This document shows positions 1 to 64,000 of a DNA stretch of 64,000 nt, in pieces. Positions within the stretch are counted from its first letter, which is position 1. The number at the start of each line of letters is the position of its first letter. Made by a program: the position numbers and the translations under genes. The notes below the pieces were generated by a model. The model made no database searches and had not been told where the DNA came from. It was given only the letters and a program-made list of their open reading frames with translations. Where the stretch lies: positions 3,048 through 67,047 of the IMG/VR virus record IMGVR_UViG_3300026487_000009; one strand, written 5' to 3'. The DNA is from a virus.

Positions 1-1
1 C

Positions 2-106
2 TGGCTGATGGAATGGCAGAAGTATCGATATGCTCTAACGAAAATCGACCCTTCCACTATTCAGGCCGACGAATGGCCTAAAGCACCGGTAGAATCGGCC
101 ACATAA
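2..106 (+). CDS. Tail fibre assembly chaperone (Tfa/gpU-like), 3' end only
   Basis: Manual translation WLMEWQKYRYALTKIDPSTIQADEWPKAP, matching the Tfa C-terminal pattern; TAA at 104-106. Confidence 0.6.
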   Translation, partial: WLMEWQKYRYALTKIDPSTIQADEWPKAPVESAT

Positions 107-251
107 TCTCTGAAGCCATGGGTATGTCCATGGCTTTTAATTCATACCTATCAGCTATTCATTCATCATGTAAACGGCTGTAATTAGTAGGCCTTTCATC
201 CTAAGCCCTGCCAAACGAAACTTGTTCAATGCGAAATGCATGCACCCACCA

Positions 252-270
252 GCAACAAACACGAATCTTT
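252..270 (+). promoter_or_regulatory. Probable C1 operator (degenerate copy)
   Basis: GCAACAAACACGAATCTTT upstream of lydA. Confidence 0.45.
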
Positions 271-350
271 AATTTTCATATAAAAACACCTACCGCACAT
301 TCGATACTCTACGACCATCACGGCAATGGCCATAAAGGGGGGTGTGCGTG

Positions 351-701
351 ATGTTCCCAATAGATGCGGAATTGTCACATGTTGCCGTCGTTCTGTTGTT
401 GTCGGTGCTAAGCGGAATAGGCGCATTTCTGCACGGACGGCGAGAGGGGAGGCTGACAGGCTCGAGTTTTAAGGGCCTGCTGCTCGACTTCATGACAGAA
501 ATCATCATCGCGGTAATTGCTGGCCTCATTGCGTTCTACATAGGCCAGATCCGGCAGCTTGATAAGCCACTGATCTACTTGTCAGTGCTGCTGGCAAGTA
601 ACAACGGGCAGGAGATGATCAGCACAATTAAACGCCTCAATATGGACACCATTGTGCAGGTCATTTCCAAAATACTGACTAAAAAGGGTACGGAAAAATG
701 A
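351..701 (+). CDS. lydA: Holin LydA
   Basis: Hydrophobic helices; LLLSV..GIG.FL and ASNNG.E.IS..KR.N.D motifs as in P1 LydA; synteny. Confidence 0.85.
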   Translation: MFPIDAELSHVAVVLLLSVLSGIGAFLHGRREGRLTGSSFKGLLLDFMTEIIIAVIAGLIAFYIGQIRQLDKPLIYLSVLLASNNGQEMISTIKRLNMDTIVQVISKILTKKGTEK

Positions 702-1123
702 TCGAGTATGTCGTTGCAGCATTGAGCATTGCCGCAGTAATTGACAGGTTCGTTATTCGCCGGACAGCCGTTACAGACCTGCTGCTCGGAGAGCTGGAGT
801 TTACTTCACAAGCCGTCAGGATCCCATTTTCATTTCGTCCTACGAGAAAACGCTTTCGCGGGGCTCAGGTATCGTATGACTTTCGGGACGTAAAAAACCC
901 CACAACTGTCATTACAGGTCGCAGTCGCCCACTTGAGCGGGGAATGAGGGGGGTGAACAGCGAATATCTTTATATATCACGCCAAAAAATTCACTCACCT
1001 GGCAAGTGGATCATGACGGTTCGGGTAGTTCATGGAGACTCTCTATGGAATCCCTTATACCGGATATTCCCGATGGAGTATGTGGAAAGCCGTATTTGTA
1101 CTATTGATAGCCTTGAGGGGTAA
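698..1123 (+). CDS. lydB: Antiholin LydB
   Basis: DRF..R, RDV..PTTVI and HGDS..NPLYRIFP shared with P1 LydB; ATGA overlap with lydA. Confidence 0.85.
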   Translation: MIEYVVAALSIAAVIDRFVIRRTAVTDLLLGELEFTSQAVRIPFSFRPTRKRFRGAQVSYDFRDVKNPTTVITGRSRPLERGMRGVNSEYLYISRQKIHSPGKWIMTVRVVHGDSLWNPLYRIFPMEYVESRICTIDSLEG

Positions 1124-1124
1124 T

Positions 1125-1751
1125 ATGTCTTTAGTTTCTAGAAATGGGAAAAGTTATGCCTCCCTTGATTTCTCTCAAATAACGGAGAAAGGGCTTAAGC
1201 CCCTTATTGATGCGTTAAACCGAAATAACGTTACCGTAATTCAAACCTCTGCCAGCAATAAGGCAACGCGGAAAGATTCGATTCAGGTAAAGCAGGCAAC
1301 AATCACGCTTCAGGATGGGCAGGAGTTACTTTTCCAGATCAACGATACCGGCGATATTTCAATGGTGAAGCTAAACGGGAAAGTCATTCCGGTACACATT
1401 GGTGAGAGCATTGCTGATGTAGCCCGTTCAGCTGGCACCGCCGCAGCCCGGAACTCCAAAAAATTCACCGATGCTTTGGCGGCTAAAGCCAAAAGAGCCA
1501 TCAGTGCTGACCTCAATAAAAAAGCTTCTGTTAAATCAACTGCACAGCAAATACAGGAAGTGAAAGGCCAGTTAGCAGATAAAAAAACGTCAAACATAGC
1601 TCTTGAAGAGCAAATTAAAGGCGTGTCTTCGCAAAAAGACAAATTATCAGCACGAATAGAGCAAGCTAAAACGGAATTAGCTCAGGAGAAATCAACGGGC
1701 ACGCAGCTTGAGATGCAATTAAAAGAACTGGAGAAAACGCTTAATGTTTAA
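1125..1751 (+). CDS. hdf: Hdf antirestriction/head protein
   Basis: DF.Q..EKGLK.LI and Q.NDTGDIS.VKLNGK as in P1 Hdf; C-terminal coiled coil; ATG at 1125 preferred over the ORF-track start. Confidence 0.88.
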   Translation: MSLVSRNGKSYASLDFSQITEKGLKPLIDALNRNNVTVIQTSASNKATRKDSIQVKQATITLQDGQELLFQINDTGDISMVKLNGKVIPVHIGESIADVARSAGTAAARNSKKFTDALAAKAKRAISADLNKKASVKSTAQQIQEVKGQLADKKTSNIALEEQIKGVSSQKDKLSARIEQAKTELAQEKSTGTQLEMQLKELEKTLNV

Positions 1752-3723
1752 TAGTGAGCTTATTAATCGTGATTGCGCTATTCGCATAGTTAATTTCCAC
1801 GATCATTCACCGCGGCAGCTTACTCCCGATACTGTCGAAGCGTTGCTGGAGAGTAATAGCATTCTGGAAAAGATCACTATTCAGGATCTGGAAAAATCCA
1901 GCTTTGGCAGTTATTCGTCTGATGAAAGTGAAGCGCTGCTTGAAGCCATCTCGACAACACGTAATCGCATCGCGCAAACCATGCGCGCGTTTATACGGGC
2001 GCTCAATCAGAAAATGGGCGGTACCGGCATCACCGCTGGAGATGACACTGCTGGCAGCGCAGATGACGGTACGAAAACGTTAGGCGGGGCCAGTATCGGG
2101 CGGGTTCGTCGTGTTGCCGGCTTTGCTGTTATGCCTGCGATGATCTCTCTTAGTGACGGGCAAGTGGTTACCGTAATGTTCCATAGCCCATCCGGGGATC
2201 AAGACAAAATACTCCCCGGTGATGTCCTGGTCGCGTTCCAGTTTTTGTTAAATAAAAAGGACGTCACTCACGTTGTCGCGCCCATGGGCGGGCGCGATAT
2301 GTCATTGGCACAGGTCACGATGACGTTGTCGAACATCATCGAGCGCAACACGCAAAAATTCCAGCGGAACCAGAAACGTCAGCAGCGCATGAAAGCCGAT
2401 CTCGCTGAGGCCCAGCAGCAGTTTGAGGCAGAGAATGAGCAGGAGCTGGCGCTACAAAGTTCTCTCGGGGAAGGGAAAGGGCAGGCGACCAACCTGGAGA
2501 TCAGCCTTAACAGCCTGCAGGTGGATATTGAGCATCAGCAGGACTACAACGCGGAACTTCGTACCCGTATTGCGGAAATGAGTGAACAAATAAAAACACG
2601 CTCAGGCGGAAATGGCGGCGGGAACGTTGGCGATAATAGCAGCGCAGAAGGCCCAGCAGCTACAGTACAGCTGTCGGACATACAGACCGGCGCAATGTGG
2701 CCAACATTAAAAAAAGCCTCCGTAAGCGGTGCTAACGCTATCTGGTACACGCAATCGAATGAATTCGACATCAAAGCATCTGCCAAAATCTCCATCAACG
2801 GCGCAGCGCCCGGGGAGGCTGCCAAAAAATTATATGCGCAATATCAGGCAGCGCGCGATGCCGGTTACTCGTTCACGTATTTCCGCATTTCGGGGCTACA
2901 GGGTATTTACGTTTTCGTCAAAGATAACGAAGTGCTCACAAAGGCTGGTGCCATGGCGCTGGTGAAACCAGACGGAGATGCCGGGGCGTCTGATGTTGTG
3001 ACTCCGCCACCAGCTGCTGATACCGATACTGCCAATGCCGGGAAATTCCGTTACGCGCTACGTAACCGTCCCGCCGGTATCGGCGCCGTGCCGCCAGGCC
3101 AGGCTGGATTGCTGCCACGCCCTCCAGAAAGCGATCCGTATTATGAGTATGCCCGCCACGGAATTATTACTTATGACACCGCCTTAAGTGACGAGCAAAT
3201 TTCTCAGTTTGAGCTGCTTTATCTGCCTCGAGTGGAGGAATACCCGCAGCTGGCCAAAAACTTTGCGGCTGACGCCCTGGGCACTTATGCGCAGCAATAC
3301 ATTGAGATGGCCGCAGAAGATCCTGACACGTTTGAAAAAACGGTACGCATTAAGTTCAGAAACAGCCTGCCGAATGTGGCCTATCCGCTGGGAGAGATGA
3401 AAGCCACGTTCCTGGCTGACGTAGTCGGGGCATTACAGGCAATGGTTCAGCCACCAGAAGAAGAAAACCCACCAGGCGGAGAGAGCGAGGCGGATAAAAT
3501 GGCAAACCAGGCGATCGAGTATCTGAAGTCGGTAGTTGTGATGGCCTCCAGCGACATGCAGGAGATCCGGGCGGCGCGTGGCCATGTTCGTGAAGCTATC
3601 GCCACACTGCAGGCAGCAGGGCGATTTGATGAGAATGAAGAGCTCGTAAATCAGGCGGCACAGCGGCTATCTGATCTGCTGGTGGAAATCCAGCGCGCTG
3701 GCGCCGCGGGGGTAGCAGCATGA
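1744..3723 (+). CDS. darA: DarA antirestriction/head protein
   Basis: LLEAIS.TR, FQFLLNKKDVTH.VAPM.GRDM, DPYYEYAR and AAGRF.ENEELVN match P1 DarA. Confidence 0.93.
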   Translation: MFNSELINRDCAIRIVNFHDHSPRQLTPDTVEALLESNSILEKITIQDLEKSSFGSYSSDESEALLEAISTTRNRIAQTMRAFIRALNQKMGGTGITAGDDTAGSADDGTKTLGGASIGRVRRVAGFAVMPAMISLSDGQVVTVMFHSPSGDQDKILPGDVLVAFQFLLNKKDVTHVVAPMGGRDMSLAQVTMTLSNIIERNTQKFQRNQKRQQRMKADLAEAQQQFEAENEQELALQSSLGEGKGQATNLEISLNSLQVDIEHQQDYNAELRTRIAEMSEQIKTRSGGNGGGNVGDNSSAEGPAATVQLSDIQTGAMWPTLKKASVSGANAIWYTQSNEFDIKASAKISINGAAPGEAAKKLYAQYQAARDAGYSFTYFRISGLQGIYVFVKDNEVLTKAGAMALVKPDGDAGASDVVTPPPAADTDTANAGKFRYALRNRPAGIGAVPPGQAGLLPRPPESDPYYEYARHGIITYDTALSDEQISQFELLYLPRVEEYPQLAKNFAADALGTYAQQYIEMAAEDPDTFEKTVRIKFRNSLPNVAYPLGEMKATFLADVVGALQAMVQPPEEENPPGGESEADKMANQAIEYLKSVVVMASSDMQEIRAARGHVREAIATLQAAGRFDENEELVNQAAQRLSDLLVEIQRAGAAGVAA

Positions 3724-4070
3724 CTCTGACGGCTATTGAACGCCTGGACCTTTTGGACCAGCTTGATGAACTCATGGTGAAAGCGAGTAGCGCAAAGGGC
3801 CTGGACTTACTCGATATCAATGACCAGATCGACGACGTTATGACACGGCTCGGTTACGGCAGCGCGGCACCGACAGATGTGACGCCAGTGCCGGTGATGA
3901 TCCCTGATTTGGTGACTGACTTTCTGGCCGATAAATTCGTTAATCAACCCCTGGACGATTTTCTCCTCACGCTCTACAAACTTGAGCAGTTTGTCGGTAC
4001 TCAGGTGACATTCGATCAGGTGAAAATCCACTCGGCAAACTGGGTCGCCAGTGCCGGGCTGGCGGCATAG
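3720..4070 (+). CDS. ddrA: DdrA
   Basis: 116 aa directly after darA; MTLTAIERLDLLDQLDEL; P1 synteny and size. Confidence 0.8.
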   Translation: MTLTAIERLDLLDQLDELMVKASSAKGLDLLDINDQIDDVMTRLGYGSAAPTDVTPVPVMIPDLVTDFLADKFVNQPLDDFLLTLYKLEQFVGTQVTFDQVKIHSANWVASAGLAA

Positions 4071-4080
4071 GAGGTTACGG

Positions 4081-6249
4081 ATGTCAGTCTTTGATAACTT
4101 CCCCTATGTCGGGCATACAACCACGATCAGTACCCTTGCCGGCCAGCATGTTGATGTCTCTTATGCTGTCGCGGAAGTAGAGGATCTGGTCATTTCAAAC
4201 CGGCTCGATGGCAGCATAAACGGAGATTATCCGCAGGAGTTACAGCCGCGCGATCGCACCTCACTGGAAAGCAAGCTGCAGGTTAATCGTATTGCACACA
4301 ATCTCCAGCCAGAGGGTATGGCTGAATCAGAAACCAGCGCAAACGGCGCACCGATAGTCGGGTCGGACCGGATTGTGGAATCCGGGAATGGCCGCACGCT
4401 GGGGCTCTGGCGCGCGTACGCAAGCGATCAGGCTGAAGAGTACCGCAACTGGCTTCTGTCCAATGCCAGTGCGTATGGGCTGCAGGCGGATGCTGTTGCT
4501 GAGTTGGGTAAACCGGTGCTGGTGCGTATTCGTCTCACTGATGTTGATCGTGCCCAGTTTGCGAAAGATTCAAATACCCAAAACAGCGTGCCCGATAAGC
4601 CGTTTTTCGAAAAGGTTATGCCCGGCAATCTGCCGATCGACAAGAAGGCGCTTAAAAACGCCTCTCAGCTGCTCAATAGCTGCAGCAACCTGGAACAGGT
4701 TATAAGCCTTCTGCAAGCTCTGGCGCTCGCTGGAGCCCCAGAACGAGACGGTTTTGCCTACCGTCTCGGTGTTACGATTAAAAATGCCACTGACACGCTG
4801 AAAAGAACCACCCCTGAAAATACTGCCGCGCTGACGTCATACCAGGGGCTGGTAAAAAGATTGCTGGGATCAGGGCCAGACGATGTCATAGCAAAACTCG
4901 ACCATCAGAGTCGCCGGGATTTTTACGAGATCCTGGGCATAAATACTTACCAGACGAAAGCATCAGACTGGCGCATGCGCTTCTCCAACGGTGAGTTGTG
5001 GCAGCTCGGCGGCCTGCTAAAGCAATTTGCTGCTGCAGCGGAAGATGAGCGGCCTGACCTTGCTCGCCAGATGACTTCGTTAATGACTAAATACTGCGGG
5101 CGCGGTCGAACTTTCGACATGACCTACCTCGGTGTGTTGCGGCAGCTCATACCTGCGGAAATGAGCGGGAAGCGCCCCGGCGAAGTGCATAACATGGTGA
5201 TGATTTATTCGAAGCAGTTTGGTTCGAAGGCTTTGTCCGCAGAGGATGCAGATAAACGGATGGTCGAAAACAGTGCTGCCGGTCGTGCCGAACTTGAGAA
5301 ACTGGCAATCATTGAGCGTGCGCGCGCAGCTCGCGATGCTATCCGTACAGAGGCACAAGAGCTTTCCGCGATGATGCAAGGTGCTCTAGACCAGTCGGAG
5401 ATCCGTAATGCTCTGGACTGGTCACCAGCCCTGAAGGGAATGACTAATTATGATCCAGCCAAAGATAAAGTATTTGGCGCACGCTACAGCCCTTTAAGCC
5501 ATTTGCTACGCTCGATGGAATATGCGTCCACCCAGGCAACCATTGAGCGAATTTCCCGAATCAACCCAGCTGTAGCGCAGCGTATTACTGACTTTTATGC
5601 AAATTATCAGGTAGCCAGAGACGATATTAGTGGGGCCTTCAAAGCTCATATTGATGGCGTTATAGAGCGTTCACAAATTAGTGATGCCCAGGCTGATGAA
5701 TGGCTTAAAACGATAGATATCAGCAAAAGTGCGATCAGAGATTTTGACGCGCGCTGGGGGAAAGGATCCATCCAGGGAGAGCTGAAAAAAATTTACCGGT
5801 TGACCAATGGCAATCTGAAATCGTTACGGAAGATATCATTTAAAAAAAATGCCCGGGCATATGCCTCTGTATCAACTGGCGAGGTGGTGCTGGCAAGCAC
5901 CAATGACCTATCGGTTTTATGGCATGAAGTCGGGCACCATTTTGAATTTTCCAATCCAGATCGGCTGGAGAAAGCCAAAGCCTTCCTGCGTAAACGCATG
6001 GGGCCGAAAGAGGGCTATATGCTGATTGAGGGTACAAATGATGAGGCTGCGATAAATGACTCTCTGAGCGAGAGCTATATTGGCCGGGTTTACGGTAATA
6101 AAACCCTAAGCGGTACCGATGCAACGGAAGTCTACTCCATGGCTTTCCAGTGCATTTTGGATAAACGTTATTGTGCTAACTCGGTCATCAATAATGATGA
6201 ACTCCTGGACTTCTTACTCGGTGAAATTTCAGAGGTACAGAACGCATGA
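4081..6249 (+). CDS. ddrB: DdrB-like protein (ParB/Srx-like N-domain, C-terminal zincin HExxH)
   Basis: YPQELQPRDRT, VESGNGRT and LWHEVGHHFE as in P1 DdrB; shorter than the P1 protein. Confidence 0.85.
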   Translation: MSVFDNFPYVGHTTTISTLAGQHVDVSYAVAEVEDLVISNRLDGSINGDYPQELQPRDRTSLESKLQVNRIAHNLQPEGMAESETSANGAPIVGSDRIVESGNGRTLGLWRAYASDQAEEYRNWLLSNASAYGLQADAVAELGKPVLVRIRLTDVDRAQFAKDSNTQNSVPDKPFFEKVMPGNLPIDKKALKNASQLLNSCSNLEQVISLLQALALAGAPERDGFAYRLGVTIKNATDTLKRTTPENTAALTSYQGLVKRLLGSGPDDVIAKLDHQSRRDFYEILGINTYQTKASDWRMRFSNGELWQLGGLLKQFAAAAEDERPDLARQMTSLMTKYCGRGRTFDMTYLGVLRQLIPAEMSGKRPGEVHNMVMIYSKQFGSKALSAEDADKRMVENSAAGRAELEKLAIIERARAARDAIRTEAQELSAMMQGALDQSEIRNALDWSPALKGMTNYDPAKDKVFGARYSPLSHLLRSMEYASTQATIERISRINPAVAQRITDFYANYQVARDDISGAFKAHIDGVIERSQISDAQADEWLKTIDISKSAIRDFDARWGKGSIQGELKKIYRLTNGNLKSLRKISFKKNARAYASVSTGEVVLASTNDLSVLWHEVGHHFEFSNPDRLEKAKAFLRKRMGPKEGYMLIEGTNDEAAINDSLSESYIGRVYGNKTLSGTDATEVYSMAFQCILDKRYCANSVINNDELLDFLLGEISEVQNA

Positions 6250-6557
6250 ATGTTACGATCACGTATGGCGCTGCAACGGCCACAATTCAGTTTGAAACAG
6301 ATGTGATTACTGTGCCGAACACATTCAGGCTGGTGGGGGATATTTCAAGGACGGATCTGCTGCACGATGTTTCAGTATCCGGTGCAAATGCAGCGATGGG
6401 GTACACCCTGGATGCAGAAGACTGCACCAGTTTAACATTGCTCAGAACTCTGGAGTTTATGGGTTACCAGGTCGCATGGCCGGAGGCGTGGCGCGCTCAG
6501 GCTAAAAGGTTTGACGATGAGGAGCAGGATGCTGCTGATTTTGGTATCGTGAATTAA
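6246..6557 (+). CDS. hxr: Hxr-like protein
   Basis: ~103 aa, acidic tail, LRTL....W.V.WP-like pattern; position after ddrB. Confidence 0.6.
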   Translation: MNVTITYGAATATIQFETDVITVPNTFRLVGDISRTDLLHDVSVSGANAAMGYTLDAEDCTSLTLLRTLEFMGYQVAWPEAWRAQAKRFDDEEQDAADFGIVN

Positions 6558-6629
6558 TCTCTGTTTCCTCAGGCATATAGGCATCCGTTTGGGGCCTATA
6601 TGCTTTTCCACTGATGCTGATGAAGGCAC

Positions 6630-6870
6630 ATATCCACTTATCCACACCCTAGATCCTATAAAGTGATCCCACACAGATCCCAAACAGATCCAAAACAGAT
6701 CCCCAGGCTCGTCCAGGCCGCGCCGCGTCTCGCTTAAACGGGGGTTGCCATGTGTCATAACATGCAAAACATGTGTCATGGCATGCAGAATATGTGTGAC
6801 AGCATGAAAAATATGTGTCATAACATGCTAAAGCGTGTGTCACATCATGTAGCCTTCACGGTTATCCCCA
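6630..6870 (+). other. Plasmid origin, P1 oriR-type
   Basis: DnaA box TTATCCACA 6638-6646; five GATC at 6652, 6665, 6676, 6687, 6698; GC-rich spacer; five iterons; DnaA-like TTATCCCCA near 6862. Confidence 0.9.
6749..6851 (+). repeat. Five origin iterons (incC-like)
   Basis: Consensus ATGTGTCAYARCATG starting at 6750, 6771, 6792, 6813, 6835 (21-22 bp period). Confidence 0.9.
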
Positions 6871-6959
6871 CTCTGTGTGTAACGCTCATATCTATATGTA
6901 TTTAAAGAGAAAATCATAAATTAACATCTTCAGTTATAAACTGAGGACCAGGCCAAGGA

Positions 6960-7844
6960 TTGAGCGTTATGAACAACTCTGAAATTGATGCAATTTTTAT
7001 CGCTGACGCGCTAAAAAACCCGGAAGAAGTTGCCAAGCAGCTGACAGTTACCTCGAATTCGACGGTTCAGCCTGCTGTGCTTCTTCGGCTGGGCATTTTT
7101 GTTCCGGGAACCCGCTCAGTCGCGAAGGGTGAAAAGCAGGAAGTCGATGTGTCCTCAGCCTTTTCGAGCCTGGAGTTTTCACGGAAGGAAGGTTATGACC
7201 AGATCGTGATTCGAGGAGAACGGCTTAATATTACGACAGATTTCAGCGTGTGGATGGGTATCATCGCCGCGTTCAGTATGCATGGGATCAGCAGCAACAC
7301 AATAAGCCTCCCGTTCACTGAGTTCGCCAAATTGTGTGGCGTGGACTCCCGCCAGTGCAATGCACGCTCGCGCAAACGGATCTTCGACTCTCTTGCCAAA
7401 ATTGGTACAAAGGTTGTTCAGTTTCATCGTCGCGAAGATGGAAAAAGGTTTTTCACGCATCTGCTGAAACTGGCTGAACTTGAGCCAAAGGAAGATGTAG
7501 TGCTTTTGCAGGCCGATGAGCGCCTTTGGGAGATATACCAGGCCGACTACACCATTCTGTTAAGGAAGCACCCCTATCATCTCCTGAAAGGGAAGGAAGT
7601 GGCGCAAACGCTGTATACCTACATCGCCAGCCTGCCGGATAATCCTGCTCCTATCGCTTTCAGCCGCATCAGGGAGCGCCTTTTGCTAACGTCATCTGTG
7701 CCTGAGCAGACTCGCATGATTAAGATGGCGCTGGAATCCATGGCAAAAATTGAGTACATCGAGTATTCGATCAGCAAGAAGGGCAAGGAAAGCTTCCTGC
7801 TCATTCACAAAAGAAATAAAAAACTCAAAGCGATAGATGCCTAA
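6960..7844 (+). CDS. repA: Iteron-binding initiator RepA (P1 RepA/RepFIB family)
   Basis: LTV.SN.TVQP..L.RLG.FVP, EGYD.I.I.G.RL and F.RIRERL.L match P1 RepA. Confidence 0.95.
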   Translation: MSVMNNSEIDAIFIADALKNPEEVAKQLTVTSNSTVQPAVLLRLGIFVPGTRSVAKGEKQEVDVSSAFSSLEFSRKEGYDQIVIRGERLNITTDFSVWMGIIAAFSMHGISSNTISLPFTEFAKLCGVDSRQCNARSRKRIFDSLAKIGTKVVQFHRREDGKRFFTHLLKLAELEPKEDVVLLQADERLWEIYQADYTILLRKHPYHLLKGKEVAQTLYTYIASLPDNPAPIAFSRIRERLLLTSSVPEQTRMIKMALESMAKIEYIEYSISKKGKESFLLIHKRNKKLKAIDA

Positions 7845-8153
7845 CATGTGTCATAGCATGTAATGGGGCCAAAAATATGTGTCACAGCCTGTGCCGTGTG
7901 GGAAATGTGTGTTTCGTGATGCTCTGGGACTCATAAACATGTGTTAGGTTATGCGGGGCAGGGGGTTGGTGCTCTTTTTTTCGGCTATAACCCGCCTGGG
8001 AAGGCCAGTTTTGCATGTTATGACACACATTTTTCATGTAGAGCATGCTGTGACACATGGTTTTGGTGGTTAGCATGCCATGACACATGTTTCAGGTGTC
8101 CGCCACGCATGCTGTGACACATGTCTCTCTTTTCAGCATGTCATGACACATGT
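7845..8153. repeat. Nine copy-control iterons (incA-like)
   Basis: Four forward and five reverse ATGTGT-core iterons ~30 bp apart, right after the repA stop. Confidence 0.85.
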
Positions 8154-8164
8154 TTTGAATCATC

Positions 8165-8392
8165 TCAACGCCCGGTTAAGAGCATGCCGGATAAATCTGT
8201 GCCTTCCCCTTCGTGGTTGAATACACTCCCACAGACAGGCCTAATCCCCTCTACCAGTGAACCTCTTGCCTGACACACCATGATCGTCGGGTATACCTCA
8301 TCACTGATCACCTCATCCTGATTGAATTCATTGCCGCAATGATTAACGAAAAGCATAAAACCAATAAAGACCTGGGTTACAAAGGGTAGCAT
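8165..8392 (-). CDS. Small hypothetical protein with hydrophobic N-terminus and Cys residues
   Basis: 75-aa ORF with an operator copy upstream; weak support. Confidence 0.4.
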   Translation of the reverse strand: MLPFVTQVFIGFMLFVNHCGNEFNQDEVISDEVYPTIMVCQARGSLVEGIRPVCGSVFNHEGEGTDLSGMLLTGR

Positions 8393-8429
8393 CGTGGAGC
8401 CTCCTGCAGGATATGGTCTGGAGGTTATA

Positions 8430-8448
8430 AAAGATTAGTGTTTATTGC
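8430..8448 (-). promoter_or_regulatory. Probable C1 operator
   Basis: rc GCAATAAACACTAATCTTT upstream of the endolysin. Confidence 0.65.
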
Positions 8449-8540
8449 AAAGAAAAGGCGCTTGCGCGCCTTATAACCACAATGAGTAAGTGAGTGCATT
8501 TCTGCGATCCCAATCTAATCGATGTATGGCAGGAGTGAAA

Positions 8541-9020
8541 ATGTCTAATCGCACCGCGTTTTTAACCGCACTATCTGTTTCAGAAGCAACCAGTACCAGC
8601 CGGGCGACGAAATGCCGTGGCTATGATGTGATCGTGACCGGACAGGATGGGAAACCTGAGATCTTCACTGATTTCTCAACCCATCCCTTTGCTGGTGGCC
8701 GGGCGGCAAAAACGCTTAATTCGAAAGGCCTTAAATCTACGGCATCTGGCCGGTACCAACATCTGGTCCGGGACTGGGAGCATTACAAGGCGCTGCTGAA
8801 GCTGCCAGATTTCGGCCCTGAATCTCAGGATAAATGGGCGCTGCAGCTGATAAAGGAGTGTCGTGCGCTGGATGACGTGGACGCTGGCCGCTTTGAACTG
8901 GCGATAAGCAAATGTCGCAAAATCTGGGCAAGTCTACCGGGTGCTGGTTACGGCCAGAAGGAGCACCCGATAGAGTTCCTGATTAACGCGTACCGTAATG
9001 CTGGCGGAACGCTGGCGTAG
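8541..9020 (+). CDS. Endolysin, lambda R-type lytic transglycosylase
   Basis: AFL....SE, GYDVIV, STA.GRYQ and WASLPGAGYGQ.EH; AGGAG SD before ATG 8541. Confidence 0.93.
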   Translation: MSNRTAFLTALSVSEATSTSRATKCRGYDVIVTGQDGKPEIFTDFSTHPFAGGRAAKTLNSKGLKSTASGRYQHLVRDWEHYKALLKLPDFGPESQDKWALQLIKECRALDDVDAGRFELAISKCRKIWASLPGAGYGQKEHPIEFLINAYRNAGGTLA

Positions 9021-9026
9021 CGAGTA

Positions 9027-9626
9027 TCAGGAACGACGTTTTTTTATGTGAATAGAGGGGCGGCCTTTGCCAGCTCCTTTTTTCTTTGGTACCGGAACGC
9101 GCCAGAAAGGCCTGAACAGCGGTAAGCCATGCTCTTTCCGGTAATCGCATATTTTCCGCCACGAAAACATGCGCTCTTCGCGGGTTATCTTCTCTACTGG
9201 CTTACCGTTAATGTCGTAACGGAAAACGTTATTGGTGTTGGCCACCAGCATGTAATAGGCCTGGCAACGGCAGTACGTGTGTAATGCCAGATTCAGCTTA
9301 TTGAGCGGCACGCGGATATGCCGTGCGTCGAGATCGTCCAGCATGTCATCACGGATGCCGTTTTTAAGCGGTATCCGCAGGCCATTTCGAAACAGGGCTG
9401 GCCAGAGTTGTTTCAGAAAACGTAGGCGCGCCTGATTTTTGCGTAACGTTTCAGGCGAGGCGTGAGAGACAAACGTTTTTTTAAGCTCGTCGATTTCTGC
9501 CCGGCGGGCGGCTTTTTTCTGCGCCTTTTCTTCCGCAGAAAGTTTGCGTGCTGGCTTACGCTTTTCAGTGTGTCCGGTTTTGCCTGATCTACTGCGCAGG
9601 CTCAGAGTATTGCGTCTGTCTTCCAT
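9027..9626 (-). CDS. ProQ/FinO-family RNA-binding protein
   Basis: WPALF....PLK.GI..D, Y....YY and RYDINGKPVEKIT; basic tails; strong SD. Confidence 0.8.
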   Translation of the reverse strand: MEDRRNTLSLRSRSGKTGHTEKRKPARKLSAEEKAQKKAARRAEIDELKKTFVSHASPETLRKNQARLRFLKQLWPALFRNGLRIPLKNGIRDDMLDDLDARHIRVPLNKLNLALHTYCRCQAYYMLVANTNNVFRYDINGKPVEKITREERMFSWRKICDYRKEHGLPLFRPFWRVPVPKKKGAGKGRPSIHIKKRRS

Positions 9627-9635
9627 TATTGCTCC

Positions 9636-10580
9636 TTAGATTGAATTAAGTTTTTTGCGGATTTCCGCCAGTCGTTGTTGGCCTATGGCTCTCGATTGCT
9701 CGCGAGAGGGGAGATCCTGATAGGTCTGGTCAAATTCTCTGTTGGCTTGCTCAAAGCGGCCATGGTTAAAACTGGTTGAGGCTGCTCCTGTACTCTTCGG
9801 CTTACCGGAAGTTTTCGCTTTCACCCAGCCCACAGCACGCTTAACAGCGGCTTTGGAGATGAGCTCGTGTATGGCGGTCTGCTCTAAGCAGCGTAGTTGC
9901 TTATGCTGCCCGGCGTCATGATTCTGGACGGCAGTACGTTGACGTCGGACGTCGTCAAATTCAACCGGCGCGTTATCAGGTTCGTCACGATACGCGAATA
10001 TGCTGCTGTCCTCTTCGGGGATATTATTTTTTTTCTGGTGATCACTACTAACTAATAATTGGGTGCAATTCCTGGAGCCTCGGGGGATCAACTTCTGAGG
10101 GGCTTTTTTAGAGTCAGAAAAAAGCCTGGAGGTGAGCGCCAGCAGCGCTTTAAGGAAGCCCGAAAGTAATTTCTCAAACTGCTCCTGAGCACTTTTGCGG
10201 GTGGTGTCTGCATGTTGTCGGAATTTGCTGGCTGCCACCAAAAAAGCTTTCGTAAAGGTGTACTCATTGGTCATCTGACGGCCAGATTTGAAAACCTCCC
10301 GCCGGGTCAGGATCCCCGATTTAACGGCAAGTTTCAGGTGCGACCTGACCGTGTTTTCGCTTTGATAAGTCTCTCTGCTCATCGTCCCGATACTTTTGAA
10401 CAGCTTATAGCCGCTTGAGGCGCAGGCATCTGCACAAACTCGCAGTAGAGTGTTCGCAGCAGGCATTGATAATACAGAGGGGGGAATGGCTTTAATCGCC
10501 TCGCAGAGGCCATAACTGTTTAAACGTCCACTACTGGTAAAAGATGCAGTGGTTGTATTGATATTAACCAATGATTTCAT
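9636..10580 (-). CDS. repL: Lytic replication initiator RepL-like (HTH)
   Basis: ETYQSENTVRSHLKLAVKSGIL..EV....RQ.TNEY.FT.AFL parallels the P1 RepL HTH. Confidence 0.75.
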   Translation of the reverse strand: MKSLVNINTTTASFTSSGRLNSYGLCEAIKAIPPSVLSMPAANTLLRVCADACASSGYKLFKSIGTMSRETYQSENTVRSHLKLAVKSGILTRREVFKSGRQMTNEYTFTKAFLVAASKFRQHADTTRKSAQEQFEKLLSGFLKALLALTSRLFSDSKKAPQKLIPRGSRNCTQLLVSSDHQKKNNIPEEDSSIFAYRDEPDNAPVEFDDVRRQRTAVQNHDAGQHKQLRCLEQTAIHELISKAAVKRAVGWVKAKTSGKPKSTGAASTSFNHGRFEQANREFDQTYQDLPSREQSRAIGQQRLAEIRKKLNSI

Positions 10581-10732
10581 TATTATGCACTCAGGAATTA
10601 CATTTCAATTTGAATTTTTTTAAGGGCAACTCGATGAGTTGCCTTTTTTTTGTGCTAACTATCCCGCGCCAGTCTTTGCTGGTGGATTTTCGGGGTAGGC
10701 CGGATGATAGATCGATCTGAATCACCAGATCA

Positions 10733-10751
10733 ACAACAAACACTAAACAAT
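10733..10751 (+). promoter_or_regulatory. Probable C1 operator at repL promoter
   Basis: ACAACAAACACTAAACAAT next to minus-strand TTGATC-18-TATCAT. Confidence 0.6.
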
Positions 10752-10789
10752 TAAGGCGGCATGATGCCGCCTTAATGATGGTGCTATTG

Positions 10790-11863
10790 TTAAAAGTTCA
10801 GATTTGGCTCTTTGAAGGAGATGGTCGGTACGTGTTCAGCAGCTGTGGTTTTCTCAGCTGCCGGTGGGTTTTTGCGGTCGATTGGTAAGGTGGAGATCGC
10901 TGTTCTGCGGAGCCCTTCGAACATGCCTTTGACAATTTTCAGGTCTTCCGGGGTGTCCATGCTCCTGAATGCTTCGCGCTGGGTTTCGGTAACAAACACC
11001 GGTAAAGACTCCAGCATGTCATCAAGAAACGCATCGCGTGCCGCTACCTTACTGTGACTCTCCTGCAGCTGGGTTTGCAGAGCCTGAATTTCTGCTGCGT
11101 GTTCCGTTTTCAGGCCTTCGAGCATCCCTTCGTTCCCCGCTGATTTAGCTTTCTCTTCATCCAGCTGCGTGGCGAGATCGATAATCTCCCCGCGGGCTTC
11201 CAGCAGAGCAATTTCCGCTTCCTCAACAAGTAGCGGGTTAACCAGGGAAATTTCTTGTTCACCAATTTTGTGAAAATGGCTCGCCACATCTTTGGCCCCA
11301 GCTTCTGTAAAGCCACGACTTTGCAGGCTTTCCAGCAATTTACCTTCCTGCTCATCAGCGGATTCATTCATGTAGGCCGGGTGATCGAGCGACACGAAAT
11401 TAGGGTTTTTGACGTAGTCCATGCCGAAGAAACGTGTAGGAATGGACACAGTGCCATCCTTTCCGCTGGTGGCCCAGGACCATCCGCCCGCGCGCGACTC
11501 CAGCAGCCCGGCGATAATGCGGCCCGGCTCGTTATCAAAAATTTCCTGGGTGTGCGTAATGATCCCTTCGTCATCGATGGAGAGATGAACAGTGCGACAA
11601 CCCGGCACGTTATCAATGAGAACCGGGCGGCCTTCAACCATTACTACAGCGGTTTCAGGAACATCCAGCCCCGCCAGCTGACGGCGGCCATGGCCATAAT
11701 AGCCATACAGCTCCCCTAGCTTCAGACCTTCCTGCGTTTCAGCGTTTTCAAACATCGATTTAACGGCTGAGAGCAGGTAGTTGCGTCCGTTCTGCCGTCC
11801 CTTACGGGCATTTTTATAAAGGCAGAAACGATCCGTATGTTGCAACAGAACTTTAGTGGTCAA
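10790..11863 (-). CDS. pro: Prohead protease Pro
   Basis: TDRFCLY.NARKGRQNGR.Y.LSAVK and GGWSWAT.G match P1 Pro. Confidence 0.93.
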   Translation of the reverse strand: MTTKVLLQHTDRFCLYKNARKGRQNGRNYLLSAVKSMFENAETQEGLKLGELYGYYGHGRRQLAGLDVPETAVVMVEGRPVLIDNVPGCRTVHLSIDDEGIITHTQEIFDNEPGRIIAGLLESRAGGWSWATSGKDGTVSIPTRFFGMDYVKNPNFVSLDHPAYMNESADEQEGKLLESLQSRGFTEAGAKDVASHFHKIGEQEISLVNPLLVEEAEIALLEARGEIIDLATQLDEEKAKSAGNEGMLEGLKTEHAAEIQALQTQLQESHSKVAARDAFLDDMLESLPVFVTETQREAFRSMDTPEDLKIVKGMFEGLRRTAISTLPIDRKNPPAAEKTTAAEHVPTISFKEPNLNF

Positions 11864-11880
11864 AATAAAACCTCCGGTTA

Positions 11881-13545
11881 TTACACATCACCGAGCACCC
11901 GGCTGCGGCGCTCTTCATCAAGGGTAAGTAGCGACTCAAAAAGGTTTTTATGCTCGTCGTTGTCGCTCGCTTTTTTTATTTCGGTTATCAGTTTCACCAC
12001 CACGTCATCGCCCAGGTTCAGGATATTGCCGAACAGCAGCTGCTTGAATGTCTCGGATTTTGAGAGCACATCGTTGTTGCTGATGGCATCAATGATCGTC
12101 GTGACGACGCTGGCATAGTTGGCCCGGCTATCAGCAGCATCATTTTCTTCCTGCTGAAGAGCGGTATTTGCAGAGTTAAAACGAATCGAATACGGACGAT
12201 CCTGAGGCGTCCAGACTTTCCCGTATTTGTAGGCCATGTGGATATCGACGGTGCGATGAATACTCGTTTCACACGCCATGCGTATCCACTGGCTACGGGC
12301 GGCAGCCTGAATAGAGGTGCGCAAGAATCCCCCTTCACCCAGCCCACCAGACATTTGATCGGCCCAGCCTAGCAGGGAGTAATCGAGGCCGACGGAACCG
12401 GCCATCATTTTGAGATACATCATCACGTCGTCAATGCCGGAGATGTTGGGATCGATGCTGAAAGTATCGATGCCCATTTGCTGTTTCCCGTCACCGAGCA
12501 CAGGGATGACGGTATTGGTGACTGTCGGTGACCATCGCCCGCGCATAGCGCGCCCCTCCATCAGATCGGCGGAGCGCTTCAGCACATGGCTGATGGTGTG
12601 CTGGTATTTGGCGGCTTGAGCGGGATCCAGCGAGTTCATGGCCACGGAGAGTAAGCGGTCAATTTTTGCTGAGTTCATCCTTGCTGAACGAACCGCGCGG
12701 ATTGCCTCTTTAAGGTTTTCATACGACTCGAACGCTGGCTCAATCAGGCTACAGCCATAGTTTTGGGTTTCTGTTGGCGTCCGCGCCATCGGGTTGCCCA
12801 GCAGGTTGTAGCTTTCTGCTCCTGAATAAGTTGGAATGACTGTCGCGCGCGGGCGCCATCCGGCGATGCGCATCGGTATCAGATCCCAGGGCTCGGCCAG
12901 TACCTTGCCGCCGTATTCCGACTTAAGGTAGTCGCCGGTGAACCCGGCCAACTGGCCACCAATGTGATATTCCCGAATGAACTGGGGAAGGGTGTAGTAG
13001 TTACATTCAAGCGATAAAATGCCGACACCCGGCTCCGCATGTGGGCGAATGAATGAAACCCCCAGGACAGCGGCAACCTGTGCAAACAGCGCAATGTTTT
13101 CGTTAAGCATGCTGCCCAGATCGCTGTTTAACTCTTCACAGATTTTCTGCGCAGCTAACACATCGGCCTTACCTCCTTTCTGAAGAGGCTGGAAAGTGAG
13201 AATACTATTCGTTTTTTTGTCGTACGACAGCGCGTGCGTCAGGTGAATGTTCAGTGCCGTGGCGAGTGTGGGATAGGTCGCCATCTCTTCCAGCAGCGGA
13301 TATTTCAAAAAGCGATCGTCAGGCAGAGATATGTCATCCCGCATGGCCCCGCCCACTCCTACCAGGTTATTGCCTTCTTTCGCTTCCCGTCCGAGCAGGT
13401 CGAACATGCCGGACGACCGAGTAAAAACGTGCCCGCCGCCGGAGGTCATGAGCCCCGAAAGCATTGAAGGTGATCGATCAGAGGCGGCTGCTGGCAGGCG
13501 GGCGGTTAGGGCTTTACGGACGTCGGATTGTGCGATTAGTTTCAT
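11881..13545 (-). CDS. prt: Portal protein Prt
   Basis: LP.DRF.KYPLLEEMA.YPT.ATALNIH; size and position between pro and darB as in P1. Confidence 0.9.
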   Translation of the reverse strand: MKLIAQSDVRKALTARLPAAASDRSPSMLSGLMTSGGGHVFTRSSGMFDLLGREAKEGNNLVGVGGAMRDDISLPDDRFLKYPLLEEMATYPTLATALNIHLTHALSYDKKTNSILTFQPLQKGGKADVLAAQKICEELNSDLGSMLNENIALFAQVAAVLGVSFIRPHAEPGVGILSLECNYYTLPQFIREYHIGGQLAGFTGDYLKSEYGGKVLAEPWDLIPMRIAGWRPRATVIPTYSGAESYNLLGNPMARTPTETQNYGCSLIEPAFESYENLKEAIRAVRSARMNSAKIDRLLSVAMNSLDPAQAAKYQHTISHVLKRSADLMEGRAMRGRWSPTVTNTVIPVLGDGKQQMGIDTFSIDPNISGIDDVMMYLKMMAGSVGLDYSLLGWADQMSGGLGEGGFLRTSIQAAARSQWIRMACETSIHRTVDIHMAYKYGKVWTPQDRPYSIRFNSANTALQQEENDAADSRANYASVVTTIIDAISNNDVLSKSETFKQLLFGNILNLGDDVVVKLITEIKKASDNDEHKNLFESLLTLDEERRSRVLGDV

Positions 13546-13573
13546 CAGTCCAGCGAACCTTGTGTAAGATTAT

Positions 13574-13592
13574 AAAGTTTAGTGTTTATTGC
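13574..13592 (-). promoter_or_regulatory. Probable C1 operator (consensus copy)
   Basis: rc GCAATAAACACTAAACTTT in the prt/darB divergent gap. Confidence 0.7.
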
Positions 13593-13624
13593 ATCTTAAT
13601 CAAAGTACGCTGGAGTTGGGCAAT

Positions 13625-16600
13625 ATGAATTTTGACCTTGATAATCCGCTTACGCTGGGTGTTATGGCGTGCCGTAACCTCCCGGAGTTGGTTCGGTATC
13701 TTAAATCGCTGGGAGAAGTGAAGGCACCTGTTCGCTTCGGGGTGGAAAAAATTGCCGGCAAGTCCTGGGACTCCCTCAGGAAATCGGCAAACGCCGCGGC
13801 TATAGCGCTGCTAAACGAACTGCAACCCGGTGCGGCATTAAGCGATGAGCAGCGCCAGACACTGGCTGGCTATACCGGCAATGGCGGTATCGGTGGAACG
13901 GAAAGTGAATACTACACACCGCAGCCGATCGCAGAGGGCATTTGGGAAGCCCTGAAACTCTACGGCGCCGATACAGGAAACGTGCTGGAGCCTTCCGCAG
14001 GTGTCGGGGTTTTCCATGAAGCTAAGCCTCGCGGCGTGCTGATGACCGCGGCAGAGATTGATACCATTTCGGGGACCATTAACCAGCTTTTGCACCCTGG
14101 CGATTCCATCGCAATTTCTCCCTTTGAGCAGCTGGCTTCTTCCAGCCCGGATAACTTCTTTGATCACTGCGTGGCCAACGTGCCATTCGGGAACAACCGC
14201 GGCGCATTTGCCAACCTCGATCCAGCCTATGCCGGTGAGAAAAATATTGGCCGTTACTTTGTGCTTCGCCTTCTGGACAAAATTAAGCCGGGCGGGTACG
14301 CCGGGATCATTGTGCCTTACGGCATGACCAGCGGGAGCGATATGAAGCGCCTGCGAGAAGAGGTGAGCCGCAAGGCTGAATTCCTCGGAGCGCACCGGCT
14401 GCCAACCGGGACCTTTGATGCGTCAGGTACCTCTACCGTCGTGGATATCTGGATGCTGAGAAAGCACCCGGAGGAACTGGCAGACTTCATTGCCCAGGCT
14501 GATGAGCAGCTGCTGCAGACTGCGAATGTGATGTGGCCGACTTACATCACCGGAAAGTGGTTTGAGCATGAGGGTAAGCGCTTTGTTCACGGTGAGCAGG
14601 AAAAAGCTTTCCGCGGGATCACCGTTAAAAACGGACAGGTCAACAACGCCGCGATGAAAGAACGGCTGATCCACAAGTTTGAAAGCCGTATTGACTGGTC
14701 GCTTCTTCAGGTTGAGCCACCAGCGATTATGCGCGCTGCTGAGGATGAATCTCGCTTCATTAACCGCCAGTGGTACCGCTTCCGGGGTGGAATGTGGGTG
14801 CTTGACGATACCCAGCGTGAAAAATCTCTGGATCCGGCCACGTATGGCGCGCCAACGCATGAGGCGCTGTCTCGCCTGCTTTCTACTGAGGAGGGCATTC
14901 TGTCCCTTTCCTGGGCACAGATTCAGGCTGCGTCTACAGACTACCCGCAATACTTCAGCCAGCAGACCGCCGGCGTATTGAGCTGGGTTAAAACGCAGAA
15001 GCCTAAACACCAGGAACGACTTTTCCGCGGTGCAATGGTCGGGATCCGTATCCAGACCTATCGGGGCGTTTTAACAACCGGTCATGTGTCGGATGAGCAG
15101 CTGGAATCACTGCGGCAGGATCTCGTGAGTCTGGTCAACGGCGAGATGAGTAAGTTTGGCAACCCGAACCAGGGCATGATTAGCAAGGTTAGTGGTAATG
15201 GCGCGGGGCCATGGTTCGCGTTCAAATCCTCGATACGTCATGACGGTTCGCACTCTGACCTGCTCAGCGGCACGATCAACACCGAGAAGGGCAGCAGCTT
15301 CAATTCTACCGATTATGCTGACACAGTGCGTCATCTCTTCAGTGAAGTGGATCTTGTTCCGGTCAGTGTGGAAGAGTTCCGCAAGACCTTCACCGGCGAA
15401 CTGCCTGCTGATGATAATGACCTGCTGGATATCCTGGCGACACAGGACGGCATCGCCATTACCCCGGATGGGAATATTGTACCGTTTGACCGCGCAACCA
15501 GTGGCGATATCGGTTTAAACAATGCCGCCCTGCGCGGGGCGATCTCTGTCATGCCAGAAGGGCCGCAGCGCCAGAACATGCTGCGCCAGCTACAGGGGAT
15601 CCAGGATAAAAGAAAATGGACCGACGTTGATGATATTGCGTTTAAGCTAAATTCTCGCTGGTTTGACCGCACTCTCATCCTGCAATTCCTGCAGGAAAAC
15701 GGCTATACAGAGTTTCTGTATGCTGACCGCATCGAAACCGATGAAAACGCCCGCCTGATCTCTGACACGAACTACCATGGCCGGGATGGGGTATTTACTG
15801 GTTACCGCTACGGCACAATCCAGGGCCGCGACAAAGAGACGGGGCTGCCGGTCTACAAATGGGGCAAGCGCTCCGCTAAAGATGGTGACGGATTCCCGGC
15901 GCAGCTGGAAAAATATCTCAATGGCCAGAAACCAGCGGGGGTGAATGGAGCTGCATATATGGCTCGCATTCAAGGACTGGAAGAGCAGTTTAACGCCTGG
16001 ATCCGTCAGCACGACGAGATTGATAACCTTGTCGCTGACTATAACGATGCATTCAACGCCTTTATCCCTTATGAACAGTCTGATGCACCGTTAAATTTAA
16101 AGGGTGTCAGCGGCAACATTGAGTCGTTTGGGTACCAGAACAAGGAGGTAAGGCGCCTGTCTGAGGATGGTCGGGGCATTTTAGGCTTCGGCACCGGGCT
16201 CGGTAAAACGCTCACCGCGCTGGCGCTTGAGGCCTACAATTTTGAATGCGGGCGTAGTAAACGTACTGCCATTGTGGTGCCAAAGTCTGTACTGGAAAAC
16301 TGGTACCACGAAGCGAAGAATTTCTATTCACCGGAGGCGTTTGCCAGCATCCTGTTTATCGGCCTCGATCCGGTTCGTGGCGGTGATGGGGCGATCGCTC
16401 AGGTCGAGATGCGTAACGAGGCTGGCGCTGTAATTACCGACCCGAAAACCGGCGCGCCAAAAATGCGTGATGCGCTGGTGGAAGTGGACGAAGCGACAAT
16501 CAAAGCCCGGATGCATGCCATCCCTCAGTCCAACTATCGTTCAGTGGTCATGACCAAAGAGCAATATGCCCGCATACCTCTGAAAGAAGAGACGGTCCGC

Positions 16601-19600
16601 GATCATGCGCATGACGTGCTCCACCAGCTCGTTGATGCAGGACGACTTACCGCGGTGCCGGAAAATCATCGTGAGGCCAATAAGCGTAATAACGTGCTGG
16701 CGAAAAACTCCGACACCGGCACAACCAAAGAATACGACTATCCGTATTTTGAGGACATGGGCTTTGATAACGTCATTGCTGATGAAGGACATAACTACCG
16801 CAACAGCTATTCCGCCGGGCGTGAGGCTGCGCAGTTAGCATATCTCCCGTTGCCGTCGGTGGCGAAGTCGGCGCGCGATATGGCTGTAAAAAACGCTTAT
16901 CTGATGGCTCAGAATAACGGTCGAGGTTGTGTACTGCTCTCAGCAACGCCAGTCGTAAACTCCCCCATCGATGCGTTTAACATGCTTTCCCACGTAGTCA
17001 GCATGCAGGAATGGTCCCGAATGGGGATCCACACCCCGGATGATTTTGTGAAGGTGTTCGGCAAGACAGACCGGGTACTGTTCCAGAAAATCAGCGGTGA
17101 AATTGAAGAGCGTGACGGGCTGGTGGGCTTCCAGAACCTGGATGGTTTACGCGGTATCTTCCACCGCTGGACGACATTAAAAACCTCTCAGGACGTTGCT
17201 CAGGACGTCAAAATACCCGAGCTGGATGAGAATATTCAACCGGCACCGATGACTGATGAGCAGGCGGAGCTGTATGAGACACTGCGTGTTCGTGCAGAGA
17301 AGCTGTCATTGGGTATTACCGACAAATACACGGTCGATGAAGATGGTGAACTCGTTAAACCGGACTCCATATTTGCAATCATCCGCGATATGGACCGTGT
17401 CTGTACGGACGTCGATCTGTATAAGCGCCAGATCACTTTCCGTTTCCCGGCGGACAGTATGGCTGCTGTTCAGCAGCTCTGTGATGACCTGCCTAAGTCC
17501 GCAGGCAGCGATGATGACGAAGACGGTTATGCATCCAGCGGGCGCGGAGTCGTCACTGCAAAAGGTGATTTCTGTGAGCTGGTGGTGCCTGAGGTATATG
17601 AGCAGGCAGTGTTATCGCGGATCGCTAAATTTGGCATAGATGAAACCACGATCTCGCATCCGGTACCGCCGAAATACTCGGTGCTGGTTGAAAATCTTCG
17701 GGAAGGGCTGAAGCGCGGTAAACAGATCATCTTCACCGATGAAAAGAGCCAGCACAGCAAGCTGAAGCGTATTCTCTGCTCCGCCCTGGGCATGGCCGCT
17801 GAGCAGATCGGTATTCTTAATGCGACCACTGTGGCGGATGCCGGTAAAAAATCGAAAAAAGTTAAGGCTGTGAAACCGCCAAAAGAACTGCCGGAGGAGC
17901 CAACCGAGGAGCAACTGGCGACATACTATGAGCAGAAGCAGGCTTATGAGGCTTATATCTCAGCCCAGAATGAAGTCTCCCTTGGCGGCCTCGAGCAAAT
18001 TGCTGCGGATTACCAGGAGGGCCGGACGCAGATCATTATCTGCAATAAAAAGGCTGAAGTAGGCATTAACCTGCATAAGGGCACGTCAGATGTCCACCAT
18101 CTCACGCTGCCGTGGACGCCAGCCAGTATCGACCAGCGTAATGGCCGCGGCGCTCGCGTGGGATCCACGCATGACAGCGTACGGGTGCATTATTACTGTG
18201 GCAAAGGCTCCTTTGATGAGTTCCGTCTCAAGACGCTGCGCCGTAAAAAAGACTGGATCCGCGAAATACTGACATCTGACAAAGCGACCGCAGACAACGC
18301 AGACGCCGACAGCGTGCTGGAAATGCAGCTGCTGCTGGCATCCAACCCTGAAGAGCGCGAGCGCCGCATTCGTGAGCAACAGGAAGCGATCAAAGCTGCT
18401 GCTCTGCAGGCTGCAAAATCCCGGGCAAACATCAACCTCGTTAACTACATGAAGGCGCAACACGCGGCAGCCAGCAGCTCTGACAGAGAAGAAACGATCC
18501 TGCATGACCTGAATATCGAACTGACAAAGCTCAACGCTGAAGTGGAAGAAGCTCGAAGAGAGATGGAAGAGATACAGGCGAAACTTGCGAAAGAGGTCGC
18601 TGGTGAAAACCTCAGCTACAAAGTGCGGGCTTTTGGTGAGCGAATCCGTGCTGCCAATACTTATCTGACCGATAAGCTTAAAGCCCAGGGGGCGGCCCGC
18701 CGGAGCGTGAACCTGCAACAGCGGCGCCTGAATAGGATTAGTGATGCAGAAAAGAAAATTAAGCAACTGCGGCCGGTCATTTCCGATGCCATAAAAAATG
18801 GCCTGCTTGACGTCGATACTGACGTGATCGACCACGGCGCCAGCATGCTGATCGTCAATGGACGCACCTTTAAGATCGGGCAGTTCTATCCGGTTTCTTC
18901 TGGTTACCGGGATCGCGTATATGACGACGCTGTAGAAAGAGCCGCGTACTCCCGAATAATCAGCATCGATTTTGATTTTCAGACGGCTACGCTGGTGGCT
19001 GTCAGCGATCCGAACAGCATTACGCCACACAAGCGAGTGATTAACGTGCTTTCGTTGCCGCAACCAGTGGACCTGTCCCCGGATGAAGTCTCAATCCTGA
19101 CGAAGATTAGCGGCGGTATTTCAATCACGCGCGTACCAGAGCTGCTGACCAAAGCAGATTTCTATCGCTATCTGGGGCAGGGAGTGTTGCGCCTTACCGA
19201 TGACAAAGGTCTGATATGGAACGGCTCGCAATACCAGCTGGAAACCCTGAGTGAGCAGGGATATGTGTCGCCCTCCCGGGCGAGAATTATCCGTAGTGAC
19301 GCCTGGTATAAGGCCAACGGTGCGAAAATTGTGTACCCGGATCGGGATGATGACTCTCTGAAAAATGCCATTGCCAGCTGGTTCCGTGGCGCGGTGGCGG
19401 GAGACAGAAGCAATTCACGTTCGTTTATGATTGCCCTTTTTGGTCCCCAGTACACAACGGCCATCGAATCGTATGGTGAAAATGCCTCAGCCGACCAGAT
19501 TGCACTTTATGTCGCTGACTGGATTAAGCGAGTCGGTGATGAAATTGCATCTCGTGGCGGTTCGGCCACTGGTGAGAGCAGTAAATACGTCGCTTTTTAT

Positions 19601-20464
19601 CGGGAAACGGGGAAGTATTTAAGCGAGTCAGAGTGGGAAAATGGGCGCTCCTATCTTCGCTTTGAGCCACCAGCGCAGTTTTCCAACCAGGATGCCTTCG
19701 AGCGCGCCCGCATTATTGCCGTCAATGAGCTGATCAGCCAGAGCAAGAATAATACGCTGGCGGCGTCCCGCGCGCAGGCACAGGAGGAACTGGAAGAGAT
19801 AAGGGCAGCAGTCACTGCAGGGACGATCCAGCAGGCAGATAGCATGGCGCGTGTCTTGTCTGGAACATCCCAGGTAGCGAATGTATATGCCCTTAGCTTC
19901 AAGCGAGGTGCGATTGATCTGCGTGAATGCTTCATTGACGCCGTCCTGGCCGGGTTGCTTCGCCAGGATGAAATAACTGCAGCGGATATGGAAAGGGTAT
20001 TCGATACCAACCCATTGATTAAGAAAATCAACGAGACGGTGAGCAGGCTCTCGGCTGAAGACCGTCAGCGCGTGGTGGACGAGTGGCAGCTGAAAGCTGG
20101 GACGGTGACCCAGGAGGAACTGGAGGCCCGCCGGGCAGAGCGTGAAGAGAAAGAGGCGAGCCGTAACGACATGGATAAACGCCTGTCCAATTTGGGGATC
20201 ACCTCCAGGGTGAATGGTTCGGATATCAAGCTGACCTACAAACGCCGGAATATGGGCTCCTTTGGGCCGGGTAAAGCGCGAGGGTTCTTTGATCCTAAGG
20301 GTAAGGAAGGGCAGCTCTTTGCAGCAAAAGACAAGCTTAAAGAGAAATTCAACGCGAAGTTCCAGGGCGGCGGATCAGAAGGCAGTGACTTCCCCGGCAG
20401 CTGGTGGCTGATCTCCACCGATTTTTCGCTGTCCGATATTCTGGACGTAATTGAAACGGCTTAA
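13625..20464 (+). CDS. darB: DarB: N6-adenine MTase plus SNF2-type helicase antirestriction protein
   Basis: LEPSAG.G and NVPF MTase motifs; GFGTGLGKT, DEGHNYRN and QRNGRGAR helicase motifs; colinear with P1 DarB. Confidence 0.96.
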   Translation: MNFDLDNPLTLGVMACRNLPELVRYLKSLGEVKAPVRFGVEKIAGKSWDSLRKSANAAAIALLNELQPGAALSDEQRQTLAGYTGNGGIGGTESEYYTPQPIAEGIWEALKLYGADTGNVLEPSAGVGVFHEAKPRGVLMTAAEIDTISGTINQLLHPGDSIAISPFEQLASSSPDNFFDHCVANVPFGNNRGAFANLDPAYAGEKNIGRYFVLRLLDKIKPGGYAGIIVPYGMTSGSDMKRLREEVSRKAEFLGAHRLPTGTFDASGTSTVVDIWMLRKHPEELADFIAQADEQLLQTANVMWPTYITGKWFEHEGKRFVHGEQEKAFRGITVKNGQVNNAAMKERLIHKFESRIDWSLLQVEPPAIMRAAEDESRFINRQWYRFRGGMWVLDDTQREKSLDPATYGAPTHEALSRLLSTEEGILSLSWAQIQAASTDYPQYFSQQTAGVLSWVKTQKPKHQERLFRGAMVGIRIQTYRGVLTTGHVSDEQLESLRQDLVSLVNGEMSKFGNPNQGMISKVSGNGAGPWFAFKSSIRHDGSHSDLLSGTINTEKGSSFNSTDYADTVRHLFSEVDLVPVSVEEFRKTFTGELPADDNDLLDILATQDGIAITPDGNIVPFDRATSGDIGLNNAALRGAISVMPEGPQRQNMLRQLQGIQDKRKWTDVDDIAFKLNSRWFDRTLILQFLQENGYTEFLYADRIETDENARLISDTNYHGRDGVFTGYRYGTIQGRDKETGLPVYKWGKRSAKDGDGFPAQLEKYLNGQKPAGVNGAAYMARIQGLEEQFNAWIRQHDEIDNLVADYNDAFNAFIPYEQSDAPLNLKGVSGNIESFGYQNKEVRRLSEDGRGILGFGTGLGKTLTALALEAYNFECGRSKRTAIVVPKSVLENWYHEAKNFYSPEAFASILFIGLDPVRGGDGAIAQVEMRNEAGAVITDPKTGAPKMRDALVEVDEATIKARMHAIPQSNYRSVVMTKEQYARIPLKEETVRDHAHDVLHQLVDAGRLTAVPENHREANKRNNVLAKNSDTGTTKEYDYPYFEDMGFDNVIADEGHNYRNSYSAGREAAQLAYLPLPSVAKSARDMAVKNAYLMAQNNGRGCVLLSATPVVNSPIDAFNMLSHVVSMQEWSRMGIHTPDDFVKVFGKTDRVLFQKISGEIEERDGLVGFQNLDGLRGIFHRWTTLKTSQDVAQDVKIPELDENIQPAPMTDEQAELYETLRVRAEKLSLGITDKYTVDEDGELVKPDSIFAIIRDMDRVCTDVDLYKRQITFRFPADSMAAVQQLCDDLPKSAGSDDDEDGYASSGRGVVTAKGDFCELVVPEVYEQAVLSRIAKFGIDETTISHPVPPKYSVLVENLREGLKRGKQIIFTDEKSQHSKLKRILCSALGMAAEQIGILNATTVADAGKKSKKVKAVKPPKELPEEPTEEQLATYYEQKQAYEAYISAQNEVSLGGLEQIAADYQEGRTQIIICNKKAEVGINLHKGTSDVHHLTLPWTPASIDQRNGRGARVGSTHDSVRVHYYCGKGSFDEFRLKTLRRKKDWIREILTSDKATADNADADSVLEMQLLLASNPEERERRIREQQEAIKAAALQAAKSRANINLVNYMKAQHAAASSSDREETILHDLNIELTKLNAEVEEARREMEEIQAKLAKEVAGENLSYKVRAFGERIRAANTYLTDKLKAQGAARRSVNLQQRRLNRISDAEKKIKQLRPVISDAIKNGLLDVDTDVIDHGASMLIVNGRTFKIGQFYPVSSGYRDRVYDDAVERAAYSRIISIDFDFQTATLVAVSDPNSITPHKRVINVLSLPQPVDLSPDEVSILTKISGGISITRVPELLTKADFYRYLGQGVLRLTDDKGLIWNGSQYQLETLSEQGYVSPSRARIIRSDAWYKANGAKIVYPDRDDDSLKNAIASWFRGAVAGDRSNSRSFMIALFGPQYTTAIESYGENASADQIALYVADWIKRVGDEIASRGGSATGESSKYVAFYRETGKYLSESEWENGRSYLRFEPPAQFSNQDAFERARIIAVNELISQSKNNTLAASRAQAQEELEEIRAAVTAGTIQQADSMARVLSGTSQVANVYALSFKRGAIDLRECFIDAVLAGLLRQDEITAADMERVFDTNPLIKKINETVSRLSAEDRQRVVDEWQLKAGTVTQEELEARRAEREEKEASRNDMDKRLSNLGITSRVNGSDIKLTYKRRNMGSFGPGKARGFFDPKGKEGQLFAAKDKLKEKFNAKFQGGGSEGSDFPGSWWLISTDFSLSDILDVIETA

Positions 20465-20502
20465 TGACTCAGGAGTGTGCCGGGTGACCGGCACAACATC
20501 GC

Positions 20503-20970
20503 ATGGCGACATTGTTAGACACCCTCAGGCCAAACGTGGCCTATCTGCAGCAGACACTAATTCGCTCTCTGAATGGGCGAAGTGAGCAAAAATTTGTGGC
20601 AGATTATATAATTGCGCTAAAACAGCGCCTTCGCATCGAGCCTCGATTGTACCGGGCTTACGGCCCGTACTGGCCTGCGGTAAAAAGCATCCTGATCGGT
20701 CACGGGGCAAAATTGCCTAATAGGTCTGTAGATGTGGATGTTAAAGCCGATTACAGCTATCCCAGAGAGGCATTAACCCTGGTGGCAGCGGCGCTCTACG
20801 AAGAGGCAAGGCTCGAGCGAGGGCTCTATTATTCATCTCGCCATTTTCTGCCGTTGATAGCGACAGCTGATGATGACGAGGATTATTTGTATGTGTCTTT
20901 AGATGAGGGACAGGAATTTGCGCACGCGGAAAAAAGCAGCAAGCCAGGGGGTGACCCGGGCATATCTTGA
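20503..20970 (+). CDS. ulx: Ulx
   Basis: MATL.DT..PN..YL and PRLYR.YGPYWP..K match P1 Ulx. Confidence 0.9.
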   Translation: MATLLDTLRPNVAYLQQTLIRSLNGRSEQKFVADYIIALKQRLRIEPRLYRAYGPYWPAVKSILIGHGAKLPNRSVDVDVKADYSYPREALTLVAAALYEEARLERGLYYSSRHFLPLIATADDDEDYLYVSLDEGQEFAHAEKSSKPGGDPGIS

Positions 20971-21181
20971 TGAGTTCGCCCAGCGTTATGGGGTAGTCCT
21001 CAACCAGAACGAAGTAAGCCGGGTATTTTCGCTTAACAAGGTCGGTGATGATAACGCGATGGTGTTTGTTCTTGATCCGCACACCACAAAACCTGTTCGC
21101 CATCTACGGGAATACAACCGGACAGAGTGGGAAGCAGCGATATTGCACAACGTAATTCGCTTAAACGAGAAAGACAAATGA
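20918..21181 (+). CDS. lxc: Lxc co-repressor-like protein
   Basis: EFA....V and EWE..I..N...LN; position after ulx; TTG start behind AGGA. Confidence 0.65.
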   Translation: MRTRKKAASQGVTRAYLDEFAQRYGVVLNQNEVSRVFSLNKVGDDNAMVFVLDPHTTKPVRHLREYNRTEWEAAILHNVIRLNEKDK

Positions 21182-21684
21182 TGCGAAAACTATTAGGGAT
21201 CACATTACTGCTGGCGGTCGCGCAGACCGCCAGCGCTTCGCTTACAGAGGCGTGCGACCGCACAGTGAAGGCGCAGGGAAATCTGGCCGCGGCAGTAAAA
21301 TTTCAGGACAAGAATTTTTTAATTAAAGCGGCAGCAGCAGGTGATGCGCTGGGGTACGACGATGCCTGGTACAACCAGGAACTGACACGCATGCGGCTTA
21401 ATGCTCAGGACCGGGACAGCATGCAGTACATTGGTCTGGAAAAATCACCTGAATATAAACCGATGTACGATCGCTATATGAAAACCTGCATGACAGTGCC
21501 CTCCCAATACCTTACACGCTTCAATAACCTTGTGGCCAAAGGATGGATTTCACAGGGAGAGGTAGAGCAGGCTGAAAAAGCCGGCCTTTCGAATGTGGAA
21601 GGTATGCGCCCTCAGCAGGGGGGCGGATTGAAAGCCAGGGCAGAGAGCGGTCGCGCGCTTCTGGAGCAGCACAAAGCGCAATAA
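21178..21684 (+). CDS. Secreted/periplasmic hypothetical protein
   Basis: Sec signal MMRKLLGITLLLAVAQTASA; two Cys. Confidence 0.7.
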   Translation: MMRKLLGITLLLAVAQTASASLTEACDRTVKAQGNLAAAVKFQDKNFLIKAAAAGDALGYDDAWYNQELTRMRLNAQDRDSMQYIGLEKSPEYKPMYDRYMKTCMTVPSQYLTRFNNLVAKGWISQGEVEQAEKAGLSNVEGMRPQQGGGLKARAESGRALLEQHKAQ

Positions 21685-21730
21685 CGCACGATTAAAAATC
21701 ACTGAATTCCTTCAAAATCTCCCCTTACTC

Positions 21731-21781
21731 GCAATAAACACTAAATATTTTCTTGACCAGGGTTACGCCTGCAGCTAGATT
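21731..21781 (+). promoter_or_regulatory. Operator plus sigma70 promoter
   Basis: GCAATAAACACTAAATATT 21731-21749; TTGACC-17-TAGATT 21753-21781. Confidence 0.7.
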
Positions 21782-21833
21782 GCATATTGTGCAAGATGCA
21801 ATTGCACCTATATCAATCTAAGAGGCAAACAAT

Positions 21834-21989
21834 ATGGTCGATTTCGTAAATCACGCGGGCAAGCCGCGCCGCTCACGCTATTCCAGATTCACTGAAAGCC
21901 TGTCTAAAGCTGGTGCCGGTTTCTGCATTATTTTCACTGTCATGTATGTGCTGATGTTCATCTATGAGCATGCTCATTTTCATCTGTGA
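21834..21989 (+). CDS. 51-aa membrane protein (not in ORF track)
   Basis: MVDFVNHAGKPRRSRYSRFTESLSKAGAGFCIIFTVMYVLMFIYEHAHFHL; GAGG SD; promoter upstream, terminator downstream. Confidence 0.65.
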   Translation: MVDFVNHAGKPRRSRYSRFTESLSKAGAGFCIIFTVMYVLMFIYEHAHFHL

Positions 21990-21998
21990 CATCGCTAC

Positions 21999-22024
21999 AG
22001 CACCCTGAAAAGGGTGCTTTTTTT
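21999..22024 (+). terminator. Rho-independent terminator
   Basis: AGCACCCT-GAAA-AGGGTGCT plus T run. Confidence 0.75.
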
Positions 22025-22037
22025 ATGGAACCAACCT

Positions 22038-22310
22038 ATGACATTTCCCGGAAAACGTTTCTCTAACGCATTGAAGGCCAGTGGTAAAACGCAGGATGAC
22101 GCTGCGTATGAAATGGGGATCAGCCCCAGCAAGCTAAGCCGTTACCTGACGCAAAAACTACCGTTATCAGTTGATCTGGCAAAAAGATTTAGTGTTTATT
22201 TTGGTGTGGATTTCATAACAATTATTTCAGAGCAGGCCGAATATGAGCTTCAAAGCCTGCCTGCTGAGAGTTTTACCCTTATAAAGCCGTTGAGTGATAA
22301 AAATGAGTGA
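22038..22310 (+). CDS. XRE HTH protein, HigA-like
   Basis: TQ..AA..MGIS...LS......LS.DLA.R....FG......Q..YEL pattern. Confidence 0.75.
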   Translation: MTFPGKRFSNALKASGKTQDDAAYEMGISPSKLSRYLTQKLPLSVDLAKRFSVYFGVDFITIISEQAEYELQSLPAESFTLIKPLSDKNE

Positions 22311-22533
22311 TACCCTGGATTTGGTAACCGAACATACTGATCTGCTCCTGAGTGCAGGCGTTCAGACAGTGAAAAACAACCTGGCTGTCAGAAAATTCCC
22401 GCCATGCGGCACCTGCTATTACTGCCAGGAAAAGGTAAAGGACGGGCAGGTTTTTTGTGATGACGATTGCGCATCAGATCACCACGCACAGCTTCAGGCA
22501 GCGGTTCGTAAGCATGGCCATCACCGATGCTGA
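22303..22533 (+). CDS. Small zinc-finger protein (TraR/DksA-like, P1 PmgL-like)
   Basis: C..C-x10-C...C (CYYCQE...FCDDDC); MSD..D N-terminus. Confidence 0.6.
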   Translation: MSDTLDLVTEHTDLLLSAGVQTVKNNLAVRKFPPCGTCYYCQEKVKDGQVFCDDDCASDHHAQLQAAVRKHGHHRC

Positions 22534-23066
22534 GATTCCAGTCTGAAGAGGAATTCCAGGCCTTTCAGAAGCAGCGGAGCGCTGGCGCGAAGCTGAAAGT
22601 GCCGAAGGTATTCCAGGAAAGCAAAAAGAACCTGTCACCGCATGCGGTGGCGATGGCCTATCTGGCATCCCACCCGGATGATTTTGAAGGGAAGCAGGAG
22701 CATTACGAACAGTGCCGTGTATTCTACGAAATAGAGCGTCAGCGCCCCGATATTTATGAAGCGCTCTATGCAGTGCCTAATGGCGGTTTGCGCGGTAAGG
22801 CCACAGCCGGGAGGCAGAAGGCTGAAGGGCTAAAAAAAGGCGAATTGGACATCAATCTGGATATGGCCCGGGGCGTATACCATGGACTCAGGCTTGAGCT
22901 GAAGTGGGGTGGAAACAAGCCGACTAAGGAACAGTTGGCCGCGATTGCCAGGCACCGGCGAAACGGGTATTTTGCTGCGCCTGTCTGGGGTGCTGATGAC
23001 GCCATAAAGCTGATTTTAGCCTACTGTGATCTATCCGCCGGTGATACCCTGGAGATTGAAAGTTAA
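22527..23066 (+). CDS. VRR-NUC PD-(D/E)XK nuclease (P1 PmgM-like)
   Basis: A.PNGG.R...T....K.EG.KKG..D, ELK...KPT..Q and GY.A. Confidence 0.8.
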   Translation: MLRFQSEEEFQAFQKQRSAGAKLKVPKVFQESKKNLSPHAVAMAYLASHPDDFEGKQEHYEQCRVFYEIERQRPDIYEALYAVPNGGLRGKATAGRQKAEGLKKGELDINLDMARGVYHGLRLELKWGGNKPTKEQLAAIARHRRNGYFAAPVWGADDAIKLILAYCDLSAGDTLEIES

Positions 23067-23091
23067 ATCACGAATGTTTGTGCATGCTTCA

Positions 23092-23110
23092 AATGTTTAG
23101 TGTTATTTGC
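23092..23110 (-). promoter_or_regulatory. Probable C1 operator
   Basis: rc GCAAATAACACTAAACATT upstream of the glycosyltransferase operon. Confidence 0.6.
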
Positions 23111-23242
23111 GTTTCACGTTCATTATTATCCCGTACATCTTAAACACGGTGCTTCGCTGGCACCGTCACTTCAGCGGGGCTGTATGTTGAACGTCATTCA
23201 GATTACTCACGCACCAAAGCCATCAAGAGACAGCTTCGGTCT

Positions 23243-23827
23243 GTGATAACAGAAAAAACCTTCATCTGCGCCGCCAGCGGGCCCTCTTTGCTCCGCAGTG
23301 ACTGTGAGCTGGTTGCTGCGTCAGGGTTGCCGGTGATTGCCGTAAACAACACCTGGCAGCAATTTTCTAACCTGTATGCCTTGTGCGCCGGTGATCTGGC
23401 CTGGTGGGTGCAGCATTACGATGCTGTACCCGCTAAGGATTTCCGGCGAATCACCGCCAGTAAATCAGCGAAATCACGTTTTCCCGATCTGGAGTACCGT
23501 CGGTACTGCGCCAGCCGGGAATCTTTCAACAGTGGTGCAATGGCCATCGAGTTTGCGGCGGAACAGGGGGCTGAAACTATTCTCCTGATCGGCTATGACT
23601 GCAGCCTCAAATATGGTCAGCACTGGCATGGAACGCACTCCCAAACGTTGAGAAATCCTTCCCAACACTCGATCGACAAGTGGCAATCAGAGTTCCTGCG
23701 CACGCGGGAAAAATGGCCGCATGTGGATATCATAAACTGCAGCCGATACACGGAGCTGAAATGTTACCAATTAAAAAATCTGGAAAAGGCACTCGAGTCA
23801 TCATTGTTGGCTCGGGCCCAAGCGTAA
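23243..23827 (+). CDS. Glycosyltransferase-fold protein (WaaZ/Cst/Maf-like superfamily)
   Basis: ASGPSL, IAVN, SG.MAI.FA...GA..I.LIGYD and IINCS motifs. Confidence 0.65.
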   Translation: MITEKTFICAASGPSLLRSDCELVAASGLPVIAVNNTWQQFSNLYALCAGDLAWWVQHYDAVPAKDFRRITASKSAKSRFPDLEYRRYCASRESFNSGAMAIEFAAEQGAETILLIGYDCSLKYGQHWHGTHSQTLRNPSQHSIDKWQSEFLRTREKWPHVDIINCSRYTELKCYQLKNLEKALESSLLARAQA

Positions 23828-24390
23828 AAAATTTCAAGGTTCCCCGCGGAGTTCCAACGATTGCCATTAATGGGGCGGTGGACTGGATAGAACGCGCGAG
23901 CTTCTTCTTTACCCTCGATCCTTCTGATGAGAATAAGCGCCGCATGGCCAATCGCCGCCGTGGAACTCAGTATGTTTGCGCCTTACCGGATGGCGCACCG
24001 GATATCCCGGGTGTGCACCGTTTAACGCGCGTAGGCGATCAGACCACACGCGGACCTGAACCTGAGAATCACGGCAGCCCGGAGTGGTGGTTATGGCGCT
24101 GGTCGGCAATGCCGGGGCTGTCGGAAGAGCCAGGCAAGATCCATAGTGGCAATTCGGCATACGGCGCGCTGGGGCTGGCTTACAGCCTCGGATACACCGA
24201 CGTGGCGCTGGTGGGCGTGGATGGCACACAGGAAGCCCGTTATCCGGGGGGCGGGGAGCCAAAGAACCTGTCACACATCGGGCTGCTTTTCGCGTCGGCC
24301 CTGCCGCAGATCCGCGTTGTTTCGTGTGGGCAGTTGTCGAGCATCCCTCAGATGTCCCTTAAAGACTGGCTGGCCAGCACTCAGGAGTAA
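23761..24390 (+). CDS. Second glycosyltransferase-fold protein (P1 PmgP-like)
   Basis: IVGSGPS, IAING, FFTLD and SGNSAYGAL.LAY.LG..VALVGVD; GGAG SD before ATG 23761. Confidence 0.7.
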   Translation: MLPIKKSGKGTRVIIVGSGPSVKNFKVPRGVPTIAINGAVDWIERASFFFTLDPSDENKRRMANRRRGTQYVCALPDGAPDIPGVHRLTRVGDQTTRGPEPENHGSPEWWLWRWSAMPGLSEEPGKIHSGNSAYGALGLAYSLGYTDVALVGVDGTQEARYPGGGEPKNLSHIGLLFASALPQIRVVSCGQLSSIPQMSLKDWLASTQE

Positions 24391-24394
24391 GTGG

Positions 24395-25111
24395 ATGAAA
24401 ATAGCAACGGTGCTGCGCTCGGGAGGGGATTACAACATCAGTCATGTAAAGTGGTTGAAGAACCAGCTGCCTGATGACGCAGACGTGATTTGTTTCAGTG
24501 ATTTCAAATTTACCATTCCCGGCGTGCAGGTCGTGCCGTTGTTACATGACTGGTCCAGATGCAAAGGCTGGTGGGCGAAAATCGAGCTTTTCCGCCCAGA
24601 CATCAAAGAAGATTTTCTTTACCTCGACCTGGATACCGTGATCGTTGGGGACGTATCTGAAATTCTGACTTTTACCTGCGAGCAAATGGTAATGCTGTCG
24701 GACTTTTACCGTCCTGCCAATCTGATGTCGTCGATTATGTGGATACCGCACCAGGTGAAAGAAGAGATCTGGAAAACCTTCTTCTCCGATCCGAAGCACT
24801 ACATCAATCACTGTAAACAGGCTGACTGCTGGGGAGATCAGGGTTTTATACAGCTGGTCATTGGCGATTCGTTGCGCTGGCAGGATCTTTTCCCGGGCTG
24901 GTTCGTGAGTTACAAGGCGCAGGTCGTCAGCCGGGACCAAAGCAAGTGGGCTCACCGGCGTTTCTCAGCTGGTAACGGCTCACTCCCGGATGACGCCCGT
25001 ATAGTGGTTTTCCATGGTCAACCGCGACCGTTCCATGTGATCGAGCCATGGATGCCACCAGCGCCGTTTTGCGACACAAAAGGCTTGCCAAATGCAGGTG
25101 TTGCTTTATGA
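24395..25111 (+). CDS. GT-A fold (GT8-like) glycosyltransferase
   Basis: GWWAKIELF, YLDLD (DxD), GDQGFI and VFHG.PRP. Confidence 0.8.
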   Translation: MKIATVLRSGGDYNISHVKWLKNQLPDDADVICFSDFKFTIPGVQVVPLLHDWSRCKGWWAKIELFRPDIKEDFLYLDLDTVIVGDVSEILTFTCEQMVMLSDFYRPANLMSSIMWIPHQVKEEIWKTFFSDPKHYINHCKQADCWGDQGFIQLVIGDSLRWQDLFPGWFVSYKAQVVSRDQSKWAHRRFSAGNGSLPDDARIVVFHGQPRPFHVIEPWMPPAPFCDTKGLPNAGVAL

Positions 25112-25119
25112 TTTCCGTA

Positions 25120-25138
25120 AAAGTTTAGTGTTTATTGT
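25120..25138 (-). promoter_or_regulatory. Probable C1 operator
   Basis: rc ACAATAAACACTAAACTTT. Confidence 0.65.
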
Positions 25139-25147
25139 GGCGGGTAC

Positions 25148-25375
25148 ATGCAACTCCTAAGAAAACTTTTCGCAGCGCGTTTGTACTACTGGCATTTCAG
25201 CGTGTCATTCAATGGCCGCATGGAGGAGCTGGTGGTGGGCTATCCAGACCGATTGATGACGTCAGCGCGGATGGTTTTCTTGCTGCGGCAGCGGGGCCTG
25301 CCTGATGACGCTGTAATCATCTCATTCTCGTATATGGGAAAGATGACAGAAAACCAAGTAACAAGCCTTGTTTAA
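25148..25375 (+). CDS. Small protein, P1 PmgR-like
   Basis: PD..MT..R and DAVI...SY.G.MT; precedes pmgS. Confidence 0.5.
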   Translation: MQLLRKLFAARLYYWHFSVSFNGRMEELVVGYPDRLMTSARMVFLLRQRGLPDDAVIISFSYMGKMTENQVTSLV

Positions 25376-25390
25376 CATAGAGAAAATACC

Positions 25391-26650
25391 ATGAGTCAAA
25401 TCGAAAATATGCCACAAAACGACGTGAATCTCGGCACGATCGCCTTAGAAGGGATTCAGGGCCTGCAGGCACAACTACGCTCGGCCTTGCGCAGGGTAGC
25501 TGGGGATGATCTCTCCATGCGATTTATCAACAACGCCATCGATAGCGCAGAAACTCTGCTTGCCGACCTGATTATTGAATACAACAGGGATAGCGAAGAA
25601 TTCAACCAGTTGTCCGCTCAACTGGATGACAAAGACACTGCGGTCAGACTGGCGCATCGGCAAATCGAAGAACTGCAGCGCTCTATGGCCGGGGCATCTG
25701 ACGAGGTGCGCGAACAGTTCGAGAAACAGCTTTTTGATGCCGGTGAAAAGGTCAGAGTGCTGGAGCGTGAAAAGCTCGATTTAGCCGGGCGTGTGGCCGA
25801 TATGGAGATCGCCCTTAAAACGACGCGTACTTCAGAGCAAACGATCCGTCGTGAGCTCAAAAGGCTGCAGGACATGGAGCCAGAGAAGAAAATTGAGCAG
25901 CTGGCTAATTATAAAAAAGAAACCCATGAGCTGCGCGCAAAAGTGCGTGATCTGGGCTCCGAGTTGACGCGCGAGCAGCGGGAACGGGTTCGTCTCTCCA
26001 CTGAGGGACAGACAATGGCCCAGGCGTTAGGGGAATTGCGCAACCATAATCTGCTGCTGGCTAACGACGTCAAAAAAATCAATGGAGCAAGCCAGTACGA
26101 CTGGAACTTTGATAATCACGCGGGTGAACCTCGTCGCTTCTGGTTGCACCGCTATGCCTACGGGATCTCAAACAAGCCGGGAATGAACAATGGCATCCCG
26201 AAGATGCTGTACGGCGTAAATTTTAGTTATGTGATTTTCTCCTGCCGCGGTTATGGGATAAACGTACTGCCAAACGAGTGGATGGCGCCGTCCTATAACC
26301 CGTTTGAGGAGTTTGAAGTGGATAAACCTTCTGATATCGAGCAGGTGATGACCAGCATCTTTGAATCAGAGCTGGAGAACGTTTACCCACAGATGATTAA
26401 ACGAGCCATCTGGGCGCGCACCGTCAGTCTGGCCGATGTGCCGGATATGCCGAAAAAAGCCCTGAAACTATTTGAAGGCACCCATTACAAGACGCTTTAC
26501 GACGTTGTTTCACAATCGCCATTGAGATTGCTGCTCATTAAGGGGATCGGGAAAGAACTGGCCGGAACGATCGGTAAAGTGTGCCTCTACGAAGTAAGCC
26601 GGTGGATGGATATTAACGGTGATATCGAGGATATCAGCGTCAAAATGTGA
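25391..26650 (+). CDS. pmgS: PmgS-like coiled-coil protein with C-terminal HhH-like segment
   Basis: RRV..DDL..RF..NA..SAE.L, AYGIS, NEW..P, RA.WA and TL.DVV. Confidence 0.75.
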   Translation: MSQIENMPQNDVNLGTIALEGIQGLQAQLRSALRRVAGDDLSMRFINNAIDSAETLLADLIIEYNRDSEEFNQLSAQLDDKDTAVRLAHRQIEELQRSMAGASDEVREQFEKQLFDAGEKVRVLEREKLDLAGRVADMEIALKTTRTSEQTIRRELKRLQDMEPEKKIEQLANYKKETHELRAKVRDLGSELTREQRERVRLSTEGQTMAQALGELRNHNLLLANDVKKINGASQYDWNFDNHAGEPRRFWLHRYAYGISNKPGMNNGIPKMLYGVNFSYVIFSCRGYGINVLPNEWMAPSYNPFEEFEVDKPSDIEQVMTSIFESELENVYPQMIKRAIWARTVSLADVPDMPKKALKLFEGTHYKTLYDVVSQSPLRLLLIKGIGKELAGTIGKVCLYEVSRWMDINGDIEDISVKM

Positions 26651-26654
26651 ACAC

Positions 26655-26678
26655 AGCCCGGGTTCCCGGGCTTTTTTT
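26655..26678 (+). terminator. Rho-independent terminator
   Basis: AGCCCGGG-TT-CCCGGGCT plus T run. Confidence 0.65.
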
Positions 26679-26697
26679 ATACTCATTCGAGGTAAGT

Positions 26698-26982
26698 ATG
26701 AAGAAATCCCCAAATGGTCTGACGACGTCGGAAATGCTCTTGTGGCTCGAAAAGGAGGCGCAGGATGTAAAGCTAAGCTCAAATGGCCACGATGACGACG
26801 TGCATCTTGTCGTGTATACCAAATCGTACGGTCGCCGGGTTTATACCGGATCGCGAGATGTGGCGATTAAGAGCGCCTATGATTTTATTTCGGCAGACCT
26901 CAAAAGCTACCATGAGCGCGTACGTCAGTATTTTTCTGACCCACTCATTGAGGATCAGCAGCAAGAGACGCAGTCCTCATGA
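26698..26982 (+). CDS. Hypothetical protein
   Basis: GAGG SD; ATGA overlap with next gene. Confidence 0.6.
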   Translation: MKKSPNGLTTSEMLLWLEKEAQDVKLSSNGHDDDVHLVVYTKSYGRRVYTGSRDVAIKSAYDFISADLKSYHERVRQYFSDPLIEDQQQETQSS

Positions 26983-27767
26983 CCTCAGAGCCGTTTATCG
27001 TCATGATACCGGCGCGTTACGGCGCTGGTAGATGCCCAGGAAAAGCACTGGCTGAAATCCAGGGCAGGACGATGATCAGCGGTGTCATAGCCAGCGCGCT
27101 CCGTTCGCTGGCTGCCCGGGTGATCGTCGTAACGGACCATAACGATATCGGTTCAGCAGCAAAAAACACCGGAGCTGAAGTCCTCACCTTCACTGGCAAT
27201 TATAAGAGCGGCACGGACCGGCTGGCCGCCGCCTGCAATATGCTCGGGATTGATGATACTCAGCTGGTGGTCAGTCTTCCCTGTGACATGCCAATGGTTG
27301 ACCCGGTATTACTTAATTTACTGGCACAGGATTACATTCAGAGCGGTTGCGTTGTCGGCACGCTGGGCGAGCTGGTGGAGCGAGACAATTTACATACCCT
27401 GTCAGATCCCACGCAGGTGAAAGTGGTAACGGATGTCTGCGATCGCGCTATTTATTTTTCCCGCGCATCCATCCCCTTTGATCGGAACCAGGCCAGCATC
27501 AAAAATCCGCTGTTGAATGAGCTGTATCTTCGCCATATAGGGATCTACGCCTACCGAACGCACGCTATAAAGCACCTTTCTGCGTTCGGTGTCAGTCCAC
27601 TGGAGGAGATGGAGGATATCGAAGCGTTGCGACCTCTTACCCAGGGGCTAAGCGTTTCCGTTTTAACCGTGCGCAATACAGGCTGCTTTAGCCTCGGAAC
27701 CGCAGGCGCCATCGAGCGTCATAATCAATTGGCATCAGGAGCGAGTAAATGGCCAGCAGAGGCGTAA
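26979..27767 (+). CDS. KdsB (CMP-Kdo synthetase)-like cytidylyltransferase with altered catalytic motifs
   Basis: IPARY...R.PGK.L, SGT.RLA, VKVV.D....YFSR..IP.DR, RH.GIY.YR and SPLE..E..E.LR. Confidence 0.85.
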
Positions 27768-28234
27768 ACAAGGTAATTCTCGTCGGGAACCTGGGTAAGG
27801 ATCCCGAAATACGTTACAAGCCGGGCGGCGGTGGGGCTATTGCCACGCTGACACTGGCGACGTCCGAATCCTGGCGCGATAAAGCGACCGGTGAGATGAA
27901 GGAGCAGACCGAATGGCACCGCGTTGTGCTGTTTGGCAAACTGGCCGAAGTGGCCGGTGAATATCTGCGTAAAGGCTCCCAGGTCTATATCGAAGGCCAG
28001 CTGCGTACTCGTAAATGGACCGATCAGTCCGGCGCAGAAAAATACACCACTGAAGTGGTGGTGAACGTCGGCGGCACCATGCAGATGCTGGGTGGCCGTC
28101 AGGGCGGTGGCGCATCAGCAGGTAACGATCAGCACCAGGGCGGCTGGGGCCAGGCAAACCAACCTCAGCAGCAGTCCACCCCGGCGCAGTCTAATGAGCC
28201 GCCAATGGACTTTGACGACGACATACCCTTTTAG
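27749..28234 (+). CDS. ssb: Single-stranded DNA-binding protein
   Basis: [16 protein letters not shown]...; C-terminal DFDDDIPF. Confidence 0.98.
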
Positions 28235-28257
28235 CGCATACCGGTTAAGAAACCCTG

Positions 28258-28284
28258 AAAGCCCCGCAAGCCGGGGCTTTTTTA
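28258..28284 (+). terminator. Rho-independent terminator
   Basis: AAAGCCCCG-CAAGC-CGGGGCTTT plus T run. Confidence 0.75.
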
Positions 28285-28357
28285 TGCGTGAATTTCATCT
28301 CAGCCCCTACGCAGGAGATCGCAACTGGCAATATTTGGCTGTATATTACGCATAATA

Positions 28358-28376
28358 AAAGTTTAGTGTTTAGTGG
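28358..28376 (-). promoter_or_regulatory. Probable C1 operator
   Basis: rc CCACTAAACACTAAACTTT. Confidence 0.6.
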
Positions 28377-28383
28377 TGATCCA

Positions 28384-28692
28384 ATGGCAGAGAAAACTTT
28401 AACCATGGCGCAGCTGTCGGCCATGCATGACGAAGAAATCAGGCAGGCAATGGCTCAGCATCAGACACGAATGCGTCTGATGGCAGCCCGGCACCGTTCT
28501 GAACTGATGGCCATCGCTCTTGCTGGTAAAGAGGGGGACTTTATCCAGACGCTTGCCGGCATGGTCAAAGCTCCTCTTGAGGTTATCGCGCAGGTTGAAG
28601 GCGGCGGGCCGGAGCAGGGGGATGCTTTATCACTAATCCGGCTGCTGGAGCAGGTCATGCAGGATAATTTTGAAGTCAGTGCTGGCTGCTGA
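28384..28692 (+). CDS. Hypothetical helical protein
   Basis: ATG directly after an operator copy. Confidence 0.55.
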   Translation: MAEKTLTMAQLSAMHDEEIRQAMAQHQTRMRLMAARHRSELMAIALAGKEGDFIQTLAGMVKAPLEVIAQVEGGGPEQGDALSLIRLLEQVMQDNFEVSAGC

Positions 28693-28814
28693 GCGCAGCA
28701 GCGACACCGTTAACAACCTACAGAATTTGGAAACACTAAATAAAACGTTTTGCATTGCAGAAACTGCAAAACCAGTTGCAAAGGAAATGAATAAGGGCTT
28801 ATTATCCCTTTCGA

Positions 28815-28833
28815 GCAACAAACACTAAATAAA
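28815..28833 (+). promoter_or_regulatory. Probable C1 operator (second weaker copy at 28726-28744)
   Basis: GCAACAAACACTAAATAAA upstream of the long early cassette operon. Confidence 0.6.
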
Positions 28834-28866
28834 ATTTGTTTAGTAACGTCAATCTGAGAACACATT

Positions 28867-29604
28867 ATGACAAAGCAACCGACTGGCGGGGCATTAATGG
28901 CCCGCGCTACCCCAGCAGATATTGAGCGCTCCTCGGCGGTAACCCGCGCCGCTCAGCGTCTTCAGTACAGCTGGTGGACGCCTGCAAAGGCTGCCCCTTC
29001 GATTGATTCGATAAGTGATATCCCGCGTGAATGGCGCCTGTTCTTTGGTCGCTGTGTACAACTGATCGTCGATAACGGCTCTTACAACCGTATCAACGAT
29101 GGCTATCTTTCTCTTTTGTCTGCGACCGACCCGGACAAAGAATACCTGGCATTGCACCCCTCATTGCGTGAATCGCTGAGCCTTTCGTCGCTTGTTCCTG
29201 TTTACGAGTCAGCGCTTCAGGAAGCGAACCAAAAAATCTCGCAATTGTACGACATCATTTTTCAGGAAATCCCTGGCCTTTCCCCGTCGCTTAAAGGCGC
29301 CCCGGATCTTTCCGCTGAATATGAAAACGAACTGCGCAGCGAACTGCGCGAGCTGCTTAACGAGCATATGGTCAGCGCCCTGGCTGTCGATGAGTCTGCG
29401 ACCGACTTACCAGAATCGTCCTGGCTTAAGCAGACATGGCCAGCGGAAGTAAGCGTCGTTTTTTCCGCCGTTCCTGGCGCGGATGCGCTGAGCGAGCATC
29501 ACAAACATCGCCTCAATAGCCACATAAACCGCATGTTGCTTGAGCGCATGCCCACCGCCAGCATCATAAATGCGGCCACCAGCCTGATAAAAGGGATGGA
29601 ATAA
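28867..29604 (+). CDS. Hypothetical phage protein
   Basis: 245-aa ORF heading the operon. Confidence 0.65.
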   Translation: MTKQPTGGALMARATPADIERSSAVTRAAQRLQYSWWTPAKAAPSIDSISDIPREWRLFFGRCVQLIVDNGSYNRINDGYLSLLSATDPDKEYLALHPSLRESLSLSSLVPVYESALQEANQKISQLYDIIFQEIPGLSPSLKGAPDLSAEYENELRSELRELLNEHMVSALAVDESATDLPESSWLKQTWPAEVSVVFSAVPGADALSEHHKHRLNSHINRMLLERMPTASIINAATSLIKGME

Positions 29605-29608
29605 GACC

Positions 29609-31651
29609 ATGAAAACGAGAGAAATCATTGTTGATAATTTTGCTGGTGGCGGTGGCGCATCAACGGGCATTGAACTGGCTACGGGGCGTAGCGTGCATAT
29701 CGCTATCAACCACGATACCAACGCGATCGCAATGCACTCGACTAACCACCCTGAAACCGTGCACTACTGCGAGTCAGTGTTCGATATTAACCCTGTCCAG
29801 GCATGTGCTGGTAAGCCGGTTGGCCTGGCCTGGTTTTCGCCAGACTGCCGCCATTTTTCTAAAGCAAAAGGCGGTAAGCCGGTTGAGAAAGAGATCCGCG
29901 GTCTGGCATGGATCGTTATCCGTTGGGCTATGGCTGTTCGCCCACGCGTAATGATGCTTGAGAACGTTGAGGAATTTAAGACATGGGGGCCGCTTATCAC
30001 AACCGGCGCCAGCCCTGAGTTGCCAGCCGAGGAGTTACCTAATTTTTGTGGTCCCGCCTGGCCGGGATACTGCTTCCCTGATCCTGAGCGCGCCGGTGAA
30101 ACCTTTAATGCGTTCGTCGGCATGCTGTCCGCAGGGATAAGCGCTGATCACCCGGCGCTGCAGGAGTGTTGCGATTTTTTAGAAATCAGCACAGATAGCA
30201 TCCAGGCGCAGCAGCTGGTGAACGGGCTCGGTTACAAGGTCGATTTTCGTGAGCTGCGCGCGTGTGACTATGGCACTCCAACGATTCGTAAGCGCTTCTT
30301 TATGGTCATGCGCTGCGACAACCAGCCGATCGTCTGGCCAGCTGTAACCCACGGCGATCCTAAAACAGCTGCCGTTAAAAGTGGCCTGCTACAGCCATGG
30401 CGCACCGCGGCGGAATGTATCGACTGGTCAATCATCGCGCCTTCTATCTTTGGCCGCAAAAAGGCATTGGCGGAGAACACGCTTAAACGCATTGCTCGCG
30501 GCATTCAGCGCTTCGTTATTGATAGCGACACGCCATTCATCGTGAAGTGCAACCACACAGGTGCTGGTTATGACGTTTTCCGTGGGCAGGATATTCAGGA
30601 ACCACTGCAAACCATCACGAAGAAACATGGTTACGCGATCGCGGTACCGCATCTGACAAAATTCCGCACCGGCGCGACCGGACAGCCAGTTACTGAACCG
30701 GTACCAACGGTAACTGCTGGCGCGTCAGCGCGCCCAGGCGGGAATGGGCATGCGCTGGGCATTGTAGATGCCACGCTGGCACCTTTCATGGCCGGTAACG
30801 GCGGCAGCGAGTACCAGGCGAAGCCGCGCCCACTTGATAAACCCGTTCATACCATCCTGAAAGAGTCTCGGGCATGTGTTGTTGCGCCAGTTATTGCCCG
30901 GCAGTTCGGGGCCAGCATTGGCCACCGCGCTGACGAGCCGAGCGCGACGATCACCGCGGGCGGCGGCGGGAAGAGTCAGCTTATTACTCCGACGCTCATC
31001 CAGGTTGGTTATGGCGAGCGACCAGGGCAGGCGCCCCGGGTTCCCGGGCTGGATAAGCCGCTGGGCACCGTTGTTGCTGGTGGTGGTAAGCATGCGGTCA
31101 TTGGCGCTTTTCTGGCGAAGCACTATGGCGGGAATTATCAGGGCGCCGGGGTGGGCATGGATGAGCCTATGCATTCCGTGACGACGGTAGATCACCACGC
31201 CGCAGTAACGTCACATCTGGTCATGCTTCGCGGCACCTGCCGGGACGGACGGGTGGTAGATGCTCCGGCGCCAGGATTAACCGCTGGTGGCCTGCATGTA
31301 GGAAGCGTCGAAGCCAGTCTTGCAACTGATGGGTATGACGAGCAACGCGCAGCGCAGACGCTGGCATTTCTGCGCCAATACTGCGGCGAGGATTCTGACG
31401 GGCTGGTGACTATAGATGGCGTGGTGTACCGCATTGTCGATATCGGCATGCGCATGCTGCAGCCCAAAGAACTCTATCGGGCCCAGGGTTTCCCGGACTG
31501 GTACATCATCGATCGCGATTTCCGCGGCACCAAATACGCAAAAGACAAGCAAGTGGCGCGTTGTGGCAATGCCGTCCCTCCGCAGCTGGTTGAGGCACTC
31601 GTCAGAGCCAACCTCCCGGATATGTGCCAGCTGACCGATCAGGTTGCATAA
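29609..31651 (+). CDS. DNA (cytosine-5) methyltransferase with long repetitive variable region
   Basis: DNFAGGGG (I), FSPDC (IV), ENV (VI), T.RKRFF (VIII) and CGNAV (X); repeated P..TVTAG units. Confidence 0.92.
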   Translation: MKTREIIVDNFAGGGGASTGIELATGRSVHIAINHDTNAIAMHSTNHPETVHYCESVFDINPVQACAGKPVGLAWFSPDCRHFSKAKGGKPVEKEIRGLAWIVIRWAMAVRPRVMMLENVEEFKTWGPLITTGASPELPAEELPNFCGPAWPGYCFPDPERAGETFNAFVGMLSAGISADHPALQECCDFLEISTDSIQAQQLVNGLGYKVDFRELRACDYGTPTIRKRFFMVMRCDNQPIVWPAVTHGDPKTAAVKSGLLQPWRTAAECIDWSIIAPSIFGRKKALAENTLKRIARGIQRFVIDSDTPFIVKCNHTGAGYDVFRGQDIQEPLQTITKKHGYAIAVPHLTKFRTGATGQPVTEPVPTVTAGASARPGGNGHALGIVDATLAPFMAGNGGSEYQAKPRPLDKPVHTILKESRACVVAPVIARQFGASIGHRADEPSATITAGGGGKSQLITPTLIQVGYGERPGQAPRVPGLDKPLGTVVAGGGKHAVIGAFLAKHYGGNYQGAGVGMDEPMHSVTTVDHHAAVTSHLVMLRGTCRDGRVVDAPAPGLTAGGLHVGSVEASLATDGYDEQRAAQTLAFLRQYCGEDSDGLVTIDGVVYRIVDIGMRMLQPKELYRAQGFPDWYIIDRDFRGTKYAKDKQVARCGNAVPPQLVEALVRANLPDMCQLTDQVA

Positions 31652-31665
31652 CGGGGAATGACAAG

Positions 31666-32322
31666 ATGAAAAAGCCATTAAGCGATCGCTTCTACATGAT
31701 GTGCCTGCGGGAAACCGTGGGCAGTAATGCCTCATTCCATCGTCAGGACGGCAAGGGTTACAGCACCAACGTCAGCGAGGCACATGTTTATACGCTGGCC
31801 GAAGCGCAACGGGACTGGGAACTAGGCCGTGAAATCGATCAGCCGGTTTCCGCCGATGCTGTCGATGCGCTGACGGTATTTCACGTTGACCATCAGCACA
31901 TCCCAGGCGAAAGCGTGATAGAGCCGTGCTGCACTGAGTATGTCGCTTTTCTCAAGGGCGAATGGAACGGTAACGACGTGTACTGGTTATCGGATCTGTT
32001 GCCAACCGATGATTTCAGCAAAGCCCGGGTATTCAGCGAACCGGTCACTCAAGAGCGCAATCTTGTCTGGCTGCCCCGCGCGCTGGCTGAGGCCAAAAAA
32101 CGCCCGACGTTCAATATCAACCTGCTGAATCCCCGCCAGATGATCCAGGGCGCAGGCCTTCGAGTTCCTGACTGGTTAAAGAAACAGAGAAGGCGCAAGG
32201 CACCCAGCGATAAGGTCCGTTGGAACTGTCCGCACTGCGGAAGAATTACCTGGCAGTACAACCCTTACGATTTTGAAGGGTGTAACGACATCACCTGCGA
32301 GGGCTGGAGGCGCCCATGGTGA
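31666..32322 (+). CDS. Hypothetical phage protein with C-terminal Zn ribbon
   Basis: CPHC...C...C; GY.TN..EAHVYT. Confidence 0.7.
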   Translation: MKKPLSDRFYMMCLRETVGSNASFHRQDGKGYSTNVSEAHVYTLAEAQRDWELGREIDQPVSADAVDALTVFHVDHQHIPGESVIEPCCTEYVAFLKGEWNGNDVYWLSDLLPTDDFSKARVFSEPVTQERNLVWLPRALAEAKKRPTFNINLLNPRQMIQGAGLRVPDWLKKQRRRKAPSDKVRWNCPHCGRITWQYNPYDFEGCNDITCEGWRRPW

Positions 32323-32678
32323 GTTCCAGCGAGCAAATGGATAAAGACCAGCAGGCTGCGCTGCACCGCCAGCTGGTTCGCCTCGGAGACATGATTGGTG
32401 ATGGGCTGGCTGATGAGCCTGGCGGGCGCTGGATCCGCCAGGAGTATCGACGAGTCATGAGGGCTTTAGGGCATGAGGTGCCGCGGCGCCGTCGGCCACC
32501 AGATCCACAAATGACCGAGCAGATAAACACCAGAATGAGCCAGCGTATCACAGAAGTTAAATGCCCTGTCTGCCAGACCCTCAGCCTTAAGCAATCCAGA
32601 TCGGGATCCATGAGGGCAAATTGTCAGAGTTGTGGGCGAAGTATCCAGTTACTCAGGAAAGGCAGGGCAAAAAAATGA
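32316..32678 (+). CDS. Zn-ribbon protein (possibly P1 PmgV-like)
   Basis: RQLVRLGDM.GDGL..EPGG.WI; CPVC...CQSC. Confidence 0.65.
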   Translation: MVSSSEQMDKDQQAALHRQLVRLGDMIGDGLADEPGGRWIRQEYRRVMRALGHEVPRRRRPPDPQMTEQINTRMSQRITEVKCPVCQTLSLKQSRSGSMRANCQSCGRSIQLLRKGRAKK

Positions 32679-33046
32679 CCGAACAGAGACTTACGATATC
32701 AGCGCTACAGGATATGCAAGCCATCATGGCCGCCGCTCAACATCCACACGTCGCTCAAGCGATCGGTGAGCTGATCACCCTGCGTGAACTGGAAGAGCGC
32801 ATAGAGGCGGTAATGAAGCCAGATTGCCCGGGGTTTGAGTCTGCGTGCAGAGCACTGTGGGATCGTGAACCGCATCATCTCCTTGCCCGTCACGGTTATC
32901 CAGTGGATTTCGATTCCCAACCGGCGGCCATAAAAGCCGGACTTAAACGCCAGGTTATGACGGTGCTGAGGACAATTTCCGCAGAGGTGAAAGGTGGTGA
33001 ACTGGCTGAAATCTATCTTAAGCAACAACCCGGAGCGAAATCATGA
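32675..33046 (+). CDS. Hypothetical protein
   Basis: ATGA-coupled in operon. Confidence 0.6.
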   Translation: MTEQRLTISALQDMQAIMAAAQHPHVAQAIGELITLRELEERIEAVMKPDCPGFESACRALWDREPHHLLARHGYPVDFDSQPAAIKAGLKRQVMTVLRTISAEVKGGELAEIYLKQQPGAKS

Positions 33047-33246
33047 GCAAAGTTAAAACCCATACCGGCATCGTCGTAACCAAAGACGGCGATAAAAAAG
33101 TGAAGCTGCATGAGACGCCGACGACCTGGTGTGCAGGCCCACGAGAAACCTACCGCAAAGAAGATGGTCGCCGCAGCGGGGCACCGATGACCGCCCGCCG
33201 CCTGAAGCTGGCCACCATCAAACCCATTGCCGGTGATAACGCATGA
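33043..33246 (+). CDS. Small phage hypothetical protein
   Basis: ATGA-coupled, GGAG SD. Confidence 0.65.
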   Translation: MSKVKTHTGIVVTKDGDKKVKLHETPTTWCAGPRETYRKEDGRRSGAPMTARRLKLATIKPIAGDNA

Positions 33247-33482
33247 TCACCGGTCGCTATGTCCTGTATCTGACCTGCGATTGCCGTGACTGCGCCGAGC
33301 TGAAGGCGCTGGCTACCGAGATCGGGGTTGGCTCGCTGGTAAAGCCAAAGCTGGAAGTGTTTGAAAGCACGTCTCGCACCGCAGCACACGAAAAAGCCAT
33401 CGAAGCGGGCTGGCAAATCAGCAAAAACCGTGAACGCGCAACCGCGCCGGGCCATATCAGAGCAAGAAGGAAAAAATCATGA
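33243..33482 (+). CDS. Small Cys-containing hypothetical protein
   Basis: CDC..C; ATGA-coupled. Confidence 0.6.
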   Translation: MITGRYVLYLTCDCRDCAELKALATEIGVGSLVKPKLEVFESTSRTAAHEKAIEAGWQISKNRERATAPGHIRARRKKS

Positions 33483-34075
33483 CCCAATTAAAAAACGAAC
33501 GCCTTGAACTCATCCGTGACGTTACGGTTTCCCCTGAGGTAAGGGCAATGGCATGTGAGCTGCTGGAGTTGCGTGCCCAAAATGCAAAGCTGGTGGCGGA
33601 GAGCGCGGCCCTGAAATCAGGCTGCTCGTTTTTCTCATACGGCTCTGAGCACAATTTCGAATGGCATAAAACGGCAGAGGAAGCGATTGAATCAGCAGAG
33701 GGGGCCATTGCCGACTATCGCGGCGAGGCCTGCGATGGCTGGAGTGAAGAGGTAGACAGCGTTTGCTGGGGTTTAATCATACAGACCGCCACAAAAGTTG
33801 GCGAGCGCCCGCGCACAGAAGATGACAGCTGCGATCCGGCGATCGCTACGGTTTGCGATTACGCCCTGTTGCCAAATATCGATTATGCCGAGGCTGGTAC
33901 TTTCTTTGCGGCAGTGCAGGCTCAGGGGGTGGAGAGGTTCGCGAAGCACAACGATGAATGGGCCGAGCATTATGAAAAGCAAGGCGCTCGCGATGGAAGT
34001 GCGGATCGCCGTCGGAGCATCGCTAACGACGCTCATCGTTTTGCCGCCAGACTTCGCCAGGAGGAAGCCCTGTGA
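33479..34075 (+). CDS. Ead/Eaa-like early protein
   Basis: L..ERLE..EV.AMA.ELL..R; C-terminal V.AQG...FA..LRQE. Confidence 0.6.
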   Translation: MTQLKNERLELIRDVTVSPEVRAMACELLELRAQNAKLVAESAALKSGCSFFSYGSEHNFEWHKTAEEAIESAEGAIADYRGEACDGWSEEVDSVCWGLIIQTATKVGERPRTEDDSCDPAIATVCDYALLPNIDYAEAGTFFAAVQAQGVERFAKHNDEWAEHYEKQGARDGSADRRRSIANDAHRFAARLRQEEAL

Positions 34076-34794
34076 GCCAGCGCCGCGAACGCGACCTTAT
34101 GTGTCGCTTCATATCGGAGGTATGCCATCACCGCATGACCGTCCTGCAGGATAACGACGTATACCGCCACCTGCGTTTCAAGGAGCCCGGCACCTCTTGT
34201 TATTACTTCGACATCGTCACCTGGCCCGGGTATCTGGCCGTCACCGGCGATATGGGAACGTGGACGTTCAGCCGCAATCACGACATGTTCAGATTCTTTG
34301 GGGGAGCCTTTGAAAAGGGGATCAATGCGGGCTACTGGTCTGAAAAGCTGGAAGCTGGTGCGGGCCGTTCAGCGCATGACGTCCTGGCGCAGGAATACGA
34401 TCACGATGAATTTTGCGTGAGCCTGAAAGAACAGCTCAGCTCTTACTTTGAAGAGGGCGAAGAAGATGTGACGGACGTTGACTGGGACGACGAAAGCGAC
34501 GAGCCGGACAGCGACAAGGCCCGCATTCGTGAAATCGTACGCGACCTGTGCCGTGAGGACTACCGAAGCGACGTATTAGCGTATCACGCCGTTTATGAAG
34601 CGTACTGGCCTAAGTGTGTGGATACATGGGAGCTGTGCAGCGACATAACCTACAAAAAATACAGTGTCCACTTCCTCTGGATTCTTCATGCAATCGTCTG
34701 GGGTATCGGTAAATACCACAACTCGAAGCTGGTGGACCGGGCTATGGCCACCAGCCTGGCATTCAATAATATTCGCGGGGAGGCCGCACAATGA
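34072..34794 (+). CDS. Conserved phage hypothetical protein
   Basis: YRHLRF..PG...Y.FDIVTWPG.L..TGDMG.W.F. Confidence 0.7.
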   Translation: MSQRRERDLMCRFISEVCHHRMTVLQDNDVYRHLRFKEPGTSCYYFDIVTWPGYLAVTGDMGTWTFSRNHDMFRFFGGAFEKGINAGYWSEKLEAGAGRSAHDVLAQEYDHDEFCVSLKEQLSSYFEEGEEDVTDVDWDDESDEPDSDKARIREIVRDLCREDYRSDVLAYHAVYEAYWPKCVDTWELCSDITYKKYSVHFLWILHAIVWGIGKYHNSKLVDRAMATSLAFNNIRGEAAQ

Positions 34795-35702
34795 GCAAGT
34801 TAACCGATAGCTTCATCCTGAGAGCGGTATGGTATGCCGTTCTTAAGAAATTGCCGGTGGCCGTTACGCAAAACTACTTCGGAGATGGGCGCATTGTCGG
34901 GCTTTGCCCAAATGAACAAAGCTGGATGCGCAGCAGCACGCAAATTTGCACCAGCTCCCGTAAGTCTCTGGGCCTTACGCTCAGCGAAGGCCAGTCCATG
35001 ATCCGCATTAAAAAGCTGATCGCGGCGGGGCGGCTGGTGCGAGAAAGCGCGCTGTCGGGCGGGACGTTTTATTTCTGGCTGCCGGGCAACATCAACCAGG
35101 CGGCTTTCGAGCGCTGCCTGCAGCTGATGCACGACGAGGGATTAACGGAAAAAGCAGCCACCATCGCTAATTACGATGAGATTGTGAAACGGGTGCGCGA
35201 AAAGCTCATGGCGGAGTTTGGGGAGATCGAGCTGTCCGCAGATCTGGAGATCTCCGGCAAAACCGAGCAGGCGAAGAGCCTCCCACAAGATACGGGTTTT
35301 CGGCCTGATGGTGGCGACATTGGGACGGGCCGTATCAGAGAAATAGCGAACAACCCATACGGCGACGAAGAGAAGTGGCGGATGGCGAAGTTGCTGCTGC
35401 GCTTCATGGGTGAGGATAAAGACTGTCTACCGCGCGCCGCCGAGGCAGTAACGCTGGCACCACTTAACGACGATCTAATTGAAATTCTCGGACGCCCGAA
35501 CTTCCTGTGCAGCCCGATCGCTGAATGCCTGCGCATCGGTGGCGCTGACATTATGCGTAAGGCAGAACACGAGCAGGCGGCGGCTATTCACTGGATGCTC
35601 AACCTCTATCTTACCCACGGTAGCGAGTGGCGCAGTGCCGCGCATGCCGAGCTGCAGCTGATTGACGCGAGCAACCAGCCTGCTCAGGAGGCTGCACAAT
35701 GA
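34791..35702 (+). CDS. Mosaic hypothetical protein
   Basis: ATGA-coupled; C-terminal LGRPNF.C..IA..LR module. Confidence 0.65.
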   Translation: MSKLTDSFILRAVWYAVLKKLPVAVTQNYFGDGRIVGLCPNEQSWMRSSTQICTSSRKSLGLTLSEGQSMIRIKKLIAAGRLVRESALSGGTFYFWLPGNINQAAFERCLQLMHDEGLTEKAATIANYDEIVKRVREKLMAEFGEIELSADLEISGKTEQAKSLPQDTGFRPDGGDIGTGRIREIANNPYGDEEKWRMAKLLLRFMGEDKDCLPRAAEAVTLAPLNDDLIEILGRPNFLCSPIAECLRIGGADIMRKAEHEQAAAIHWMLNLYLTHGSEWRSAAHAELQLIDASNQPAQEAAQ

Positions 35703-36010
35703 GCACCATTATCTCAAAAAACCTACATATCACCATGCCCGACGACAGCGTGTGGGCGGTTCCCGTCCAGATGATCGCCACGCACCGCGCCGAGCATTAC
35801 GCCCCGGAGTTCGGCGGCGATGTCCAGCGCAGCCTGGCCGAAGACACCCTCCCGTTGTTCCGTTCGGACGATTACGAAATTAAGGACTGGGCCGCCAACA
35901 ACATGAACTGGGATGACGTTAAGCACGCTGCCCGCTGCGTGACGCCGGGTAGCGTGGACTACGACGAAGGCTGGGCCAACGGCGAAAAGAGTGTGGAGGA
36001 GGCGGAGTGA
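35699..36010 (+). CDS. Hypothetical protein
   Basis: MPD.SVWAVPV..IA..RA..YA; DWA.NNM.W. Confidence 0.65.
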   Translation: MSTIISKNLHITMPDDSVWAVPVQMIATHRAEHYAPEFGGDVQRSLAEDTLPLFRSDDYEIKDWAANNMNWDDVKHAARCVTPGSVDYDEGWANGEKSVEEAE

Positions 36011-36324
36011 GCCTCTTCCAGTGCGAAAATTGCGGGTGCTGTGAGAATACCGCGCTGTCCTCGCAGGGCTTTAAAGGCCCCTTTGCGGACTTTTTCGACT
36101 GGAGCTATGCGCCGGAACGCAGGGGCATGTTGCTGTGCTCGGTCTGCGGGCCGGTGAAGTTCGCCAGCGGTGAGGCGACCGAATACGGTCAGTGGCATAA
36201 CCGGTTCCCGCGCACCTTCCTGCCCAAAGGGCAGTTTGTCACGAACAGCGTCGGCAACCTCGCGCATCGTGAAACAGGCGATGAGGATTTTGCGAAGTAC
36301 GCAGTGGAGGCCGTTACACAATGA
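36007..36324 (+). CDS. Cys-rich hypothetical protein
   Basis: CENCGCCENT and LCS.C; GTGA-coupled. Confidence 0.65.
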   Translation: MSLFQCENCGCCENTALSSQGFKGPFADFFDWSYAPERRGMLLCSVCGPVKFASGEATEYGQWHNRFPRTFLPKGQFVTNSVGNLAHRETGDEDFAKYAVEAVTQ

Positions 36325-36602
36325 GCCAGAAGCTCACACTTCAATCAATGAACTTCAAACCAAAAATTCACAAATGGGGCGGCTGGTGGTGGTGCCAGGC
36401 GATCGGACTTCTAGGCGTGGGGGCCACGCCACGCGATGCATGGGAAGACATGCACGATGAATGGCGTAGGGATGATGTTTTTTCTGAGTTAACCGCCAGA
36501 CAACGTTTTCTTATCAGTAGTTTAGAAAACAGAAAGGTTATCCGATTAAGGAATGGTAATCGCCTCGCCATACAAAATATTCGTGACGGAGGAATTAAGT
36601 GA
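36321..36602 (+). CDS. Hypothetical protein
   Basis: ATGA-coupled. Confidence 0.55.
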   Translation: MSQKLTLQSMNFKPKIHKWGGWWWCQAIGLLGVGATPRDAWEDMHDEWRRDDVFSELTARQRFLISSLENRKVIRLRNGNRLAIQNIRDGGIK

Positions 36603-36712
36603 TAGCGACGATTGGAACGATTCTTGTCTGGGCGCTGATGATTATTGGCGGTATTGCCGGTGTGATTTGTGCAGTCGTCGGCTTAATGGTTTTGTGCAAC
36701 ATCAAACGGTAA
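36599..36712 (+). CDS. 37-aa membrane protein (not in ORF track)
   Basis: GTG behind GGAGG; MIATIGTILVWALMIIGGIAGVICAVVGLMVLCNIKR. Confidence 0.6.
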   Translation: MIATIGTILVWALMIIGGIAGVICAVVGLMVLCNIKR

Positions 36713-36722
36713 GGGCATCAGC

Positions 36723-37226
36723 ATGAACAACAGAGAGCAATTAGCGAAAGATAACGGGATGACCATCGAGTTCGTGAATTGGTTCTTCGACAACAAGAAG
36801 GACGGATGTGGAACCGCCTGGTTCATGATGATGGCCGCTATGTGGGAAGGGTGGAAAGCGCAGGAAGAAAATGGCACGGCGCTGGCTGCGGAGAATGCGA
36901 GGTTGAAGGCTAAGGGCCGAGAGCTGCTGGATGAGGCATGCAAGGTCTACGAGAAATTCAACACCACCATAAACCCGGAAACTGGTGATTTCATGGATGG
37001 GCAGACACTTCATGAGTTCCAGTTTGTACTGGATGTTGATACCCCGGCCACCGACGCCTTCATGGCTGAAGTTCGGGCGCAGGGTGCTGATGCAGTTGCT
37101 GACCAGCACAGGAGAAAATATGAAGAACTCAAGCCAATAAACGTGTTTTTCGCTGAAGAACACAAAGAAGCGCAGGGGGTTGCCGAATTTGTCGCCGCCC
37201 AACTGCGCCAGGAGGCAGCCCAATGA
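36723..37226 (+). CDS. Ead/Eaa-like early protein
   Basis: ALAAENARLK and TPATDAF.AEVRAQG. Confidence 0.65.
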   Translation: MNNREQLAKDNGMTIEFVNWFFDNKKDGCGTAWFMMMAAMWEGWKAQEENGTALAAENARLKAKGRELLDEACKVYEKFNTTINPETGDFMDGQTLHEFQFVLDVDTPATDAFMAEVRAQGADAVADQHRRKYEELKPINVFFAEEHKEAQGVAEFVAAQLRQEAAQ

Positions 37227-37624
37227 CCAACAAACAGGCGCTGCGTGAAGCGGCAATCAAAGCAAAAGAGTTAGGGAATATTTCACGATATACCAAAGCG
37301 ATGGTTGCCCGGTTGGAATTCAAAGAGGCGGCAACGCCGGATGCCGTGCTGGCTCTGCTGGATGAGCTGGATAATCGCGAAAAACTTCGAGCGGCAGCAA
37401 ACCGCGTTGTAAACCAGCAGGATATTGAGCTGCAGGAGCTTCGGCAGCGTGTGGCTGAGTTGGAGCAGAGCCACACGAAATTGCGTGAATCCATGGCTAC
37501 GATTCACAACACGATCCGCATGGATGGCGCGCAAACGTCACTGGCAGTAATTCTTAATGCTGCGAAGCGTGCGTATGACCAATCAGCTACTGCCGCTGGC
37601 ATCCGCACCAGCTGGGAGGGGTGA
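37223..37624 (+). CDS. Ead/Ea22-like protein
   Basis: KQALRE.A..A and A.P..VLALLDEL. Confidence 0.75.
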   Translation: MTNKQALREAAIKAKELGNISRYTKAMVARLEFKEAATPDAVLALLDELDNREKLRAAANRVVNQQDIELQELRQRVAELEQSHTKLRESMATIHNTIRMDGAQTSLAVILNAAKRAYDQSATAAGIRTSWEG

Positions 37625-37625
37625 T

Positions 37626-38051
37626 ATGGCTGCTGAGGCCAAAATTTATGAAACCCACCTGGCACCGGTAAACAAAATGGCGGCAATCGTAACGGGTAAG
37701 GGATTTGAGTATCAACCTGACTGCCAGATTAACGGTGATGAGTATATCGGGCCTCCAGAAACAGTGCCGGTGAAAGCGCTTGCTATGAATCCTTCTTTTG
37801 TTGATCTAACGGGCAGAAAGAAGGGGAGATTTACTGTAATTGGCCTGATGAAAGAGAAAAAGGGCAGTTGGGTAGTCAGGTGTGTGTGCGGAACGTATAC
37901 CACGCGCTCTGCAAAATCTATCAAAGGGGCGGACAGCAACCCTAATGCGCACTTGGATGCATGCCGCCGGTGCATGCACGAAGCGTATCGCAAGCGGGAA
38001 TACATTTACCGGACCACGGGAAAAGATGTCGATCTCTCGGAGGTATTTTGA
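37626..38051 (+). CDS. Hypothetical protein with Cys motifs
   Basis: DLTG.K.GR.TV.G, W..RC.CG and C..C. Confidence 0.6.
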   Translation: MAAEAKIYETHLAPVNKMAAIVTGKGFEYQPDCQINGDEYIGPPETVPVKALAMNPSFVDLTGRKKGRFTVIGLMKEKKGSWVVRCVCGTYTTRSAKSIKGADSNPNAHLDACRRCMHEAYRKREYIYRTTGKDVDLSEVF

Positions 38052-38365
38052 TGGCGGTTAAGAATCTTCAACTGGCCGTCAAAGGCGAATACTTCGACGC
38101 AATGAAGCGTGGCGAGAAGGTGGAAGAGTACCGCCTGGTCAATTCGTATTGGAGTAAGCGCCTGATTGAAGCAACCAGCGGTCTGCCGAGGGAGTTTGAT
38201 CGCCTGATCATCACAAAAGGTTACCCGGACCGAAATGACGAGAGCCGCCGAATCGATGTTCTCTACCGTGGCTACGAAATCAAGACAATCACACATCCGC
38301 ACTTTGGCCCCGCGCCGGTGAGGGTATTTGCGATAAAGGTATCGCTAAGGCTCACCCATGACTGA
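38051..38365 (+). CDS. ASCH-domain protein
   Basis: L.L..K..YFD...RGEK.EEYR....YW..RL. Confidence 0.85.
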   Translation: MAVKNLQLAVKGEYFDAMKRGEKVEEYRLVNSYWSKRLIEATSGLPREFDRLIITKGYPDRNDESRRIDVLYRGYEIKTITHPHFGPAPVRVFAIKVSLRLTHD

Positions 38366-39392
38366 ATTAAGCAAAGAATATTTAAAGAAAATAATCGATA
38401 GCGCGAACGAAGTGATCACGGCGCTGGCCGATGAAAACCCGGACCTGTGCAAAGAGAACACGGACGGGATGATCCACGCGTGGGATTACCTGAATGATGA
38501 CGTGGCCACGCCTCAGGTAGTGCGTAATATGGCCCACCAGCTGCTTGCCGGCATGGAGCAAGAGCCACTGTATCAGGTGAGGTATGGCGAGCACTGGCGG
38601 GACCTGGATAAAGTGCAGTACGACGATCACGTTAAACTCGGAGCTGAAAGCCTGCGCATTCTCTACGCCGCCCCGTCAGCGCCGGTAGCGATGAAAGACC
38701 ATCAGATTCGCGACCTGGTAAATGAGCTGCGCGATATCGCCATCGAATATCACGGCACCCAGCAACTACGTGAACGCATTGCTCACACAGTCCGCGCCGC
38801 CATGCTCCAGGGTAAAGCCGAAATTCAGAAGCAAGGGTTAACTGCCTGGTACGGATCCATGCCTGAATCAAACGGTAAAACTAACTGGACCGCGATTTTG
38901 CATCGAAAAGACCAGCGCCAGTGGGAAGGCATCACAGTAGACCGCTCTGAGTATCCTGATCGTGTTCGATACGAAGCTGACAGAATGCGTCACCTGATTG
39001 GTGAGTTAGCGGATGCGCCGGATATTTTGACGTACGATGCCGACGCACACAGCGGATATGTTGAACAACCAGCGGATGCCGAGGGGCTGGAGCGGCGTGT
39101 TAACGATCTGAGCTCGGTTGTGCAGCAGCGCAATGGGGAATGTGATCGCCTGGTCATCGAGCAGCAGAATTTGGTGATGTTGATAAAGGTACTGTGCCGC
39201 TCATTGAAGAAATATAACCACAGCAGTGAGCTTGTAAAGCGCGCAACCAGTTACCTCACCAGGGGAGGTTTTATAAGCGCAGCAGATTGTCTGCGTGGTG
39301 AGTTGCCTGGCAATTCAGAGCAACTGGACAATGCCCCTGCGCAATTTGAGGCGCTAGGAAAGCTGGTGGCCATTCCTGGTGATACAGCATAA
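38358..39392 (+). CDS. Mosaic Eaa-like protein
   Basis: LYAAP.AP module; MKDHQIR.LVN.LRDIA..YH..QQLRE module. Confidence 0.65.
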   Translation: MTELSKEYLKKIIDSANEVITALADENPDLCKENTDGMIHAWDYLNDDVATPQVVRNMAHQLLAGMEQEPLYQVRYGEHWRDLDKVQYDDHVKLGAESLRILYAAPSAPVAMKDHQIRDLVNELRDIAIEYHGTQQLRERIAHTVRAAMLQGKAEIQKQGLTAWYGSMPESNGKTNWTAILHRKDQRQWEGITVDRSEYPDRVRYEADRMRHLIGELADAPDILTYDADAHSGYVEQPADAEGLERRVNDLSSVVQQRNGECDRLVIEQQNLVMLIKVLCRSLKKYNHSSELVKRATSYLTRGGFISAADCLRGELPGNSEQLDNAPAQFEALGKLVAIPGDTA

Positions 39393-39401
39393 GCAGTTAA
39401 A

Positions 39402-39428
39402 GAAGGCCCGATTCACACGGGCTTTTTT
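39402..39428 (+). terminator. Rho-independent terminator
   Basis: AAGGCCCG..CGGGCTTTTTT. Confidence 0.7.
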
Positions 39429-39554
39429 TACTCAAACCGTTTTGTATCACAAAACAGATTGCAAATGGTGAGTGCCGCGCGTATATTTCTTTTCAGGCGA
39501 TAAAACATCCCCTGCGAATCGGCGCTTACCGAAATAGAGATTAAGGATCACCAA

Positions 39555-40973
39555 ATGAAACTGTCCCGCCAGAGCACCACTGAATCCGATAAATTCCATA
39601 AAGAAAGCTCTCCGTTCGGCGTCCGTTCCTCTGAGTTGCTGCGCGGTCGTAAGCATCATTTTCTGGTTGAAAAAGCCACTGAGGCTGAGCTGGAAGCGAT
39701 GGATGATCTGCTGCGCGGAACAGAGTTTGGTAAATACTGTGATGATTGCCCAGTATACGATGAAGGTTATTCCTGTGGCTGGTGGATCGATATCGAAGAT
39801 GTCCCGGCGTTTAAGGCTGAATACAAACGCCTGAAAGGTGAAGTCGCTGCCCGTATCGAGCAGAGCAAAGCGAAAGCGGTAGACGAAGCCCTGGCCGCGA
39901 TGACTTTTACCGATGTGGCCACCATTGCCCGCGTTGCCTATAACGTCCGCACTGAGCTGCTGACCGAAAATGCCACCGTTAACAGCCTGCGTAACCCTGA
40001 CTACTTCACCCCCGCCGCTAACCCGTTCCATCGTGGACGTAACGTGCTGACGGCTGACCTGTGGGCGCTGGTGGCACAATGCTTGATTATCGGCAAAAAC
40101 GAGACGTGCGCCTCTCTTCACCTCCTGGAGAAGAAAGCTAACGCGGAGGTCGAGCGCCGTCATGAAGCTGACGAACCGCGCCGTGTTGCCGAAGTCATAC
40201 GCGCTGAATTCTGGCTGGGCAACCCGGTACGCCAGCGTGAGGATCTGGAGCTGGCCGAGGCACTGGCACGCAAAATTGACCGCCTGATCGGTAACGCTGA
40301 TCAGCTGCCGGAGTTTGGGCGGAAGTATGGCCTTACTCCTGACGATTTTGACTTTGTGCTGTCGCAGACTGAGCGCCTGCATCCGGGTATGCTGGCAGCT
40401 GATATTGAGGCGGCTCACGGTGAAGCACTGGCGGTTAACTCCGCGCTTGACCATTCATTACCGGAATTCAGCACACCGGCATTGCAGCGTTTCTGGCCCG
40501 CCCACACCGCAGGTCTGAAAATGTTAATTATCAATGCTGCACACGCCGCAGCGCTGGAAGAAAACGACGAATTCGACGGCATTATTCGCGACGGCCTAAC
40601 CCCTGAACAGCGTGCAATCCATAACAGCCGAATGGGGATCGACATTTACGGCGAAGGCTTCAAAGAAATAGTAGGGGCTGCGCACGACGAAGCGCTGGCA
40701 ATCAACTATGTGCTGGACGCAATGCCCGACGGCGCTGGTTCGCTTAATGGATACGTGGTGCAGCATGCCGAAGGTACATTCCATAAGGTCTGCGAAAGTA
40801 ACCGGACCCATAACCCGCTACAGGCGAGCTACTTTAGCCCAGAGGACCACCAGCAGGGCCGGATGAAGCAATTTTGTATGAACGGAGAGAGAATCGTGAG
40901 ATTGGGTGATGCCTGCCGCTCTGTGGCCGGTCACGCGAAATCCCCTATACACCAACCCCATAAAAAGGAGTGA
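39555..40973 (+). CDS. Hypothetical protein with three I.AAH.EAL..N repeats
   Basis: 472-aa ORF with AAGGA SD; internal repeats. Confidence 0.7.
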   Translation: MKLSRQSTTESDKFHKESSPFGVRSSELLRGRKHHFLVEKATEAELEAMDDLLRGTEFGKYCDDCPVYDEGYSCGWWIDIEDVPAFKAEYKRLKGEVAARIEQSKAKAVDEALAAMTFTDVATIARVAYNVRTELLTENATVNSLRNPDYFTPAANPFHRGRNVLTADLWALVAQCLIIGKNETCASLHLLEKKANAEVERRHEADEPRRVAEVIRAEFWLGNPVRQREDLELAEALARKIDRLIGNADQLPEFGRKYGLTPDDFDFVLSQTERLHPGMLAADIEAAHGEALAVNSALDHSLPEFSTPALQRFWPAHTAGLKMLIINAAHAAALEENDEFDGIIRDGLTPEQRAIHNSRMGIDIYGEGFKEIVGAAHDEALAINYVLDAMPDGAGSLNGYVVQHAEGTFHKVCESNRTHNPLQASYFSPEDHQQGRMKQFCMNGERIVRLGDACRSVAGHAKSPIHQPHKKE

Positions 40974-40976
40974 GGA

Positions 40977-41213
40977 TTGAAAAAAAATAAAGTTGCCCCT
41001 GATGAGCTTTATCAGGGGCTGCGCGGCAACCAGAACGCCGCCAAAGAAGTACGCCGCGAAGCCGTTATTCACTCGCGCACAACCCCGGAAAAGAAGGTTC
41101 GTTATATCCGCCTGGCAAACGAGCGAGGCGTAAAACTCTCTGAGTGGGTTGATAGCGCACTTGAGAAATATGCCGACGAGCAGGAAGCCAAAAATGAGCA
41201 AAATAACACCTGA
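40977..41213 (+). CDS. Ribbon-helix-helix regulator
   Basis: R.TPEKK..Y.R.A...G.KLSEWV..AL. Confidence 0.7.
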   Translation: MKKNKVAPDELYQGLRGNQNAAKEVRREAVIHSRTTPEKKVRYIRLANERGVKLSEWVDSALEKYADEQEAKNEQNNT

Positions 41214-41892
41214 GCAGATTCATAACGCGATGTTCAGCTCCCAAGAGGGCTATGTTGCCTATGTGATTGACTCCATCGAGTTTGACCTTGGTCGCATTCT
41301 TGCCGACGAAGAGCAGCGATCAGTTGCGCAATTTGTCGATGGGGTGATCACCACTAATGCCAACGTGAAAGAGGCCGGAGAAGTGGCCCGCGCCGCGCTG
41401 GACTACATCGACGCGATCCCAGCTGAAATCGTCGCAACGTTCCCGGTAATGCCGGGCTTTGACCGAGACTGGGCCGAAAAGGTGCTGGCTGGTGGCGTGC
41501 CTGGCGACGTGCTGGAGCAGGCGGCACCGATTGACCGTCACCATATGGTCGATATGTCCGGCATTGAGCTGCCCGAAGATGCGGAGCGTAAAGAGGCATT
41601 TATTGACGCTATGAGGGCGCGGGATATGGGTGGATTTACCGACACACAATTAATCGCACACATCATGGACAAGGCCGCGCGTATAAAGCCTGATCGCCAA
41701 ATTGATAACGAGCACCGCAAAGAGGCGCTGATGAATTTGCGCATACTTGAAATTGCGCTTGCCGCGCTGATGGCCCCGGACGATGTGCCGCGTCCGGTAA
41801 TGGACGGTATTTGCGATATGAGTGACGGCGGCGTTGATGCGCAGGGTATCTGGGATCTGTGTAAGGCTGCAATTATCAATGGCGTTGCGTAA
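41194..41892 (+). CDS. Mosaic hypothetical protein
   Basis: PGFDRDWA and EIALAAL modules. Confidence 0.6.
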   Translation: MSKITPEQIHNAMFSSQEGYVAYVIDSIEFDLGRILADEEQRSVAQFVDGVITTNANVKEAGEVARAALDYIDAIPAEIVATFPVMPGFDRDWAEKVLAGGVPGDVLEQAAPIDRHHMVDMSGIELPEDAERKEAFIDAMRARDMGGFTDTQLIAHIMDKAARIKPDRQIDNEHRKEALMNLRILEIALAALMAPDDVPRPVMDGICDMSDGGVDAQGIWDLCKAAIINGVA

Positions 41893-42248
41893 TGGCTAAT
41901 GAGTTCAAGCGCCTCACTCAGAAAGAGAAGGACAAGCTGCGCCGTAAAGCCCTCGAAGCCCTGGCGAACGAGAACTATGGCGACGACGGCGACGGTTTCC
42001 ATGAGCATGCCACCGCGCAGGCAGTGATCGCGCTGGTGGATGAAATCGCCGCCCTGAAAGCAGCGAAGAATAAACTCGATTTTACCCCAGCGCAGCTGGA
42101 GGCCATTAAGCGGATGACCGATGACATGGCCTCAATGATTGGCTGCGGTGAAGATAAATCAGACGAGATCTGGCGCAAGAACGTGAAGCTAATTGATCGG
42201 ATGTTAGAGAAAAACGGCCATAAGCGATATTTCAAAGGTGAGGACTAA
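41892..42248 (+). CDS. Ead/Ea22-like protein
   Basis: AT..AVIALVDEI. Confidence 0.55.
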   Translation: MANEFKRLTQKEKDKLRRKALEALANENYGDDGDGFHEHATAQAVIALVDEIAALKAAKNKLDFTPAQLEAIKRMTDDMASMIGCGEDKSDEIWRKNVKLIDRMLEKNGHKRYFKGED

Positions 42249-42251
42249 CCG

Positions 42252-42545
42252 ATGTTAACCAAAGAGCATTTGATATGGTGCGCTCAAGAGCGCATTGGGG
42301 CTGCGCGGGAGATCGCCGAAACTACACCATCACCTGCTGAACGTTCCGCGTGTGAGGTGAGCATTGCCTTGCTTAATGCAGCACTGGCATCGCTGACGGC
42401 TGAGCCAGTGGGGTGGACTGACGAAGTAGAGTTGCGTGATGTTGACCGAGGCGGCTGCGGATACCTGTTCACCTGCAAGCCTGTCACACCTCACGCCGAT
42501 GAGCGCCGCGTGATAAAACTTTACCGCCTGCCGGAGATCGAATAA
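42252..42545 (+). CDS. Eaa-like protein
   Basis: LTKE.L, ALASL.AEPV.WTD. Confidence 0.6.
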   Translation: MLTKEHLIWCAQERIGAAREIAETTPSPAERSACEVSIALLNAALASLTAEPVGWTDEVELRDVDRGGCGYLFTCKPVTPHADERRVIKLYRLPEIE

Positions 42546-42979
42546 TGCAATTCACCAAAAAGCAGTTGATAGCAAGGGCGCGTAGGGTGTCAGAGATAAA
42601 CGACCGACACATTGCCGCAGCGCCTGACGCTTCCGGGCTAGCAATGGATAACGCCCTATTTGAAATCGCACTGGCGGCACTGACGGCTGAACCAGTTTAT
42701 TTCGTTGAAATAGAAGGCGACCAGGACATAAACGCTGGGCGTGTTACAGAGGGGAAACGTCCCGATTTAGGGCTGCTGCCGGACGGGATTAATCACCTCT
42801 ACGCTGCCCCGCCAGCGCCGGTAGTGCCTGATGGCGTGCTTAACAGTCTTGAACATGAGGCAAATCACGTCACTGACTGGCATCACATGGATGAGCACTC
42901 ATGCAAGGTAAATCGCCGCGACCTGCTGACGTTGGTTAATGCCTGCCGCGCCGCCATGCAACCAAAGGACGGTAAATAA
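42545..42979 (+). CDS. Eaa-like protein
   Basis: FTK.QLI, EIALAAL.AEPV and LYAAPPAPVVP. Confidence 0.6.
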   Translation: MQFTKKQLIARARRVSEINDRHIAAAPDASGLAMDNALFEIALAALTAEPVYFVEIEGDQDINAGRVTEGKRPDLGLLPDGINHLYAAPPAPVVPDGVLNSLEHEANHVTDWHHMDEHSCKVNRRDLLTLVNACRAAMQPKDGK

Positions 42980-43395
42980 TGGATCCTACAAACGAGCTGT
43001 TAATCAAGATTGCCAGAATCCGTATCGAGGAGGCGCAGACGCAACTTAACTACGGCGCTCCGGCCCAGGTGCTGGATGCCGCCCGGGTAGATTTGCGCCT
43101 GGCTGAATTGGCGCTGGTGGCACTGCAAGAGCAGGGGAAACCACCAGCCCAGCCGGTTGCCGAAGTAGTGGCATGGTCACACCCACAGAGTCCTCGCACA
43201 TGCGATATCCGCGCGTTACGCCCTGACATTGCGCCAGGGCTATTGTATGCCGCGCCGCCAGTGCAGATGGAAGCCAAAGCAGATTACACCCTGTACGAGT
43301 GTACGGGCTGCGAACATCTTTCAGTCGATCACCACCCGACGTCTTGTGATTGTGGCTCAACGGTCTGGACTGCGATCCCAGTGGTGCGTAAATGA
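42979..43395 (+). CDS. Eaa-like protein with C-terminal Zn ribbon
   Basis: LYAAPP; C..C...CDC. Confidence 0.55.
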   Translation: MDPTNELLIKIARIRIEEAQTQLNYGAPAQVLDAARVDLRLAELALVALQEQGKPPAQPVAEVVAWSHPQSPRTCDIRALRPDIAPGLLYAAPPVQMEAKADYTLYECTGCEHLSVDHHPTSCDCGSTVWTAIPVVRK

Positions 43396-43685
43396 GTAAA
43401 CGCGAAGAGCTGCTTGCCCGTCATAGCCAGCGCCTCAACAAAATGATGCTGGAGCACCAGCAGGAGATCCACGACCTGATCGCCCAACAGCAACGCGAAC
43501 TGGCCGCGCTGATGATTGCCGAGGATGACGCGCAGCGGGCGCTGGACGTGCTGAGTATCGTGAAAGCCCCGTTGCAGCATACCGCAAACGGATACTCGCA
43601 GCTGGCAGATACAGAAGATGCGCGTTGCCTGGTGCGGATTATTAACGAGACTATGAACGAAATCCGCGAGAGATATAAGCAATGA
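43392..43685 (+). CDS. Coiled-coil hypothetical protein
   Basis: ATGA-coupled. Confidence 0.55.
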   Translation: MSKREELLARHSQRLNKMMLEHQQEIHDLIAQQQRELAALMIAEDDAQRALDVLSIVKAPLQHTANGYSQLADTEDARCLVRIINETMNEIRERYKQ

Positions 43686-43748
43686 GCAAGCCAATAACGG
43701 AAGAACGCCTGAAAGAGCTTAGCACAGCAACAAATCCGGTTGCCGGCA

Positions 43749-44051
43749 ATGCCAACTAAAGCAGATTTACAGGCCAAATGTGCGTTACTCGAGGCAGAGG
43801 TTGTCGATCTTCAACGGCAGCTGCTGCGCATGGAGCGAGAGTTAAGCGGCCAGCTACTGCCGGAAGAGATCGAGCCTAAGGACATGCCCACCCCGCTGCG
43901 AGCGCAGATGAAGCGGCATAAGGTCCCCTGGGAAGCGTTCTGGTGCTATGACCATGAGCGCTGGCTGGATGAACTGAGCAGCAGCTTCCCGCATGACATC
44001 TACGGAACATGCCCGGCATGCAGGGGGGAACATGCCGAGAACAGCGATTGA
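43749..44051 (+). CDS. Hypothetical protein
   Basis: FWC..H..W and C..C. Confidence 0.55.
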   Translation: MPTKADLQAKCALLEAEVVDLQRQLLRMERELSGQLLPEEIEPKDMPTPLRAQMKRHKVPWEAFWCYDHERWLDELSSSFPHDIYGTCPACRGEHAENSD

Positions 44052-44292
44052 GAGAGTGGGGAATATTCATGGCCACCAATATAGCTGGTGGCAACCCGGC
44101 AGCGTTTACATCTGCGGAATATGCGGCACAGCAGAGCACCGGAATGGTCGGTACTGGTGGGCTGGGCGCTGGTCTAAGGTGGAGCCGCCATGCGGCAACA
44201 GTTCGCCAGCACCGCGGGAGAGGTACAACAGTGCCAACCTTGATCCTGAATGGCCGGACAGCCCGGATATGGCGGTGGAACAGGGCGGGTGA
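44032..44292 (+). CDS. Small Cys/Trp-rich hypothetical protein
   Basis: GGGGG SD; C.ICG and EPPC. Confidence 0.45.
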   Translation: MPRTAIERVGNIHGHQYSWWQPGSVYICGICGTAEHRNGRYWWAGRWSKVEPPCGNSSPAPRERYNSANLDPEWPDSPDMAVEQGG

Positions 44293-44446
44293 GGCCTAAT
44301 TTCTGAGATACCTAGCGCCCAGAATCCCGAGCAAACAGGTATGGAATGGCATTACTCATTTGCATGTGTTGACAAGCAAATGGGGAGGGTATCACTATGT
44401 CCTTGTTGTCACATGGCAAAGATAAAAGCGCTTAAGGATTCCAGTA

Positions 44447-44671
44447 ATGAACGATAAGGCAGCAGCGCGTGATCCACGCAGCTTAAACTCGATGAAAGAC
44501 GTAGCACCAGCCACTGCTCATGTGCATATGCGCGTTACGCCCGATCGCAAAATCCGCTATGTGAGACAAGCGGAGAAAGAGGGGCTTAAACTCGCTGAGT
44601 GGATACAGAAACACATGGATGCCGTATGTAATGCTGCCGGTACGCCAGATACCTCGCAACACTGGGAGTAA
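44447..44671 (+). CDS. Ribbon-helix-helix regulator (paralogue of 40977)
   Basis: HMRVTPDRK.RYVRQA..EGLKLAEWI. Confidence 0.75.
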   Translation: MNDKAAARDPRSLNSMKDVAPATAHVHMRVTPDRKIRYVRQAEKEGLKLAEWIQKHMDAVCNAAGTPDTSQHWE

Positions 44672-44743
44672 ATACGCAGCGCTGTGAGTTCACCTGGTGG
44701 GGGTGGTGCGGAAGCTCAGGACGGGTACCAAAATGCAGTAATT

Positions 44744-44762
44744 AAAGTTTAGTGTATTTGAT
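44744..44762 (-). promoter_or_regulatory. Probable C1 operator
   Basis: rc ATCAAATACACTAAACTTT upstream of lpa. Confidence 0.55.
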
Positions 44763-44960
44763 ATCGAGATCAAGCGACCTTCCGGCACATCACACTTGCC
44801 GCCATGCAGGAAAATAGCTACTCTACGGCTGAGGATGGCTTTGTGGCATTCTCAGATTTGACACATACCTATAAGGCGCACTTAAGCGCCTTTTTTCTTA
44901 TACCTGCCTCAAAAAGCGCATAGTTTTTGCGGATAGCGCTGCTTATAATCCGACCAGATA

Positions 44961-44979
44961 TTAATTTAGTGTTATTTGC
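44961..44979 (-). promoter_or_regulatory. Probable C1 operator
   Basis: rc GCAAATAACACTAAATTAA immediately before lpa. Confidence 0.55.
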
Positions 44980-44989
44980 TGGCGGCTCA

Positions 44990-45385
44990 ATGAAGAAACC
45001 CCAAAAGGTAAGCTCCTGGGAGATATCTCGCTTCATGCTTGAGAATGGCGGCGCCTTAACTGCCCCTGACGTCGCTGATATCATGCGAAGAAAATACCCT
45101 GATATGCACGTCGAACAGCGCGCCGTTTACCTGATCATGCGCTCAATCTGCTTCTCGAACTACTCCCACGCGATCGTTGATAAATCGGTCCGGCCCATGA
45201 CGTTCAGGCTGGTATCGATGGATTCGCGTTTCTTCAAAGGGAGGATGGCCTACGATCGGATGGATGAAGTTTCGAAGGAAATGGTGTCCGGTAACCGAAT
45301 GGATAAGGAGGAGCAAACCCGGGAGTTACACCGGTTTGCCCGCTCCTGTTTTGATGCGATGGTCAGGCGCTGCCGAACTTCTTAA
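44990..45385 (+). CDS. lpa: Late promoter activator Lpa (gp10)-like
   Basis: S..E...FM, KYP...V..R.VYL and D.S.RP..F...S....FF; position upstream of pac. Confidence 0.75.
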   Translation: MKKPQKVSSWEISRFMLENGGALTAPDVADIMRRKYPDMHVEQRAVYLIMRSICFSNYSHAIVDKSVRPMTFRLVSMDSRFFKGRMAYDRMDEVSKEMVSGNRMDKEEQTRELHRFARSCFDAMVRRCRTS

Positions 45386-45851
45386 ATCGTTTTGTTACGG
45401 TTGTTGCAGCGGTGATCTCCTGGGAGTCACCGGCAACAGGCTGCTCATCTTCCTGATTTACCTGCGCGGGTTCGTCCTGCGCCTGCGTTGTCACTGTTTC
45501 AGCTGGCTTTGGCTCTTCCGCTGGTGGCGTTGCCGGCAAACTGCTGGTGGCCGCCGGGATTGTCGAAATATCCACATCCAGTCGCAGCTGAAAAGCCTGC
45601 AGGATCATCATTTGCTTTTCCATCTGTGACGCAAGGTGGAACTTTTGCGTATCCAGGAAGGCAAAGACATTACTCAGCCCGGCCTCTTCAACCATCGCGC
45701 CGCTACGCAGGGTATCTGTGAGGATGGCGCGCTTCACTATGCTGGTGCGTTCGCCTTTAAATCGCTCGTGTAACCGAGCGATAGAAGGGGACTGGCGAGC
45801 GGCCTGCGTGATATCCAGCTGTAATGTCTGGCGCTTAGGGCGTTCAGCCAT
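45363..45851 (-). CDS. Partition adaptor ParR/StbB-like
   Basis: Directly downstream of the ParM gene; helical N-domain with disordered tail. Confidence 0.6.
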   Translation of the reverse strand: MAERPKRQTLQLDITQAARQSPSIARLHERFKGERTSIVKRAILTDTLRSGAMVEEAGLSNVFAFLDTQKFHLASQMEKQMMILQAFQLRLDVDISTIPAATSSLPATPPAEEPKPAETVTTQAQDEPAQVNQEDEQPVAGDSQEITAATTVTKRFKKFGSA

Positions 45852-45853
45852 AA

Positions 45854-46924
45854 TTATTCATTCTCCAGTTCCTGATGCTCACCGAGGGCAAGCAGATGAA
45901 CACCACGTACAACTGCCATCTCCGGCTGCTCCGGGATATACACGTACTGGTGCCACTCTTCAGCATAGTTCGGTAAATAGCTCAGTCTGCCGCCCAGCCA
46001 GTTCGCGCCGCCACCAACGACCAGCAGCACGTCAATATCAGAAAGGTTGCGATGCAGCGCCCGGATGTCGGAGCGGATCAGGCTTGCCAGCTCCTGCGCG
46101 GCGATCTTCACCAGCTTCTCAATATTGATGCGCTTTGATGCCATCGCGGGTGCGCTGGAACCGATGTAGCCGTTTTCAATAATCGTATCGAGCGCTGCCG
46201 GGTTGATTTCTTTCGCCTCAACAATGCCCAGCTCCTGCTCGTGCTCCATCAGCAGCGCATGGAAGCGTTTAATCAGCATGTGGATGCCGTTCTCTGTCGT
46301 CAGGCGGCTAATCACGTCGTCGTTATCGTCCAGCATGGCGAGATCGCAAGTGAAGCGACCGATGTCTACAACGATGGAATGGCGCACGCCTTCCATGGCC
46401 GGGTTTTCTGAACCATCATCTGCGACAGATGCAGAAACAAAGGCAGGCACAGCTTCGGGCCAGATTTTTACTTCCAGAATTCGCGGAGGTGTAACTTTAC
46501 CGGTGTAGTTTTTCACCGGCAGCATCAGAGACTTTTTCTTCGCCTCGATGCGCTCGTGGTTAATACCGTTTTCGCCGTAGAACTGATCTGCAGGCAGGGT
46601 ATCAGCAAGGATAATATCGCGGCCTTCCAGCCCGGCTTTCACAAGGGCGTCAACAACCAGCACGCGGTTAGCGTCAGAAATTTGATACTGGGGATCGCAG
46701 GTGTCAACCAGGTCCATGCGGGAGCCGGTGGAGGTGACAGAATAGAGTTCACCCTCTGCAGTGTGCCAGGTGCTATTGGACTCTTTACTGCCTTGCTGGA
46801 GATGGCCGCGGCGAATCACCGAGCGCATGATGAACTGATGTGCTTTGCCGTCTTCATTAAGATAACGAACAGCAATATTTCCAGAACCGCCATCGATAGC
46901 CACTAACACAGGCTTCTGCTTCAT
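45854..46924 (-). CDS. parM: Actin-like partition ATPase ParM/StbA
   Basis: AIDGG.GN, PEAVPA, VVDIGRFTCD and LVVGGGA; AAGGAG SD before ATG 46924. Confidence 0.9.
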   Translation of the reverse strand: MKQKPVLVAIDGGSGNIAVRYLNEDGKAHQFIMRSVIRRGHLQQGSKESNSTWHTAEGELYSVTSTGSRMDLVDTCDPQYQISDANRVLVVDALVKAGLEGRDIILADTLPADQFYGENGINHERIEAKKKSLMLPVKNYTGKVTPPRILEVKIWPEAVPAFVSASVADDGSENPAMEGVRHSIVVDIGRFTCDLAMLDDNDDVISRLTTENGIHMLIKRFHALLMEHEQELGIVEAKEINPAALDTIIENGYIGSSAPAMASKRINIEKLVKIAAQELASLIRSDIRALHRNLSDIDVLLVVGGGANWLGGRLSYLPNYAEEWHQYVYIPEQPEMAVVRGVHLLALGEHQELENE

Positions 46925-47053
46925 AAATTGCTCCTTAGATTGAATAAAAAGGTGTTTTACAGCAGCGAAAATATTGCAGAAACACATTAATTTTGCAACA
47001 AAAAACCATTCAAATTGCAGCGTAGCGCGACATTTTTAGCCTCCCGCCTCAGC

Positions 47054-47354
47054 TGATCACCAGCATGATCACCTAATGATCAGTCACTGATCAAAGCCAC
47101 CTTACTTTCGTTATGATCAATTTAGTGTCTGTTGCATTGAAGATGGCCTGCATGACCTGGGACGAACATAAAGAAAACTATAAGTTACTGCTCGCTGCCT
47201 CTCCGGGTATGACCATAGCCGAATACGCCGCCCAGCATGGGTTGAACGCTAATACAGCGCGGCGTTACCTGAGGAGTAATGAGGGGCAACCAGCAGGGCA
47301 AAAGAAGGTGATCAAGCTGGGTGGTGATCATTCGAATGATCAAACCGGTGATCA
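47054..47354 (+). other. pac packaging site: nine TGATCA hexamers
   Basis: TGATCA at 47054, 47066, 47077, 47088, 47114 and, inside pacA, 47309, 47325, 47337, 47349. Confidence 0.8.
47099..47135 (+). promoter_or_regulatory. P1-type late promoter plus operator before pacA
   Basis: ACCTTACTT-4-TATGAT resembles the P1 -22 AAGTTACTT/-10 layout; operator copy at 47117-47135. Confidence 0.5.
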
Positions 47355-48345
47355 CTCCAAAAAGCAGCCAAAAACACAAACCAAAACCGCACGAACCGCC
47401 AGCCGCACCGCCGGGAAGCCCAGTAAATCAGGGGCTTCTCAGGCAAGGGGCAAGAAGGCGGTCGCCACCCCGACCATGGAATTGATGGGAAAAGTGATCG
47501 CTGAGGTTCGTGATCAGGTCCCTGATTACAATCCTGCCAGTGCGCTCGATGACGCCCGGAACGTTGATCCCAACTTATTCCTTTTACCGACCCCGGAAGA
47601 TATGGCCGCCGCCCGGCAGCTGCTTGAGGAGGCCGGTGCTGACAAAGTTGAAATGCTGATGATTGAAAAATCGCTGGCGCACATGCTGCTGATTGAGCGC
47701 GGGCGGCAGCAAATCATTCAGCTCTACGGGGAAACGAAATCTAATGCGGATGATGAGGGCACGCCGCCGATCATGAAGCTGATGGGCGTGTTTCTTTCAG
47801 CCTCAGGTGCGATTGCGGACCTGTCCCGGACAATGGCCCAGCTTCGCCAGTCCTACCATAAGGAACAGCGCGAACAGGAAAAGCATGACCAGAAAATAGG
47901 TGAGCCAGCGATCATCAAGCGCGCCTACAACAAGAAGAAAAGCGAGGGCTGGAGCGCGCAGGAAACTGCGGAATACATCGAAATGAACGGGGCGAAAGTG
48001 CCGCCATTCCTGCTGGAGCTGGTTCGCGCCGAGCTGAAAGCCCCACCAGCGAAAGATGACACACCGGCAGACGTCAGCATGGAAGAGCTCGAACGTATGT
48101 CCCGTGAACGGCAGGCCATCACTAAAGCCAGCCTGCAGGACATGATCGAGAAGAAACGTAACCTTGTGGCCGACATAGTGGAGACGCTGGGAGTAGGGGA
48201 TCTCGATGAGGAGGGCAACCTGAATGATATCGAGCTGGCCGCGCCGTTCGGCCCGGGTGAAGAGGCTGACGAAGAGCTGAACGAATCGCTGTATGGCGAC
48301 GGCGAATTCGATGACGCGCGAGGTCATGACTACGATGGCGCCTAA
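47152..48345 (+). CDS. pacA: Terminase small subunit PacA
   Basis: MTWD.HK.N, TIA.YAA...[10 protein letters not shown] and DHSNDQ.GDH. Confidence 0.92.
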
Positions 48346-49828
48346 GGTAATCAAATCGGCAGTAACAGATCCGCGCTGGCTGGATATGGTGGTGAAGTAC
48401 CGTTACGACTGGGTGACGGCCATTGAAGTGCTCTTCGGTCGCGAGCTGACCTGGCAGCAGATGCTGGTGGTCCAGGAGGCGCAGGAAACGGGTAACTGGG
48501 TATCGGTTACATCCGGGCACGGTACCGGGAAATCTGACGTCACCGGCGCCATGATCCTCTGTTTCCAGATGTTCTACCCGGGCGCCCGTACCATCATCGT
48601 GGCCAACAAAATAAAACAGGTCATGACCGGCGTTTTCAAATACATGAAAATGCACTGGGCAACAGCCTGCAAGCGCTTTCCATGGCTCGCTGAATACTTT
48701 GTACTGACAGATACCTGCTTTTACGAGATCACCAACAAAGGTGTCTGGGAAGTGGTGCCGAAGGGTTTCCGCCTGGGCAACGAAGAAGCACTAGCCGGTG
48801 AGCACGCAGAGCACCTGTGGTATATCGTCGATGAGGCCTCCGGCGTCAGCGATAAGGCATTTGGTATCATTGAGGGGGCGCTGACGCAGGAAGATAACCG
48901 GCTGATGCTGATCTCCCAGCCGACGCGTCCGAGCGGGCGCTTTTACGATTCGCATCACAGCCTGGCGAAAGGCCCGCACAACCCGAAAGGGCTGTTTACC
49001 TCGATCATGCTGAATTCTGAGGAATCGCCACTGGTCACCCTGAAGGCGATCCGGCAGTTCCTGGCAAAATACGGCGGGCGTAATAACCCGGAATATCAGA
49101 TTAAGGTGCTGGGGCGGTTCCCCAAAACCACCAGCGATTATCTACTGGGGCGAGATGAATGCGAGAGCGCCCAGAGGCGCAAGGTACTGCTCCCGAAAGG
49201 CTGGGGCTGGGTGGCCTGCTGCGACGTGGGGAACGGGCGAGACAAGTCCATATTAAGTATTTTCCGGGTGAGCGGCAGCGGCCTGACGCGGCGAGTTGTG
49301 CCTTATAAGGTATACGAAATGGATACCACGATCACGCCGACGAAGTTCGCTGACTTCATTTACGCTAAATGTGACCCTTCTGTATTCCCGAACATCACGA
49401 TAGTAGTCGATGGTGACGGCGTCGGCTCTGCAACAGCTGACAAACTCTATGAGAATTACGGGATCGACGTGCAGCGCATTCGCTGGGGCTTCCCAATGCA
49501 CAGCAGAAGCGACCGCAAGCGCTTTGTGAACCAGCGTGCCTACGCGAACATCATGGCGCAGTTCGCCATTCGCCAGGGAAGGATGCGCCTTGACCGGGAT
49601 GATAAAACGGTCGAGCAGGCATCGAAGATCCCAATCCTGCTGAATGAGCACGGGCAATGGCTGGTTATGAAGAAAGAAGTGATGCGGCAGAAGCTAAACA
49701 TCAAGTCGCCGGACCGGTGGGATACATATTGCTTTGCCATGCTGGCAAACTACGTTCCGGCGAATGAGGTTCTTAGTCAGGATGGCATGCATGAAAGGGA
49801 CGAAGCGCTGGCGCTGCTGGCGAGTTAA
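48335..49828 (+). CDS. pacB: Terminase large subunit PacB
   Basis: [19 protein letters not shown] and SPD.WD.YCFAML. Confidence 0.96.
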
Positions 49829-50661
49829 CTCCCTTCTCGCTTTGATGATGCGGTGCCTGCAACGGCATCCTTCATCATGCGCTTCTGTCGGCTCTTTCGT
49901 TCTGATGCTGCTCTTAACTGGCGTTTATTTTTTTCACGATATTCCGCCAGGCGATCGCGAACCTTTTCCACCTCTTCGACCAGATACAGCTTCGTGTCTG
50001 GCCACATCGCCGTTGGTATGCCCTCAATCATGTCATAAGGGCTGGTGGATTCGCGCTCACGCGTGGGTTTCGTAGAAAGTCTCAGCTGGTCGTTATTCAC
50101 GATAAACAACCCATGGGAAGAGACGCGCTCCAGCTCCAGCTCGGTGCTGCCCTCATAAGCGATATTGGCGATCGTATCTTTGAACCCCTCACGGCGCATA
50201 TACATCCGCGCATCGCCCGGGAAAGTTGATAGCAACTCAATTTCCTTATGCAGCTGCGCACACAGCTCATCGCATTCAGGCTTTGCCCGCGACCGGCGGA
50301 TCTTCGCCTGCATGGCCTCAATCACTTTCGATACCGGCCAGTTACGAACGGTAACCGCATCAAGCTCGTACACACGCACTCGCGTGGCACCAGCGATCAT
50401 TTTTGGATAGGGCTTAAATACCTGAGGTGGAATATGCAGATCGGGGAACTCTTCCAGCTTCTCTGCGTAATCAACCCATTTTTGAATTTTGGCGCTGTAT
50501 GTAGAATGCTCGTCCGGCTGCAACAGCACAACAGGGCGAAAAACTTCGCCGTACCGGCTTGTAATTTTATATTCAGCTCGATGAAGTGCCTCATCAAGGA
50601 ATTCCCTTCGAAAGGTCATGAATTCCAGATACAGGCGTTCCGCGAGGTTGTAGTCAGTCAT
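49825..50661 (-). CDS. c1: Primary repressor C1
   Basis: LY.EF..FR, RPVV.L, KW...A..LE..PDL.IP and WP..K.Y; convergent on pacB as in P1. Confidence 0.88.
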
Positions 50662-50716
50662 GTTTTTTCTACCCTGCATGAAGAACGGTATGTAAGTGAG
50701 CGATGACAATGTATAA

Positions 50717-50735
50717 AAAATATAGTGTTTTTTAA
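50717..50735 (-). promoter_or_regulatory. Degenerate operator upstream of c1
   Basis: rc TTAAAAAACACTATATTTT. Confidence 0.35.
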
Positions 50736-50824
50736 AGCAGTGCACGCCCTTTCAGGGGAGAAAGAGTAAAAAAAGCGCGATCGACCTCGCAGAAAAGTAA
50801 GCCGCGCCTAACTGGGGGGAGAGA

Positions 50825-51061
50825 TCAGGCCAGGATACTGGCGTTAAGCTCTAAACGGGCGAGAAAAGCAGAGATAAGGCAACGTATTGTTTTCAGGAGA
50901 CTATTTTGCATCTCAGCCGATTCACGGCGGTATCCATTCACGATCATGATGTGAGAGGAAATGATTAAAACAAACTTACGACTTGATGCTGGTTCTCCGC
51001 AGAGTCTATACGCGTCCTCAACATCCTTCATTGTTACTTCGCGGGCCAATTGCCACCTCAC
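50825..51061 (-). CDS. Small ORF at the coi position
   Basis: Upstream of c1, with operator 51067-51085 at its start; little similarity to Coi and a poor SD. Confidence 0.3.
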   Translation of the reverse strand: MRWQLAREVTMKDVEDAYRLCGEPASSRKFVLIISSHIMIVNGYRRESAEMQNSLLKTIRCLISAFLARLELNASILA

Positions 51062-51398
51062 CGATAAATGTTTAGTGCTTATTAAAACTGTATTGCGTCA
51101 ATTTATATCATTAGGATTGCTCTGAATAAATGTAAAAGTTGACACAATAGGCGACTATTTGACCAGTCAGTTTATAAGTGCAACAAAGTCCTCATAGATT
51201 GTGAGCTTCGTAGCAAAATCAACCCGAAAATAGCGCCGAGATACCAATTATTTAAATTAATCTCTTCGGCACTAACGGGTTAGCCCTTAAGGGATAACAA
51301 TAATGCCTTCGATTTTCATGAATTCGGTCCATAGACAGGGATTATCGCAATCGCGGTGGCTATGGCGCGTTACAAACCGATACAGCACTTATCCACAG

Positions 51399-51432
51399 TC
51401 AACTTTATATAATTCCCATTATGTATAGTTGA
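51399..51432. other. Candidate lox-type site (13-8-13)
   Basis: TCAACTTTATATA-ATTCCCAT-TATGTATAGTTGA; arms 11/13 inverted; intergenic between c1 and cre. Confidence 0.75.
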
Positions 51433-51492
51433 TATTTGAGTGATCACTGTTACATGTTGTCGATATTTAAGACCCGATATTTACTATTACCA

Positions 51493-51816
51493 TCAGTGAC
51501 TATTAGCGAACGTACTCTGTTCAGTTTTGTGAAGGTAAATTTCTGTCGCTTTCTCACGGCCAGCATCGGTGAGCGAGAATGCCAGTTGCAGACTCTGGTT
51601 GCGGAACTTTTTAAGGTGACCGGACATCACCAGTTTTCGGCAGGACAAATTGTAGTTGTTCCGGTGCGTGGTAAAACCCTGGGTGTTGTCATTGATCATC
51701 TTCAGCAGCCGGGCACCAGGAACTGGCCCGGTCATGCCTTTCAATTCCAGGGCGTACAAAAGGAAAAGCGTATTTTTTTGAATTTCAGAGAAACGCTGGG
51801 CGGGTTTGGTTGCCAT
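51493..51816 (-). CDS. Winged-helix protein
   Basis: QK..LF.LYA.E, L..MIN, SCRKL and LTDAGRE.A.EIY. Confidence 0.7.
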   Translation of the reverse strand: MATKPAQRFSEIQKNTLFLLYALELKGMTGPVPGARLLKMINDNTQGFTTHRNNYNLSCRKLVMSGHLKKFRNQSLQLAFSLTDAGREKATEIYLHKTEQSTFANSH

Positions 51817-52086
51817 TTTATATCCTTAATAATTGCCGCAATGATTAACGACACATTACCCCAGATGCGCGTACGTGAAAATTAGAATTTTTCGGGGGCT
51901 CTTCTACGCCAGAATTCACGTAGCGCACCAAAAAACACGAGCGTAATACGGGAAAAATTTATTACCGCCGCGCGACCGCATACAAAAAACCGCTGAAGTC
52001 CCGGCTCAACTGGCCCTGGCGCTTTCGGCATCATGATGTTTTCAGGCTGGTGGCCCGCTGTTGGGTAAAAACCGCAAAACGAGTTG

Positions 52087-52134
52087 TTGACTCACAGATC
52101 GTCAACGGTGTAGATTCAATAAACACTAAACATT
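52087..52134 (+). promoter_or_regulatory. Sigma70 promoter with overlapping operator
   Basis: TTGACT-18-TAGATT 52087-52116; TCAATAAACACTAAACATT 52116-52134. Confidence 0.75.
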
Positions 52135-52144
52135 TAGTTACAGC

Positions 52145-53362
52145 CACAACCCTTCCGAGGGTGCAACAGAAAAGCGCGTTTGGTCTGAAAAGTTAAGCGC
52201 CCTTTTCGTTGTAGCGCGGTGGCTCCTACGCTTCAGCCGGGTGACGTTTCCCGATAGCCGTCTGCGTCCACTGCAATAGTGTGGGCGCACCCGTAAGGCC
52301 ATTGGATTTTCGGTAAAGGCATTTTCACCGCCAGCGCCGAACGACAGCGTGTTGGGCATGCATGCGCCAGTGGCCTTTCGGGTGTGAGTAAAAGTTCACG
52401 GTGCAAACGTGACGCAAGACTGGCGAGATTGCTTTTTCCTCTGAGGACGCCAGCGGCCAGGTTGACCAGTCGCCTGAGTGGCCGCGCCGGGTAAGCACCG
52501 GCAACTGCAGGACATTGCGGCTTCTTTGAGAAGCGCCGGACGCGTAACCGGCTGAAATAAAAACTGAGGTGACAGCTGGAGAGACAGCACCACAACCAAA
52601 GAGCGCGGGCGTGAAAAACTGTACCTACAGGCGGCGGAATTACGGTTCCCGGCCAAGCCGCATAGCTGAGGGGATCGCTCTTTTTGATTGTGGTGAATGC
52701 ACAGGCTGATGTGCAGCGGACTTTTAATCCGTGCGGGTACTGGCACAACCAGTCCGAAAGCCGGAGATCGGCACCGGCCACCACAAGCAGTAAAGCCCAG
52801 ACGATATCTGAGTGGCTTAAAAAACAGATGGGAGCTGGTGGAAACCCAGCACACAACGGAGTGAATCATTCTTGCCTCTGGTCCGGTTTCGCGACTGGTG
52901 GGGGCGGGTAGCCACACAAGCCGCAGCGCGAAGCGGCCCGAGTGGAGTTAAGCGCGGGGAACCTTATCGGGGAAGTGAAACCCTGGGGGGATGATTCACC
53001 CCGTTGTGGAGAATTGCAGTTGAAAAGACAACCAGAAGATCAGCATCTGGCCCATAACCACCTGTCACCCACTTCACTGGGTGTCGCCGGACGAAAGTAA
53101 CCGGCAAAGCCCATTGCTATTATCACCAAAACTTCCATGAATTGCTGTGTGTAGACGTTGCCCATCCCGTGATGGGCTTTTTTTCTGAATATTTTGAGCT
53201 CTGAGCAGTAGCTCCCTGACAACGGAGCGCACAACCGAAAGCCCGGTCGCGACAAGGTTTTCGGTTGTGGTAATGCACCTAGCGGATGTGACGTTTGATG
53301 ATGTATTGAAAGAGTGGACAGACGTCGGGGCTTGCCCCAGGTGGAGGCACCACCGCCACAAC
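52145..53362 (+). ncRNA. Array of interlocking structured RNA units
   Basis: No credible ORF; repeated CACAAC/GTTGTG closing stems, each with a T-arm-like hairpin at its 3' side. Confidence 0.7.
53160..53184 (+). terminator. Rho-independent terminator/attenuator inside the RNA array
   Basis: GCCCATC-CCGT-GATGGGC plus T7. Confidence 0.75.
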
Positions 53363-53448
53363 ATAACCACAGGCACGATCGATAAACGGTGTCCTGGCGT
53401 TTAATGCCAATTCACGCAAAGGCAGACGAACTGCCAGAAGGTGAGCCA

Positions 53449-53649
53449 ATGAGTTATTCACGTTGTACCTACTGCGGCTCAACGCTGCACACCGTAGCGA
53501 ATTGCCCAAAAACATGGGGAGGTTCAGCCCGCCGTGCGAACCTGCGCTGCGGTTACTGCGGCAAGTCTGGCCACAATTCTAATGCCTGCCCGTCTAATGC
53601 AAGCAGCGGGAACCGTCGTCGTCTGAATGATGATTACTATCTCGATTAA
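53449..53649 (+). CDS. Double CCHC zinc-knuckle protein
   Basis: CTYCGSTLHTVANC and CGYCGKSGHNSNAC (CX2CX4HX4C twice); Arg-rich. Confidence 0.85.
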   Translation: MSYSRCTYCGSTLHTVANCPKTWGGSARRANLRCGYCGKSGHNSNACPSNASSGNRRRLNDDYYLD

Positions 53650-53660
53650 GGGTCATAACT

Positions 53661-53954
53661 ATGAGTGAAGCAATTCCCCAAGATGGCAGCACCGTCAAAG
53701 GCTACCGCACGTTAACACCAGGCGACATTGAGCGCATGAACCGCCTGAAGGACGTTAGTCGTCACTTTTGCAGTCTTCTCGATACCGAGCGCGAGGAGCT
53801 GATGGCTGCACGCAATGGCCCAGCACTGTTAAGCACAGAGCAGGCGCGCGAGATTGATGACGCCCTGCGCTGCCTGTCGGTCGCACGCACAAAAATGCAG
53901 GAAGCCTGTATGTGGGGCTGTCGTGCTATTGCGCGGCCTGACGCTGATTGTTAG
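53661..53954 (+). CDS. acb2: Acb2/T4 Vs.4-family cyclic-nucleotide sponge
   Basis: KGYR.L....I..MN..K and A.TK.QEA.MW.CRA.A.P. Confidence 0.8.
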   Translation: MSEAIPQDGSTVKGYRTLTPGDIERMNRLKDVSRHFCSLLDTEREELMAARNGPALLSTEQAREIDDALRCLSVARTKMQEACMWGCRAIARPDADC

Positions 53955-54003
53955 CCGGTAAGCACCCGGCACCACGCGTTTTCCAACTACCAGGGGCACT
54001 AAA

Positions 54004-54444
54004 ATGCAGCAATATGTGAGCACTAAGATCGTCAATGGCACGCCTATGACGCGTCAGGAGTACATCAATTTACGCGGTTGGACGCTGCCAGAAAACGAGA
54101 ATGGCGCAGATGAGGGCTATCTCGTCGAGTATCACGATGGTGGCCAGCCTAATACCGACAGCCACAAAGGCTATATCAGCTGGAGTCCAAAAGACGTTTT
54201 TGAGCGTGCCTCTCTCCCGCTCGGCAATATTGAAGGTCTTGCTCCGCACCACCAGCGTATGCTGGCCGAACGTGCGCAGTTATGCGATCGCATTACCAAG
54301 CTAAACGGCTTCATTGGTACGCGTCAGTTTCTGGATCTCGAACCGTTAGATCAATCCCGCTTGCAGTCGCAACTAAATGTTATGGCACATTATCGGCAGG
54401 AACTGGATGAGCGTTTATTTGCGCTGAAAAACGAACCAGCCTGA
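54004..54444 (+). CDS. Two-domain phage protein, putative sponge fusion
   Basis: N-terminal Y..TK...GYLVEY...YISWSPKDVFERA; C-terminal H.QRM..E..L..RI.KL..FI...RL..Q...M..Y...L.ERL. Confidence 0.7.
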   Translation: MQQYVSTKIVNGTPMTRQEYINLRGWTLPENENGADEGYLVEYHDGGQPNTDSHKGYISWSPKDVFERASLPLGNIEGLAPHHQRMLAERAQLCDRITKLNGFIGTRQFLDLEPLDQSRLQSQLNVMAHYRQELDERLFALKNEPA

Positions 54445-54472
54445 TCGGTAGGCGGGCACAAGTCAGCAATCA

Positions 54473-54548
54473 GGCCCCTTAACTCAGCGGTGAGAGTAAG
54501 CCCCTCATAAGGGCCGAGTCGCCGGTTCGAATCCGGCAGGGGCCACCA
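54473..54548 (+). tRNA. trnI: tRNA-Ile2 (CAT, lysidine type)
   Basis: GGCCCCT/AGGGGCC acceptor, CTCATAA loop, GGTTCGAATCC, encoded CCA; ileX-like. Confidence 0.9.
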
Positions 54549-54577
54549 TTTCACGTATGTTTTCAACGCCTATATTT

Positions 54578-54604
54578 AAGGCCACCTTCGCCGGTGGCCT
54601 TTTT
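54578..54604 (+). terminator. Rho-independent terminator
   Basis: AAGGCCACC-TTCGCC-GGTGGCCTT plus T run. Confidence 0.75.
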
Positions 54605-54621
54605 GTTATCTCAAATAGATA

Positions 54622-54640
54622 ATGACAAACACTAAATATT
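54622..54640 (+). promoter_or_regulatory. Probable C1 operator
   Basis: ATGACAAACACTAAATATT upstream of the HTH-cre unit. Confidence 0.55.
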
Positions 54641-54695
54641 TACTTATTATTTGCCGGGTGTTATCCAAAATAGATAACCCCGCAAGGAGAGCTGA

Positions 54696-54929
54696 ATGAG
54701 CAAAACGATTGATCAGGTAGCCAAAGAGCATTTTGGCGGCGTACTGTCCGACATGGCCAAGGCAAACGGCGTTACGCGCCAGCTGCTGAGCCGATGGAAA
54801 AAGAAAGGTTGGGTGATCAGCAACGGAATGATTATGCGCCCCTACCGTCAGCTGGTGGATGCCAATGGCAACGCCATTCACGATGAGCCAGACCAGGAGG
54901 CGGGCACCGAAAACAAACATAATAATTAG
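54696..54929 (+). CDS. Small Cro-like HTH protein (cra position)
   Basis: FGG..S.MAKA.GVTRQ.LS.WKK. Confidence 0.65.
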   Translation: MSKTIDQVAKEHFGGVLSDMAKANGVTRQLLSRWKKKGWVISNGMIMRPYRQLVDANGNAIHDEPDQEAGTENKHNN

Positions 54930-54998
54930 CGCGCCAGCTCCGCTATGATGACGGAACACCGGCGCAATTGATTACAGCACATCGCAAGGATATGAGAC

Positions 54999-56048
54999 AT
55001 GAACAAGGCTTTGCCCGCCTCCCCTACCCCCACCAGCAGCGTTTTGGTGCTGCCGGACGATGAAAGGATCGATGCAGATGTTAAACGCAACCTGGCGGCG
55101 CTGGTGCGCGATAAAAACGCCTTTGCGGATAACACATGGTCAAGCTTTGAGTCTGTCATAAGCTTGTGGGCGCGCTGGTGTGCCGATAAGAAACTCCAGT
55201 GGCTCCCGATCGAAGCTGAATGCATGCGCGAGTATCTGATGGAGATGCACACAAACGGGCTGTCTGTCGCCACCGTTCGCCAGCACTACTCCATGATGTG
55301 CAAACTGCACAGGCATGCCGGGCTCCCTTCCCTCGTTGATAATCCCGCCGTCAATCTGGCCATGAAGAATATCACCCGCACCGCCGTTCAGGGTGGCGAA
55401 CGGACCGGGCAGGCGATCCCTTTCCGTTTGCGCGACCTCCACCAGCTGGCGCAGGCATACGGCATGTCTAAGGACCTGGCGGATAAGCGAGACCTGGCGT
55501 TTCTTTCCGTGGCCTATAACACGCTGTTGCGTATTTCGGAGTTAAGCCGCGTGACGCTGCGGGACGTCGAAAACGGGCCAGACGGACGCTATGTGCTGCG
55601 TATTGGTTACACTAAAACGACGCTCACCCCTGACGGCGTGGTGCGTACGCTGAGTAAAGACGTTTCAAGGAGGCTGAAAAACTGGATCGATGCTTCCGGC
55701 ATCACCGACCAGGATCAATACATTTTCTGTCCGGTAGACCGCTGGGGTAAGCCACGTCTTAAAGCCAAATCCCCCTTAACGAATGCTGCGATGGAGAAGA
55801 TTTTCTCACGCGCCTGGCGGATGATCCGCGGCCTGCCGGGCGAGCCTGATGATAAGGGCCGGTATGCGGTCTGGACGGGCCATAGTGCCCGGGTAGGCGC
55901 AGCACAGGATATGACGGCGTCGGGGAGTTCCCTGGCGAACGTCATGAAGCAAGGCGGCTGGAAACGCGTCGATATGGTGATGCGCTACATCCGCAACCTG
56001 GAAGATGCAGACAATGATCTCAACAGGATGTTAGAGGGCGACAGGTAG
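54999..56048 (+). CDS. cre: Cre-family tyrosine recombinase
   Basis: AYNTLLRI.E, TKT, GHSARVGAA.DM, GGW and MRYIRNL; all catalytic residues present. Confidence 0.96.
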   Translation: MNKALPASPTPTSSVLVLPDDERIDADVKRNLAALVRDKNAFADNTWSSFESVISLWARWCADKKLQWLPIEAECMREYLMEMHTNGLSVATVRQHYSMMCKLHRHAGLPSLVDNPAVNLAMKNITRTAVQGGERTGQAIPFRLRDLHQLAQAYGMSKDLADKRDLAFLSVAYNTLLRISELSRVTLRDVENGPDGRYVLRIGYTKTTLTPDGVVRTLSKDVSRRLKNWIDASGITDQDQYIFCPVDRWGKPRLKAKSPLTNAAMEKIFSRAWRMIRGLPGEPDDKGRYAVWTGHSARVGAAQDMTASGSSLANVMKQGGWKRVDMVMRYIRNLEDADNDLNRMLEGDR

Positions 56049-56080
56049 CCCGCACCATACTATCAATCTAAGGAGCAACC

Positions 56081-56365
56081 ATGAAAATCACTGAGCTACG
56101 CCTCAGCACGTTAAGGGCAATCGAGGTCCATAAAGAGAGCAAAACGGCGGCGGAACTGGTGCCGTTGATCCAAAGGCCAAACGACAAAATCACGTACATG
56201 CATGCGGTCTATCGCTGCGTGCGTGACCTCATTAGCGGCGGTGCGCTGGTGGAGGAAAAGGACATCCTAAAGCTCACGGAGCTGGGCCACGACATGCTGG
56301 ACCAGGCACAAAAGAAGACAGACCCCGACCCTATTTTTTTTGTGCCGATAAAACCGAAAAAATAA
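56081..56365 (+). CDS. Winged-helix protein (c8 position)
   Basis: Strong SD; L...G.L.E...LKLTELG. Confidence 0.65.
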   Translation: MKITELRLSTLRAIEVHKESKTAAELVPLIQRPNDKITYMHAVYRCVRDLISGGALVEEKDILKLTELGHDMLDQAQKKTDPDPIFFVPIKPKK

Positions 56366-56377
56366 ACACTAAATTTA
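56359..56377 (+). promoter_or_regulatory. Probable C1 operator
   Basis: AAAATAAACACTAAATTTA. Confidence 0.55.
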
Positions 56378-56381
56378 TATT

Positions 56382-56684
56382 ATGAGCAATAAAGCAACGT
56401 TTATCATTGGTTCCACAACCGTCCACCTTATCGCCGGACATAAGGCGGGCGGCGCCGCGGTTGCTTGCGTTGTTGAGCTGGAACTGTCTGAGCTCCAGTC
56501 TCTCACCGTTTATTACCCAATGGGCAGCATTACGGCTGCCCAGCGCTTTGTTTCAACGGCAACGGCTGAAACGGCGGAGCGCGGGTACAAAAAAGTTATG
56601 GAGGAGCATGGCGCCGTGCTGGAGCTGGTCAATAAGTGCTTTTCCTCTCACCTCCCGGACTGGAAGCGTCTCGGGAAAAATTAA
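56382..56684 (+). CDS. Hypothetical protein
   Basis: ORF after an operator copy. Confidence 0.6.
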   Translation: MSNKATFIIGSTTVHLIAGHKAGGAAVACVVELELSELQSLTVYYPMGSITAAQRFVSTATAETAERGYKKVMEEHGAVLELVNKCFSSHLPDWKRLGKN

Positions 56685-56698
56685 CCAGAAGGATCCTT

Positions 56699-57058
56699 AT
56701 GAAAACGACAATTGTGACCGCCTTCAGGAACTCTAAGTTCACGCTCGCGCTGATTGCCTGCTACGGGTTCTGCTATACGCAGCTCCCCTCACCCGGCGGG
56801 GAGATCTGGGCGCAGATGTTTTCCGTACTCGCCTGGACCTCGGTTTACTGCACCAGCCTCCATCGCTTTAACAGTGATCGCGTGGCGCTGCAACGCCATA
56901 TTGACGCCGTCAATGCCGCTCGTGAACGCCGGGTTTTAAAAGAGGCGATCGCCCGGGGCGTTATCCATGGCGACATGCTGGAGGATAAGCGTCTTGCAGG
57001 TCTGTTTGCGCATTGCCTTGTAGAAAACATGGCGCTGGCTGAAGGAAAAAAAGCATGA
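56699..57058 (+). CDS. Membrane hypothetical protein
   Basis: Two hydrophobic segments; AAGGA SD. Confidence 0.55.
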   Translation: MKTTIVTAFRNSKFTLALIACYGFCYTQLPSPGGEIWAQMFSVLAWTSVYCTSLHRFNSDRVALQRHIDAVNAARERRVLKEAIARGVIHGDMLEDKRLAGLFAHCLVENMALAEGKKA

Positions 57059-57510
57059 AGATCTCCCGCAGGCAGATGCGTTTTTTTCTGGCGGCAGCGT
57101 GCGCGGTTCCCGTCGAACTCAATTCGCCGTACACGCACTTTTCTTCCGTTGACGCTGCCGGCCACTACTCGGGCGAAGATATTTGCTCCGACAGTAAGGT
57201 GCTCAAGCAACTTGCCGGCATGGGCATGATCCGCTGCGTGGGCGACGAAGATGATTTCTGCGTCGAGTTTGCCGATCGCGGCGACTTCCTCAGTGCGTGG
57301 CGCGCTGGAGCCCGCGCGGCAGAACGCGGAGAAGGCATTGAATACAGTGCTTATAACGCCAACGGCATGGCATTTGTCGCTGGCCACCAGCACTGGCATG
57401 AGCATGCCCGCCCGGGCCGGATACCGTACAAGGCGGAATATCACCGTGCCTGCCATGGTTTTACGTGTGTAGATACCGGCGAAGAATGGGATCAGGCCTG
57501 CTATGGATAA
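57055..57510 (+). CDS. Hypothetical protein
   Basis: ATGA-coupled. Confidence 0.6.
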   Translation: MKISRRQMRFFLAAACAVPVELNSPYTHFSSVDAAGHYSGEDICSDSKVLKQLAGMGMIRCVGDEDDFCVEFADRGDFLSAWRAGARAAERGEGIEYSAYNANGMAFVAGHQHWHEHARPGRIPYKAEYHRACHGFTCVDTGEEWDQACYG

Positions 57511-57697
57511 GGTAATAGGCTTTGCCCTGCTCGCCTTTGGTGCGTATCTGGCGCTGGTGGTCGGCCATAAGGCCATCTCTGTTGTGCTGATTCTGGCAGA
57601 TGACTGCCTTCACGTACTGATGAAGATTTTCAGGGTGCGCCGATCGAAACGTCGGGGCGCAGCTGCTGCCCGGGGCACCCCAAAAACACGCAGCTAA
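57503..57697 (+). CDS. Small membrane protein
   Basis: Hydrophobic N-terminus, basic tail. Confidence 0.5.
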   Translation: MDKVIGFALLAFGAYLALVVGHKAISVVLILADDCLHVLMKIFRVRRSKRRGAAAARGTPKTRS

Positions 57698-57710
57698 AAC
57701 ACTAAACTTT
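57692..57710 (+). promoter_or_regulatory. Probable C1 operator upstream of ref
   Basis: AGCTAAAACACTAAACTTT. Confidence 0.6.
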
Positions 57711-57867
57711 TACTTTGCGCAAAAAGGAAAGGCCACCATGAAAGGCGGCCTTATGGGAACTATCAATCTAAGAGCAACACCACTGAGAAGTGGCAATCGA
57801 CTCTCAACACAAAGCATACCGAATAAGGATCTTTGTGTCTAACCGACAGGCTAAAAAGCCGTAAAGA

Positions 57868-58479
57868 GTGAACAAAATGGCGAAAACGAGCGAAGAAAAA
57901 TTGCAAAACATGCTGGCCTCCCGGAAGAGGTCGCAGGAACGCGCCAGGGAGAAGGCGCAGAAGAAATTAGCCGATCCTGAGTGGCGGCAGCAGCAGTTTG
58001 CAAAGCAGCTCGCCCAGCACCAGGCCAGCATTGAACGGCAGAGGGAGAAAGCCAAAAACCCGGTTACACGCACGCAGTCGCAGGCAGCCAAAAAGGCGAA
58101 GGCATCCCGTAAAAAGTCCTATGGCAGCAAAGGGCGCACGCCGACGGCTGAAGAACGCCGGTACATGTCCCTTCTCGGTGCCCTTCCCTGCATCCCCTGC
58201 CACGTTCACGGGAAAACAACGTTTCCTGTGAGCCTGCACCATACGGATGGTCGCGTGGCGCCAGACGCTCATAAACGGTGTCTGCCGATTTGCGATCACC
58301 ACCACCAGCACGCGGCACCCAAAGAGGTTCGTCTGGAATTCCCCTGGCTGGTGCCGGTGCATGCTGATGGTTCCGTCGGCGGCAAGGCAGAGTTTGAGCG
58401 GCACAACGGGAGTCAGGATTCATTACTGCAACTCGCTTATGAGATGGCTGGTATTGACCACCTGAAAAACACTAATTAA
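57868..58479 (+). CDS. ref: Ref RecA-dependent HNH-like nuclease
   Basis: GRTPTAEERR, LPC..C..H, SLHH..GR and PWLVPVHADG.VGGK match P1 Ref. Confidence 0.93.
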   Translation: MNKMAKTSEEKLQNMLASRKRSQERAREKAQKKLADPEWRQQQFAKQLAQHQASIERQREKAKNPVTRTQSQAAKKAKASRKKSYGSKGRTPTAEERRYMSLLGALPCIPCHVHGKTTFPVSLHHTDGRVAPDAHKRCLPICDHHHQHAAPKEVRLEFPWLVPVHADGSVGGKAEFERHNGSQDSLLQLAYEMAGIDHLKNTN

Positions 58480-58524
58480 TATGTAATTGATTTGGAATTA
58501 TTAGCTGTAATGCATGTCACTTAT

Positions 58525-58551
58525 AAACCGCCGCTCTGTGGCGGTTTTTTA
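58525..58551 (+). terminator. Rho-independent terminator
   Basis: AAACCGCC..GGCGGTTTTTT. Confidence 0.7.
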
Positions 58552-58560
58552 TTTTCACCG

Positions 58561-58579
58561 CAACATAACACTAAACTTT
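58561..58579 (+). promoter_or_regulatory. Probable C1 operator upstream of mat
   Basis: CAACATAACACTAAACTTT. Confidence 0.6.
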
Positions 58580-58589
58580 TAAATGCTGT

Positions 58590-59288
58590 GTGAGTTCAAT
58601 TAGTATTGCTCAATTGATGCGCCAGCGGCGCGCCAGCCCGGAGGTTTACGTGTCTGATAAAAAAATTCTGGCCATCTGCCTGTCAGTATCCCCACCTGTA
58701 GCGATCGAGGCGATTTGGTTCAAAAACAAGCTCACCATGAACACACCCATACCGCTGCAGCCTAACCGCACGGCACTGGAAGCGTCGGTGACCAAAATGT
58801 TGCAGGAGTACGAGGAAAGAGGGTTTGAAGTGCTGGTGGAAGAAGCGACGATTTTTGCCAGCGCTCGCGGTGCCCGGCGGATCCGGCTGGGCACGAACGA
58901 CGAAACAGGGAAACCGTTGCTGCTAACCGCACTCAATATTTATCGTGAACTGAAAATGCAGTCAGCGATAAACCTACCGAAAGGCCAGCCCGGCTATGAG
59001 CTCCCGGACAGCATCTTTGACGCCGATAAAGACGCCCGCGGGAACAATATTTATCACGTCGATTGGGCGAACCTGCGCCCTACGCATGTGCTGACCATGC
59101 TGTGCTGCTATGCCACGCAGTTTCATAACCCGGACAGCTCATACTTCCTCTCCCGGATGTTCAGCGACATCGAGGATGCCGCGCCCAGTGACCGCTACGC
59201 ACCGTTGAAATCCATCATTCAGCACGCGTTAACGGATGAAACGGAAATGTCTGTCAGCCCACTCACCGGCCAGGGGAATTACCTGTGA
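58590..59288 (+). CDS. mat: Mat (particle maturation)-like protein
   Basis: F.VLV.E, YRELK, E.PDSI.D and W...RP.H.L..LCCYAT; follows ref as in P1. Confidence 0.75.
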   Translation: MSSISIAQLMRQRRASPEVYVSDKKILAICLSVSPPVAIEAIWFKNKLTMNTPIPLQPNRTALEASVTKMLQEYEERGFEVLVEEATIFASARGARRIRLGTNDETGKPLLLTALNIYRELKMQSAINLPKGQPGYELPDSIFDADKDARGNNIYHVDWANLRPTHVLTMLCCYATQFHNPDSSYFLSRMFSDIEDAAPSDRYAPLKSIIQHALTDETEMSVSPLTGQGNYL

Positions 59289-59623
59289 CGCTCTCACGTC
59301 TGGATAACCAGCAGATAGCCGACCCGATCCAGCGGTCGTACCTGCACCGCGTGGTGCGCGACAAGTCCCTCACCTTCGATCTTGATCTCATTACGCACTT
59401 TATCGCGCTGGATGAGCAGTACCGGCCAGACCTGGTGAGTTACCGGGTTTACAAAACGCCCGAGCTTCAGTGGATGGTAACGCTCATTTACGGCAATGAA
59501 GATCCGGCGGCGGCCATGAAGGCGGGAACGGAGCTGCGCCTGCCGCCCCTGGCCTGGGTGCGCGAACAAATCCGGCATTATGCCAACGGCGGCGAAGTGG
59601 CCGGAACTCTGATAGAGGAATAA
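59285..59623 (+). CDS. Baseplate protein gp26-like
   Basis: EQYRPDLV.YR.Y and GT.L.LP..AW.R..IR.YA. Confidence 0.8.
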   Translation: MTLSRLDNQQIADPIQRSYLHRVVRDKSLTFDLDLITHFIALDEQYRPDLVSYRVYKTPELQWMVTLIYGNEDPAAAMKAGTELRLPPLAWVREQIRHYANGGEVAGTLIEE

Positions 59624-59625
59624 CG

Positions 59626-60387
59626 GTGGATTCAAAGCCAAATACAACGCACACCCACGCGGAGTTAAACGATATCGCCCGTCGCTGGCTCCTACGGCCA
59701 GAATCAGGGCGCGGCCCGGGCTGTAAGGTTGCGTTTACCGAAGTGGGCGCCGTGGGCGACGGCGAACGTGCAGACGCATGGGGTTATCGCTGGGGCTCGG
59801 AAGGCGGTAGCGTGCTGGTGGAGTCCAAAGTCAGCCGCAGCGATTTCCTGCGCGATCGCCATAAGCCCCACCGGCAGCCGATGCACGGTGTAGGCCTCGG
59901 TGATTACCGTTATTACATCTGCCCGGAGGGGTTGATTAATATCAGCGACCTCCCGGACCGCTGGGGGTTGCTATGGGTGAATAAGCGGGGGCATGTGAAG
60001 GTGCTGGCGGGCCACGTTACCAGCTCGTTTGCGGTGCCGACACTCTGGAACGGGGAAATCGTTGAGCGACACAGCCTGCGCGATTACGCCCCATTCTGGC
60101 GCCATGAGTCCGATCAGGACGCCGAACGCGGGCTGATGGCCTACATGCTGGCGCGCGTGGGCGATCCTGACGCACTGCTGCAGGAGCAGCGCGGATATCT
60201 TCGACTGAACGCGCAGCAAACCAGCCAAATCATAGCTCTTGAGAAGGCAGCCCGCGCCGACCGGCAGACAATAGCCCGGATGCGACGTACGCTGCTGAAG
60301 GCCGGGCTGGAAGATCCTGTCCTGCCAACATCCCGCGGCACTCCAGTGTTTATGCTGGATGAGGAGGCAGGCAATGCCAGCAGCTGA
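59626..60387 (+). CDS. PD-(D/E)XK nuclease-fold protein (MmcB-like)
   Basis: E....E.ADA.G, VE.KVSRSDF..D and RYYICP.GLI...LP..WGLL. Confidence 0.75.
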   Translation: MDSKPNTTHTHAELNDIARRWLLRPESGRGPGCKVAFTEVGAVGDGERADAWGYRWGSEGGSVLVESKVSRSDFLRDRHKPHRQPMHGVGLGDYRYYICPEGLINISDLPDRWGLLWVNKRGHVKVLAGHVTSSFAVPTLWNGEIVERHSLRDYAPFWRHESDQDAERGLMAYMLARVGDPDALLQEQRGYLRLNAQQTSQIIALEKAARADRQTIARMRRTLLKAGLEDPVLPTSRGTPVFMLDEEAGNASS

Positions 60388-61576
60388 TTTTGAGCGCCAG
60401 CAGGATGGCCGGTACGTCACCGACGGCCTTTCAGCGCGTGATTTCGAGCGAGTATTTAACCTGATCTCGAAGCACCAGCGGAAAGCCCGTCGAAAGGCAA
60501 AGCGCACCCTGACACCGGCGCGGATGCGTAACAAGGATCTTGAGGAGTTTCTGAAGCTCGGCAAGAAATCGGATGGCACGATCTTTACGCCAGAGGACAT
60601 GAAGCGGTTTATCGAAAGCCGCACCAGCATCCGCGGCAAATTCGACAGCTCAACGGCGGGGATCACCTACGCACAGCTGGTGGCTCAGTCCACCAGTATT
60701 GATATTAAGCGCGCCAATAACAGAGTGGACGATGGTACCGGCATCAAGGCAGCCACCTTCCTGGGCCTTAAGCAAGACGTCGCGATAATCAGCGTTAAAG
60801 CCTCAGATGAGTCAGTGCATGCGCATCACCGCGTAAAAATCCGGTTTGAAGGATGGGATCAGGCGGTGGAAGAGCTGGGGGATGAGAAAACCTCCGCCGC
60901 GGTTATTGTGCGGCAGCTGTGCGCCGGGCGCGTCTCCTTTGATTGCGATTGTGGCCGCCATCAATACTGGTACCGCTACATCGCGACTGCCGGTAATTAT
61001 GCGCTGGCCCCACCCAAAGAATATGCCTTTCCAAAAGTACGAAACCCAGACCTGACCGGCGTTGCCTGCAAGCATGTGATCCACAGTATGACGCGCTTTC
61101 AATCGGCCACCTGGCAGGCACAGATCCGCAAGCAGCTGGAGCAAAACGCTAAACAGGTCGCTTTTGGAGATGACAAGAAAAAAACCACACGATTTTTCAC
61201 TGAGGATGAGCTCAAGAAGCTATCCCGCAACCGCTCGTCTACGACAGACCAGGCAAAGCAGCGGAGTGCATTCACTAAATACCAGGCGGCACAGAAGTCA
61301 CTGCAGAAGACCATCACCAGGTCGGGATCATCGCTCGATGCCCTGCGCAAGAAATTAAGCAAAATGCGTAAGTCTGGTGAGGCTACTCGCGCTGAACTGG
61401 AGAAAGAGCGCGCCGCCCGCAGGGCACTGGAGGATCGGTTACTCAAGGATCAGATAGCCCTCAGGAAACAGGCGTTTATTGATGCCCTGCTGATGGCCGG
61501 TATGAGCGAGAAAGACGCAGAAGCGAAATTCAAGATATGGCTGGATAACGAACTTAAAAAGGCGGCGAAGAAATGA
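60374..61576 (+). CDS. Tail protein gp25-like (SWIM-type Zn finger)
   Basis: GRY.TDGLSA.DF, GITYAQLVAQST, FDCDCGRHQYWYRY and ACKHV. Confidence 0.9.
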   Translation: MPAADFERQQDGRYVTDGLSARDFERVFNLISKHQRKARRKAKRTLTPARMRNKDLEEFLKLGKKSDGTIFTPEDMKRFIESRTSIRGKFDSSTAGITYAQLVAQSTSIDIKRANNRVDDGTGIKAATFLGLKQDVAIISVKASDESVHAHHRVKIRFEGWDQAVEELGDEKTSAAVIVRQLCAGRVSFDCDCGRHQYWYRYIATAGNYALAPPKEYAFPKVRNPDLTGVACKHVIHSMTRFQSATWQAQIRKQLEQNAKQVAFGDDKKKTTRFFTEDELKKLSRNRSSTTDQAKQRSAFTKYQAAQKSLQKTITRSGSSLDALRKKLSKMRKSGEATRAELEKERAARRALEDRLLKDQIALRKQAFIDALLMAGMSEKDAEAKFKIWLDNELKKAAKK

Positions 61577-62310
61577 AGTATGACGAGGACTTTTTAGGCG
61601 GCTGGGATGAGCCGGTAGCTGGCCAGCGCGTAGAGGCACCCGCACCAGCGCCAGCCCCTGAACCTGCCGGTGCGGTAGAGCTGGTGGACGACGAAGAGCA
61701 GCAGCTGGATAGCAGCGGTGAGGCTGAGTCTCCGGCACCCGATGAAGAAGACGGAGAGCAGCTGGGCAACGTGGTGCTGCCCGATCACTTCGAGCCTGCG
61801 GATAGCGCCGATCGCCCTATCGATTCCTCTATGCGCACACGCTATCACGGACACGGTGAATTTAATGACCTGCTGCGCGCAGACTGGATTGCGGCCATTG
61901 AACTGGACCCTGATGCGTTCGACGCACTGCTGTATCGCGCAACCCGCCACCAGCCCGACGCCAACGATCAGCCATCCACTCCGCAGGTAGCGGAAGTATT
62001 TGACCCTAACCAGGCATTGCTGGACTACCAGCACCCGGAAAAAGTGGCTGTACTCGACTGCCCGGATGAAATGGAGTCGTTTATGGGGATGTACGACGGC
62101 AGCGATAACACCGGCGCCGGAGTGGATGCACTGATCCTGCGCACCAGCGGTTTGAATGTGCCAGTGGGCAGTGTATTTGAGTGGCAGGAGCAGCTGACCG
62201 GCGACCGCTACCGCCGCGTCTGGTGGTATGTACACCGCATATTCAATTACGGGACGGCAAACGTCGGTAGCCTGTTTTATTGCATCCCTTTCCGTAGCCA
62301 GGAGCTTTGA
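61573..62310 (+). CDS. Tail protein gp7-like
   Basis: DW..AI.LDPD.FDA.LYRA, DCPDEM..F..YDGSDNTG and GSLFYC.P. Confidence 0.88.
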   Translation: MKYDEDFLGGWDEPVAGQRVEAPAPAPAPEPAGAVELVDDEEQQLDSSGEAESPAPDEEDGEQLGNVVLPDHFEPADSADRPIDSSMRTRYHGHGEFNDLLRADWIAAIELDPDAFDALLYRATRHQPDANDQPSTPQVAEVFDPNQALLDYQHPEKVAVLDCPDEMESFMGMYDGSDNTGAGVDALILRTSGLNVPVGSVFEWQEQLTGDRYRRVWWYVHRIFNYGTANVGSLFYCIPFRSQEL

Positions 62311-63090
62311 TTGATGAACGAAATCGTGCTGAGTCGCTTCAAAACGCTGGAGCTGACACCGAACGGCAAGCGTGAGATCTCATCGTTATCTGATGTGGAT
62401 AACGGATTCACCGCCAAAATCCTGGATGCATTTGATGGGTTGACGTTCTCAGCTCCCACGCGCGAAGCGAAGGCGATGACCGAATTTCTCCAGCGCGCAA
62501 AGAGCGATCAGATAAGCTTTGGTAATTACCCGGACCCGGGAGCCTGTCTCTCGGCGTGGCGTTCTTCCGGTAGTGGTCAGAAGCAAAGTACGCAGCAGAA
62601 ACCTGTAAATCGCCTGGCGCTGCCGCTAATTAATGTCAGCCGTAATATCGGGTATTCGTACTATGTTGGTGACCACCAGCGTGATGAATATGACTTCGGT
62701 GAGCTGATGGATGATAAAGAGCAAATCATCGCGGTTATCAGCATGCTGCCCGTTCAGTTGGATTTCAAAGTGTGGGCGCTGGCTGCCGACAGAGAGACGC
62801 TGAGCTATATGACTTCAGCGATCGGTTCATGGATGCGACCGTGGCATACCCAGGGGCAAACAGCATTCAGTTGCACCAGCAGCCTTTGCGGCATAGCTGT
62901 AGATGTTGATGGGTGGCTGGATTCGCCAAAAGCCATTGACTGGTCTGATATTTCATTTACTCCCCAGGAGGAACGCGTTTACGCCGCTGAATGCCAGATT
63001 TCAGTGATCACTCAGCAGCTGGTGGCCTATATGGTCGATAGCCGCGTCATCCGTCATGAAACCGTTCTAAGGGGGGATCATGGCCGGTAA
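62311..63090 (+). CDS. Baseplate/tail protein gp24-like
   Basis: LTP.GK.E, EFL.R and VN.LA.PL.N.SR; synteny. Confidence 0.85.
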   Translation: MMNEIVLSRFKTLELTPNGKREISSLSDVDNGFTAKILDAFDGLTFSAPTREAKAMTEFLQRAKSDQISFGNYPDPGACLSAWRSSGSGQKQSTQQKPVNRLALPLINVSRNIGYSYYVGDHQRDEYDFGELMDDKEQIIAVISMLPVQLDFKVWALAADRETLSYMTSAIGSWMRPWHTQGQTAFSCTSSLCGIAVDVDGWLDSPKAIDWSDISFTPQEERVYAAECQISVITQQLVAYMVDSRVIRHETVLRGDHGR

Positions 63091-64000
63091 CAAGCAGTCT
63101 GACACCAAAACACAGCTTTTCCTCCAGTCCGCGAAGCTGGGCGACCAGGAGATCCCCCGATCGATGATGCTGACATGTCTCTACATCGAGCACGCCGGAC
63201 TTTCCGCCCCGCAGCTGGTGATTGAGTATAAAGATTCGACCAACTGGATCATAAACCAGCTGGGCGTCAAAACGGGCTCCCTGCTGTCGGTTACGCTGGG
63301 CGATCCGCATGGCAACGGCCAGACTCAGTGGAATGACACCTTCTATGTGCTGAAATGCCCGTCAAAGGGTGACGTTGTCACGATATACGCGTTCAGTGAT
63401 TCGGTTCGGTTGATAAAGGAGCCAGCAGCTAAAGCGCAGTTCTTTGTTGAAAAGCAGCCAAAAAATATCGTCGCAGCCCTGGTTAAAGGGCTGAAGGTAG
63501 AGGCGGACACGTTTACCAAACAGGGCACGTATCACCTCAATGTTGGTCAAAAACCCTCAGCCGTTATTCAGGAGATCGCCCGGGATGACGGAGCGATCGC
63601 ATGGATTGCGCGCGGCACTATTTTTTTTAAAAGCATGACACGTCTTGCCGCCAGCAATCCCGCCCTGACCTACAGCGCAAATAACCCGACGACTGACGGT
63701 TTTACCATCACCCGCTGGCGCGTGCTCAACAACGATCAGGCCTATCTGAAAGACTACCAATACCGGTTTATGGGATACGACATGGAGGGCGGCCTAATCA
63801 GTGCAGGCTCGCCCAATCATCCGGTCAAGATGGTGGCGGCGCAGGAGAAATCTATCCTGTCGAATATGCTGAAAACCCTGCTGCCAAAGTTCGAAATGGA
63901 GTGCGAGGGTAACGGCAGACTGACGCCCGGGCTGGTGGTGAAATGCTTAGTGAACTCATACAGCAACGATAACGGACTGGATGAGTCGGTACCGGCAAAG
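63080..64000 (+). CDS. Tail/baseplate hub protein gp6-like, runs off the window (not in ORF track)
   Basis: Manual translation TQLFLQS..G.QEIPR.M, TYHLNVG.KP..V.QEIARD and LDES.P.K. Confidence 0.88.
   Translation, partial: MAGNKQSDTKTQLFLQSAKLGDQEIPRSMMLTCLYIEHAGLSAPQLVIEYKDSTNWIINQLGVKTGSLLSVTLGDPHGNGQTQWNDTFYVLKCPSKGDVVTIYAFSDSVRLIKEPAAKAQFFVEKQPKNIVAALVKGLKVEADTFTKQGTYHLNVGQKPSAVIQEIARDDGAIAWIARGTIFFKSMTRLAASNPALTYSANNPTTDGFTITRWRVLNNDQAYLKDYQYRFMGYDMEGGLISAGSPNHPVKMVAAQEKSILSNMLKTLLPKFEMECEGNGRLTPGLVVKCLVNSYSNDNGLDESVPAK

Follow-up and report, generated by a model that had tools for sequence, protein, structure and literature searches.

The interval between lox and cre in this P1-like phage-plasmid is occupied by a unit that is probably the phage's own version of the ban-type early operon of P1, relocated to this interval and furnished with different cargo. 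On the + strand, a promoter with an operator is followed by structured RNA, a CCHC gene, an Acb2 gene, a gene for a two-domain protein, tRNA-Ile2(CAU) and a terminator. The sequence and the list of open reading frames show tight gene spacing on a single strand throughout the unit, and all of the elements listed by the earlier note were found where it had placed them, on the + strand. The features of the unit and of its surroundings in the window (the whole stretch of 64,000 nucleotides that was analysed) are as follows.

49825-50745, - strand: C1 homologue (NF041318, E 2.5e-38)
51399-51432: lox-like inverted repeat
52087-52116, + strand: sigma-70-like promoter, TTGACT-18 nt-TAGATT (9/12 consensus positions)
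52121-52140, + strand: C1-type operator, a 20-mer directly 3′ of the -10 hexamer, with the core ACACTAAAYWTTTA
52142-52226, + strand: first hairpin cassette, a CAAC...GTTG hairpin inside an AGCCAC/GTGGCT stem (read from the sequence; CACAAC starts at 52145)
52397-52504, + strand: conserved RNA segment, partly common with the annotated "dicF-like region" of P1
52588-52697, + strand: cassette M1, with the basal stem CACAAC...GATTGTG (about 19 bp) and a variable tip (consensus fold)
52794-52855, + strand: M2 motif, two hairpins with an invariant A-rich linker between them (covariation)
52848-53012, + strand: cassette M3, with an 18-bp basal stem and a three-hairpin tip (inverted repeat I1)
53013-53060, + strand: small conserved hairpin module (CCAGAAGATCAGCATCTGG), common to the ban leader of P1 and other phage leaders
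53139-53187, + strand: RprA copy, corresponding to the processed 3′ part; its end is an intrinsic terminator (stem 53160-53177, then seven T)
53228-53271, + strand: CACAAC/GTTGTG hairpin 3′ of the internal terminator (inverted repeat I2)
53338-53390, + strand: last conserved RNA segment ahead of the first gene
53449-53649, + strand: 66-aa protein with a putative double CCHC zinc knuckle (two exact CX2CX4HX4C motifs)
53661-53954, + strand: Acb2-family predicted cyclic-nucleotide sponge, 97 aa (PF24729)
54004-54444, + strand: 146-aa two-domain protein, a beta-rich N-domain and a C-terminal Sequestin helical hairpin (PF21825)
54473-54548, + strand: tRNA-Ile2, anticodon CAU, CCA end encoded (cloverleaf; aligns with P1 trnI)
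54578-54611, + strand: terminator of the unit, a 9-bp stem (54578-54601) with a T-rich tail
54999-56048: Cre homologue, 40% identical to P1 Cre

The ban operon of P1 (C1/Bof-controlled Op72-Pban, NC_005856 68651-72659) provides the closest comparison. Its parts run from Op72/Pban through a dicF-like region with a terminator, CACAAC cassettes, trnA and trnT, and tciABC to trnI (Ile2) and ban. The earlier note had presented the unit as a composite; a novel composite it is not, as the parts of the Op72/ban operon follow the same order and the two have cassette sequence in common. In both phages the promoter is of the sigma-70 type and is overlapped by a C1 operator, the leader is long and non-coding and contains an sRNA-like region with a terminator as well as CACAAC/GTTGTG hairpin cassettes, and small accessory genes precede a tRNA-Ile2(CAU) near the distal end. 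The short stretches common to the cassettes are 85-100% identical; between the array and the P1 ban leader there is a 28-nt exact stretch along with several at 85-96%. Among the individual parts, 52456-52489 is 85% identical to P1 68800-68833, the module at 53013-53060 and the ban leader agree at 96% over 23 nt, and 53357-53390 shows 86% identity to that leader. Two annotated minus-strand ORFs of P1, plp and upl, overlap apparent plus-strand RNA cassettes.

The two operons also differ in several respects. The unit lies in the lox-cre interval, as opposed to the dmt-ban interval in P1, its sRNA part is RprA-like instead of dicF-like, and its cargo is the CCHC, Acb2 and Sequestin-domain genes in place of tciABC. 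The unit has neither tRNA-Asn, tRNA-Thr nor the ban helicase, and it possesses a terminator of its own after the tRNA as well as M2, which is absent from P1. A search for the ban helicase (PF03796) found none in the 72.7-kb record, whose completeness is about 72%, and the last gene is not of the DnaB type.

The match of the promoter to consensus is weak, and chance alone would give as many promoter-like sites in the scanned region. On the + strand of 52087-54621, a consensus scan that detects sigma-70-type sites only found no second promoter-like site, which agrees with the earlier description of a single promoter at the head of the unit, overlapped by a C1-type operator, and no further one inside. 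The operator core ACACTAAAYWTTTA resembles part of P1's own operator and occurs at 18 sites in the window where 0.7 would be expected (a 25-fold enrichment), dispersed across it as in P1; the 20-mer itself is repeated at 54627-54646. The HTH gene in the cra position lies about 3.3 kb from lox, and cre about 3.6 kb, whereas lox and cra lie only about 200 bp apart in P1, and the widening of this interval that had been proposed is thereby confirmed. The gene in the cra position has no detectable similarity to P1 Cra.

The non-coding structured RNA stretch covers about 1.3 kb (52140-53440). The ORFs on both of its strands have no Pfam matches and a composition implausible for coding; a coding array was rejected on the lack of Pfam matches and of protein similarity to P1 Plp. 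Conservation beyond P1 is found along its length. The segment at 52397-52504 has 85% identity to P1-like plasmids of Enterobacter and E. coli, and M1 is about 85% identical to an unannotated stretch adjoining tRNA-Arg in Acinetobacter phages. Two plasmids and one IMG/VR contig match M3 at 91% identity, with compensatory changes at two pairs, and within 53338-53390 one 25-mer is found exactly in SopranoGao-type phages. That M1 or M3 copies a core RNA gene of E. coli was also considered, and was rejected because their matches are only rare, prophage or plasmid. A CsrB-like sponge reading of the array was likewise rejected, as GGA is not enriched in it. An Rfam search of the window and 16 related loci returned only the tRNA and a sub-threshold RprA, and no family for the RNA modules.

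The modules are real, and the covariation of M2 is strong. M2 is present in one copy in the window (92 bits) and on at least 119 IMG/VR contigs, as well as in 104 phage records. In its alignment pairing holds at 98.7% of pair positions, compensatory changes occur in 5 pairs, and the + strand is indicated by 12 U-G pairs. It has no match in Rfam. A reading frame through M2 was rejected, since the covarying positions would give non-synonymous changes and one alignment column contains an indel. A broader, tentative proposal, which we regard as possible rather than probable, is that the CACAAC/GUUGUG cassettes and M2 constitute a widespread, uncatalogued phage small-RNA system. One precursor from the first early promoter would be cut at the long basal stems into trans-acting RNAs, whose targets would be conserved parts of the host machinery such as RNA polymerase, Hfq-dependent regulation or RNA-based immunity, and the RNA operon of P1-like phages would serve as a landing pad for anti-defence cargo.

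Downstream of M2, an element matches the last approximately 50 nt of E. coli RprA; its identity to the chromosomal rprA gene, in the 3′ half, is about 85% over 57 nt. The last 47 nt of RprA are a natural active species (PMC9262595). As in processed RprA (RprAproc), the phage copy has a single-stranded GAAUUGCUGUGUGUAG followed by a terminator hairpin and U-tract; it differs in having an unrelated 5′ half, no promoter of its own and a location within a phage operon leader. Because its RF00034 score of 46.9 bits falls under the Rfam gathering cut-off of 70 and its 5′ half is unrelated, the element is called a copy of the processed 3′ part and not a member of RF00034. The terminator appears to be strong, with a 7-bp GC-rich stem and seven U, and read-through may be low without a helper. 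The earlier note had placed an internal terminator at 53160 and taken it to imply that attenuation or antitermination controls the protein half of the unit; the terminator is present, but its reading changes, as it belongs to the RprA copy. Of 120 contexts of M2, 43 have the seed and RprA-type terminator downstream of it, and none has them upstream.

This arrangement raises the alternative that the RNA stretch, or M2, is mainly a cis-acting leader that mediates protein-free processive antitermination past the RprA-type terminator in the manner of HK022 put, and that the RNAs are not trans-acting products. In temperate phages M2 follows the repressor-controlled early promoter and precedes the first terminator (loci L015 and L036), much as putL and putR do in HK022, and in 29 contexts the RprA-type terminator follows M2 at a distance of exactly 158 nt. 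M2 has covarying stems but invariant loops and an invariant linker, a pattern to be expected of an RNA that binds a conserved host machine, and the protein genes lack their own promoter. M2 also resembles put in being a two-hairpin RNA of about 60-70 nt. However, the HK022 immunity region that holds putL and putR shows no sequence similarity to it (nothing longer than 13 nt is common with HK022 24000-34000), and put consists of two abutting stems with no long linker, in contrast to the 16-nt A-rich linker of M2; homology to put was therefore rejected by both sequence and architecture. Furthermore, virulent N4-like phages carry M2 within their tRNA clusters, it is also found 3′ of lysis genes, and the ban leader of P1 has no M2 even though ban lies beyond that leader's terminator. 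Terminator-like sites are also rarer downstream of M2 than upstream, in a simple count whose criteria miss short U-tracts. Taken together, the antiterminating leader seems rather unlikely.

It is more doubtful still that the segment comprises two independent units, a small-RNA operon ending at 53177 and a set of protein and tRNA genes served by a weak or non-canonical promoter, with no attenuation between them. The strength of the terminator, the 260 nt that separate it from the first gene and the restriction of the consensus scan to sigma-70-type sites would all fit such a division. Against it, 53178-53448 has no promoter-like or operator-like site, this spacer itself consists of conserved RNA cassettes common to P1 and other phages, and P1 and other phages also have genes behind such a terminator. 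We infer instead that the ban-type unit is co-transcribed as a single transcript under C1 repression, with read-through of the internal terminator and processing of an RNA that would itself be functional. No RNA run on record contains this phage. RNA-labelled wastewater contigs hold single modules only and may be DNA, and four RNA runs yielded short mosaic contigs only, of uncertain RNA or DNA origin.

The protein half of the unit begins with the zinc-knuckle gene. Pfam zf-CCHC (PF00098) scores 19.9 bits on the 66-aa protein, below the cut-off of 20.8. In other phages, homologues at about 80% identity adjoin HNH and terS (small-terminase) genes. A role as dedicated chaperone of the array was considered for this protein and is unsupported, since those neighbours are HNH and small-terminase genes and not RNA arrays.

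The next two genes were described earlier as signal sponges, and both score above the Pfam cut-offs of the corresponding families. On the 97-aa protein (phrog_717), PF24729 (Acb2/Tad1 hairpin) is matched over profile positions 1-58 of 58 with 63.4 bits against a cut-off of 27 (E 2e-17). The protein matches T4 Vs.4 (7UQ2, E 1.5e-8) and PaMx33 Acb2 (p26; 8H2J, E 6e-7) over its full length and keeps the tyrosine and lysine of the N-terminal segment. Acb2 is known as a hexamer that binds cyclic di- and trinucleotides. The identity of the 97-aa protein to the solved proteins is low, and it differs from them in belonging to a P1-like phage-plasmid and in its putative repressor control. The residues concerned are Y15 (the KGY tyrosine) and K30, 15 residues on, which align with the conserved Tyr and Lys of the solved proteins; in PaMx33 Acb2 we take the ligand-contacting residues to be Y11 and K26.

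In the 146-aa protein, the C-terminal 60-residue helical hairpin fits the profile of PF21825 (residues 81-138, 53.8 bits against a cut-off of 24.8, E 2e-14), formerly crAss001_48 and named Sequestin in Pfam 38.1. The AlphaFold2 model is of high confidence (pLDDT 95) and shows a two-helix hairpin formed by helices 81-104 and 114-142. The protein has 793 homologues, and all ten of its best Atlas clusters carry PF21825. Structure searches returned generic helical hairpins only. The protein differs from Sequestin in its additional 75-residue beta-rich N-domain, for which fold searches were uninformative, as the helical hairpin filled the match lists; in other proteins this domain is fused to Tad2/DUF2829. 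Members of the Sequestin family sequester 3′cADPR and block type I Thoeris, and 10 of 13 were active when assayed (bioRxiv 10.1101/2025.07.12.664507). Judged by these family assignments, it is credible that the protein half is anti-CBASS and anti-Thoeris cargo. Relatives pair a similar array and tRNA-Ile2 with other sponges, one with Tad2 and two with a Sequestin-type gene.

By its sequence the tRNA is of the Ile2 (CAU) type, as had been proposed, in which C34 would be modified to lysidine. Its nearest named relatives are ileX-type genes, not tRNA-Met genes: over its full length it is 79% identical to genes that nearly all E. coli genomes have annotated as tRNA-Ile, and the P1 trnI with which it aligns is annotated tRNA-Ile2. 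TilS uses the acceptor pairs C4-G69 and C5-G68, and both are present in the acceptor stem, GGCCCCU/AGGGGCC. Among the Ile codons of long ORFs in the window, 16% are AUA. Since the Op72/ban operon of P1 has the same order of parts, tRNA-Ile2 is an inherited feature of this operon type and no sign of anti-PARIS or anti-PrrC function.

A direct anti-defence role for the RNAs is the least probable of the alternatives. In this reading the modules would be trans-acting effectors, decoys or inhibitors of RNA-guided or tRNA-targeting defences, co-regulated with the sponges. Two sponge genes do lie in the same operon, several lineages have arrays beside Tad2- and Sequestin-type genes, and the modules are kept across phages of different hosts, as far as Acinetobacter. 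However, they resemble no known anti-defence RNA and have no Rfam match, and nothing was found that supports the earlier proposal of RNA effectors. Similar cassettes are found in the ban leader of P1 and in ordinary early-left leaders, where they adjoin replication and recombination genes, and the sole identifiable module copies a host regulatory sRNA and not a component of a defence system.

For the ban-type operon, the following course of events can be proposed. In the lysogen, the C1 homologue would occupy the operator abutting the -10 hexamer and keep the unit silent. Upon infection or induction, host RNA polymerase would first make the modular folded RNA of about 1.3 kb, with its long-stemmed CACAAC/GUUGUG cassettes, the two-hairpin M2 and the copy of the processed 3′ part of RprA. 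The RprA-type terminator would stop many transcripts and release a precursor, which would probably be cut at the basal stems of 18-20 bp into small stable RNAs, one of them a putative Hfq-type regulator that imitates RprA. Polymerases that read through would go on to express the zinc-knuckle protein, Acb2, the Sequestin-domain protein and tRNA-Ile2. The Acb2 product would then sequester CBASS-type cyclic nucleotides and the Sequestin-domain protein the Thoeris signal 3′cADPR, and tRNA-Ile2 would supply AUA decoding.

P1-like phage-plasmids carry predicted sponges of immune signals (Acb2 and Sequestin, with Tad2 in relatives) in a putative repressor-controlled early operon of RNAs and a tRNA. 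Infection or induction would bring immediate production of sponges in such an operon, which would be silent in the plasmid state. The unit also ties in with an old and poorly understood element, the leader of the ban operon of P1. M2, whose structure is well supported, and the phage copy of processed RprA join the uncatalogued RNAs of phages, and the ease with which P1-like plasmids can be manipulated makes them a good system for tests of these RNAs.

The window is drawn from a 72.7-kb viral contig in IMG/VR, which is a P1-like phage-plasmid, and its lox-cre interval holds a plus-strand island (52087-54604) that an earlier note had read as a composite anti-defence early operon. All of the elements named in that note are found on the + strand. 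The main sites and modules are as follows.

49825-50745, - strand: homologue of the C1 repressor (NF041318, E 2.5e-38)
51399-51432: lox-like inverted repeat
52087-52116, + strand: promoter-like site, TTGACT-18-TAGATT, a weak match
52121-52140: 20-mer operator-like site, with a second copy at 54627-54646
52588-52697: RNA module M1, ~85% identical to an unannotated stretch directly after tRNA-Arg in Acinetobacter phages
52794-52855, folding on the + strand: RNA module M2, the best supported
52848-53012: RNA module M3, recurring in P1-like plasmids with compensatory changes
54999-56048: Cre homologue, 40% identical to P1 Cre

In P1, the distance from lox is ~200 bp to cra and 436 bp to cre; in the window phage it is ~3.3 kb to the small HTH gene that stands in place of cra, so the wider interval that the earlier note had described is real. 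Similarity between this HTH gene and P1 Cra is below detection. The DNA absent from P1 at the corresponding place includes a 107-aa gene (51493-51816, - strand; sole match phrog_19460), located between the lox-like site and the island promoter and divergent from the latter.

Searching P1 with the array, the structured non-coding RNA stretch at 52140-53440, gives a match at 68800-69850, in which one 28-nt stretch is exact and others are 85-96% identical. The annotated order in P1 is the C1 operator Op72 with Pban, a 'dicF-like region' with a terminator, trnA/trnT, tciABC, trnI (tRNA-Ile2) and ban, and the P1 sequence has CACAAC...GTTGTG cassettes on the + strand, around and after the tRNAs. This order of parts, together with the common stretches, indicates that the island is a variant of a P1-family design. 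The composite operon of the earlier note thus stands in its parts and their order, but not as a new design, since the P1 ban operon has a corresponding layout and common sequence. Compared with that operon, the window's version has been relocated to the lox-cre gap; an RprA-like element takes the place of the dicF-like one, sponge genes replace the tci genes, and no ban was found in the 72.7-kb contig, which is about 72% complete. In P1 itself (NC_005856), cassettes at 69040-70200 (2040-3200 of locus L155) lie in the ban-operon leader, one with a tRNA-like T-arm; on the + strand, they share DNA with two ORFs annotated on the minus strand, plp and upl, so that these ORFs may be annotation errors. 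Other relatives support a shared scaffold whose cargo varies: the array is followed by tRNA-Ile and then Tad2 in an E. coli/Enterobacter plasmid type, by a Sequestin-type (PF21825) gene and then a tRNA in an 86-kb contig, and by tRNA-Arg, tRNA-Ile and then a Sequestin-type gene in an E. coli plasmid.

The core of the 20-mer, ACACTAAAYWTTTA, occurs in 18 copies across the window (0.7 expected by chance). It resembles part of P1's operator and its sites are dispersed as the C1 operators of P1 are, and the 20-mer is read as the candidate C1 operator of the window phage. The HTH-cre pair (54629) and the following gene (56366) have operator copies of their own, whereas no additional promoter-like or operator-like site was found within 52117-54604. 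As the island genes are also closely spaced (gaps of 12, 50 and 29 nt), a single repressor-controlled transcription unit would be the simplest reading. Two copies of a 19-nt palindrome (TGTTATCYMAAATAGATAA; 54604-54622 and 54659-54677) flank the HTH-cre promoter and its C1-type operator, and are possibly candidate operators for the HTH protein.

No credible gene was found in 52140-53440. The array is a mosaic, each module being common to different, often unrelated phages, and none of M1, M2, M3 or the other modules has an Rfam entry. At least 119 IMG/VR contigs and 104 phage records contain the M2 core, among them virulent N4-like phages, where it lies 3′ of a tRNA gene. Across 59 distinct sequences, 98.7% of its pair positions are paired, with compensatory changes at 5 of 13 pairs, and the observed covariation was attained by no shuffle. 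Twelve U-G pairs identify the + strand as the folded one, and the loops and A-rich linker are invariant. CACAAC...GTTGTG closes many modules; its hexamers are ~7-fold enriched around M2 in other phages, and 8 of the window's 33 copies fall within 1.2 kb in the array. The basal stems of the cassettes, at 18-19 bp, have the size of RNase III substrates. In a wastewater contig, the 143-nt M3 (window 52857-53001) is replaced by another insert, of 68 nt, which links M2 with the 53001-53054 module; this shows that cassettes are exchanged precisely at their CACAAC/GTTGTG borders. In the N4-like Escherichia phage Bp4 (L037, 1500-2280), M2 lies between two annotated tRNAs, in a 700-nt gap that also contains several tRNA-like elements; these have T-arm sequences and CCA ends and receive no ARAGORN or Rfam call. 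A related array on the E. coli CH468 plasmid (L137, 3159-3287) includes an unusually long tRNA-like gene, a 129-nt RefSeq 'tRNA-Met' directly 3′ of an M3 cassette.

Downstream of these modules, the Rfam RprA model scores 46.9 bits on 53085-53187, under its cut-off, and the last ~57 nt match the 3′ half of chromosomal rprA at ~85% identity. By sequence, the internal terminator is part of an RprA copy, whose matching part corresponds in alignment to RprAproc, a natural 47-nt processed form of this host sRNA that is active alone (PMC9262595). Among 120 distinct phage contexts of M2, the RprA-type seed and terminator lie 3′ of it in 43 and upstream in none.

The 97-aa gene product is assigned to Acb2 as a new member of a known family, scoring 63 bits on PF24729 (cut-off 27), matching the PDB entries of T4 Vs.4 and PaMx33 Acb2, and keeping the N-terminal tyrosine and lysine. 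The 146-aa gene is likewise assigned to a known sponge family through a C-terminal PF21825 domain (54 bits; cut-off 24.8), named Sequestin in current Pfam. In a 2025 preprint (bioRxiv 10.1101/2025.07.12.664507), 10 out of 13 PF21825 proteins proved active against type I Thoeris, and 3'cADPR binding was shown for a purified family member. The AlphaFold2 model of the 146-aa protein is confident (pLDDT 95): residues 1-75 form a beta-rich N-domain, and a two-helix hairpin follows. About 800 homologues have this two-domain form, and in some proteins the N-domain is fused to Tad2/DUF2829 instead; a fold search with it gave no informative match. Homologues of the N-domain only occur at L091 7436-7630, L109 12940-13143 and L135 4259-4453, those of the N4-like phage contigs L091 and L109 lying 1-2 kb downstream of M2, and L052 has, ~200 nt from M2, a gene that matches residues 51-144. 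The 66-aa gene encodes two exact CX2CX4HX4C knuckles; in other phages its homologues (~80% identity) lie between HNH endonuclease and small terminase genes, and there is no support for its being tied specifically to the RNA array.

The island tRNA is labelled tRNA-Met by ARAGORN because of its CAT anticodon. In nearly all E. coli genomes, its best matches carry a tRNA-Ile annotation; the P1 gene with which it aligns, trnI, is annotated as tRNA-Ile2, and the island tRNA has the GGCCCCU acceptor stem. Of the Ile codons in long ORFs of the window, 16% are AUA, so codon supply suffices to account for the gene, and nothing points to the role against PARIS or PrrC that had been suggested.

In the working proposed here, C1 would hold the island repressed, an early burst would transcribe it, transcripts would stop in part at the RprA-type terminator, and read-through past it would reach the sponge genes. 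Arrays of related type sit behind early promoters. The main rival, in which M2 or the whole array is a put-like cis antiterminator, agrees with their position but is rather unlikely, as the sequence, architecture and distribution of M2 do not fit. Array RNAs as anti-defence effectors found no direct support. The observation in the earlier note is confirmed, and its interpretation is upheld in part. The operon adds a new version to a P1 design that is known but poorly characterised.

Follow-up and report, generated by a model that had tools for sequence, protein, structure and literature searches.

A modular array of STnc100/PasD-type structured RNAs predicted in a divergent P1-like phage-plasmid

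Background

What is encoded by about 1.2 kb of viral DNA in which the words CACAAC and GTTGTG keep recurring and no credible gene is seen? The locus belongs to a 64,000-nucleotide stretch (the window, analysed here as a whole) from a divergent P1-like phage-plasmid recovered from a phyllosphere metagenome; the phage-plasmid L258 is nearly the same. An initial annotation, made from the letters alone, described it as one array of interlocking, tRNA-shaped RNA units behind an operator-controlled promoter. We followed up this description with covariance models, folding and comparison with related loci. The explanation that we favour, and consider rather probable, is that the locus is a repressor-controlled array of STnc100/PasD-type RNAs that yields small RNAs. 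The features are listed in Table 1.

Table 1. Features of the RNA locus and of the adjoining downstream genes (window coordinates)
Feature	Position	Strand	Description
Sigma-70-type promoter-like site	52087-52116	+	TTGACT, 18-nt spacer, TAGATT; score 9/12
18-bp operator-like motif	52118-52135	+	Perfect copy of AATAAACACTAAACWTTT; abuts the -10, spans the likely transcription start (about 52123)
Leader	52149-52212	+	Short hairpin 52149-52162, then long hairpin 52163-52212 of the type CAAC-AGAAAAGCGC / GCGCCCUUUUCGUUG
Large unit	52208-52596	+	Closed by GUUGU/ACAAC; short hairpin and CACCACAACCA at the end
Hairpin module A	52588-52696	+	Arms CACCACAAC-CAAAGAGCG and CGCUCUUUUUG-AUUGUGGUG
Core 1	52687-52787	+	Type-1 cloverleaf of the STnc100 superfamily; 9-bp closing stem
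Module B	52788-52857	+	Two hairpins around the conserved single strand AAAAACAGAUGGGAG; ends in CACACAAC
Hairpin module C	52852-53008	+	157-nt rod closed by CACAAC/GUUGUG
Mini-core (core 2)	53003-53058	+	Closing stem GUUGUGG/CCAUAAC; T-like hairpin with family loop AGAUCAGCA; no payload
RprA-like sRNA module	53085-53187	+	Seed GAAUUGCUGUGUGUAG (53135-53150), terminator stem 53160-53177, U tract
Hairpin module D	53227-53271	+	CACAACCGAAAGCC / GGUUUUCGGUUGUG; interlocks with core 3
Core 3	53264-53362	+	Type-2 core of the STnc100 kind; last hairpin GGUGG-AGGCA-CCACC; lies in the leader of the CCHC gene
CCHC zinc-knuckle ORF	53389-53649	+	zf-CCHC match weak, under its cut-off
Acb2/Tad1-hairpin protein and crAss001_48-like protein	53661-53954; 54004-54444	+	Pfam
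tRNA-Met	54473-54548	+	Rfam, ARAGORN
Terminator	54578-54601	+	Terminator prediction

Results and discussion

Coding potential, strand and the CACAAC/GUUGUG grammar

Neither Pfam nor PHROG gave a match for any ORF in 52100-53390, including minus-strand frames of 207, 173 and 100 aa, in agreement with the absence of a credible ORF noted at the outset. These long minus-strand frames might be taken for a decayed or unrecognised protein gene. However, they begin with TTG or GTG, and the DNA is a mosaic of 60-170-nt pieces that are ordered otherwise in other phages, which is incompatible with one conserved reading frame; we find such a gene hardly credible. The repeating grammar was found as described, with six copies of CACAAC in the 1.3 kb from 52100 to 53400 against 0.24 per kb in the remaining window. 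The terminal hexamers of the hairpins and cores also overlap in the window sequence, as had been claimed, and at least 20 of 56 related loci are alike, with compensatory changes in the arms.

Because G.U pairs are conserved, model scores are strand-specific and an intrinsic terminator lies on the + strand, the claim of a non-coding structured RNA array is upheld for that strand: the locus appears to be a non-coding RNA locus of the phage-plasmid, read on the + strand, and a chain of separately conserved RNA modules. Four of its members are long hairpins with CACAAC/GUUGUG as closing pairs, and three are cloverleaf cores assigned to the STnc100/PasD superfamily; the others are module B, the large unit and a copy of the 3' half of RprA with its terminator. 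Two of the modules seem, from their letters, to copy host RNAs, namely the anticodon arm of tRNA-Lys and the functional end of the regulator RprA. The single 1.2-kb array of the initial annotation is indeed a chain of structured RNA modules, but the terminator at 53160-53184 divides it into two.

The same grammar recurs, reshuffled, in P1-like, N4-like, DS8 and lambdoid phages, often beside tRNA genes (in D6, DS8, Acinetobacter and N4-like phages). The recurrent elements are the long hairpin closed by CACAAC/GUUGUG, the cloverleaf core with two kissing loops, and module B; in unrelated phages the modules are always intergenic and in the orientation of their neighbours. One exact 14-mer from this family is shared by more than 120 viral contigs. 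Single modules of the locus were found in other samples, in four runs listed as possible RNA that consist of contigs, probably DNA; the search of sequencing runs gave no RNA run containing this DNA. The tRNA cluster of phage T4 has stable non-tRNA RNAs as well (species 1 and 2, rnaC/rnaD). Species 1 and 2, structured small RNAs co-transcribed with phage tRNA genes, resemble the family modules by their description.

Module order differs among the window, an Enterobacter plasmid, D6, DS8 and an N4-like phage, and each junction falls at CACAAC or GUUGUG. Such an arrangement would be expected if these ends were short recombination joints for module swapping and the hairpins mattered as DNA. Yet on the opposite strand the conserved G.U pairs would turn into C.A mismatches, the model scores depend on the strand, and family members are known transcripts; shuffling at the ends fits an RNA array too and does not replace it. 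We therefore judge a purely DNA-level role to be very improbable.

Promoter, operator and terminator

The promoter-like site ahead of the leader is a weak match, since 2.0 sites with its score of 9/12 are expected per 3 kb. An inverted repeat, GTTGAC(N9)GTCAAC, overlaps its -35, and the 18-bp operator-like motif beside its -10 has 15 copies in the window, against 0.09 expected. Further copies are at 51066-51083 (-) and 54624-54641 (+), the latter on a promoter-like site ahead of a cre-like gene. We take this dispersed pattern to resemble the asymmetric, dispersed C1 operators of P1. The product of a c1-like gene at 49825-50745 would be the candidate repressor. The operator-controlled promoter of the initial annotation is borne out by the operator copy, with the promoter match itself remaining weak (9/12). 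Since a putative operator lies on the promoter, early, repressor-controlled expression of the locus is a fair inference. When the repressor is lifted, by infection or induction, the locus would yield stable small RNAs.

The intrinsic terminator at 53160-53184 on the + strand consists of the stem 53160-53177 and a U tract. The first transcription unit would extend to it (about 53184), and the last hairpin and core would form the leader of an anti-defence gene set. No promoter-like site was found 3' of this terminator; read-through, or a role in cis, is therefore also possible for that part.

Leader, large unit and hairpin modules

Of the long hairpins named by the initial annotation, those in 52145-52215, 52846-53030 and 53225-53285 fold well (z -4.4, -2.9 and -2.9, respectively). 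The region 52586-52710, around module A, does form its long outer stem, although as a whole it folds with a z of just -0.95. The fold of the leader region (52145-52215) has -27.4 kcal/mol, and no homologue of the leader was seen among the related loci compared. That of module D (53225-53285) has -25.6 kcal/mol.

The large unit folds with z -2.3, and its part 52397-52504 shows 85% identity to an Enterobacter P1-like plasmid (L002, 5001-5115). Metagenome contigs of other samples, probably DNA, span 52159-52558. Rfam gave no match to the large unit at E up to 10; a frame resembling a tmRNA tag (GCA AAC GUG ...) was dropped, there being no tmRNA match.

The 3' arm of module A overlaps the 5' strand of core 1. 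Its inner part is 85% identical to Acinetobacter phages, in which it lies 3' of tRNA-Arg and the outer stem is rebuilt from other complementary sequence (GUAGUUAAAU/AUUUAACUAC). A hammerhead-like reading of this hairpin was abandoned: its core motifs do not follow the required order, and Rfam gave no match. Intergenic regions of Klebsiella, Shigella DS8 and N4-like phages match module B at 84-95% identity, and one pair in each of its hairpins occurs as three pair types.

For module C, none of 200 shuffles folded as well as 52846-53030. Among its 57 predicted pairs five are compensatory, and many G.U pairs are kept in all three sequences compared, which identifies the + strand as the RNA. Module C has homologues in the Enterobacter plasmid L002 and locus L094. 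G.U pairs are likewise conserved in the consensus alignment of core 1.

The cores and the STnc100/PasD superfamily

Core 1 combines a D-like hairpin with an anticodon arm at 52716-52732; it also has a long extra arm, and its T-like hairpin carries a loop of 9 nt. We searched with two covariance models of our own: R1, run with filters off, whose training set contained core 1, and R2, from which the window sequence was excluded. R1 gave 86.5 bits for core 1 (a training sequence) on the + strand against 9.9 on the - strand, 16.6 bits for the mini-core (E 9e-4) and 12.2 bits for core 3; R2 gave 22.7 bits for core 3 (E 1e-4) and 18.5 bits for core 1. The models land on 52687-52787, 53003-53058 and 53264-53362, in accord with the core units of the initial annotation, and the scores of cores 2 and 3 are modest (12-23 bits). 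The mini-core has homologues in phage D6 and the Enterobacter plasmid, and core 3 shows 76% identity to sequence of phage D6 and of some 90 P1-like plasmids.

The Rfam STnc100 model (RF02076) gave no match in 51800-53700 at E up to 10, its gathering score being 47 bits; related elements elsewhere score 29-43 bits on it. With the window units below RF02076, family membership rests on our intermediate models. R1 also matches an E. coli prophage element (L010, 8040-8163) that scores 43 bits on Rfam STnc100 (E 4e-8), and RF02076 and R1/R2 match the same places in phage D6 and in two further loci (L112 and L114). The core fold of STnc100 is present in the three cores matched by R1/R2: a closing stem UGGUG/CACCA, which may extend to (G)UGGUG/CACCA(C), a first hairpin separated from it by a short AAU linker, and a last hairpin abutting the closing strand. 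The AGGCA loop of the Rfam consensus occurs in core 3.

On these models the cores are best assigned to the STnc100/PasD superfamily, and the units are then not new. The suggestion that single units might match a known Rfam motif was right in so far as they are related to STnc100, and wrong as to sRNA-Xcc1, which an Rfam scan at E up to 10 does not list. Over the whole region the same scan gave no match to C4, tRNA, tmRNA, Y RNA or ribozyme models, and at gathering thresholds tRNA-Met alone was returned. The hairpins that had been called T-arm-like have loops of 9 or 5 nt and not the 7-nt T-loop.

The kissing loops proposed for core 1 are complementary and covary: GCUGA/UCAGC becomes GUCGA/UCGAC in phage DS8 and GCGA/UCGC in locus L102. 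Covariation of the stems, which had been suggested as a check, was seen as compensatory changes in core hairpin 1, the kissing loops, the hairpin arms and module B, in a family sample seeded with an exact 14-mer, which hides covariation of the 5' strand. Each core would thus form a rigid chassis, with the closing stem stacked on the last hairpin and the first and last loops kissing, on which a variable insert is displayed.

The relationship to STnc100 (EcOnc27/sRNA103 of EHEC, with PasD1/PasD2 of EPEC as structural relatives) lies in this multi-helix core, and also in the variable middle, the phage or prophage location and the occurrence as dyads or arrays. STnc100 copies are transcribed, one having been detected by Northern blot in EHEC (PMC5331693); EcOnc27/sRNA103 is Hfq-bound (PMC7873438, PMC12711010), and PasD is Hfq-dependent and ligated to its targets in RIL-seq (PMC8550237; bioRxiv 10.64898/2026.05.13.724894). 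Since dyads of such sRNAs are already published (PMC7873438), the tandem layout, which the initial annotation thought undescribed, is so only in part. RNAs of the STnc100/PasD type adjoin Shiga-toxin genes. The window differs from the lambdoid-prophage members in that its element is a P1-like phage-plasmid, and in that cores 1 and 3 share one promoter with other module types. Many STnc100 members have an RprA-like seed and a terminator after the core. In this locus the mini-core alone has a terminator behind it, at a distance of about 100 nt (53160-53184); cores 1 and 3 lack one. Furthermore, the subtype of core 1 (loops GGCUGA and AGAUCRGCA) escapes RF02076.

Another point of comparison is offered by the P1 C4 and P4 CI antisense RNAs (RF01695), which are small phage RNAs of cloverleaf-like shape, released from longer early transcripts in P1-type phages. 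In contrast to C4, the locus has neither a match to the C4 model (E up to 10) nor an adjacent target of the icd/ant type.

The RprA-like cassette

Rfam RprA (RF00034) scores 46.9 bits on the cassette (E 3e-4), short of the gathering score of 70, and 63.4 bits on the cassette of the Enterobacter plasmid. Against chromosomal rprA, which matches the cassette in 5424 of 5426 E. coli genomes, the best identity is 84.7% over 57 nt (53139-53195) and most matches have 87.5% over 46 nt (53139-53184). The 16-nt seed GAAUUGCUGUGUGUAG is identical to the Rfam RprA consensus. The likeness is confined to the 3' half: the cassette shares with processed RprA the seed, the terminator hairpin GCCCAUC...GAUGGGC and the U tract, but differs in its unrelated 5' half and in being carried by a phage, and is predicted to close a 1-kb structured transcript.

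Such a cassette occurs in at least 118 viral contigs. In two related loci (L181 and L184) the mini-core stands immediately 5' of it, and in other relatives a type-2 core, of the kind of core 3, is fused directly to it. The 3'-terminal product would comprise the mini-core, the RprA-like seed and the terminator, the usual build of STnc100-type sRNAs, and by analogy would most likely be an Hfq-dependent base-pairing RNA against host targets of the RprA type; RprA targets include rpoS and csgD. The terminator and U tail expected of an Hfq sRNA are found in this one module of the locus.

Core 1 and tRNA-Lys(UUU)

Of the 17 nt in the arm of core 1 at 52716-52732, 13 agree with E. coli lysT. Both have the loop CUUUUAA, the pairs A31-U39 and G30-C40 and the wobble G27.U43, and the two remaining stem differences are compensatory; the insert may be a copy of the tRNA-Lys(UUU) anticodon arm carried on the chassis. 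When the family was scored for an anticodon arm (5 bp, 7-nt loop, U33, a purine at 37, in the canonical place), core 1 had all of these features and 55 of 59 other members failed.

One possible explanation, which we hold to be conceivable though unlikely, is that core 1 is a look-alike of tRNA-Lys(UUU) that shields the host lysine tRNA from anti-phage nucleases of the anticodon arm (PARIS AriB, PrrC, RloC). It would be a decoy or a poor substrate, or, less likely, a nuclease-resistant surrogate tRNA, and the whole locus would belong to the anti-defence operon downstream. Besides the likeness to lysT, the arm sits between D-like and T-like hairpins as in a tRNA, and it is invariant in the nine other viral contigs in which the core 1 unit recurs, despite differing flanks, the extra arm varying with changes that are partly compensated. 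It retains the UAAU element required by AriB, and it has C41; C41 in E. coli tRNA-Lys strongly inhibits cleavage by AriB, and the resistant tRNA-Lys of T5 has it too (PMC12409363, PMC11464382). The locus is operator-controlled, hence early, and lies just 5' of the genes for an Acb2/Tad1-type sponge and a crAss001_48-like protein.

Several features speak against such mimicry. The Rfam tRNA model and ARAGORN are blind to core 1; standard ARAGORN found no tRNA at the units, and at 60% thresholds it gave scattered, inconsistent calls, none of them tRNA-Lys at core 1. The 9-bp closing stem is followed by GCAG, with no CCA in the window copy, and the T-like loop has 9 nt (AGAUCGGCA). The 7-bp acceptor with discriminator and CCA, the 7-nt T-loop and G18 G19 of a tRNA are absent, and the loops pair by Watson-Crick kissing in place of the tRNA-type elbow. 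Four related copies do read NCCA in a 7-bp register, but because their flanks are homologous they count as one event at most. Position 16 of the D-loop differs from the U read by AriB, and in the nearest variant (L027) the loop is altered to CUAUUAA and the 31-39 pair is broken. A 5-bp/7-nt hairpin occurs at that place in only four of the 59 other members, none of them anticodon-like; mimicry cannot, then, account for the whole family, and we rejected the idea that all cores are anticodon mimics.

The tRNA-Lys(UUU) of T5, which neutralises PARIS (PMC11464382, PMC12409363), is likewise phage-borne, with the same anticodon loop and C41 beside the AriB cut site. However, it is a canonical, chargeable tRNA and additionally has U39A, whereas core 1 escapes recognition as a tRNA, retains U39 and has no CCA here. 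Of the earlier wording, "tRNA-shaped" holds in the sense of a cloverleaf shape, and the guess of tRNA decoys has specific but indirect support for one unit. The broader proposal, that STnc100-type cores are tRNA-derived chassis and core 1 an early tRNA-Lys(UUU) mimic absorbing or resisting AriB, PrrC and RloC, is in our opinion doubtful.

The downstream genes and a possible role in cis

A co-oriented gene block (53389-54601, +) follows the locus, with Pfam matches to PF24729 (2e-17) and PF21825 (2e-14). The modules could work in cis on the RNA that contains them, through antitermination like that of HK022 put, attenuation, or RNase processing and stability, and would then set the level of the downstream anti-defence genes, tRNA and recombinase. 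The locus begins at an early promoter, the terminator at 53160-53184 must be passed with no promoter-like site beyond it, relatives lie in the early-left leaders of lambdoid prophages, and mutually exclusive pairings would suit a switch. On the other hand, blastn-short against the HK022 immunity region (putL, putR) returned only chance words, which is a weak test. The same modules are also found in late operons, 3' of stx2, and within the tRNA clusters of virulent phages (PMC12370729), locations that do not suit a leader, and members of the family build up as separate RNAs bound to Hfq (PMC7873438, PMC8550237). We consider a cis-acting leader decidedly unlikely, and prefer an array that yields small RNAs.

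Conclusions

The RNA family itself is already known; specific to this window are the operator-abutted promoter, the cassette of the RprA 3' half and the tRNA-Lys arm. On the evidence of our models the STnc100/PasD family extends to P1-type phage-plasmids, and its fixed modular grammar is also present inside the tRNA clusters of virulent phages. Of 5426 complete E. coli genomes, 2779 (about half) carry one subtype. The cores are built in a tRNA-like manner, with a Watson-Crick loop-loop clamp replacing the D/T elbow, and the variable insert can be part of a host RNA: in this locus an anticodon arm of the tRNA-Lys type stands together with RprA's active end. If neither a rescue from defence nor an effect on the RprA regulon holds, the locus is an elaborate but ordinary member of a known family. 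Either effect, if real, could give this orphan family a mechanism, and if the tRNA-Lys mimicry is true, an RNA decoy against host defence would be the first concrete function for a subfamily of these widespread phage RNAs.

Non-coding stretch and its folds

No family-supported ORF was found in 52100-53390, and minus-strand ORFs of 207, 173 and 100 aa gave zero matches in Pfam and PHROG searches, in agreement with the initial annotation, which saw no credible ORF here. Its repeat grammar built on CACAAC/GTTGTG was borne out as well (CACAAC six times in the stretch versus 0.24 per kb elsewhere in the window), predicted folds agree with its four long hairpins, and its tRNA-shaped unit at 52688 folds as a clean cloverleaf of a closing stem and four hairpins (52684-52790; z -3.0, 0/200 shuffles equally good). 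The description is accurate in nearly every detail and the finding is real; an intrinsic terminator, which it did not stress, splits the ORF-free stretch. The large unit (390 nt) is without an Rfam match, and a small number of metagenome contigs and an Enterobacter plasmid are its only relatives. One frame in it starts with GCA AAC, as tmRNA tags do, without any other tmRNA feature.

Features of the RNA array, copies of the 18-bp motif, and cores of phage D6
Feature	Sequence	Position	Strand	Remark
Promoter match	window	52087-52116		sigma-70, 9/12
Large unit	window	52208-52596
Hairpin A	window	52588-52696
Core 1	window	52687-52787		R1 match
Module B	window	52788-52857
Hairpin C	window	52852-53008
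Core 2 (mini-core)	window	53003-53058		R1 match
Terminator	window	53160-53184		intrinsic
Hairpin D	window	53227-53271
Core 3 (type-2)	window	53264-53362		R1 match
AATAAACACTAAACWTTT, perfect	window	52118-52135	+	directly 3' of -10
AATAAACACTAAACWTTT	window	51066-51083	-	ahead of minus-strand gene
AATAAACACTAAACWTTT	window	54624-54641	+	on promoter-like site preceding cre-like gene
AATAAACACTAAACWTTT	window	8429-8446, 13573-13590, 25119-25136	-	examples among 15 sites
D6 cores	L001	4001-4100, 5039-5096, 5272-5417, 5616-5740, 6796-6910

Relationship to STnc100

By blastn, the stretch is a mosaic of 60-170-nt pieces, each recurring in unrelated phages and phage-plasmids (Acinetobacter and Klebsiella phages, Shigella phage DS8, N4-like Escherichia phages, phage D6 and about 90 P1-like plasmids), always intergenic, on the strand of their neighbours and often adjoining tRNA genes. 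The exact 14-mer GTTGTGGTGAATGC from the cloverleaf 5' end, used as a query, retrieved more than 120 viral contigs; in most of these, conserved 5' and 3' portions (the latter GCCGGAGAUCAGCACCGGC-CACCACAAC) enclose 20-150 nt of hypervariable sequence. A subtype located upstream of yfdP in 2779 of 5426 complete E. coli genomes is a prophage element; with 43 bits (E 4e-8) against Rfam STnc100 (RF02076), it narrowly misses the gathering score of 47.

Our covariance model R1, built from 23 type-1 units including core 1, matches this element (32.7 bits), four places in phage D6 and, with filters off, exactly the three cores of the window. R2, built from ten STnc100-type cores with the window sequence excluded, detects core 3 at 22.7 bits (E 1e-4) and core 1 at 18.5 bits. 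RF02076 and R1/R2 agree in location on D6 and on loci L112 and L114. These matches and this coincidence argue, at the level of covariance models, that the window cores are members of the STnc100 superfamily. The suggestion that single units match a known Rfam motif thus holds for the superfamily, but in the Rfam scan RF02076 itself does not reach the window cores.

STnc100 copies of EHEC are transcribed, one being confirmed by Northern blot (PMC5331693), and the one that follows stx2B is EcOnc27/sRNA103, which binds Hfq (PMC7873438, PMC12711010, PMC12370729). PasD1 and PasD2 of EPEC prophages, Hfq-dependent RIL-seq sRNAs of unknown function, are structural relatives of STnc100 with other seeds (PMC8550237; bioRxiv 10.64898/2026.05.13.724894). 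In phage D6 (L001 3568-7000) and the Enterobacter plasmid (L002 4547-6628), 2-3 kb between pmgS and tciA are unannotated; this interval of P1-like phages consists of tRNA genes interleaved with STnc100-type cores.

Loop clamp and hairpin interlock

In the core, a 3-nt linker leads from the 9-bp closing stem (GUUGUGGUG/CACCACAAC) to hairpin 1, and the variable insert is followed by a last hairpin predicted to stack on that stem. Covariation is seen in hairpin 1 (GCGCA/UGCGC, GCACA/UGUGC, GCGUA/UACGU). Its loop GGCUGA is complementary to the last-hairpin loop UCAGC, and the two change together (GUCGA/UCGAC in DS8, GCGA/UCGC in locus L102), as fits the proposal that the loops of unit 52688 could kiss. 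The core has tRNA topology, a predicted Watson-Crick clamp replacing the D-loop/T-loop elbow.

In at least 20 of 56 loci, CACAAC lies 75-160 nt upstream of the core together with an arm that can pair with the 12 nt preceding GUUGUG; these arms show many compensatory variants, and in the Acinetobacter phage a different sequence re-forms the outer stem. The long hairpins are thus a feature of the family. Of the 57 pairs predicted for hairpin C, 5 are compensatory, and many G.U pairs are conserved; in module B two hairpins, each with one pair showing three pair types, flank an invariant single strand. Each hairpin ends in the six bases with which the closing stem of the next core begins, the shared hexamers of the initial annotation. 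Comparisons of the hairpin arms, module B and hairpin C indicate that this interlock is general in the family, as predicted alternative pairings. The evidence for the family-wide hairpin-core grammar and the loop clamp is new here.

Core 1 and tRNA-Lys(UUU)

Core 1 aligns arm by arm with E. coli lysT: the D-like stem is GCAC/GUGC versus GCUC/GAGC, loop lengths are equal, and 13 of 17 anticodon-arm positions are identical, including the entire loop CUUUUAA, A31-U39, G30-C40 and the G27.U43 wobble, while the remaining two pairs are changed on both sides. In nine further viral contigs the anticodon arm is invariant between different flanks, whereas changes in the extra arm are partly compensated; lambdoid examples lie in the early-left leader, immediately past the CI gene. 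This apparent tRNA-Lys anticodon arm is new here. PARIS AriB cuts tRNA-Lys(UUU) between C40 and A41 and requires a UAAU element; A41C, present in the resistant T5 tRNA-Lys, strongly inhibits cleavage (PMC12409363). Core 1 retains the UAAU of the substrate and has C41, as in the T5 tRNA.

These features, together with an Acb2/Tad1-hairpin gene and a crAss001_48-like gene downstream of the array, would suit a tRNA-Lys decoy. However, neither ARAGORN, even with relaxed thresholds, nor the Rfam tRNA model accepts core 1, its stem and loop sizes are off for tRNA, the window copy lacks CCA, the nearest variant has a changed anticodon loop, and other family members have no such arm. We therefore regard a decoy as unlikely and keep it as a rival to the STnc100-type reading; the unit is tRNA-shaped in its cloverleaf and its lysT match, but no tRNA to the detectors.

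In L102 (191-345), the variable insert of a type-1 core contains a canonical T-arm sequence, GGGG-TTCGAAT-CCCC, a second hint that inserts can be tRNA pieces. DS8 (L006 2180-2230) and N4-like phage 24-32N (L008 2195-2245) have in common a conserved non-coding module with a tmRNA-style tag frame, A-N-D-D-V-V-L-M-A-A, that ends in two stops; at L008 2114-2236 the Rfam tmRNA_permuted model gives 31 bits.

RprA-like 3' end

The segment 53085-53187 scores 46.9 bits on Rfam RprA. In 5424 of 5426 E. coli genomes, chromosomal rprA aligns with the 3' part of this segment, in most cases with 46 nt at 87.5% identity and in the best case with 57 nt at 84.7%. At least 118 viral contigs contain the pattern ATTGCTGTGTGTAGNCNTTGCCC, which lies downstream of a type-2 core, a mini-core like core 2 (L181, L184) or a coding-gene end. 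A type-2 core of the Enterobacter P1-like plasmid directly continues into an RprA-like module (63.4 bits), and a wastewater contig has the homologues of 53338-53365 and 53139-53166 fused in this order. In view of such joins, 53003-53187 can be read as one putative STnc100-style sRNA gene, composed of mini-core, 80-nt insert, seed and terminator; the modules 5' of it would share its primary transcript. Among loci L131-L246 (e.g. L156 3499, L160 2844, L135 3277), many RprA-like seed/terminator cassettes come directly after a coding-gene stop codon, with a C-rich CCCCUGAAUCAUCC stretch intervening, which is how a 3'-UTR-derived sRNA is built.

Putative operators and the phage-plasmid

The 64-kb window belongs to an IMG/VR viral contig of 72.7 kb, and the sequencing runs containing its DNA are phyllosphere metagenomes. 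Its gene order is P1-like: a partition gene and pacA-/pacB-like terminase genes come first, the c1 position is taken by a minus-strand gene of 306 aa, and the ORF-free stretch is then followed by small genes, tRNA-Met and a Cre-like recombinase. Nucleotide identity of only about 66% in pacB to known P1-like plasmids marks it as a divergent relative. Locus L258 (IMGVR_UViG_3300011916_000001), with hairpin A, core 1, module B and tRNA-Met arranged as in the window, is probably a close relative from another sample. Directly 3' of the array, ORF 53389-53649 encodes two zinc knuckles of the form CX2CX4HX4C (its Pfam matches, zf-CCHC and Lin-28-type, are under cut-off), and its product is a candidate RNA chaperone for the adjoining RNAs. 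Retroviral nucleocapsids with the same CCHC motif anneal tRNA-Lys3, which may be mere coincidence.

A search for repeats of the promoter surroundings found the 18-bp motif AATAAACACTAAACWTTT, with 15 copies on both strands of the window versus 0.09 expected. The P1 C1 repressor acts through dispersed, asymmetric operators; the set probably represents the operators of the phage's C1-like repressor, marking repressor-controlled promoters. Given the dispersed copies and this precedent, it is reasonable to infer that the RNA locus is controlled by a putative operator and hence early. The operator-controlled promoter first proposed gains the motif copy after -10, although the promoter match itself is modest. 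This operator context is new here.

The array, whose function we infer, has a tandem interlocked layout that looked undescribed in the initial annotation. Most of it belongs to a kind of element already known, phage sRNAs of the STnc100/PasD type with an RprA-like cassette, here set out at unusual length behind a single promoter and in a host element new for them.
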